Origin: Tubiluchus corallicola
Taxonomy: Eukaryota; Animalia; Priapulida
DNA length: 64,000 nucleotides
NCBI GenBank assembly: GCA_030141605.1
Contig: JAQGDQ010000227.1
Coordinates: 124,001 to 188,000 of the forward strand
Reading direction: 5' to 3'
Both the position numbers and the translations under genes were made by a program. Of the stretch, positions 1 to 64,000 are shown piece by piece (the stretch's first letter is position 1; each line of letters begins with the position of its first letter). The notes under the pieces are model-generated. The model saw only the letters and a program-made list of their open reading frames with translations. It did no database searches and was not told the origin of the DNA.

Positions 1-399
1 TAACCATTAAGCGTTATTAACTGCAGTCAGTTAACCGTTTAATCGTTCACGGTGACATCATACATAGAGAAAATATGGTTTAAATCTAGCATATGCCAGC
101 GAAAGTGTCCAACATGGTGGCATCCATGTTACATACGCGAGTGAAAAAACTTTTTGCAATTTAACATTTAAATGCTTCTTAGGCAACCAGATTAATTGAA
201 ACAATGTTGTAAATAATACAATTTTATGTAAGCGTGACTTTGCTAACTGCGTGTGCCAGGTCAGATAAGATACAAGGTTTCATTAATATGGATACATAGA
301 AAACTTGACTAAGCAATGGTTAAACGGTTAGTGATTTTCTAAATGGCTACATCAATTAGCGGTCATTATACGCTTAAACGGTTGACCACCTCAGCCTTA
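1..399. mobile_element. Partial hAT-like MITE (one end in window)
   Basis: Subterminal TAACCG/CGGTTA repeats in both orientations, ending ...CTCAGCCTTA. Confidence 0.45.
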
Positions 400-524
400 A
401 TTTGGTCCCATCCCTAGCGACAAGTGATTCTGATTCATCTCCCGGAAAACTCTGATGTAAGTAAAACGCCTATATTTTAGGTGCCACTAACAAGAGCTAA
501 TCCTTGCAAGTGTCTGAAACTTAC

Positions 525-640
525 GTATCAAGTCGAATCTTTTTCAATGCAACCATCTGACCAGTCGTTTTGTCTTTCGCTTTATAAACAACACCATACG
601 TCCCTTCTCCAATTTTCTCAATCTTCTGGAAGTTGTCCAT
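525..640 (-). CDS. CDK2: Cyclin-dependent kinase 2 (CDK1/2/3 family), first coding exon; the rest of the gene lies left of the window
   Basis: Minus strand translates [38 protein letters not shown](T) with the GEGTYG loop and VALKK motif, ending at an AC|GTAAGT donor. The 116-nt phase-2 exon matches my recollection of vertebrate CDK2 exon 1. An in-frame upstream ATG at 655 could add MFEVG. Confidence 0.9.
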
Positions 641-2319
641 GCCCACTTCGAACATGAAGGTGTCGATGAGTTACCAAAGCCTCTAATTTATTCCATACGA
701 TGGCATAAAAAACTACATTTTGATGGAGAGCAACTTGCGATTCTAAGTATTAAATATGAGATCCAATATTCGCTGTTTGACAGAATGAGCTAAAAAATTT
801 AGAAACAAATTATTTACCGTTTTTACTAAAATGCTTGAGTAAATGATCAAGTAAAAACAGCAATTTTCCGATAAATTTTCCTAAGCATTGTAAGCCGTTT
901 ATTACAGTCATGGTTAACATATTCAATCGCTTAACTGACTCAAAGATGCCTGGTACGGGGCGCTCCTATTCAAATACACATAAAAACCATCGGTAATTGA
1001 CTCAAATAACTTAATTGACTCAATATTTTTCCTTCACTAACTTAAAATAAGACATTTGTATGTAGCCAAATAGTCTTTCCTACTTTTATGTCATCTTTAC
1101 TTCGCTTTTGTGCACTATAATATATGTAGAAAAATCATGTTCAGTACCATTTTGTTTGTAAGCAGGTACGTTTATCATGCACTAATATGTTAACATAGCA
1201 GTTTTGCTTTGAATCTGTTACTCGCTTGTCCAATGCAATTTCATCGCGAGAAAATGAAACAGCCAACTTTGAAGGAAGTTTTGTAGATAAACAGACTTGT
1301 GTGATTTAGAAAAGTATATATTTTAATTTATTGTTAATTCACTTATATAAATTACTATTTTAAACCATTGTTAACTGCAGAAAGGAATTTAGGCATTACT
1401 TCTAAAATTCATGAAGTCTCTACAGTGAATCCTAAACTGATGACTCATACTTCTATACCAGTAATACTACACTCGTCGGTTAATTGGAAAAACACATTTC
1501 GTTCCCAAAGTGAGTCTATTAAGCGGTGCCTACTGCATTCGGTTTGTTAAATATAATTTCCACCGAATGGGACAAATGTTAAAAAAGTGACATTGGTATA
1601 CCAAACCTCTAGAGATTACTTGTGAAATACCTGTGGTATATATAGTATAATCAATGAAAATACTTCGAAGTGCATAAGATTACGTATAATTACTGATTAT
1701 ACAACCAAAGTTTACCGGACCTGATTTTTATACTGTCTTTGGGGGGAAATACAGTGGTGTGAATATTCGATTTATCCCTATGTTACAGACGAATTCAACC
1801 GGGAACCCGAGATTGGACAGTAGCGCTTACCTATATCATATGTGGCATGTAATCATTGAGGGGACTACAGGCACAATTGAAGCCACAGTGTTTCAACAGT
1901 TTCGAGTTAGGAGCAACAAATTTTTCATTAACGATTTTCAATAATCCAACAACCACAAACTTACTGCCTGGTTTCTTGCTAGGCTTCAATTTTTTAAGGT
2001 GTACAAATAACTAAAACTCTAGATCCGACCACGTTTTCTCATACAAATACGTGCATGAGCCAAAGAATGTCTAAAAATTTACGCCTCATTAATACTAATA
2101 GTGTGATAAATAATGGCAGCCAATCATTATGAAAGTGTTAGTTACTTAGTAGTTTTTCATCAGAAAAATCTTTTCAGTTTATAAGTAGCGAAACTGAAAT
2201 AAAGGTAAATTGAGTAACTTACGCTTATTTTAATAATAAACTTGCTTAAATATTATACAATAAGTAAAATAAGAAACTCAATCATTTACACAAATTTCAT
2301 GAAAATATCGTAAACAAAG

Positions 2320-2650
2320 TAAATTCGCGCGTTCAAATCACGTGACAAAAGGCGTACTAAGTTAAAGTCATTTTGGATTTATTAACAGTTATAATTTAGG
2401 GTGCCAAAAATTACAACCCAATTTGCATGCTTGCGCAAAGTACAGATTAATTCGCTTGACATTTGAATACAAGAAACTGCTGTAATAAACTTAAACAGCA
2501 CAAAACAAAATTATAATTTAATGAGCAACTGCAAGCTGTATTGACCTTAAACGCAAACTGAATCGAAAGATATCCCAGAATTCATTGAAACGCAAGCGCA
2601 TTTTGAGAAAACGTGACAAGCAGTTTTACATTATTTTCGACGGTTTTTGC
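2320..2650. promoter_or_regulatory. Likely shared CDK2/PSMA4 promoter region
   Basis: Head-to-head genes; E2F-like TTCGCGCG at about 2324, TCACGTGAC E-box at 2338, local CpG enrichment. Confidence 0.45.
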
Positions 2651-2683
2651 AGATTTGCTTTTGTAACTGGATTACCATTTTAA

Positions 2684-3802
<1,119 letters not shown>

Positions 3803-4204
3803 TGTACAATAGTTAAGCATTATTTTAGAGTAATCTAATTTATCAGCATTTGCAAATTCGTTGTTGGTGTTTAAGTGAATTCATATTTAGATGAATAAAA
3901 GCAAGTATGCTATAACTTTCAAAAAACATTGACAACATTTTAAGTTTCCTCGTGAAACATTCAACTAGCTTAAAACTGGTGGATTTTTGTACACTTCCCT
4001 TTCTAGAAAAAAATAATAAAACTGCCAGAGTTATATTGCTTTTGAAATGCTTGGGAAGTGTATTTTGACTGTCATGGTGAGATACACACAGGTCGTGAAT
4101 TTTTGTTTATCTCGTGTTCGATAGACAATTGACATTTCTTTTGAATCATTAAGAATTATTCAGTTATGTATAAATGCACTGAAGGGTGATATTGTTATTC
4201 ATGT

Positions 4205-4805
4205 TTAATAGAAGACGGGATGATTCTACACCTTTTTCAAATAAGATAAAAGTCTACGTTTTAACACAATTTATACTGCAAAAGCATTTCTGATCATTAA
4301 AAATAATAGATTAAAAATTTAATTAACGGCAGGCAAGTCCAACTGTTGATGACATCACAAACTAATATAATTTTACGAGCAAAAATGTTCCACCTGCGTG
4401 TTGCACATGTTTGTGAAAGTGAAAATTGAAGTGCAGTGCTACTATAAGGTGTTCAGTGTGTTGTACTAAAACTAGGCAAGTTTTAAGATAAAAGTTCAAA
4501 TTTCAAATTTAACACTGTGCTCACGCATGAGCTGTCGGACGTTTGCCACAAACAATGAACTGAGGTACAGCACTTGTTTTTTGTACAATGCATTTCCGAA
4601 ATACAGGCGCTAGTGCCCATCTGACTAGCAAATGGCGAAATGCACGTAACAGCAAAGAACTAGTGGCACGAACGTGAAATTGTATTTGTGCGGTAATAAT
4701 TCTTTCATGTAAGTCATTTTTGAAAAAGTCGTATGTTTCTTTTCAATATTTTAAAGAGTAGATTGTTTTGACTACAGTTCAAGATTGGGTTCGGTTTTGC
4801 TTTAA
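4205..4805 (+). mobile_element. Kolobok-like non-autonomous DNA transposon, family A copy 1
   Basis: TTAA at both ends; colinear along its length with 13961-14509; empty site visible in the adjacent duplication near 5235. Confidence 0.75.
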
Positions 4806-5441
4806 GTAAATTGTCTTCAAATGAGCCATGGTTGTTATCCCGTTTGTGTATTTATCTAGCATTGCAGTGATATTTTGTTGTACTTATCACTGGCAGTGTT
4901 GAGTTTTTTGTACACAATTTTGTCATTTTTGTGAAAACCGTGAACAATAATATTACTAGGGTATTCCTGCAACTTGATTCATTTTTGTACTGTAATTGAC
5001 TGCGTGCCGATTTTGAATATAAACTGCCTTTTTGCAAATAAATTAAAAACTGTCAGAGTATTGCTGTGCTTGGGAAGTCTATTTTGACTGTCATGATAGG
5101 ATAGACACAAAAAAATCATGAAATTTTATTCATCTCATATTCGGTCAACAATTGACATTGTCCATCGATAAACTAAGAAAAAAGTTAAACAGTTGCATAT
5201 GAATGCACCGGAGGATGACTTTGTTATCAGTGTTTGAGTAAATTGTTCTTCGAATGAGACTCGTGTTATGACATTAAATTGTATTTGCCTAGCAAATTGT
5301 TCAAAATCTTGAAAACAACTAAATAGTCAAAAACCCGAGAAAGCGTAAAGGTTCTCATTAACTAATTACAAAGATAGTTTTACAATGGGAAGCGGCACTT
5401 TCAAAAGCAGATTCCCTGATTGCTTAACTTCCCTCTCTTAA

Positions 5442-6047
5442 CATTTATAGGGTCACGATTTTTTACAACTGATTTTGGTAACCGGGGGGTAAAAAATTAC
5501 CCCCACCATGATTCGTAAATTATTTTTGATAAACCACCGTGTTTCATTAGTAAGCAGCAACAGCATAATTTGTGGATATGCTGACCACCATAGGATACAT
5601 TATACCTCTGCTTAAAGACGTGTGACTTACTAGTAATACGAAATTTAAATTCAGTTACGTTCCCTTATCTATGCTAGAATAACTGTAGACAACCGACATT
5701 GCTAGCGCGTGTGCAAAAATCATTGTTATTTTGAATTTATTGTCTACTACTTTCTTGTTTTAGGTGGATTAATTTGAGTAACTGACATTTTGTTTTATCA
5801 GATACATCGCCCGTATAATGTATAGACAAGCGAAGTAAAGTTTCGACAATTTTAACGACATATTGCATTATCGCTTTTATTTTGTAGTGAGACAATGCGC
5901 CTAAAATAAATAACTGAAAGTATTTTGTGCACAAAACATATTTAGAAAAAGTCATAGAAAAGGTTTATTGGGGTGCGTATGGTAAAAGGGTAAAATGCAA
6001 AAAACTGGTCTGGTGGTAATTTTTACTACCCGGTGACCCTATAAGGG
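5442..6047. mobile_element. piggyBac-like MITE
   Basis: TTAA flanks (5438-5441, 6048-6051); TIR (C)ATTTATAGGGTCAC / GTGACCCTATAAGGG plus an internal inverted GTAAAAATTACC..CCA block. Confidence 0.75.
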
Positions 6048-6773
6048 TTAAGAGGTCAGTAAGGAAATAGGAATTGTCAAGGTCATACATAGGACTGTCA
6101 GAATTTTAGCACAAAGCAGGTGCCATAAATTTATTAGCATCAGGACTCTGCAAGTACTTTTCAACATCTGACACCATAATATATGTATGGTGATACTTTT
6201 AAGTATTAAAATCGTTCAAATACAGCCTCCTTACAAGGACTTCATTACACAGCTAAATGTTCTGCTCCTTGATCATCCTCTTCATGCATTCTAGATATGT
6301 AGAACATATCTAGTATAAAACACGAACTCTGTAGTAAGATACCAAAACAGGTTGAAGCCATTTGGTATTCGAATTTTCAGGTAGCCTAAGTACAGGTAAG
6401 CAGAGAAATGAGCGGCCAGAGCCGTCTAGTGTCAAAATCTTACAAAAACAATGTTATATAAGTTTAAATAAACAGTACAATAAATCAATAAGGAAATTAG
6501 ATAATTAATTATGCACACACAACATCATAGGAAAGATATGTCAAAATAGGTGTTGCGACAATGATGGGTGGTATAACCGATCATCACAAGTTGTTATTAA
6601 ATTATACAACTGAAGCCCGATTTAGAATTGGAAAACCGACTAGCAATTGTGGTTATTGACCATAAAATTTTATTGAGTAAGCATGATGATCATTGAATTT
6701 CTAAAGAGATGCACCTTTCATAATTTCATATGCACCCTGTGCAGACTGAACAGTCATGAACTAAGATGTTACC

Positions 6774-7037
6774 AGACGGTTTAGTCTAGTGGTAGTGCGT
6801 CTGCTTTCCGTCTGGGAGGTCGTGAGTTTGAACCAGCGGCCGGGTCAAACAAAGACTTTAAAAATGGTACCTGCTGTTGCCCTGCCTGACGCGTGTTATT
6901 TAAAGGTAAAAGTGGGGTAATAATAGTTTCTGTTATGCAGTTGTAGGTTGTTATTTACAGTCGGCGATAATAGCTCTTTGAGCTAATGTTAATTGTTGAC
7001 CCAAAAGCCGACTTTAAATAAAGATTATTATTATTAT
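6774..7037 (+). mobile_element. tRNA-derived SINE
   Basis: A-box TAGTCTAGTGG, B-box-like GTTTGAACC, central AAAGACTTTAAAAATGGTACCTGCTG (resembles a conserved metazoan SINE core, from memory), (ATT)n tail; 3' part recurs at 18445-18550. Confidence 0.75.
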
Positions 7038-7716
7038 GTCAAAAGCTACCTATGTTGACGTACGCTAAAGTAGGAACTTCCATTCTATTATTGTGAAAAA
7101 TAGTAAAAATTTAATAAAAATATGTTGAAAAACTTCAGATGATCAAATTTCCACAGTTCCATTCATGAATCAGAATCCCAAAAAATGGTTTTAAGCAAGT
7201 GATTATGATCTTTGATATGATTCACGCTTTCACGGCCATTACTGGATCAATGATTTTCATCAGCACACATTTTGCCACTTTCAAATGCATGTACATGCAT
7301 GCTAAATTTCAAATTCTTGTGTTTACTTAGTGACAAAATACTATCTTTCAAACCATGTTGTCTGTACTGGACAGTGCTGCCCTCTGAGGCCAGCAGGCAG
7401 TTACCTCAACTTACCTGTCAGGTGATTTCATGGTTGATGACTTTAAGTACCTGGCTTTGTGAAATGCTACAGACACTTGGCCTTTATATGTTGGGTCTGG
7501 TCACATGAAATTTTCAGATTTGTGTCTAGTTAACCAAATTATTGTTTCCTGCTGTCTGCAGTTGCAATTGGTGTTTATTGTCTGTTACAGTTCTCTAACG
7601 TTTCGGCAAGGATAATAAACAACTAATGTACACACTTATGTCTGGACTTGATGTTTGAATTGGACTGTTTGAGCATTCTTGGTCATTCTTGATGAAATGG
7701 CTCATGCATGCTACAT

Positions 7717-8105
7717 CAGGGGTCTGCAAACTGCGGCCCGCGAAGAGGTTTGTCAACGTAATGAAAGTGCAGCCCACGTGATCCAGCTGAGTCTGCACAA
7801 ATATCGCAAAGACAGTGCGGGTAGTTTTTTCCTCTAGATCGGATGGCATTAACCCTTACAAGACCATTGTCACTTAATATCACTGTATGACATGATGAAA
7901 TATGGTTTTTAATATAAATTTTAATAACTTCTAAAATGGTTTCTTGAGTGTAGTAGTGCAGTAGTAATGATGTGACAGGCCGGATGCAGAAAAATCGTTA
8001 TTAGGTCCTACTGTACTTGGCTCCTTGACCAAACTGCATGCGACCCACAGGAATTGCGGGAAAGTTTAATGTGGCCCGGCTAGTCAGATAATTTGCACAC
8101 CCCTG
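7717..8105. mobile_element. hAT (Charlie-like) MITE
   Basis: TIRs CAGGGGTCTGCAAA / TTTGCACACCCCTG; perfect 8-bp TSD TGCTACAT (7709-7716, 8106-8113). Confidence 0.9.
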
Positions 8106-8187
8106 TGCTACATTGTCATTAGCAACATTTTGAACCACCATCGAATAACTAGCAATACCAATCAGACTTCTTTTATTTTTTTAATAA

Positions 8188-10569
8188 TTTATTCGCATAG
8201 TATGCAAACAACTGATGAGATAGCCAATTCCAGGTTTACTTGGCCTTTCACACGTTGGACATGTTTGCAATTTCTGAACTAATATAATAATGAGAGAAAG
8301 GAAAACCGGAATACTCAACAAGATTAATACTAATAACGCTAGCTATACAGACAGTAGATACCCATAGAAATTTATGCAGCAGTTTCTTACAAACAGCAAA
8401 CTGCCAACATGCAAAAGGAAAACGTATATAAGTCTTATCACAAAACTATCTTTATTACAACTGGAAGTTAAAAATAATTGTCAAATAGCTGCACTTAACT
8501 TTGACGGACCAATATCTAAAAAAATGCAGTAGCCCTAATACACATACAGCAAATAACAGTCGCAGAAGTTTGCAAAAGAATATCAGCTCTTGAAGAAATA
8601 TCTGGCACTATATGCCTCAATTTAAGTGGCGCACAAAGCTGTGAAATTTGAAACTAAAATTCAATCAACTAACCGAGGTTCAACTTGCTTATGGGTGATA
8701 CCTGCATACGCCTTATGAATTATAGACAGAGATACGATATCAAAGTTGTGTTACAAGAACAATCTTATAAGCGATTAAGATAAAAAATCCGGCATGTTTG
8801 AACAGCTAAGTTACAAAACATACAAAACAATTTTTCTCGTAGCTACATCAGTTTTCAGCATATACAAAATACCCAAACTCTGCGGCAAATAATCTCCTGG
8901 AAGTTGAAAATAATCACAGCATTACTGACTATGGAAAGTAAAAAAATGTTTAAAGGCATTAAATACTCATTAGTTAAAACAAAACTTTTGTTTTCAGTGA
9001 GCTTAATCGACTCTTGTGGGGTTAGGGGCTAACAAACAATTCTGCAACCTAGCACTTTGTTGCCAGGGTTAGAAAGTATCAAATTACAGTGGCTAAAGCG
9101 GCACTTTTATAATCTAGATAACAGAAACCTCACGCAGATACGCCTTTGTAACTTAATTTCATAATGTTAGCAAAATAACGTCCTCAAAAATTTCGTTTTT
9201 ATTTGCGTTAGCTACAAGTGGCGCCACCTGCAAAGTCGTTCATAACCAGAAAATACGAAAAAATGGCAAAGACGTGGGACGTGGCAAATACAGACCTGCG
9301 ATGGTTCACCGGGGAGAAACCTGCTGTCATACTTTCATACCACAGCACTAATAATTCCTAAATGTACTCTTGTTACATATAGCACATCAACGAGGTGAAA
9401 ATGCATCAGAAAATCAACATGCTATAAGTTGTGAGTAGCTTAACTTACAGGAAAAATTAAAAGCTTAAACTGCACACATGTATACAGTTTATATTCCATA
9501 CAAAGAATGCTAGTAGCATTTTCATACAATTTGCCTGTTTTATGAAACTTTTATATACATAACAGACAACAGAAGCCAAGATAGCAAGAAAAGGAATAGA
9601 CACAATTATGTTAATGCAACACTTTTACTAGTAGGTCTATTTAATCTGTAAAATGAAAATAGGTGATGCTAGCTGATCAGCTGTGCATATCGTTCATAAT
9701 GTAGGTTGAAAAATGTCAACATTTATAGAAACGCACGAAAAAATCCCAACCCTTGAAAACACAGGACACAATAAAAACCACTCTGACTCAATAGAAAAAG
9801 TACTGCAGCTACAGAATTATTGTAAACATGGACAAGTATTGGAACAGAACATAGAAAACGAAATGTACTATATAAACCTTATCACTAATGGGCGATTGTG
9901 TGTGAAATACTCAACACTATTATACTGAATGCCAGAATAGTTCAGCAGAATTACAGCCGAAATAAGTTACTAAATGCGAACACTGGATTAATAACTTTAG
10001 ACTTTTGCGGTTCTTAACAGGAAAAGCATACAAAAGTTTTTTACATCTTGCAGTTGACAACAAAAATGGACAGTAAAAAGAAAACATTTTTCGACTAAAA
10101 TGGACGTAAATGTGACGAAATTTTTAAGTACAAATAGATGCCTCATATCTGAAGTAAGTTGTCATCTGGATTCTGATGACTGCAGACGGTATTAACTAGT
10201 ATACATATCCACAAAAGGACAGTGTGGGAAAGAGCAAAGGTGTGTTCAGAACCTGCATAAGAAATGTTTGTACATACGTCCATACAACAGCTTCAACCAT
10301 AAAATATATGACAAAGGCATATAGAAAACAAAAGGTACACACACATTGCTTCATGTACGAAACTAAAAACAAAATTTAGTATACATATTCAAAGTCTATG
10401 AGCACTGCTCAGCACCAGCCAGATCATAGATATGCACAAATAAACATATCCGAGTTTTGAATAAATCAAGCTACAAATTGCTTAACATAGCTTAAATTAA
10501 TGAAGGTAACATCACTGCATTTGTGCGCGTGTCCTTCCCACGGCTGATGCGGCGATCATCCGGCAGCAC
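8188..10569 (-). other. Probable long (about 2.4 kb) U-rich 3' UTR of CK2 alpha
   Basis: Apparently repeat-free and U-rich on the minus strand; AATAAA on the minus strand at 8188-8193, 8172-8177 and 8451-8456. Confidence 0.5.
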
Positions 10570-24787
<14,218 letters not shown>

Positions 24788-25261
24788 TTTCTTAATATAT
24801 TGTGGAGAATGAGTCCTGTGTCCTATTAAGTGGTAAGCTCTCAAGTGAGATGCAGAAACAGTCTTCTGCCGGCGTAACTCCCGGAGTAGTGACCGCTTTG
24901 TCCAGATAGCTGTACGTATTGCACTTGGCCAGGCCACAGTAAATGTCTTGTGGACCAACAACTTGTGGCCCACGAAAGAGTTGCTGGACCCGACTGCTGA
25001 TTACTAGTGAAGAGTTGACCTGCAAAGAAAATTCACTTTTTTTACAAAAATCACACAACATGTTCAATAATTGTTTAATAAATTACTAATAATCACAGCA
25101 GTTACGACAAGTGGTTAACCACATAGCTGAAAAGTTGTGAATGTCATCGTCACCCACAGCAAGCATTAACAGTATGCCTTTCTTGAACCATTCACCAACT
25201 ACGTGGCTTGGTCGCTGGCTTATTTTGGCCGTGAAGACAAAGCACATGACCACTTGGCTAT

Positions 25262-25831
25262 TAGGCATATAACGTATACACGATGGATCGTGACACCTTT
25301 CATTACAATATATCATTAAAGTGCACCAGAATCATGATAATCTGAGTCAATGATATTTAGAAAATTAGGAGGCACTTGACCTATGCTAACAAAAACAATG
25401 TGTAGTAATTTAAGCTGCAGCTGTAGACTGTACTCTACATGCATAACAATCAGTGCAGTTAATACTAGTTGACTTGGCAAAATCAGTGTTAACAGCCAGA
25501 GGGGTTGAAAACACAAGGTGTTTAATCTGTAGTATGTTAATTACGTTGTTTGCATATCAAGTTGTGAAATGGCAAATGTGAACCAGAAAATGCGCAAGCA
25601 AACAATACGTTTTGCTTTTCCGGTGGCTTACAATACTAATAGCCTCACATTACACGAGTAATAAATAAAAATCAAACACTTTGTAGAGTTAGAAATCTTA
25701 AAATTGTAGATTGATGTTTAAAGTTTATTAAAAACGGCTTCATCTAGCTTTTTTTTAAAGTATGCAAACATTAACTCAGATGTATCATGATGCGTATCGT
25801 ATCATGACCTAGGAGTATCGTAACAGCCCTA
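25262..25831. mobile_element. hAT MITE
   Basis: 8-bp TSD TTGGCTAT on both sides; TAGG... / ...CAGCCCTA ends; TATCGT subterminal repeats. Confidence 0.75.
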
Positions 25832-27501
25832 TTGGCTATTAGCCCGTCCTAATGTACAGAACCAATTACATTACAGTTGCCACGGTCCTTGGCAAAAAAT
25901 AATGCAGTCTGCTGTTGTATCTAATAGTCCTAAAATACATATCGAGGCCTATATGTCACATTACCCTGACGACAAATTGTCCATACATGAGCTACTCATA
26001 GCTCATGTGGTACGACAGAAAGCACAAAATACAAAACATAAAAGAAGTGAAATTTTTAGCAGAATTTTGATGAGTGTCAATAAATTATGTTAAGTCCAAC
26101 GATACATGATAGTGATATAATTGTACATTTTCACTTGTTGCCAGCACTGAATTTACAAACCGAAATTTATCAAACATAGAAAACTAATACTGAAATGAAA
26201 CCGAACCGAAACATTTCTGCAAAACCAAGTATTATTAAAATTGAAAAAAGAACATTCTAAAATAAGTAAAGTATTTTGTTTTTTGTTTGTCTGCTTTTAT
26301 TTGCTGAGATACAAAAGTACTGATAAAAAACATTAAAGATAAACAAATTTCATTTTGTAGATATTTTGTTGCCTATTTTTCATAAAGCCCTAAAAATGCT
26401 ACGGAAAATTATCCGAAATTTCGGCTACGAAACTTAATAAATTGTGCCAAAACCGAAAGTGCAATTATCAGCAACCGAACCGAAAATTTCATTTCGGCAA
26501 TATTTCTGATCACCTCCCAATTTGAGTATAGATTTGCAGCGGTGTGCATATAGTGTGATGAGCACAATAGTCATATACAACGATCAACTCACACGGATAT
26601 ATCTATAGCTGCTTCAAATTACCTAGGTAAGCAAACTAGGCTAAAGCAAGTATGAAACAGTAGGCAGTTTTTAGCCACTACAAGCTAAAATTTAAAATCC
26701 TTGAAGCTTGAAATAAATTGGACATCTAAAGAGAATGACACAGCCTGTCTTTCTTTCTCGCAACTAAAGTTTTAACCTGTCACAAAAACAACTTGTTTCA
26801 AATACCAGAGCTACACTGTTTGGATAGTTTTTATTGCGACTTGTAGTAACTAAATGATCATGACATTTACAAAATGACTTAATGAGATTACAGTTTTACC
26901 AATTAACTTACATTCTAGTTTTAGCCTAAATTAGATAACCGACTTAGTCGTACATTGGTGATGGCTTTGATGTGTTCTTAAATTTTACTATTACCCAGTT
27001 AGCTCACCTCACAAACGTGGTTTTAAGACTGCTTAAAACTTTTACGTGAAACACGCAGTTCATTCAGTTACAAAATGCAAAGTTGGTACTCACTATATGG
27101 ATGTCTAGACAATTAGCATTTTTTCTTGTAATCTGACTCACTTCAAATCTTTATCAATATTTGAATTTTACACAACTACATTGGTAATGACACCACAGAG
27201 TTTCCAATTATCATAAGCAAAACGTTTTTAGTGGAAGCTTTTCAAACAATGGATTCAGGTTAAAACCAGTCACCAATATTGGCAGTGGTAAAAAGTGAAA
27301 GTATTACATATATATACTGTTAAGTTTAATGGCGTGTCACAGTTCGCAGTCAACGCAACCCGCAGTCGCTATAGCCCCGCTTCCAACATCTATAGTTTTG
27401 TTCATTACCAAGTAACATAACCCCAACAGTCACCCTATATTCATGTATACTGTATCAAGCGAAAGCTGTAGAAAGGTAGCCACATTCTTGACGATCGTTA
27501 C

Positions 27502-27720
27502 CTTCGCCTTAATTATCACTCTATGGAATTAGTAGCTTTGTTAATTTCAGATAGATTTTTAAGCTAACCTCGGCAAAACTACTTAAATGGAAGAACTATT
27601 AATCCACAATAAAGGAGTCAATATAATTTTATGCACGACAGAAAATAGAAATGGCGTCGACAAGAAGCTCTGTTCGTATCATTCGCAGCTTTTCTGGCCA
27701 TTCTCTGCGACGCCTATATG
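27502..27720 (-). promoter_or_regulatory. Probable CK2 alpha promoter and non-coding first exon
   Basis: CpG-richer patch, YY1-type GACGCCATTT on the minus strand near 27649-27658, AG|GTAACG donor at 27501; strand composition flips near here. Confidence 0.5.
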
Positions 27721-30700
27721 AGCGCATTAACGCTATGTAATAAATTACTGGCACAGGTATTAACTATAGGTGAGAATAACATGAGCACGTTCCAGCCTCC
27801 CAAAAAGTTGAAAATGGATAGTAAAATATTATTAAGGAAAAGAAACATAGTAATGCTTTGACTTGGTCATGTACAAAAAAATAAGGTCAGCTCAGCTACT
27901 AGCGCTGAAATAATGCAGGTTATGGTTGCGATTTGTCATATGTAAAACAGTCGTATTGAAAATCAAATTTTTATCAAATGTATTTATGAGCTTTGTTATA
28001 TGCAGATGACAATACGTTTCCGATGATAGAGTCTGTTCATGGGTAGGGTTGACAACTCTGGACTATGATATCGTATGAAGATATAATTATGAAACGTAGA
28101 ACAAAGATAAGTCTGAGCAAAACATGGAATAAATGCCCATTGTTGATTGCTTCAAAAGACCAAAGATTACGATTTCATGGTCAAAGTAAATTTTTGCCTA
28201 TTATTCACATTCATGTGAATTTGTGAATCTCCTCAGCATTATTAATGAAAGGTATTAAGCAGTGCTTAGCAGGCATGTAGAACGAGCTATGCATTACTGC
28301 ATAAATGATTTACTTTGAACCCGTTTATCAGACTGCATTAGTTTTCTGTAGCTATTCCTGAATTTTATGAATAATCTATAATAATTCGTAATTTCAGCCA
28401 ATGCATCACATTAAATTGAATTATGGGTTGAAATTTTTGTATTTTATTACACAACACAAAAGGCAACTAGCAATGAATCTGACAAAAAATCAGCTTAGAA
28501 GTTTAAATTTAATGGCTTTAATTGGTAGTGGGTATAAATGGCACCCGCCAGTGGGTGAAACTTCTTAATGGCAGGTACATTTTTCGCATTTGTATGACTA
28601 CAAAAATGAAATACTATGCTGCTGTTGACAATTTATGTATCTATTTAAATAGATGTAAATTTACGTATCTATGTTTATCCAGAAGTTCTTCAGCCAATTG
28701 ACATTACCAGTTACAGTGTGTTATGTAACGTTCTGTAGCCACTGACATAGTCGTTCAGTACAGCTTGTGTTGTATTTTTGGTATAACACTTTTCCATGTC
28801 CATATCAAAAGTACATACGATACAGAGCATATGAAATCGAGAAGCTATTATTGATATTGCATGCGGCCCGGTGATAATGTGAACTTGAGTATTGATGTCC
28901 TATTACTACCATCAGAACATTCATTGGGGCATATCATTTGTCGTGGTTTTGCAGGTAGAATAATTCTTGTCTATACTGTGTATAAATGCTAAACTGACGG
29001 TTAATATTAAATAACCTGTAACTGAAACAGTTAACAAAACTTACCTACTGCCTGCCAGCTGCCGCGTCTGGTCTAATGTGCACCTGTAATTACAGATGAC
29101 ACTGCAAGCGACCAGGGTCAACAAAATTCGTTGCGCATGATTAGAAACTCCTATGAATTTCTCTATCTTAGTAATCATATAACTTTTTGTCAGGTGTGTC
29201 CTTTTAAAAGAAAAGAAAAAAAAAACTGAAACCCTATTTGGCAGTTTTTTAGCGATGCTTTCACAAGAATTTAAAAGCCGTGTCATGTTACAGTTTAAAA
29301 TAGGAAGAAAACAAGTGCAATTTTAAAGTATAAAAAAATCCACACAAAGTTATAATTATTACTTAGCACATACGTTTTATACTTACTTGCTGAAAAACTG
29401 AAAGAAATTCTGGTAAATGTCACTGACGTACCTTCCCAGTGTGCATCATTGATTCATTAAAAGCACATTATTGTTATCTTGTTGACCATATAAAGTAATA
29501 TAAACTTTTGTTTAGCTAGAAAAGAATGCGCTACAAATGCTTAATCATTTTTTAAACACTCTGCAATATTATCTAAAGTTGTTTCAAACGACATACCATT
29601 TAAATGGCTGAGTTAAGATGCTTTATACAGCAGTACTGCTAATACAGGCTCTGTGCGCAATCATGATAAGGCAGTATGCTGATGATGCAAAATTTCAAGA
29701 CGAATTTTTAAAGCTTTATTTACGAAGAGTGTTTGTTGAAGCTATGACGATTATACATCATGCAGTTTTTGGTTTTCTAAGTCGGCTGAGAGAATCCAGT
29801 AACCTGTTTATATAAATATTATAGCCAGTTTTGAACTCGGGCAAAGATGTCCACTTTAAGCACCGATTTCAGGTAAATTTTTGACTGCTGTTTAAAATTC
29901 GACAACTATTTTTTAAAAACTGAGTAAGATGTGTGGTTTCACCGGTTTGTGCCAATCTGCATTCGCATGACCAGTTCGTGCAGAATACTTATTTTACCGA
30001 AGCGTCATTATTGTTAACTGTCGCTACGAGCTTACGATCACGTGGTTTTCCCGCCATTTTGCGCGCTATTAAGTGTCTGCTTGCTGTTTGTTGGGTTCCG
30101 CTTTTTAAAACTTACTTAATTTAGTAGACTATTTACTGTGTTAAAAGCTGGCATGACGAAAAATACCTGCATGTGATTTTTCTTGCTTGTCAGTTTGTGT
30201 GCTATACAGTTCTTGGGGTCTCAGCGCTAATCGACTTGAAGGTACTACGGAAGACCAGTGCCGACTGGTAGGTACTACGGAAAGATTTTTAGAGTAAATT
30301 TGTTATAATTTTAAAGTGCTAGTGTGCTACACCTGTTGCTTACATATTGGTTTGTACTACGTTGACCGACGCGGATACCAATTTTATTTATCTTATTCAT
30401 TTTATTCAACGCTTTGGCCCAGAACAACAGCTTCTGATCATCTTTAAAATTGCACTTGGTGGTCGTAATAACAACTGATTTACTCGCCTTACTGTGCCAT
30501 ACAGTTGCTTTAGTTTCAGATATGGCACTGCATTTTGGGCATCCATATCTCGCTTGTTGTTGTTGTTGCCAAGTACATGTACAGCTCTACACTGTACACA
30601 TCTGCGTCCTGGTAGTGGTATGCCAAAGGTGGCTAGCTAAGATAAGCAGGTCAGCAGCAACAGTATATTTGATATTGTTATGGTCCTTCTGATAACTGTG

Positions 30701-33700
30701 AGAGACTTTCAAAATTTTAACTGTTGCTAAACTAAATCATTATGATTTTTAAATTAATGCAGCAAAATATATTATGTTATGGCAAATCTCAACTGTTGCA
30801 CGCATGTACGCAAATATCGCATTATTCATCTACATGTTGTAACCCAATTTGTGAATTCTCCACATCAAAAACTGGCTGTCATTGTTAATTCTTTGTATGT
30901 GGCAGTTTCATTTGCCTAATCATAACAGTTCTGGTCTGTCACAGCACACGCTTCTTACAATGTAATACTTTTAGTTTTAGTCCAATATCTCAAAATGCTC
31001 AAGGCTGACAAAGGGCCTTTAATATTATTGAGAGAAACTGCCAGAATATGAGAAAACTGCTGAGAAAAACGCACCTATGATGAAAAAAAATGTGTTCTGG
31101 CTGCCGGACTACGTGAACTGCTACCGTTCTTGAAATTAAGATTAAAACAGCTTAAACTATTAATTATATATGATACTTATTCAGGCTCTAACTTAATCAG
31201 ATAAGTCTAGTGGGATTATGTAAACTAACAGTACTTATGAAATGTTGAGCTTTAAGGCCTGTCATGATCAAAATGGACTGTGTAGTTTGAAGCATTCGAC
31301 TTAGGAAATCAAAGACCTTTGCTTTTCAAATCTAGGCTCATTCCTGACTTTCCACGTGTCTGGTTTCAAATTTTCAGTAATTGTGTGCTTATCCTGTTGT
31401 TGTGAACTAGTTACTATAATGAAACCATACAGGGCATGCATACTTCCAGTGAAAGGTCACACGTGCTTAGGATTATTTAGAATGGTCAAAAATGTTTTTT
31501 TCCCACAATTGACATTGTCGTACTTTCACTGCAATCCCTAAAGGGAGTGTGACTGGAACTGTGTGATTAAGCAACATTGTTGTTTTTGTTTGAAATCATC
31601 AGTGGTAGATGGTACATCCTTTTATAAGTAACATAATATTGTGTTCTCCCCTTGTAATACAGCTCTGATTTAGTTTATGAATAGCATGTGGCCTAGATGA
31701 TGATAACAACAGTATATATATATAAGAAGTATATGATGGTGGTGACAACGTGTAGCCGTTTATCACGCCTGCATTATTGCGTCACGGCGTATGTGACCCT
31801 ACTTATGAGTAAAAACTATTCTTTTCCCTGTAGTATTTTTGCTAGGGTTTGCGGAGTAACACACGTTTTATTTGGCAACGAATTGTTACAGCACATACAT
31901 TCACCCACGGAATACTTTCGCATTCCGTTTTGCGTTTGTTAAAACCTGTTGCGTGGTTTATTCCGTAGGGTGTGTACATACTAATATGTTGCAGGTATTT
32001 ATATGCACCTGGACACGCAAAAACGCAATAAACGCGTCTACCGTCTGGTAAACACGGCCGTATCCTCTTTCAAGCCCTAGATGGCGCTACACAGTTAAAA
32101 TGCAGTGAACTTTTCGCTTGGCTTGTTTGATTGTATTTGTTTACTTATAGTTGTATAAACCTAAAAGAAAATATCTAGGCGTTAGGTGCATTAGTTGTTT
32201 GTAGGTGTACATCTTAAATTTTTTTCTTTAATTATTTTTTACCATTTTTTAACTGGAAAATACCAGTGTTTATACTACAGTTCTCTAGCTATTTACTTTC
32301 TCTACAGTTGTATCCAGCGGTGCTTGCAAAACTGGCTAACAGGTGGAGGCACGGGATTGACGCTTGTGTAGCTTGAGCTCTTAGCAAATTTATCTTGGTA
32401 TAACATTGTAGTTATTATTGATATTATTATTTTTATTAGGCAGTAGTATACTCTAAATTAGAAAGTCAGTTAAATAATTATCATTAATTCAAGAATTTTT
32501 ATTTGGAAACTAAATAAGCAACAATTGTTGTGGTTTGTAAAAAAAACAGAAATGTCTCAGCTTGGCAACTTACTGACATTTAAAGTTTTGGACTGCTTTT
32601 ACTCCACCGCTTATATTCACACAATAACTTTGCGTTTTTACTGTTTTAAATTGTCAACTTTTTTCTGAATAAGATTTTTTTTTTTTTTAAAAGTTGTTTC
32701 AAAGTGATTAACCATATTTAAGGACTTGCTGAAAATGACAAAAAGTAGATACCCATTTGCAAATATTCAAAAAAAGTGCTGATTTCAATAAATATTTCAT
32801 GTCACTGTGGCAAAAGTGCTTTTGCGAATTTTAAATTTATCCCTTCATGTCAGAAACGAAACCAAAAAATTGAATTTTATTTAAAAGTGGCAATTAAAAC
32901 GTCCGAATTTCTAACAGCTTTACAAACAGTACATACGTATTACTATTTTTATATTTTTTTATGAAATTGTTAGTCCATGAAGTATAAATGTAAAAGGGCA
33001 GCCCAGAGGAAAGATACATAGAAAAATGAATTGCGTTCACCATAGACGCCAGGTTACTCAGGCTAAGCTCACTGCATAGTTTGTAATATATGCTCCACGT
33101 GATCTGTTATAAAGTCACAGAAAAAAATCACAATTTTGGTTAGGAAAAAAATCACAGGAAAAAGTCACAATTAATTTTACCCGAGGTTTGGGATAGGGAT
33201 AGGGGTTGAAGTTAGGGTATTTGTCTTTTTCTCCTGCCTTTTTTCTCGTGACTTTCTACTTGGATTCGCGCTGTGTAACTTTTGGTTGAAACTTACAGAT
33301 GTAATCTGTTGTGTAAGAAGATAAAATACTGATGATTATTATTACTATACTTATTATTATTATACTGATAATTTACTAAATTGGCGATCATAGTACATAA
33401 AATCCAGTCCATGTCATAACAGTTATAAGCGGCAACGTGCATATGCACCGAAAGCTCAAAACATTCAGAAAACTTTTGTTGGTTATTTATCAGCCTCCAA
33501 CCGCCTCAGCGCGACTTATTAAACGAGCGTCAGAATTTTATTTCTTGAGCCGGCCAAAGCTTTAATAGTACTGCACGGTCGGGGTGGCAATCAGTCAGCT
33601 AAAAAATCAATTAAATCAATATCGTTTTAGTTGTGTCCAGTAAAGTTTCTAAGACACACGCATTTAGCATGTATAAACGTACAGTAATGCTGACATGCTA

Positions 33701-33903
33701 AACGTACAACGTTCCGTGTAGGTGCAGGGTTCTATCCGCGTTTAACTACTTTTCATTAAAATCTCATATTTTAGTACAAAATGCAACCCGGGGTGGCTTT
33801 GTTCGTGGCCGTAAAACTTAATGAAACTCAATAAATTCACTTTGCTCCCATAGTGAAAATGCCGCTTCTATTTTTCAATAAGCCCTGAATATTACCTAAT
33901 GGC

Positions 33904-34031
33904 TGACAGTAAATTTAATCTCGCTAAAATCCAGGAAATTTTTCATTGGCTAATGCAAATGAACTCGCGGCTAGACGCGCCCCCGATTGGCTAATGCAAA
34001 TGAGGGTGTAGAATGGGCGGGATTTCATTGG
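33904..34031 (+). promoter_or_regulatory. Promoter-like module: TGACA-AT element, three ATTGG (CCAAT) boxes, two octamers, GC box
   Basis: ATTGGCTAATGCAAATGA at 33945 and 33986, GGGCGGG at 34015, ATTGG at 34027; followed by AAAAATG|GTAAGT at 34121-34129. Confidence 0.7.
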
Positions 34032-34532
34032 ATGTAGTATTGACCCTTTGACTTTAAACTTAATATTGTACAGAGGAAAGCTATGTCGTGTATGCGAACG
34101 AGTTAAAGCTTTTTTAAAAAATGGTAAGTGGGACGCCCTGCCTCAGCTTCTCTGCGGTTAAGCAAAGAAATGCTGAATATCTGAAGGAGTTGTTTATAGG
34201 ACTTCCACTATTATACCCCTGCACGTGTTGCTTCAAATCACTGTAGCTGTCGCCTTTTTGTATGTTCAAAAAACCGCTTTAAAAATAAATTACTACGAGA
34301 ACAGGCGGTTTGGGAATCGTAAATATACGCCGTGCCTGGATAAAATAAAATAAAAAAAAATCCGCAAATACTTTTGCCCAGGCTTAGCATGGCAGACTGT
34401 CTGGATCCTTATTCAAATGTTTAAAATATTTTAAGAAACCGCTTGTATTTTACGCTTGAAGTGTAGTAATTTTTAGGATGAAGATATAATAAAACTTGTG
34501 AAGTAGTCGCTTGCCTGTGTGTATTTGTGTGT

Positions 34533-34575
34533 GTCAGTCAGTCAGGTAGTCAGTCAGTCAGTCAGTCAGTCAGTC
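34533..34575. repeat. (CAGT)n microsatellite
   Basis: Direct reading. Confidence 0.85.
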
Positions 34576-36184
34576 TGTCTGAGGACAGTCTGTAGTTCGT
34601 GTGTTGAGGTAAAAGTAATTTTTTTTCAGTTAAGCTAGGCGTGATTTCTCTCTACAATAGTTCGATCTTGAGATCGTTCCCTCAAGAATCGATCAGTAAT
34701 TAATATCAGAAGTTATCATATGAAAATGGTGGAAAGGTAGACAAGTATGTCACCTAGGAAACCATGTCGAGGCTTTACCTTGCAAACATCATTTCATCTT
34801 CATGGTCAACCGTTAATGGTCAATTTTCACTGGTCAGAACATTGCAGCATGTAGGAGGGCACGCACGGTTGTCTTGAAACACGTTTGTATTTCAAACACG
34901 TATAGGAAATAAAGTGCTGCTTAGACCACCGGTCACTTACTAGTCACTACATATGCTTCTCTACTTGCCGAGAACTTTCGTTTCTTGACTTAAGTTAAAT
35001 TATTACATTTATTAGATAATTTATTAGGAGATAGACAATAAGGTTTATTGTTGAAATTGTGGGTACAAGTCTGTCTCTCGTTAAATCACATATCTGTCAC
35101 ACCATGGACTAATTGGGATGACGACCTATGCGCATTTGTTAATGAGCGCCCAAATTTTCGCTATTGTAGTTTCTGGGCAAGAGCGACACGTCGTTTGTGA
35201 CCATATTTGTGAAACGGATATTTCTGAAGCCGTGAATTACTGTCTTGTTTTAATTAAGGCGTCAGATACGTAAATAAAGTTTGACTTCTTTTTGGATAGG
35301 CCTATATTTGCAAGTTAAATTGACAAACACAATTGCGCTGTTTTTGTATGACCTTTGTATAGTGTGAAATGTCTCAGGACTTCAACACAAATCAATCGTG
35401 AACCTGATATATCTACCGCTACTACTCTAATCTTGTCTATTTCCTCCCTTTCTGGTTGATACCAGAGCCTATTTGATATACGATGTGTGCTAGCCATAGT
35501 TAAAGTAATTAATTTGTTTGCTCTTTACATAAAAAGCAATTATGTAGTAGGTTGATAGTCGTAAATTAAAAGAACAGTCGCCAAAAGACTGGACAGCCGT
35601 GTGTTCTATCGATGCGTTTCTTATGTATAAGCTATTGTAAGTTACCAATGAAATATCATCACAGTCAACGTAATTTTGTTGTAGCTACGCAAATTTGCTT
35701 TAGCCTATAGTACTTTTGTACAGTTTTGGCCAGATGGGGCGTGATGAAAATGTTTTAGATGAAAAATGCATTTCCGTGCATGCAATGTTTCGAACATTTG
35801 AATAAACATTAGTCTTTGTTTGGTTAGTTCAGTGTAACACGAAGTTCTTGTTGATATCATACTTTGAGAGTTTCACTTTTGCGTATTGTGAACACAATGG
35901 GATATTTTCCTACTGTGAAGAGGGGGGGGAGTGCAACTTATAGTGGGTTAATTATTTAAAGGAGGGCAAACGCCTACGTATTACACGTAGCTGTGGCTAT
36001 AATTTTGTTTCGACTCTGCCGTCTTGGGAATGCATACAGGTGAAAAATAATAGATTTGCAAATTGGACGAAAATCTCTGTATTAGTTTTTGCTTAGGTGT
36101 TTTCTGAAGATGGTTTGAGAATAAAGGGTCGTTTACGTTTGTCCTTGTTTGGACGGGGACGGTTGCTTCTCGCATTGGCTAGGA

Positions 36185-36345
36185 GATCTAGATGGTCGAG
36201 TGTCCTAGCTTAATTCGTCTGCCCTCGATACGACAGGCATTGGGTTCGATACTAGTCTTGGTAGGTTCTCGAAGCATAAGTCACACTAGTTGGTCTAAGA
36301 AAAGGCGTGTCCAGGGACTGACGGAACAACTTACGTTTATGATGG
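36185..36345 (+). mobile_element. Degenerate tRNA-derived SINE-like sequence
   Basis: A-box-like TGGTCGAGTG and B-box GGTTCGATAC. Confidence 0.4.
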
Positions 36346-36664
36346 GTTAATGAATTCATAAATTTGTAGGTTCATGCATTAATGTTTGTGTAAAAACAGT
36401 TCGCATCTCTGCGTGATATATTGGACTTGGATATAGAACAGACTGGATAAAAGATTCTTTAAAAAACCCAGTAAGACAGTCGTGCTTTCTTGTGAGCTAA
36501 TGTCGCCTCCTTAACTTTTTGTGGTGGAAAAGATTAAGCCCAATAATAGATCTGAGTGCAAGCTGTCCTGCGTTAACTCACTCTTAATTAGTTGCCCTAT
36601 AGAAAGTCTGATTTAAAGCTTGGTAATAAGTGAACTGCATTTATTTAAAGTCAAACGGTTCTGT

Positions 36665-36755
36665 CAGTCTAATGTTTAAACTATCAATCTTATACGATTG
36701 TTCACAAACAGTCTAATGTTTAAACTATCAATCTTATACGAATGTTCATAAACAG
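36665..36755. repeat. 44-bp tandem duplication
   Basis: CAGTCTAATGTTTAAACTATCAATCTTATACGA... twice. Confidence 0.85.
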
Positions 36756-38744
36756 AAACAGGTAAGTATTAATTACCTGTGGAAAAATGATCGAACTGTG
36801 ATTAAGCTGCCAATGTAGCGGTTTGAGCACAATGCAAATTTATAGGCTAAATGCGTGATAATTTCTCGCTGTTTTGCAAGTGTGTGAAGGTACGCGGGGC
36901 TTTCATGTATTTTATGAAAAGCCAAGTTCCTGCACAACAATTTAATTACGTTAAACATTCGCAAGATTTATTACAGATGCCGATTTTTTTCCGACTTCTC
37001 TAATTAGCCCGGCGAGTGCGTTTCGGTCGTTACCCCTTTTCAGTTGCTATAAAAGCTTGCACCTCTTCTGTTAGGGGTGCTCATTTGCATAGGAGCGACC
37101 TTGGCTTTTTGTTCTACCCTCTACCCGCTTTGCATTGAACTCAAACACATGTGCACCTATATATCTTATTTTTTGCATTTTAATCAGGCAGCCCAAGCCG
37201 CAGCTGCCTCATTAAATTTAATCTGCTCAAATTTGGCTGCAAAATTTTCCCATTGGCAAGACGCCCAGGACACATTCTGTTTATTGTTGCGCAAGAGGTT
37301 TGTGTATTCTTGCTGGACACACCTGCTCCGGGAGCCGATGTTGGTGAAAATTCTGGCGACCGTGACTACTCTATCTGATTCTGGATTAATTCTTGTGGTC
37401 TTTGGTTGGGGTCGCTTACTTCTGTACGAGTCACCGTTGTTGTCATTGTCCTGTTAGGCAGTTATTATAAAGGAATTGTTGGATCTCCATAATTCGGTCA
37501 CCAAAACGTTGTTGAAAGGCAAAAATACGCAGTTTACGCCCGTTTACCGATTATAAGTTCAAAGCTAGCAGAACTACACGTGAGAGATCTCAGACCAGCT
37601 CTGCTATATTGAGTCACAAGGTTCTGGGTTCAATACCTAATTTTTTTAGCGCTTCCTTCTTCAGTTGCTCAGCTGTGTGGTTTTTTATTGTAAGCTTTAT
37701 GTTTTTCTCAATGCGTGTGTTTTCTGTATCTTCTGTATATCTTATGTATAATATTTTCTGATTACGTATTTGTGTTTGGATTTAACACAACCCAGAGTGT
37801 CTGAATTTCGATTTTGTCTGAATTAAGGCTGCTAACGCTGCGATTTGGGGATCTGTTACAAACTTACATTTTCATACCACAATTTTCGGGAGGGGGGGGA
37901 ACCTGTTGATCGTAATTCTCATTGCGTGTGAATTAGACTTTCCTCTCCACTTTTCACATTAAAATCAATCAGTTTTGAGATTGAGAAGACTGAGAAAACG
38001 AAAAGAAGACCCCCAAATTTTTAAAACCAAGTGCTCTGTATAAAAATTGTGTATTTTTTTCCTGGTAGCGATTAAAACCATGTAACATTCATAGGATGTA
38101 CCAAAAATTCTATTCAGTATGTATTGCGGATTTCCAGTTGTTGTTTTCTAAGGTAAAACACGCGGTGGAGAAAGATAGATGAGTAGAAAGATCTGGAGGT
38201 AATTAACTATGTAAAAGTAATTGTTTATAAAACGCTTTCTAAACTATGCAATCGTGGGCTGAAATTGAGATTAAAAATGAGAGTGCAATGCACGTATGAC
38301 TGATGTTTTTGAATCAAGCACAATTGTAGTACTTGTAATGCATCATAATCTAGGGTATTACGTCACTCTAATTGAACTGTATATGTAGCTGACATATGAA
38401 TTGTTTTAGGTGCACTTATGTTTGAGCAGCCGCCTTGCTGGGAGATTCTCCTTAACTTAGCTTTTTCCCTGTTAAGGTTAAGCATCACAGGATGTCGACT
38501 GCTGTGTGCCAAAGTGTATCTTCTTCCGTAACAGCAGGACAAATGTGATCCTTTTAAAAAGATCTTTAAATCATTGAGGGATGAGTATGGTTGTGTTCAG
38601 CATCCAAATTGCATGTTTCTCTACAGTTGCCTAATGGTCAGTGTATGCTGAACTGCTAAGGGTATTTATTATTATTTTTTAATTGGTATATCAATTAATT
38701 GAATATAAACTGGTATTTTAATAAGCCTTTTCATAGTTCCAGCG

Positions 38745-39065
38745 ATTGATGGTGATCGTGAAAAGGTCAAAGATTAAGTGTACCAGACAACGCATTTGTG
38801 TGCACTTGACAACGCCTCGCAGAGCATGGTATTGTAATAGTAACAGTTTTAACATCTAACTCTAACCTTACCTAGCTCATTTTTTCTTGTTCCTAAGCAA
38901 GTTCCCGCTAGTAAATCATTCTATGCATAGACTAATGCATAATTAAGTAAAGTCTACGTAAAACAATCGAATTTGTTGAACTGATGCAGCAGGCAATTTT
39001 GCTTTACCCACATGTCACGTGATGGTTGTAGTTAAGACACATTGCCATGATATACTTAACGTTTA
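38745..39065 (-). mobile_element. MITE family C copy
   Basis: Reverse complement of 19766-20075. Confidence 0.7.
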
Positions 39066-41454
39066 ACCTACAGCAACTGTGCGTGCGCACAGCGAAACTG
39101 TGAAAAAGCTTATTTAACATAGCCAGTGGTTCTTAATTAATGCAAAATTAAAAGTGAGCAGAAGCGGCCATCATGCAGCTGATTTGTTCTTTGTTTGTGA
39201 TCAAAATGTCAAATGTTCCCTTTACCATGTGGCTCTTACACCCACTGGGGTCATTAGACTTTCCTGGGTATTTCAATAGTTATTAGTGGGTGGGGAGGCA
39301 GGGCAATGATGAGCCAGGTGATATCATCTGTATACACACTCATTACTAAACAGTTTGACATTAATGAATGATCTCTTGTCAATGAACTGTATTTTATTGA
39401 TAAATGAACTTTTAGTGTTGTTTTTAGGATGTGAATTTCTTTGTCAAGCAGCTGTCACAGAATTGGCTAATTAAACGCTGACCAAACCAGTGGGAGCCAC
39501 GACCAGACCAGGCGAGATAAAGAAGAGAATTTGGTGCTCTGACACACACTGGCAGTTGCTATTTTAAGAATTAGTAATTTTATAAAGCTCTTTACGTCTT
39601 TTATGTGCAGTTTTTTTATGTTTTTCGTAATAAATTTTTCCACTACTTATAGGGTTTCCATCTCCAGCCTGAAAATCAACACGAAGCACTAATTTCGTTT
39701 GAATGTTTATCTGTTCTTCATGTGCACTTTGGAAGGACTGGTCGCCCATCCAGAAATCAGCCGAATAATCTGTGGCTGATTAGTGAGCACTGGTTAACTG
39801 TCATTGGTATACTTTCTTACTCTTCTTGTGTGATAGTAGTTTCCTTGCATTGAAGTGCAACTGTACAGAAATAATGGGCTGTTGCATGCAGCAAAGTCTG
39901 TTGCACCTACTTCTGACACTTTGCTGCCTGATTCTGAAGAATTATTCTCGGTAATAAGCTATGTTGCAGTCCTGCCACCAGCATTCAGCATTAGTAGGAT
40001 GCATTGAACACTTTTTAATGACTTGGTGTGCCAACTCTATAAAATTTTATTTTTAATATATTAAGTTAAAGTTCTTGCCTCGATTTCAATATTCATTTTA
40101 TCGCATGTCCTATATGTTGATTTTTTGATCTAAGAAGTGTGTAAAATCATACTAACAAAGCAAAAGTGAACTGACAAAAAACAAATTTAATCAGATTTTT
40201 TTCTAAAATTCTAAACATGTCTTTAATTTTTTTTGATATTCTTATTTGTCACTTGATTTAAAGCAGTTATGCATCTATGAAGTGTGTAAGTTTGATTTTT
40301 TCTTTCATATTTCTTTAGGAAACTGTTAAAGAAGATATGTCAGTAGACGTTCCTCAGAAACTAGGTCTGCTTCTGCTGCTAGCCAAACTTGTGGATAATT
40401 CGTGGTATCTACACAAATCAATGTTACTTAAATATGAAGTATTTTTAGTAAGAATGCAAAAGAAGTTTTTATAATGACATTAAGTTCGTAAGTATGTTTT
40501 TGAATAGATAACATTTTCTAGCTCTCGGGATTATAAGTGCTTGTTGTGTGTTACGGGCTGGCAGATGATGCAAAATGTCAGTATTGTAAGTATATGTTGT
40601 GTGTTACTGCATGCCAAAGAATTCAAGCTGCACATTGTCACTTGAACTAATTTAATTAATTTTTGTTAAAGTTTATTTTAGTGTGCCATGAAAGGATACC
40701 ATGTGGTGTGTTACAGATCCCAAGGACTTGTTGTGCAATGGGTGTATAGTTTTGATACAGTAGTCATACATACATTTCACTTGCACAACTTAACTACACA
40801 CTTTAGTTAATACCATTATCAATTTACTTTTAGAAAGTAGTCTAATAGAATTCACACTTGTCAGCTAAGTATTTTTATCACTGGTCATTGTCATCATCTT
40901 TGCTATCAAATTCATACAAACAATGTTGTCATCATTATCATTGTCACCGTCACCACCGTCAACATCATCATTTCAATAATGCATTTTTCGTACTTTCTAG
41001 GCTTCTGCAGTTTTAAGAAGTGAAAATGGAGCAAACTTGACCTGGAAAGTATAGTGTTTGGAAAGCCACTTCAGTTTCAACATGGCTGTCCTGGTTATCA
41101 ACATGTTTCAGGTTTGTTTTTATTTTAACGATAATTAATGAGTCACTAAAACAGCTCACTTTCTGCTTGTCTTACATCTAATTCAACTCTAGCATTACTG
41201 AAAATGTTTTTAATACTTCTGTTTATTACTTGAATTACTGATAATAGTGGTAAACTTTTCCCATAAAAATGTTTTGATAAATAAAATGATGAATGATTGT
41301 GTTGAAGATTACTAATTGACTATGACAACAACATTGATGACAATGACCAAAATCAAGACTTACTAATGAGGATGATTGCTGATGATAGCGCTGATGATAG
41401 CAATGATGCCAATTTTGACAAAGGTGGAGAGTTGATGTTGAGGGTATTTGTAGT

Positions 41455-41633
41455 GATAATGGTTATGATGATGATGATGATGATGATGATGACGACGACG
41501 ACGATGATGATGATGATGGTGATGACGATGATGATGGTGATGATGATTACAGTGACGATGATGATGATGGTGATGATGACGACAGTGATGATGGTGATGA
41601 TGATTACAGTGACGATGATGATGGTGGTGGTGG

Positions 41634-41665
<32 letters not shown>

Positions 41666-41985
41666 GTGATTGTGGTGGTGGTAGTGGTGGTGGTGTTGGT
41701 GTTGGTGGCATTGGTGATGATGATTATGATGGTGATTGTGGTGGTGGTAGTGGTGGTGGTGTTGGTGTTGGTGTTGGTGGCATTGGTGATGATGATGATG
41801 ATGGTGATTGTGGTGGTGGTAGTGGTGGTGGTGTTGGTGTTGGTGGCATTGGTGATGATGATTATGATGATGATGGTGATTGTGGTGGTGGTAATGGTGG
41901 TGGTGTTGGTGTTGGTGGCATTGGTGATGATGATGATGATGATGATGGTGATGATGATAATGATCAATAATGATAATAACGATAC
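41455..41985. repeat. Compound (GAT)n/(GGT)n trinucleotide repeat with internal block duplications
   Basis: Direct reading; explains low-complexity ORFs 41353..42000 and 41366..42184. Confidence 0.95.
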
Positions 41986-43550
41986 ACTCGATAGTAACAA
42001 CAGTCAGAGTTATGCTAGGTTTTTATTATTATTATTGTTATATATTATAGTTATTGACACTAAATCTGATGTTAAATTATTTCTTTATGCTGGTAAAAAT
42101 TATGAAACTTACTATGTTTTGAAATGTTTGAACTGTTTACTACTTAATTTTGCCTCTCTTGATAAAGCGTGTAGGCGTTCATAATCCCGGCAAGCACTTG
42201 CCAATAGTAGAAAATCTTATTTTTCCCAGTGTCAGACTTTCGAATACACGTGATCGTATCCTAAGTTGACTGCTGCTTCTACTGCTGTGTAGAACTCAAC
42301 AAGTTGTTTCTGTCTTTTGCACTGGGATGTCACACAGGTAGGTAGATTGGAGAGAAAATATGGCTAGACAGCCTCCGCCTAGCACAACTCTAACGCCAAT
42401 AAGATTTTTCTTTAATATTTTCAACGAATAAATTTACTGTCAAGCGGCCGGCTAGAGTGATTCCTCCATCCCTCCCTGACCCCCATTATTGCAAAAGTGT
42501 GTTTATAGTTTGTTAAAATATTATGAATAATAGCCGGGCCATTGAAAGTTTTTGCCGTTGACTGGATTTGCAGGGTGAACTTTAGTATTTATTGCTCGCT
42601 ATTTACAGACTTTTTAAATTATTTATTGCTACATTCTTACCGTATCGTAACCGGGTAATTACAAGACTGTGTGCTCGTCTTGCCCTGCTCTCTCTCTCTC
42701 TCTGTCTCTAAACGGCTTTACAACTGTGAATAACAACGTCAAAAAGCAGAGGAAGTGCCCGTGCTGCACAGATAGTGAACTTAATATTGTAGTTTTTGTA
42801 GTTAAGATGTGATTACGGCTCGTGAAATTGTAAATATCGATAAATGCATGTGCGCTCGCAGAACTGGATGTATTTGTCAAAAGTACTTTTATGCAAATTA
42901 TCGGGAATTTTCCAAAATTTGGGACTGCTAGTGGTGGCACCCTAGCGCAGGAAACTTAGTTAAAGTATGTCTTGTTTATTTCCCTTTGTTTTTTTAATTA
43001 TTGATTTTTTTATCAGGCAAAAGACGTTGTTGGTTTAAACGTTTTATGTCTGTTCGCTTTGAGTTAAAATCTTGAATTAGCATTTAATTTTTTATGTTAT
43101 TATTTAGCTTATGTTTGATAACGTTATTCCCATTGCTTGATATTAGAAAATTTTACAGGTTTGAATTCTTGTCCTTGCTTAAGTTTGATAAGTTGGTTTT
43201 TTGTATACAGTTAACTTTCACAGTTAAAGTGTTATCAAGATTCTGAATTCATAACTTATCATGTATACAAGCATACAAATACGCCTTTATGTTAGGTAAT
43301 CGAAATTATTTGATCATGAACAATAGGTTTTTTTTATAAAACCTAATCTCACAGTTTGCAAAACGATATTAGCTTCCCAAACGCCCGTTGTATAAACTTG
43401 CCTAATCTGCGCTTTATAGCCTGGGCTGAATCCCCACATGCTCTACGCAAAGCTAGACTCAGAATTTTCGAGAGTTTGCGGTAGCTGTTACTATAGCTGT
43501 TTGTGGAGTAGGCAGCCGATAAGCTGAATGTTGTTCTGACCCTAAGGGTC

Positions 43551-43909
43551 GTTGCCATGGCGACCCTGAAGTAAAATTTAATCAGAGAAAAACCGTGAAA
43601 TATTTTCATTGGCTTATGGCGGCTTGAGGCTGGATTGAGGCGGGTTTAGCCATGGCCTAGCCTGCCTCTTGCTTATACACGAACGCGTACAGCCCGAGTC
43701 TTTGACAATGAATTTAATGCTTCGAAGAATTATGAAAATTTTCGATTGGGTTAAGCAGCCTGTCAAACCGGCATAGGATAGAGTTTAGATTAAGACTTTG
43801 ACACTAAATTTAATTCGAACGAAAATTCAGGAAAATGCGTTATTGGGTGCCGGCTCGATTTCTGACAATAAATATAATGCTTTAACAAATTATTCTAAAA
43901 TCCCATTGG
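43551..43909 (+). promoter_or_regulatory. Cluster of 4 TGACA...ATTGG composite elements preceded by an RFX X-box
   Basis: Copies start at 43567, 43703, 43799, 43863; GTTGCCATGGCGAC at 43551-43564. Confidence 0.7.
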
Positions 43910-44213
43910 TCGTGTGCTTGGTTATGTTTAAGGCTCTGTTTAGTCATTTCACGGATTTGTTTAGTTATGTGAAATCTGCGTGAGCGTTTGGTCGAGTTGC
44001 ACGTGTGTCTGTTTGTTCTTTCATACTGGCTCGATTATATTTCATGCTTTTTTTCATCGCTTTCTGTATTTCGTATTCGTGGATGTTCTGTTGGACTTTG
44101 CTCTGTCTATTTGTATTAACTTTTTCGTGATACAATTTGTTGACTCGATCTAATTATGTTTTTTTCATGCGTGGAAATTGTCCTTATCTATGACAATTGT
44201 TGGATAGTTGCAT

Positions 44214-44313
44214 ACTGATGATTTCTGCTTGCTCTATGATCATTACAAATCATTGCTACTTGGACTGATGATTTCTGCTTGCTCTATGATCATTACAAAT
44301 CATTGCTACTTGG
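44214..44313. repeat. 50-bp perfect tandem duplication
   Basis: ACTGATGATTTCTGCTTGCTCTATGATCATTACAAATCATTGCTACTTGG twice. Confidence 0.9.
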
Positions 44314-46327
44314 GATATATGCTTTAGCCATTAGCCGTGCGGTATTGCTTTGAAGTTTTGGCATACTACTTGCTGTTCCTTGGATATAATCATCTAGTTT
44401 AGACCTGGACCGCCATATATATATGAGTCTTTTTTGTGGTGGCTTCATCGTATCATATAGATTTCTGTCTCGTACTTATTGTAATGATGGCTTCACTGTC
44501 CCGTTTCTTTGTTCAGTTGCGTTTCTACGCCTTTGATTTCACACACACACAAGCTCTCAGCCGAATGATACTGGCTAAATTTGAATTCAATCAATATGGT
44601 AGCCGACCAAGTATCCAGGCGTCGGCATGACCCGTGAGGATTTATATATCTCATGACGAAATGCACGTATACAGAGCGCCGGGTTTACCCCCTTTTCCCC
44701 TGATTTCTCTATTGATTGTTTTTGCAGCCTTCCTGGTCAATGATTAAGCCAGATAGGATCTCTGTTCACTCAAGTAGCAAAATGCTATGATTTATTTATG
44801 TAATTTCAATCAATTGGCGGTATTTACTACTACACTTCTCTCCCAGGACGGCCTGCATATTGCATTTCAGTCTGACTGTGCTGATGATTTTTCTGCTGCT
44901 GTAATGTTTTACAATAGGGGGAGTCATCACGTTTCTGTCACGTGACAGAGGAAATACAAATAAGTCTGAGGAAAAAATTGAGCTCCATATTTGAAGTTCA
45001 TTTTCTCGTGTAAAAAACATTTGCCAAAGATAATTTTGCATCATTAACAGTACGTAATGTACATGCACATTGTTAAATGTTGCTCTTGACATTATAAACT
45101 AGTCCATGAAAAAACAGCAAAACAGCAGTTCACATTTATTGTACATGTTGTTGTGTTAAACGAAATAAACACATAAACAGGTCAACAATAAAGTGACATA
45201 GTAGTGCAATGTAATAATGCATAGAATAACGCAATAACACTCCGAGAATATAACATTTTCAAATTTTTTATTAAGTGTCACAAAAATATGATTTTGATGA
45301 TGACATCATATATGCCTGAATGTACAGGTACCAATTTCCTTTTCTAATTCCCATTAATTAACAGGTAAATATGTGAAGAATGTGTTGCTAATAACAAAAC
45401 AGCTGCCACTTTAATCAATACACATTAATTTTTAATTGGAAACTAATTGTCCATTAACAGCATAATTGTTTTAAATCAATTTTGCTGATTTTAGTTTTGC
45501 TTATTGATTAGGTGTTGAATTTTTAACACACCGGAGGACATAGTTCTATTCAAAGCAACAAGCTTGGCTCCTACAAAGGCAGTTTCGTCCCACGGAAAAT
45601 GGCCTCCTTCATGCTTGAAATTTCAATTCAAGTTATTAAATTCAGTTTCGATATATGAGATTAATAGCTCAGCATGAATTTGGCTACACCGTTTTCTTCG
45701 GATTAGGGTATAGTCGGTGGTTTTTCGATCAGGCCTGCTATCAAAGGGCGTGCTTTGTTGCGGAGGCCGCCATTTTGTGAACGTTTTCGATCGAAAGTGG
45801 GCTTCCAGCTCACTTTTACGTTGTTTGTTGTAGAAATTTGTTTAATTTTCATCTAATTTACGCATCATTTGACAAATCTCTTTTTAATTTATAGGAATGA
45901 ATGACTCTATCTAATTAGCATATTTATTCCATGTGAACAACTGATTGTTTTTCAAAATAATAATTGACAATAACATAAATGTAAGCATTTGTGTTGTGTT
46001 GACTATTAAATTGTGTTTTTTAAGAATTGCAATTAAATTTTTATTTATTTATTTTCTTCATTATTATATTATGTTGCGTAAAATGCTGTTTGTATGCCAC
46101 GTTCACTTTTATGATGGTTATTGCGAAACACTCGTATCACTAAACTTGTTCTTAATTCAGGATTAAGCTCTGGATTCATAGATATTTTGTATTGTTACTC
46201 TATTTTCAGAACGTAGTGGTCCCCACACCTTTCCATCAAGTGGTCACGACCATTTACTTACAACGTGTGACAGTTGTTAACGTGCATTCTTTATTCTGTT
46301 CACTTTGTGTCACATGAAAATGGCCAT

Positions 46328-46693
46328 TAGGGGTGAGCATCGAACTTACGAACCTAAAATTATAGATTTGAACAATTCAGCACTTCAGCCACATACATTC
46401 TTTATAATTAAAATGTTTGAAACGGCATGCAATTAGCACGATTTAACTGCAATTTCTGTGCAAATTTTTTAGCAAACTAATAGCAGTTTTACTGCAGAAC
46501 AAAATCAAGTAATATGTATGATCTCTGTAAGACCACTTTTTACTGTTGGTTCGAAAACTTGCTCGAAAATCTTTCAAACTCAATTCAAATTCGATTCAAA
46601 TTTGAAATACTGAAACTCGGTTCGATTCAAATGCGAAAGACATAAATTCGATTCGATATGAGTTCGCTTTCTGGAAGAGAATGCTCAGCCCTA
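46328..46693. mobile_element. hAT MITE
   Basis: TIR TAGGGGTGAGCAT / ATGCTCAGCCCTA; 8-bp TSD ATGGCCAT; TTCGA subterminal repeats. Confidence 0.88.
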
Positions 46694-48586
46694 ATGGCCA
46701 TGCGTGGTCACATGAAAATGTTTCACACAAGAATTGGAATTTCCAATACAGTTTAGCTTGTAAAGTTGTGCATTCAGTGCAATAAATGTCTAATTGCAAT
46801 CAGCATTTTTTGCAAAACAATGAAAGGGACCACTTATCTCTGTGTCGAGGTACTCCTCAGAAACATTGTAACCGATTAACTTCTGTGTCAGGCATGCCAC
46901 GTATTCATTTGCTATCTTCACGTGTTACTGTGTGATTATGCTCAGTTACAACGTATTAATTGCTGACTTTTGATACCCTACTGTGTGACTGCACTCAGTT
47001 ATAACATTTTACCGTTTCACTGTTTAGTATGCACGCATTAGAGTCTCTTGCAGTTCTCTGTCTCTCTTCCTCTCTAATGCACGTGTCATTTATGATTTAC
47101 TGGACTTAGTTGCAGCTTAACTCTACTGGTCTTGTTGCTGGCAGTTATGTAAATTGATTTATCTCTGCTATATAACTAACATTCAATTTAAGGCATATTG
47201 CTTTTTGCGCCAGTTAAAGGTGCTGGCTTTATTACCAGCATGATTGTGTACAAGCCGTTGTAACGACTCTCTTTACTCTCTGTGGCTGCTCGGACACCGG
47301 GAGGGGGCGCTGCCTCTGCGCGCACTCGGCACTGCATATTAATTTTTCGCTGTTAAGTTTTGTTTTCCGGGAATTTTATTTTCCTGCCAGCACGATTTTA
47401 TACAGGCCCTGGCGCCTAAATGGGCAAAGGAAGTTTGATTTTGATCTTAAATCATCTCCGCTTTAACCGTAAATCGCGAGTGATTTGGGCCGCGCAGCAG
47501 TCAGCATCAGCAGCCGGTTGCTTAGTGACCGCATCACTGATGCGCTGTCGTCAAGACGTATGCACGTTTATCTGATCATGATGGCGGTATGAATTTGGTT
47601 TGAGAAGGAAGATTTTTACATGACTGTTCCCGATGAATGCTTGTGTAATTAATTTAGCGCAGAACATCGACCAAATAATAAAGGAATTGTCTGTTACGAT
47701 TTTCACTGATTTCACTCTTTGTTGTATGAAAGAATTATGAATTATTAGACAGTGAATTCTAGAGTTTTAGTTGTTTTTCTACATTAATTGCTTTGTTGAC
47801 TCGTTTTCCATCTCCCCACTAGCATTTTTGCATAAAAGCTGTAGCAAATAAACTTTTCAATAAAAAATCAATTAATTTCCTTTTTCACTTACGTTTACTT
47901 ACTCACCGCCCCGATCAAGTCGTCTGGCACTTGTTCCAAGGGTTAATTTTTAAAATATAATCGATTTGAATACAGTTAGTTCCTGAAGAATGCAACAAGA
48001 TTCAGGTGCCACGGAAGCAGTCATAGACATACATAGACATAGACATAGAACATTTATTTTCTCCAGTTAGTTTAACATCAAAAGTTTTTTAAATATTACG
48101 TAATTATAATCATGGAGTCTTCTGAACTGATATGTGTATGTGTTTATGTATGTGTTTATGTGTGTGTGCCAGTAGAATTTAGTAGAAGCAAACTATGGAA
48201 ACGTGTTTGTTGCAACAAAAAACGTGGAAAAATGTTAACATTCCACAAATTCTGCACAATCTGCTTTTCTACGCTAAAACATTTTGCTTGTTGTCGTGTT
48301 GAAATCAGGCCAACGGCACATTAGCCTGGGTGATAAATACACTTAGAGTCGCGTTACATTATATTGGAGTAATAATTATGACAGGATACGTGTATGACTC
48401 ATAAGTCATAACTTAGGCATGGTTTTAAAATCAGCTCGATTGTTAAAATGGTGGCTGATCTTGTGTGGTTGTTGTTCGTCCATTGAAGCTTTTGTTTTTT
48501 TTTCGTCCACGTTTCGGCTCCGGTTGCGGTTCTGTGCTTACTAAAGCGTTTACTACGGGGCATTAGAGGAGTTGGCTTTAGCTGGC

Positions 48587-49136
48587 TGCCATAAAATTTA
48601 ATCAGCAGATAAATTCAAAAAATCGCTATTGGCAGTCCGTGACTCATGGGGTTGAACTTGTGCAAAATGATTAGGTAGCTACTGTATGACCTCACCCGCC
48701 GCCCCGTTTGACAGTAAATTTATTCCGAGTATAAAATTGCAAAAATCCGCTATTGGCGCTGCGAAGATGGGGTTGGGGCTTTGCATAGGCTGCCCTAGAT
48801 TAATTGTCTAAGCGTTTAGATGGGTAGGGGCCTGCAGCGCTTGTGACATTAAATATAATCAGCCGAAATATGAGAGAAATTTCCCATTGGCTGCGGCATG
48901 GTCTATTTACATATAATGCATGGCGTAGTGCGCCCGCTTGTGATAGAAGGCAGGCAGGCGTTTGTTTCAGTTTGACATTAAATTTAATCTTAGAAAATAG
49001 CGCTTAAATTTCTAATTGGTTAGCACCAAAGTAATTTTGGTTTTGCCACAATGCCTTGCCATTATTACTGAAGAATGAACCGGCCGAGTTTGACATTAAA
49101 TTTAATCTTGGTGAAAATTCAAAAAAATCCCATTGG
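48587..49136 (+). promoter_or_regulatory. Cluster of 5 TGACA...ATTGG composite elements
   Basis: Copies start at 48587, 48709, 48844, 48973, 49091, separated by unrelated GC-richer linkers. Confidence 0.7.
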
Positions 49137-50670
49137 TCTGTCGGTTAAAAGGGTAAGTTAAAATGGATGGCTGTCTAGTAGAATGTTGTTATTTACTGTT
49201 GTTGCACGATGTGCTGTGTGGTTTGATGAATTTGTGTTGTGTTTTGTTTTACAAGAGGATTATGTTCATAATTACTTGTGCATGAATAGTCTGCTTATGT
49301 TGATTAATGGATAGTGCGGCTGGCGACTGGTTTTTTTGCACTTTTGGATACCTTTACTGCTACTGCTGTTACTGCTGTTGCTATAGTTTAATGGAATACG
49401 GATATTTTGCGCAGTGCTCTTTTTGGATTTTGAATTTGAATTTGACAACAGTGCGATTAATTTTTTTGGTCGCAAACTTGTGGTAAGTATATAAAAGATG
49501 GGCGTTCGTCCATTTTGTGATCGTCTTTGTCGTTCTGTTGTTAGGCTTTGTTTAGCTGCTTTCCTATAACGTAATGTATCATCTTGACACGTATTAGCAA
49601 CATTTGTACACTAGGATTTAAGATTATTGTGAAGAAAAGGCAGCAAAGACCAAAATAATGTTCGTCTAGTCAAGTGGCTCAGAGGAAGCTTGGTACCGTT
49701 TAAATTATTATCTGTTATTTGTTCGTATACTTTCTATTATCTGTTGGTCTCTTGCAAGTAACTCTACTTCAGCAATTAAGGAATTCAGGGTTCATCAGTC
49801 CTAGAAAAATATTTCCGATTGATAGGTTAATGCCAGTCAGAATTACCAAAAAATGCTGAAATAACCAATATGCTGCTCTCGTGAGCTTTAATACTGATTT
49901 TTTTTTGATAAATAGGTGTGGTTGTGATCAGTAAAAATTTCCTCATACTTGCATGTGGTACATTAGGGACAATAGGCCGATGTACTCTTGTATGTCCAGA
50001 ATCTGAAATAAGCATTCATTTTCTTGTGAAAATCAATAGGGTCTCATAAAAAATCAATGATTTCATTATGTGCGTTAATGCATCTCCAAGATATCTACCG
50101 ATCACTTTTGCAAGAATTCAACGACAAGCGTTTCCTATTCCTTATGCAGTTTACATGTATGTTGCATAATTGTACTTCAGAACTTGTGGGACTATACATA
50201 ATACTATTGTGAATTTTTATATTGTATAGGCCTATGGTTACATAACCACGTCTTCTCTGGCTAATTACAAGGATGTATTTCCTCAGAAGTCTAGGTTGAG
50301 TTACTAAATGTTAAATTTGCATTAAACAGAATGAATCATATTCATAAATTTGTACAGTGTACATGGGCCTGCAAATAAAACCCAGATCAAAAATTGTATG
50401 TGGAATTGACGTTGTATATGTATGCGTAATAACAATGTGTACAGCAAAGGCTGTTGATACAAATATTGCGCATATTGCTGCTTTATAGTGGGCATATTAG
50501 TTGAGGTCTTGGTTCTGCAGACTTAATTTAATGGGTATACAGAGCTAGGTAAAGTGGAAGCAAACTTTTATAAAGATATAGAGGAGTTTGATGTTGTTTG
50601 TGTGTTGTAAACTAATTTGCCTATTGTCTGAAGAGAAGTTTGTTATCTTAAGGTTGTTTGGCACTGCATT

Positions 50671-52116
50671 GCGAAGGTCTTTGTATACTTAACTAAGTTG
50701 CATTGTTGAGGTCGCGAAGATCTTTGTATACTTAACTAAGTTGCATTGTTGAGGTCGCAAAGATCTTTGTATAGTTAACTAAGTTGCATTGTTGAGGTCA
50801 CGAAGGTCTTTGTATAGTTAACTAAGTTGCATTGTTGAGGTCGCGAAGGTCTTTGTATAGTTGACTAAGTTGCATTGTTGAGGTCGCGAAGGTCTTTGTA
50901 TAGTTGACTAAGTTGCATTGTTGAGGTCGCGAAGGTCTTTGTATAGTTAACTAAGTTGCATTGTTGAGGTCGCGAAGGTCTTTGTATAGTTGACTAAGTT
51001 GCATTGTTGAGGTTGCGAAGGTCTTTGTATAGTTAACTAAGTTGCATTGTTGAGGTTGCAAAGGCCTTTGTATAGTTAACTAAGTTGCTTTGTTGAGGCC
51101 GCGAAGGTCTTTGTATAGTTAACTAAGTTGCATTGTTGAGGTCGCGAAGGTCTTTGTATAGTTAACTAAGTTGCATTGTTGAGGTCGCGAAGATCTTTGT
51201 ATACTTAACTAAGTTGCATTGTTGAGGTCGCGAATATCTTTGTATACTTAACTAAATTGCATTGTTGAGGTCGCAAAGATCTTTGTATAGTTAACTAAGT
51301 TGCATTGTTGAGGTCACGAAGGTCTTTGTATAGTTAACTAAGTTGCATTGTTGAGGTCGCGAAGCTCTTTGTATAGTTGACTAAGTTGCATTGTTGAGGT
51401 CGCGAAGGTCTTTGTATAGTTGACTAAGTTGCATTGTTGAGGTCACGAAGGTCTTTGTATAGTTAACTAAGTTGCATTGTTGAGGTCGCGAAGGTCTTTG
51501 TATAGTTGACTAAGTTGCATTGTTGAGGTTGCGAAGGTCTTTGTATAGTTAACTAAGTTGCATTGTTGAGGTTGCAAAGGCCTTTGTATAGTTAACTAAG
51601 TTGCTTTGTTGAGGCCGCGAAGGTCTTTGTATAGTTAACTAAGTTGCATTGTTGAGGTCGCGAAGGTCTTTGTATAGTTAACTAAGTTGCATTGTTGAGG
51701 TCGTGAAGGTCTTTGTATAGTTAACTAAGTTGCATTGTTGAGGTTGCAAGGCCTTTGTATAGTTAACTAAGTTGCATTGTTGAGGTTGCAAAGGCCTTTG
51801 TATAGTTAACTAAGTTGCATTGTTGAGGTCGCGAAGGTCTTTGTATAGTTTACTAAGTTGCATTGTTGAGGTTGCAAAGGTCTTTGTATAGTTTACTAAG
51901 TTGCATTGTTGAGGTCGTGAATGTCTTTGTATAGTTAACTAAGTTGCATTGTTGAGGCCGCGAAGGTCTTTGTATAGTTAACTAAGTTGCATTGTTGAGG
52001 TTGCAAGGCCTTTGTATAGTTAACTAAGTTGCATTGTTGAGGTTGCAAGGCCTTTGTATAGTTAACTAAGTTGCATTGTTGAGGTCGCGAATGTCTTTGT
52101 ATAGTTAACTAAGTTG
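50671..52116. repeat. 43-bp minisatellite, about 33-34 copies
   Basis: Unit GCGAAGGTCTTTGTATAGTTAACTAAGTTGCATTGTTGAGGTC with point variants and no unique spacers. Confidence 0.97.
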
Positions 52117-54495
52117 ACTTGATTTTTCATTTTTATTCATCATCAGCAAGCAAGCGATGAATCTATAAGCATTTACTGGTTATAAGTAACTAGTAAGGTC
52201 TGTTGTTAAATGTGATAAGTAGTGAAATATCACATCAAGTATTACAGCTTTTATATATTAATCTAAATAATCCTTTAACAGTTCAGATTGTTTGCAAGTG
52301 TTAAATTGCTCTGAATCAAATGATTTTGCAGTAACCTGGGTCAAGGTGTTGTAATATTTGATAAAGTAACTGCTTTATCACACTGCATTTTGTCGTGGAA
52401 TATATAACTTAATATTGTGTTTAATATTTATCTGAATTACCTAACTTAGTAATTATCATACATTGGTTATAGTTTTGCTAGTGAAAGATGGCGCATTTAT
52501 TCCCTAAAGGGTGAGTGACAAAATGAATTAATACCATCACTTTCATATTATAAATATCAGATGTAGAAAATGAATAATTTTTTTTTGGAGTTGCTTTTAG
52601 TTGCATGAACTTACTCTAATTTTAGTAAATGTTTTTTTTTGAGTTATAGAAATCTATTCACAGCTTCACATATCTTGTTTTCCATATTTCCAGCTTGACT
52701 GTCATTTTTTCAAGGTCATGGAGTGTGACTTATGGCTGCTGAAACTGTTTACTGGATACCTAATTGCAGACAGTATCCGATTGCCACATGCTGAAGAGCA
52801 TCTCTTTTTATTTTTGTCTGCTGCTTGTAATTTTAGATTCAGAAACTCCTGAAAAAAAGTCGTGGTCGCACATGGTAGTTTTAAGAAAATAATTCTGAAA
52901 GAAATAAAGTTTCACTCCTTTGCTTTCTTGTAGATTGATGCGTAAGAAATATATTCACTAAGCGAAATATAGTTATGTAGATTTCATGAATAGAGTCTGC
53001 TCAGTGTGAGATAATTCAAAAATGTTAAAAGATGGACACCTGTGGTTTTTTTGTGCCAGTAGGTGTGACTAAATGATAATGTAAACTATCATTGATATAT
53101 TACAGAATGGTGTTGCTATAAATTTTTGTCAACTAGTGAAGTGACAAGATCTGCTACTTTGTGTCTGGCAAACTGAATGTTTTTTAGTGTTGAAGCCGCC
53201 TTTATTTAGAGCTGCTGGAGTATTTTTAGAGTTATGTGTGACCTTTATGATGAGAGTGTGTGAAAATTTTTTTGTACCATGGGATTGTAAGGTCTGATTT
53301 ATGGTCTGGAATAGTAAAGCTTGATTTACAGATTGGAATTTGTATATGTCATTGTTTTGCTCATTCCTAAGACAGGACTAGGTTATTTCCTAGCGTTTAT
53401 TAGCGGCCTCTCGGTAAAACGTACGAAGAGAAAAGTTCTTTATAAATGAAATTGCATATCCATTAGTATCAGTTACAATAACTATTTCATTTACGATTTT
53501 CATCAGTTGTATTGGTAGTAGTGGCAGAAGCAGTAGTATTAGTATTAGTTGTATCGTCATCATTATTATTTTTTAAATTGTTATGCATTTAATAGTCAGA
53601 CCTTTCCAATGTTTATGCTAAAATCACGCACTGGCATGATTATGTTAATGCAGCTTTTGGCTGAAATAATTTTCTTAAATATGAAATTTGCTTTGTTTGC
53701 TAGAAACTTCTAGTTTTTTTGTATAATATTTACAAAAATTTTAATGCTCAACACTGTTTATTTATTTCTTTTTGTGGCGATGTTAAGAAGATAAGTTCAA
53801 ATGTAAATTTCTAATGATTGAATGTTAATAGTACTCATTATACACATGAAAATATTTATAAAAAGGTGAGTACTGTATTTCGATTGTTTATGATGCCAAC
53901 ATTTCAATTAAGAATATTTGCATTCACATTTTGAATTTGTATTAACAACAAGTTGTTACAAAATTTCTTGCTTGGAACTTTTAAATTGTTGTTTTTTAAA
54001 TTTTGTATCATGTTTTCTGTACTAAATTAAATATGTGCAATTAAAGTTATGTGCAGCGTGTAAAAGGTGCATGTGAATATTGCTTATGCAAACTACTTAC
54101 TGGTAGAGGTAACATTTAAGATAATTAAGCTGCAAATGTGCATGTAGTTGCTGTATGGGTTCTAGGCAGTGTAATTTTGGAATTTGTCAGCATAGAAGAG
54201 TTTCCTAAATTTTGCAATTTGATATTTGAACTTTGAAGGTGCACATGGTAATGAGTCAGGTAACAATGTTTTGGCCCTACAATGCAACTGCTGGTACCTT
54301 TTAACATATATTCAAATTTACTAAAATCTTGCCCATATTTTGTCACTGGGAGATTTTATGAGCTGGAGCTGTTGGTGGTGACAAGTGGGCATAGGGATTT
54401 TCTGCATACCATGACAACGGGAATTCTGTGATCGCAAGTATACGCGTGCATCTGCTAAGCCGTGGTATCGGCCGACATTTAGCATAGCTTTCAAC

Positions 54496-54946
54496 TTATT
54501 TTATTTTTTATTTTTATCATTTCTGTTTTACCAACGATTCATTTTTCTTAGCAATAATATTTATTATATTGGGTTAACAAGTCCACAAGATTCTTGTTGT
54601 GAATAGTGAAAGTTCTACCTTGACGGTACTTATAAAAAACCCATGGCTGCATTCCCTGTTTGGGATGTATAATTATTTTTTTAGCTCATATTTTTTCTAT
54701 TAATTGGGATATCAAATCTCCTTATTTTATTTTTTATCTTTGTCATCTCTGTTTAACCAACGATTCATTTTTCTTAGCAATAGTATTTATTGTATTGGGT
54801 TAACAAATCCGCAAGTTGCTTGTTGCAAATAGTGAAAGTTCTATCTTGATGATACTTATAAAAAATGCATGGCGGCATTCCCTGTTTTGGGATATATAAT
54901 TATTTTTCTTTAGCTCATATTTTTTCTTTCAATTTGGGTGTCAAAA
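54496..54946. repeat. Diverged tandem duplication of about 226 bp
   Basis: CCAACGATTCATTTTTCTTAGCAATA at 54531 and 54757, colinear afterwards. Confidence 0.85.
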
Positions 54947-57900
54947 TAGAGCTTTTCCTTGTTAAATAGTTGGTAACATTAAGGATTAACTTAATCCATT
55001 GTCAGTGGTATTGTTATTGAAATAAGTTTGTTAACTTTCTTATTGCAATGTTTTTATTGTTATTGACAAGCTTTAGGTTTTGATAAAAATAGCAAAATAA
55101 TTTACCGTTATTATATTAATCACTTATTTATCAAAAATGTTGTTAACAAACTTTTGCGAGTTGTTTTAAATTGTCTATATTCCATACAGCAAAGACGTGT
55201 TAGAAGAATTAATTCTCCTTATTGTTAAACATATGTTAAAGCAGTTTAGAAGTTGTATCATTTCATGATCTAATTAGATTAACTCACACTTGTGATAATT
55301 GGAATTGTGAAATAAATGTATTGTGTTATAAATATGGCAAAAACTTCATTGGATAAAATTGTTTCATTTTGTGTGTTATGACATTGTAGGATGTTGGGAA
55401 GTGCATCAGAGTTATTAAGAAATACTGGAAAAGACATGCATACAGTGCTGATTGTATGCGTTGTATAAGCCAGAACTTCTATTACATTAAGACTGGTATC
55501 GAACTTATTAAGACTTGCTTGAAAAACACGCAATTTGCATACATTTGACAAGCAAGCCAAGGTTTCTATTATGCTAAAATAAATTAAAGAACGTTAACGA
55601 CGAGCTGTTTTGGTTTAATTTAAACGTTACATGATGTATCTGCATGGATAAAGGTTTTAGACTTTACTGACTGAAAGCTATAAGATGCCACAAAGTGGTG
55701 TTGTTTGCTTTATTCGAAGTCTTCTTTGAAGATGCCGTAAACTGCAATTTCTTTTAAAGCTGGTGCCTGCTTTAGGCTGGTTAGACATGCTGCTGTTGAT
55801 TTTTTTCACACAAAACCAGATGGTTCCTCTCTTTCACTAGCCGACAAGATAAACGTAGAATTTTTGCGAAGCACTGGAATAAAATTATGTGACTTGAACA
55901 TTGTTAATGATATGTATCCTTCCAGACTAGTGTGCCCTTCACTCTCCTAAAAGTCGTGTTGCGGTTTGAAAATGTAGATTATTGGGAAATTTACCCCCAA
56001 TTTTATAGAGATAGAGCAAGTTTAAGTACATTTCATTCTGTTTACAAGATGTCTGTTATGTAAACTTGGAAAGCAGGTGCTTGAGTGTGCCTTTTTGTGG
56101 TGTTATGAGTTATATCTTTGAACAAGGGAAAGCTTTTCTTAAAATTAGTCAGGTTTTGTAATTTTTTCACGTGATCACTTTTATTTTTTGGGAGCACTGA
56201 AATGATTTTTTTATAGAGTGTGAAAACATGCAGTCCAGTTACTCCTGGGCTTAAATTTAACAATCTCCCCTTATATTCATTTTTATTACTCCTAATGTAC
56301 ATTTTGAAGATAAATGTTAGTAACTTTTTGTTAGCGTATGCTAGTGATCAAATTGTTTCTTAGTCTGTTATTTTTTTTGTAGGTAATTTAGTTTTTAATG
56401 TGCCTTTATTGTTTTTCACACAATGTGGTTTGCCTAACACATTCATTTAATTGTTTCGAATGAGTCCACTCTGTTCACAGTACATTTCGTATTTTCATGT
56501 TTGTATTTAACGTTTATTTCGCCCAAAAACTTCCTGCATTGTTTTAGGCTGGGGCTTTGCTTTGCCAAATGATAGCATGTTCAAATTTCATTTTTCTCAT
56601 TGTACTGATAATCTTGTCTGGTTATGCAAGCGATTGTTTCACGAGAGTTATTTTCTCTTCAAACGCTTCTTCATTGCTTTTTTTATTTACTGTCTTGGTT
56701 GTTTATCTATATAGACATTTTTTTTACAAAAATTTGTTAGTAAATCGCTCATTAAATCAAGGCGTTACAAGGAGATTTCATCAACTTCAGATGGGTCTTT
56801 GATGTGAGGGTTCTCTGACAATGGTTACTGTTGGTTGCTACCAAACCGTTGTCAACAATTTTATTTATCGTGATTTGTTACCTTCCATTAAGTTGCTCCA
56901 AACCTTAGTAAGCTAGTATGGCATTGTTTGACAGTCTATGCTAAAAATAGTGTACTTCAGTATTGAGATCGAGTGCTCCTCAAAGGTAGAGTTTAGACGA
57001 ATATGTTCTGTTGGAAAAAAACTTAAGAAATGGAATTACAGTTATTATGTAGTTAGACTCACTTATTTGATTTTATTATCTGAATTTGTTTTTCTTAGAA
57101 AAAAAGCTTGGTTTATTTTTTATATTGTTGTGGTAAAAACAGTTTCAGAGAATTATTCCTGCTAGATACGTTGTGCCTTCATTTTTGTGGGGTTTGTTTT
57201 CTGGAAGACTAGTGTCACTCTGGCCAGGGGCTACAAACGGGAAGCATTATTTGATTTAAAGGATAAGGAGAGAAGGTGTCTAATGTAAAAAGTGACGTTA
57301 TTTATATATATATATATATATACGTACATACGTACATATAAGGTGTGGTGAAAATAACTTTTTTTGTCCACTCTCTTTACGACTTTTCCTACTTTCGAGG
57401 TTTGATGAGATACTAACATGGGTAAATTTTCAGCTAGATTAAACTTTGGGAACACATGTATGTTATATATGTTCATTTTTCTTTGAATTGGCAACATTTA
57501 CAGAAAGAGAAGTGGAAGGAAAGATATCTGAGAAAAGAATTTGCTGGAATAAGGGAATGACTAGAAGATCCTGCAAACATAGCACAATCTTTATATAATT
57601 AAATGCATTAAATTGACTATTTAACTAAAAAATTAAGATATACTAAATTTAACTTGTCTTAAAATTATTTAAGTTTTTATCACCCTATTTCTATTGTCAA
57701 AAAATACAAAAGAAACGTTTGGTCACATGAAGAAGCACTGATGCAGAAGCCTAACGAAGAAGATGTGGCGCACAAGGTGGTGTAGCTATTGATAGATGAA
57801 ATATAAACAATGTCACTATATTATGTACTAATAAACAAAAGCATAAACCGTGCCGCACTAATGAGTGAATCGATGAGTATTTCTTAAGAATGTTTTGAGC

Positions 57901-60368
57901 AATGTCAAATATAATTGTGTTTTGGTCATGGATTAGAAGGGGTACTACTATTTAGGAGCATACTAATTAGATTCTATTATCTGTATCAAAGATAATGTTA
58001 AATGGGATATTTATGGGATAACTGGGATAACTTACGTATAAGTTGCTCTCTACTTACAGCACATGGAGGGCATTAAAATCATAAAGTTTCACGTGTTCTC
58101 TCAAAGGCAGCATGCCAACGTCTTCTAGTGGCCCTTCTTTATTTGTCTGGCAACCTTGATATTAGTTCATCAGTTTCAGTCTGGTGATGTACTTCTTAGG
58201 CAGATTTTATGTATAAGTGTTAATGTCTGCCTCTCATTTAGAAAATACTCTTTTACATTTCACGTATTTGAGCATGATGCTTTTCAAGTACATTTGCCTT
58301 GATTACTGCTTTCAGTGTAAACTAAATCAAATACCCCATTAAGACTTGCTGGCAGCCATAGTATCCTACAAGGCAGATTAATATTATGCTGCCTCTCAGC
58401 TTTCATTTAAGCATATGTACATCTGCATTTCTAATAAACCAATTATTGTATTTGGTTAAAGGATGGAGTACTTTCCTCTCACAATGTACGTTTGCTGCTT
58501 TAATTTTCGAATGCCATGTGTTCAATTTATGCCAATTATATTTTGCATCCATTGTAGGATTATTTTTCTGCAGTTTGGCACGTTACTTATGAATGGCTTA
58601 CTATTAAATTTCATCTACAGAGGAATTATGAAAATTTTTATTGGGTCTTTGTGTTTGTACTGGAACTCTTTTGTGGGCAGCTTTTGTACAGAATCAGCCT
58701 GCGTGGGGTATTGATTCATGCATCTTACACTGGCTGTATACAGCTACTATGGGCACTCTCTCCATGTAGCTTTTTGTTAGCATGTAATGTACTGGATGAA
58801 CATTATTTGACCAAAAAGTTTTTAATAGCATTGTTTTCTTTGCTTCTGAGATTAGTGAGCAAAATTTACTGGAAAATTTCCATCCAAGCATCTATACAAT
58901 TATGGGTCTATTGTCGTTATTAAATGTTGTCAATTTTCCTGGCATTGTCTTGCTAATTATTTGTTCCAACCTTCTGCATGTAATGGTGAGCGGTGTATGA
59001 TTTTTCCATTAAACCATAAAAAATCTATTAGCATTTTGTGCTTGCAGTGGGCTGATATTTTTGCATAGATTTCATGCTTCGCACTTTTGTGTGAGAGAGG
59101 TGGCTTGACTGCTTTTACGTTATGTTTATTTGCTCCTAGACAACCATGTGCCTAGTGTTTCTGGTGGAATTTCAATTTTCTCCATTTTGTTTTCATTTTT
59201 TAGTTATATTCTTGAGACTCAGGGTTTTTTAAATCCTGGTGCTGTATAGTGTGACATCAATTTTAAATAAATGAACCTGTATTTAGTTCTGAGGCATTTC
59301 ACATTTATATTTAATATTCTTGTGCATTATTTAATGTTGCTCAAATGGCATGAGGTTACTTATACATTTGGTGTCTTATCACACTCTTGGTTAAAACAAG
59401 CGTAAAACCGAGACAAACCATGTGAGCCTTCAGAAAGTAAATCAGGCAAGATCGTTCACAGAAACTGTTATAAACAGTCGAAATGAATGCTGATCTTCTG
59501 TTTTTGCCTATATTTAAGTGCAAAGTAGTTGTGTATGTACCATTTTACAATTGTGTAAATGGAGTGCAATGATACAGTCAAAGGTGAAATAAACTATTTA
59601 TATATATTTATATGTAAAAGCGAACATATGTCATCATTTATGCATAGTATGCTGGAGGTTTATGAAAAAGTTTTGCTGTTTTTGCTGCCCTTTAGGTATT
59701 GTTAGTGATACCATTTCAAGGTTCCCTAACTATTAACCCGTGCTGTATTGCCAGTGCTATAATTAGTAACTGTCATTATTAAGGAAGAGAAAATTTTTCT
59801 TGGCTCGATTGACTTGCAGTGACTTCCTTATTGGGACACTTAGTAATTTTGGCGAATAACTTCTACGGATCTGTATAGTTTATAGCGTGATTTGTATGTA
59901 AAAGTACTGTCATCGTATGAATACTGTTCATATTGAATAGTATTTTGCACATTTTTCCAAGCTTGTACTTACAGAATCTTAAATGATAATGAGAATAATT
60001 CCATTGGGGATAATTATTCCTGTAAAGCTGTATTTACATTTCAAGTGGCCTCCTGCAAGCTTTAATTGCTGTAATTAGGGAAGTCAGACAACTTGGTATT
60101 GCTCCGGCAATCGTATGATTTTGCTAGTAGGCATTTTCAAGCTTCGTCTTCTAATTACAGTTTTTCCTACTAGGTTTCAGATTTCCCATGGACACTTTTA
60201 ATTGCGATTGTATTATAATTAGTTTGCACTAGTTACTGGAGTCAACTGTAAGTAAAGCTCATGAGGTTTCTAGACCTTACCATGTTGTCAGCTGCTGTAT
60301 GTAGATGATAGATATTTGTAGTATGGTTTCAAGTATGTATCCTTTAGATTATCCTTTAGACATAGGAT

Positions 60369-60725
60369 CGGGCCCAGATTATCTTATAGAATAGTATCAG
60401 TTGTTGCCTAAGGCCCCCCAGGCTTTGGTAACATTTGGTGAAATACGTGCTAATCTGGTTTGCAATGAGTAGTAAAATAAAGGTATTTCTAAAATAAAGG
60501 TATCTGGTATTTTTTAAAGAATGTTTTTATCTTCAGAGATAAGTAAGCTATTCTAGTTTATTTAAAGAATTTGCAACAGGATTTCTTCAAGCTATGTAAA
60601 TGTTGCTAAAATTTATCGCAAGTAAAAATGTGCAAAATGGATGTGGGTGAGTTAAACGGTCTCCTTCTGAGGGGCCCCCACATCTTCATTAGCCTAGGGT
60701 CCCAAAAGGTCATAATTTTTTCCTG
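60369..60725 (-). mobile_element. Shorter copy of the 20287-21347 outer MITE
   Basis: GAGGGGCCCC..TTCATTAGCCTAGGGTCCCAAAAGGTCATAAT is the reverse complement of about 20297-20345; CTTTGGTAACATT also shared. Confidence 0.6.
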
Positions 60726-62650
60726 TATAGCATAAATCAGAAAGGCTGTTGAACAGGTATTTTGAATTTGAAGTAGTACTAGATCATCAAATCTTTTACT
60801 TAGTTCCCTGTTTCACATAATATAACTTTCTTAATATGAAAAAAACACATCATACCCCATGTTTTAAATCGTATGTCAATTTATATTATGATTGGATAGG
60901 TGCTAATCTACAATTTTGATTGCTAATGAAGCATCATTAAATTTATTAGCTTTTGTTACTTTGAATATTTTTAAAATTTTTGACACTGCTGCTATGATTG
61001 TCATTATGTTTCTTGCTAGATTTTTTAGTTAGCACAAATGAGGAAAAAAGTTAAAACTGTTGCCACATCATTTTCTAAAAAAAATTTTAAGCAAAATATT
61101 TTTGATGCCAGAAGTTTTTTTTTACTGAACTATGTTATTGTGGTTGTTAAGCACATACTGCCTATTGAATTTAGTGTTTCGTAGCTGTACCTACTTGGCT
61201 GAGTGAATTAAATTATAGTTAAGGGATCAGTGATCACTGCCAACAATGGTTGAATGATTATCAAATGGCTGGGATATTTTGACTCTTTTTGCTTTTGTCT
61301 GCTGAGCTTTTATCTATCTATATCATTCTCACAATGGCCAGGTACGTAGTCAGTCTTACCTTAATTTATAATGCTGATAAGCAAGCAGTTGTGGAGATAA
61401 CCTCTATACACAAACTATTTAACTTATAATTCTTACAAGTTCAAGTATGATCACTATGTTTTTATATATTCAGTGTGCTAGGTCTTTATATGTAAACTAA
61501 AATCATATGAATATTTGTTTAGTTTAATACCATTAATATCATTATTTTCATGATTTACGTTATATAAAAGCTAGTTATTTTAATATGGTTCTCTCTTACA
61601 TCACCCGATTTACATGCTATAGAATGTTTTACAGATATTATGTATGCGTATAAAATAATAAATATTTTATTTGCGTTATATAGAGGTACAGAGAGAAAGA
61701 AACCCATTTTTTGAAATGCCATATAGCCGTATATTTTTATCCGTTTTGTATTTAAATTTAGCAGAACAAACTAGAAACAACTTAGCACAAGACCTTTACT
61801 AAGAAAGTCTAAAAAATTAACGTTTTATGCTCGATACTATCACCAAGCCCTTCAAATAAAAAACTAGGAATTAGTATGATTGTATTGTATTGATTTTGCT
61901 GTTATTGCTTTGTATACTAGTATGGCTGTATTGCTAGTTAAGCAATTGATCAATTCAGGCCTTGATTGAAGTCATTGAAGTCCCTGAAAAAATTTAATGT
62001 AATTAAAAAAGTCTTAAAAAAATAAATTCTAAATGTTTGTTTTTTTTATAGAAAATGTGAGCTTTTTATGTTAAATGTGTTGAAATCTAAAAAAATCATT
62101 TTAATGTGAAACTTGGTACTATTCATAGTACATAAATCTGCTTTCATGGCAGAAAGTTTCATTCCAATTTATTCGAATGCAAACGGAAATAAATTTTTAA
62201 CAAAATTTTTAAAAAGGCTTACTTTTCTTTTGCCCACCGTTATGTAAAGCTACAAATAGTCTAGTTCTGTTTAATTGTGTTGCCACTATGTATCCCATTA
62301 CTGGTGAATTATCATTACAATATAATTAATGCTTAAATTAAATTTTGCTTTGCTGTGCCACTACATGAAGTGATTCTGGTACATTGCTTACTTTGGCAAC
62401 ATCATTACTTTGTATAGATGTGCCTGTGCAGCATATCAGGTAATGACATATTTATGAAATTCTGCATAAATGTAACATATTTTGATAACTGAAGCTGAAG
62501 CAAAATATATAAGGAAGTTAATAAATGTGTTTTTCATAACAGCAGCGGCATTTCCCGTATTAATGTGTATCAAAATGTGTACTGAAACGTGCTTTCGTTG
62601 TGTTGTTTAATACTTTACTTTTATGTAGTAACAAGTTTGTTGAAATTATT

Positions 62651-63750
62651 TTAAAGCACAAGAAAACCCTCCACTTACATAAAGCTTAAAAAATTCGTCT
62701 TCAAATTTTATACCACTTACATACTGCCTTTTTGCTTATATTGGCAGTAACACTGTATAGAACTTGTAAATTTAAACTCCTGTGATAACCGTTAGATGCA
62801 GCCATTTTGATGACAAGTCATTTGAAACAAGTTTAGATAAAACTAAATAAAGTTTGAAAAAATAATCAGAGCATTTGCATCACACACGTCATTAAGTAAA
62901 ATTTTAATTTATTGTATCTTGTCAGTGAAGTTAAAAATACATTTTTTGGTTAGTGAGTCAACGACATTTTACCAATCGGTGAAAACATTTTTAAATAATT
63001 AATAATTTTCTTTTCTAGTTACATAAGTCTTTCAAGCAGGTAAGCGAAATGCTAGGTAGTATAACTTTGCATGGAAAGCTTTTGGGACATAGTTGAACAT
63101 TTCTTTTTCTTCCCATGATTTATGTTCTGTGCATATGACGCCATGTAATGGCACGGCCGGAACAATATTGCTTGAGATTTAAAATGAAAAACCTTTATGC
63201 GAGTACGATATACGCTTAAAATTGCTATAGAGGAATATAATTTTTAAGGCGCATTTTCTGAAACCACTTCATGTATCCCTAGGAAGTGTTAAACTATGTT
63301 CCAAAAAACCTTCCAAGCAAAGTTTTATTACTTAGCATTTCGCTTACCTGCTTGAAAGGCTTACATAACTGGAAAAAAATTATTAATTATTTAAAATGCA
63401 TTCACCAGTTGGTAAAGTATTGTTGACTCTCTTCCGGGGTGCACCACTCGCTAACCAAAAAACGTATTTTTAATCTTATAAACAAGATGCAGTAATTTAA
63501 AGTTTTATTTAGTGTTGTATGCACTATGAATGCTTTGGTTATTTTTTCATACTTTACTCAGTGTTTCAAATGACTTATTGTCAAAATGGCTGCGTCTAAT
63601 AGTTCATCGTGGGAGTTAAAATTTCTGTGTTTTATACAGCGTTACTGCCGACGCAAGCCATGTATGCAAAAAGGCAGTATGTAAGTGGTATAAAATTTGA
63701 AGTCGAATTTTTTAAGCTTTATGTAAGTGGAGGGTTTTCTTGTATTTTAA
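62651..63750. mobile_element. Two family B copies in inverted orientation (62651-63280 minus, about 63290-63750 plus)
   Basis: Outer ends TTAA-AGCACAAGAAAACCCTCCACTTACAT and ATGTAAGTGGAGGGTTTTCTTGTATT-TTAA are reverse complements. Confidence 0.75.
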
Positions 63751-64000
63751 GGCATACGCATGTTGTGAGAAGGTGCTATTTTGTTGTGTATGTAAAAGTT
63801 TATTACTAAATACCTGATGTATTGATATATAGAATTGACTAAAATGTAGCATTCACAATGCAACTCAGCATTTACATTTCCACTTTTTGTCTTATCCTTA
63901 CCAGCTGCTTCAGTTTGTAAACAGCATAAGTCATGTAGGCGTTGTCAGTGTTCATATTAATGGAAAAAAATTCCAAAAATATAAATTTGTCCAGTTTCAT

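Follow-up and report, generated by a model that had tools for sequence, protein, structure and literature searches.

Clustered copies of a fixed-geometry CCAAT-anchored element in an apparently non-coding region suggest an NF-Y composite regulatory site

Composite sites of fixed geometry are usually derived from ChIP over thousands of loci. For the CCAAT box, the vertebrate DECA-CCAAT composite brings together PBX/PREP, NF-Y and Sp2 (bioRxiv 10.64898/2026.02.16.706105; PMC7793273), and the bipartite CBC:HapX site of Aspergillus joins CSAAT-N12-RWT to TKAN, with HapX being fungal-specific (PMC7144946). The fungal CCAAT complex was reported to have the consensus CCAATVR and to cover 13 nt 3′ of CCAAT (PMC7144946), and NF-Y to bend about 30 bp of DNA by about 80 degrees (bioRxiv 10.64898/2026.02.16.706105). 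In the accessible text of the compared literature, the partners of NF-Y lie within about two helical turns, either 10 to 12 bp 5′ of CCAAT or 11 to 23 bp 3′ of it (PMC7144946 for the 3′ range), and none is placed at 36 to 40 bp. Human double CCAAT boxes include a 43-bp class, for which the available part of the report gives no known partner (PMC4889920). A spermatocyte promoter grammar of Drosophila is composed of the Achi/Vis TGTCA site, ACA and CNAAATT (PMC7197356). Here, one locus of one genome was analyzed in a 64,000-nt stretch of DNA (the window), in which a composite element was found as 12 copies of 46 to 50 bases each, with fixed internal geometry and clustered in an apparently non-coding stretch. 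We consider, with moderate confidence and on the basis of sequence, that the 12 copies represent a clustered NF-Y-anchored composite regulatory element with a predicted function and a putative partner and target. A multi-copy cis-regulatory element had been proposed in the initial annotation of this DNA, and this was found to be the best reading.

The copies are distributed over five sites (A to E), and all 12 were located at the coordinates first assigned to them. Site A contains copy 1 (33904..33949, plus strand, spacing from TGACA to ATTGG of 41); site B contains copy 2 (37207..37256, plus strand, spacing 45), which has a degenerate left end; and site C contains copy 3 (42396..42442, spacing 42), the sole copy on the minus strand. 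Four copies cluster within 343 bp at site D, all on the plus strand, including copy 4 (43567..43612, spacing 41, left end degenerate), copy 5 (43703..43749, spacing 42), copy 6 (43799..43846, spacing 43) and copy 7 (43863..43909, spacing 42). Five more plus-strand copies lie within 550 bp at site E: copy 8 (48587..48632, spacing 41, left end TGCCA), copy 9 (48709..48756, spacing 43), copy 10 (48844..48890, spacing 42), copy 11 (48973..49019, spacing 42) and copy 12 (49091..49136, spacing 41). The previously listed distances were likewise reproduced, and 41 to 43 was observed for 11 of the 12 copies. A strict two-ended pattern matched the window 8 times and 100 dinucleotide shuffles 0 times, a test that is circular since the pattern was derived from the same copies. 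The left half alone provided a less circular test; it had 8 matches in the window, and each was followed by ATTGG at 41 to 43 bp (8/8). A left-half matrix reached a score of at least 16 at 12 places, all of which were copies (mean 0.08 over 12 shuffles), and a two-block matrix scored the copies at 38.6 to 54.7 compared with maxima of 8.2 to 17.5 across 40 shuffled windows. Leave-one-out scores ranged from 24.5 to 42.6, with three of the 12 below 28.4, the top of 20 Markov-shuffle maxima. The initial annotation had found no complete copy elsewhere in the window; a probable decayed 13th copy without TGACA was detected on the plus strand at 58599..58644, in CpG-poor DNA (flank CpG o/e 0.24), with a two-block score of 21.9 that exceeded 40/40 shuffle maxima but an nhmmer E-value of 0.56.

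The CCAAT pentamer is present in 12/12 copies, and the flanks of this end were compared with the animal NF-Y consensus of a purine at +2 and −1 around CCAAT. A purine at +2 was found in 12/12 copies compared with 52/111 other sites (Fisher P = 3 × 10−4), and a purine at −1 in 10/12 compared with 56/111 (P = 0.035). The +3 position was G in 6/12 copies and 19/111 other sites (P = 0.016), while the C/G preferred by NF-Y at +1 was not significantly enriched (7/12 compared with 38/111, P = 0.12). Site A has three plus-strand ATTGG boxes 41 bp apart (33945, 33986 and 34027; 33945..34031), which form the sole two ATTGG pairs at 41 to 43 bp in the window (0.36 expected). The first two boxes are followed by ATGCAAAT at 33953 and 33994, which we take to be an octamer, and a presumed GC box lies at 34015, all on the plus strand. 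Thus, the assignment of ATTGG to NF-Y gained support from both the flank tests and the spacing of the site A boxes, and this end of the element looks like a true NF-Y site. The four-turn spacing, and the 41-bp distance between the site A boxes, resemble the human double CCAAT boxes that lie 43 bp apart in NF-Y peaks; as far as the available part of that report goes (PMC4889920), the two differ in that the far end of the present element is a TGACA-TAAATTTAATC block and not a second CCAAT.

The left end was found to fit no single known site cleanly, with TGACA in 9/12 copies, TGACAG in 3/12, a MEF2-like sequence in 5/12 and the DECA decamer (TGANTGACAG) in 0/12. Conservation of both ends had been proposed, and this was upheld for CCAAT/ATTGG (12/12) but only in part for TGACA. 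The assignment of TGACA to TALE homeodomain factors is unproven in view of the counts of TGACAG and DECA and of the placement of the motif, as TGTCA begins 36 to 40 bp 3′ of CCAAT in 12/12 copies. The element shares with the DECA-CCAAT composite a TGACA-containing site at fixed distance from a CCAAT box and the occurrence of several copies per promoter. It differs from the accessible descriptions of that composite, in which DECA is 10 to 12 bp 5′ of CCAAT, in this 3′ placement, in the absence of DECA from all copies and in the sequence that separates the ends, which holds a TAAATTTAAT block as well as the pair of phased A-tracts. The DECA-CCAAT distance was seen at 1/12 copies, where TTGACAG, half of a DECA, ends 10 bp 5′ of the copy 5 CCAAT (43760..43766, minus strand). 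In layout, the fungal CBC:HapX site, as far as it is described in the accessible text (PMC7144946), appears to be the closest known match, with CCAAT, an A/T-rich submotif just past the CCAAT-complex footprint and a distal half-site further 3′. An RWT at 12 to 16 nt was present in 11/12 copies, a weak test in A/T-rich DNA; however, the exact CSAAT-N12-RWT occurs in only 2/12, the distal site is 36 to 40 nt away compared with 11 to 23 for the HapX site, and HapX is fungal-specific whereas the proteins encoded in the window, PSMA4 and CK2-alpha, are those of an animal. The left block also resembles the Drosophila spermatocyte grammar in its TALE-type TGACA and its ACA...AAATT string, but in flies the motifs flank the start site on opposite sides with broad spacing (PMC7197356), CNAAATT is found in 1/12 of the left blocks examined here, and NF-Y has 0 occurrences in the main text of that paper.

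The left 17 bp match the CCAAT end in conservation and have no high-scoring occurrence without it (12/12). This coupling, together with the four AAAT/TAAT units that recur along the element, would be in keeping with a single factor other than NF-Y, multi-domain or oligomeric (for example an AT-hook, CUT/homeodomain or zinc-finger protein), whose footprint takes in the whole 46 bp, or with a polar site of chromatin structure, for instance one that positions nucleosomes or marks a boundary. Motifs at 32075, 42928 and 47299, which we presume to be CTCF-like, are also in its favor. We regard this explanation as quite unlikely, because the CCAAT flanks obey NF-Y rules and the tolerated spacing of 41 to 45 bp would better suit separate proteins than one rigid array.

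The two spacer A-tracts, which were said to lie about 10 bp apart, were confirmed. They were found in register near element positions 22 to 28 and 31 to 38 with a best period of 9.5 to 10.5, and the column information of the spacer was 11.2 bits compared with 5.6 for shuffled (maximum 8.8 of 2,000) and 4.5 for rotated controls (maximum 9.3 of 2,000). The fixed spacing and the roughly 10-bp register of the tracts point to double-helical DNA as the form in which the element acts. A point against the NF-Y composite is that the distances between copies, at 12.95, 9.14, 6.10, 11.62, 12.86, 12.29 and 11.24 turns, only sometimes amount to a whole number of turns. It is not clear what a 10-bp period would mean in single-stranded RNA, which argues against the copies acting at the level of nascent RNA, where they would serve a long non-coding transcript as a repeated structure or as a module for protein binding. 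The presence of 11/12 copies on the inferred sense strand, and of AAAU/UAAU units that could bind RNA-binding proteins, would fit such a module, but one copy is inverted, no fold was detected on the element strand (z between −1.19 and +1.47 for 13/13 copies), and the flanks of each copy paired no better than swapped flanks in 20/20 settings (P = 0.25 to 0.90). We therefore find an RNA-level function highly improbable. A hairpin closed by the flanks of each copy, an idea formed by eye, was ruled out by the same swap test and fold z-scores.

The sequence between and around the copies was compared. Their clustering and the predominance of one strand could also be the result of local duplication, the copies then being non-functional remnants of a minisatellite or of the sub-terminal repeats of a transposon. 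A 23-nt stretch is exactly common to two neighboring copies, which would be in keeping with such an origin. The flanks had been described as sharing nothing; this held for the upstream flanks, which were at the null (11.55 compared with 11.61), but the downstream flanks were slightly more similar than shuffles (12.80 compared with 11.83, sd 0.31), based on 11/12 flanks per side with one dropped because of overlap. Counter to a relic origin, the linkers are unrelated (z between −1.2 and 1.85 for 6/6 pairs) while the ends and tract phase are kept, and the ends would not be expected to survive neutral decay. In addition, none of the arrays listed by Tandem Repeats Finder (29 rows) coincides with a copy, and the interspersed repeats of the window overlap none. 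The earlier statement that the element is neither a transposon nor a simple tandem repeat is thus supported within the window, and we judge the relic explanation very unlikely.

Searches of other collections served as chance controls, as these collections are mostly non-animal and are silent on conservation in animals. A loose pattern in viral contigs identified 91 loci with one match each and no clusters, and the spacings were scattered from 31 to 51, with 35 the most frequent owing to redundant contigs (41 to 43 in 6/91). A relaxed pattern in metagenome contigs identified 115 loci, again with one match each and a second copy in none (flanks in full for 80/115); the best single scores were 35.7 to 38.7, all without the middle A-tract. 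The strict pattern in prokaryote genomes gave 3 single matches in 596 billion bases and no cluster.

For the NF-Y-anchored composite that we favor, NF-Y would occupy the CCAAT end, and a partner, probably of homeodomain type, would sit at a distance of four helix turns on the 17-bp TGACA-TAAATTTAATC end. Viewed along the CCAAT strand, the first T-tract would fall within the NF-Y histone-fold footprint and the second would begin just beyond it; tracts so placed would bend the DNA in advance or give a bridging factor narrow minor grooves, and both ends may be kept on one helix face. A more speculative extension, which we put forward as possible but doubtful, is a long-range grammar not previously described, in which two phased A-tracts would set NF-Y and a distal factor, four turns apart, on the same face of the helix. 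With 12 to 13 repeats of this unit, it would provide a dose-sensing and possibly self-regulating input to one regulator gene, or would fire a set of alternative starts. A four-turn layout of NF-Y and a partner was not found in the literature searched, which covered few subscription papers. If true, this grammar would supply the type of partner that is missing for CCAAT boxes at four-turn spacing, and it could be the signature of an entire regulon in this group of animals. The twelve natural variants at one locus, in which the ends, length and A-tract phase are kept and the rest is changed, can be read as a mutagenesis series that nature has already made. Should NF-Y and its partner cooperate over four turns via DNA shape, (i) shape-mediated cooperativity could be tested directly on the element and (ii) the element would offer a possible layout for the 43-bp class of CCAAT boxes, which is unexplained.

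The copies lie in an apparently non-coding region that is likely transcribed from the plus strand, head-to-head with the CK2-alpha gene. The coding exons of CK2-alpha are on the minus strand (10573..24787), and its 5′ end may be near 30050-30100, as judged from a YY1-like motif and a switch in strand skew. T exceeded A in 31/32 1-kb bins at 30 to 62 kb compared with 4/20 at 10 to 30 kb, as would suit a long transcript from the plus strand. Alongside 152 minus-strand frames, 209 plus-strand frames of at least 36 aa were listed at 29 to 64 kb outside two repeat blocks; of the plus-strand frames, which were the ones searched, 209/209 lacked a Pfam match above cut-off (7 weak matches, E-value 0.005 to 0.05). 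The target gene is outside the window, and the large downstream gene and the autoregulation suggested in the initial annotation are putative. Copies of the same geometry at five sites would provide a single long plus-strand transcription unit, predicted to begin head-to-head with CK2-alpha, with an input that is strong or graded, and some sites would act beside alternative first exons. Consistent with possible first exons, an ATG followed by a GTAAGT donor-like site lies 175 nt past copy 1 (34121..34129, plus strand), where it may end a first exon, and an AGG/GTAAGT donor-like site lies 17 nt past copy 12 (49150..49158, plus strand). GTAAGT was found within 300 nt downstream of 3/5 sites (background 0.10 to 0.16 per site), and GTRAGT was absent within 400 nt at 2/5 sites. 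A spliced-leader (SL-RNA) reading of the ATG/GTAAGT at 34121 was dropped, as an Sm-like site was not seen by eye.

These donor-like sites also bear on whether each copy is a directional mini-promoter, with a short RNA or first exon starting at or just past ATTGG, in the manner of the upstream motif of nematode 21U-RNAs or of a proximal element of the snRNA type. Of the copies, 11/12 face the way in which transcription is inferred to run, and a pyrimidine precedes ATT by two bases in 12/12. The element is similar to the C. elegans 21U-RNA (Ruby) motif, which in the accessible text of that work (PMC3597512) has an A/T-rich spacer of 35 to 42 nt: both combine a short motif with an A/T-rich spacer at a fixed distance of some 40 nt, and both occur as clustered same-strand units. 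The present element differs in that its far end is an invariant CCAAT, in numbering 12 units and not thousands, and in lacking a CTGTTTCA core; GTTTC was found within 60 nt upstream of or inside the element in only 1/12 copies, and a YYANWYY initiator in 0/12, such that the 21U-like alternative raised by the initial annotation fails on sequence. Moreover, NF-Y and not an initiator explains why GG is invariant and why a purine stands 5′ of CCAAT, the 12 units represent only five independent orientations (4 plus, 1 minus), and Rfam had 0 matches at gathering score (2 unrelated sub-threshold matches at E ≤ 1 were taken as chance). Overall, a mini-promoter seems unlikely.

The surroundings of the copies were also found to be richer in CpG, at 16 to 22 per 500 bp compared with a mean of 11.0 over 30.1 to 62 kb (P = 0.002) or 13.7 over 30.1 to 50 kb (P = 0.011). 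Upstream of copy 2, TATAAAAG and a reverse octamer were noted on the plus strand (37048..37090), and a palindrome adjoining copy 4 upstream (43551..43564) is presumably RFX X-box-like. Among the coding genes of the window, PSMA4 was placed beside Priapulus (98/94) in a tree of 40 rows that included no annelids, and the best match of the CK2-alpha tail among the named proteins tried was from Octopus.

All twelve copies of the element, which runs from a TGACA-containing left block through two phased A-tracts to ATTGG, were recovered exactly where the initial annotation had placed them. They occupy five sites: 33904; 37207; 42442 (minus strand); 43567-43909 (four copies); and 48587-49136 (five copies). 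The consensus was composed of a 17-bp left block (TGACAnTAAATWTAWTC), A-tracts at about 22-28 and 31-38, and ATTGG, which starts 41-43 bp from the first base of the element (45 in the copy at 37207). The strict two-ended pattern was detected at 8 places in the window and at none in 100 shuffles; since this pattern was derived from the copies themselves, the halves were tested apart as well. Searched alone, the left half was found at 8 places, all eight with ATTGG at 41-43, and all 12 places where the left block scored at least 16 were followed by ATTGG. With a two-block matrix, the copies scored 38.6-54.7 compared with maxima of 8.2-17.5 in 40 shuffled windows; with a leave-one-out matrix, three of the twelve (24.5-28.2) fell under 28.4, the largest of 20 Markov-shuffle maxima. 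For the A-tracts, which are in register, column information was 11.2 bits; shuffled spacers gave 5.6 and rotated ones 4.5. The best period of the tracts was 9.5-10.5 bp. The element is real and highly non-random. A thirteenth copy, its TGACA lost, is probable at 58599, which scored above all 40 shuffle maxima (nhmmer E = 0.56); the first 33.9 kb of the window had no copy. Matches in other collections were (i) 91 in viral contigs with a loose pattern, all single and scattered in spacing; (ii) 115 in metagenome contigs, all single with no second copy at any locus; and (iii) 3 in 596 billion bases of prokaryote genomes with the strict pattern. In such collections, chance matches are thus infrequent and do not cluster, a result that bears on chance and not on animal conservation. 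Searches of open-licence papers did not turn up the element.

On the opposite strand every copy starts with CCAAT, whose flanks were judged against the animal consensus for NF-Y, the CCAAT-binding factor. A purine was found at +2 in 12/12 copies compared with 52/111 CCAAT sites elsewhere in the window (P = 3 × 10−4), a purine just 5′ of CCAAT in 10/12 compared with 56/111 (P = 0.035), and G at +3 in 6/12 compared with 19/111 (P = 0.016); C or G at +1 (7/12) was not significantly enriched (P = 0.12). For the fungal CCAAT complex, the consensus is CCAATVR, with coverage of 13 nt 3′ of CCAAT (PMC7144946). The first site has two further ATTGG boxes, 41 and 82 bp past that of the copy, with an octamer after each of the first two of the three; nowhere else in the window does an ATTGG pair have a spacing of 41-43 bp, and 0.36 such pairs were expected overall. 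Double CCAAT boxes with a 43-bp spacing form one class among human NF-Y peaks, its partners left open (PMC4889920).

From the observed geometry, phase, NF-Y-type flanks and setting, we infer an NF-Y-anchored composite site of a known kind, unusual in its four-turn geometry and with a putative partner and function. This reading, with NF-Y at CCAAT, a partner at the left block and clusters feeding a plus-strand unit, is probably correct. NF-Y would bind CCAAT and bend the DNA, by about 80 degrees across about 30 bp (bioRxiv 10.64898/2026.02.16.706105). The first T-tract would lie inside the footprint and the second would begin just past it, with the left block 24-40 bp out from CCAAT; the phased tracts would curve the DNA in advance or be contacted by a minor-groove reader, bringing both ends to the same face. 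That one long-footprint or structural factor covers the element instead is rather doubtful.

At the left end, the assignment to the TALE core TGACA(G) is weaker: TGACA is present in 9/12 copies and YTGACA in 8/12, with TGACAG in only 3/12 and DECA in none of the 12. A MEF2-like YTAWWWWTAR was found in 5/12. A TALE or other homeodomain complex at this end is plausible. Directly past the third ATTGG of the first site, a degenerate left half without ATTGG was observed (34049-34065, score 11.5), a score that also occurs by chance. Identity with the vertebrate DECA-CCAAT composite was rejected: the TGTCA of the element starts 36-40 bp 3′ of CCAAT and not, as does DECA, 11 bp 5′ (bioRxiv 10.64898/2026.02.16.706105; PMC7793273). 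In a single copy, half of a DECA stands 10 bp 5′ of CCAAT. Nearest in layout to the element is the bipartite Aspergillus CBC:HapX site, in which CCAAT is followed first by a submotif rich in A/T and then by a distal half-site (PMC7144946); however, its exact N12 rule holds in 2/12 copies, and the element exceeds it by about two turns. Three motifs of Drosophila spermatocyte promoters, TGTCA, ACA and CNAAATT (PMC7197356), bear only a loose likeness to the left block (1/12).

A mini-promoter at each copy would fit the strand bias of the copies; however, this bias rests on five sites and thus five independent orientations, and the 21U-RNA upstream motif of C. elegans, to which the architecture had been likened, was not borne out, as its GTTTC core lay near only 1/12 copies and its YYANWYY initiator fit 0/12. 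We consider this explanation unlikely. Less likely again are copies that are relics of a repeat: the linkers of the five-copy cluster are unrelated (6/6 pairs, z −1.2 to 1.85), the upstream flanks are at null, and none of the tandem arrays or interspersed repeats in the window covers a copy. The claim that flanks share nothing survived for the upstream side only, as similarity among the downstream flanks slightly exceeds that of shuffles and two copies have 23 nt in common; old local duplication is therefore likely part of the copies' history. An RNA element is very improbable, with no fold seen and pairing of own over swapped flanks failing in 20/20 settings.

The window, from an invertebrate animal, encodes PSMA4 on the plus strand (3095-3802); its minus strand carries CK2-alpha in several exons, running from 24787 to about 10573. 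PSMA4 groups with Priapulus in a tree without annelids and apparently has a short first coding exon followed by its only intron (2693-3802). The CK2-alpha tail was best matched by Octopus among the named proteins tried; C-terminal exons lie at 10520-11480, with a possible extra exon by eye at about 10750-10880, and a 24-bp tandem repeat in an intron (18765-19320) gives long spurious open frames. From about 30 kb on, T exceeded A in 31/32 1-kb bins compared with 4/20 within CK2-alpha, and G exceeded C in 27/32 compared with 6/20; this skew suggests that a long transcript runs along the plus strand, head-to-head with CK2-alpha. Of 209 plus-strand frames from about 30 kb on, not one reached a Pfam cut-off, and Rfam returned nothing at gathering score. 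The clusters would feed this unit, some adjoining alternative first exons, for which GTAAGT within 300 nt downstream at 3/5 sites (background 0.10-0.16) is suggestive only. By eye, candidate non-coding plus-strand exons bounded by AG and GT were noted at 38410-38480 and 41001-41110. CK2-alpha, its putative 5′ end 4-19 kb from the element sites, may be a target. YY1-like CGCCATTTT motifs face the minus strand at 30052-30060, which would fit the CK2-alpha 5′ end, and at 45768-45776, possibly an antisense start or a distal one for CK2-alpha; CTCF-like motifs (32075, 42928 and 47299) are interspersed among the element sites. GC content was 0.52 and 0.48 in the flanks compared with 0.28 in the element, and CpG was enriched in the flanks relative to the region (P = 0.002 compared with 30.1-62 kb; P = 0.011 compared with 30.1-50 kb), as would be expected for unmethylated regulatory DNA.

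Between the second and third sites, at 41454-41983, lies a compound GAT/GGT microsatellite about 500 bp long. A satellite at 50671-52116, 1.5 kb past the last copy, repeats a 43-bp unit 33.7 times with 94% matches; its period equals the element spacing, and its sequence looks unrelated to the element. An interspersed repeat at 62651-63750, with relatives at 12894-13546, 23093-23424 and 29411-29734, is built as a pair of long inverted segments (76% over 484 nt) and resembles a non-autonomous DNA transposon.
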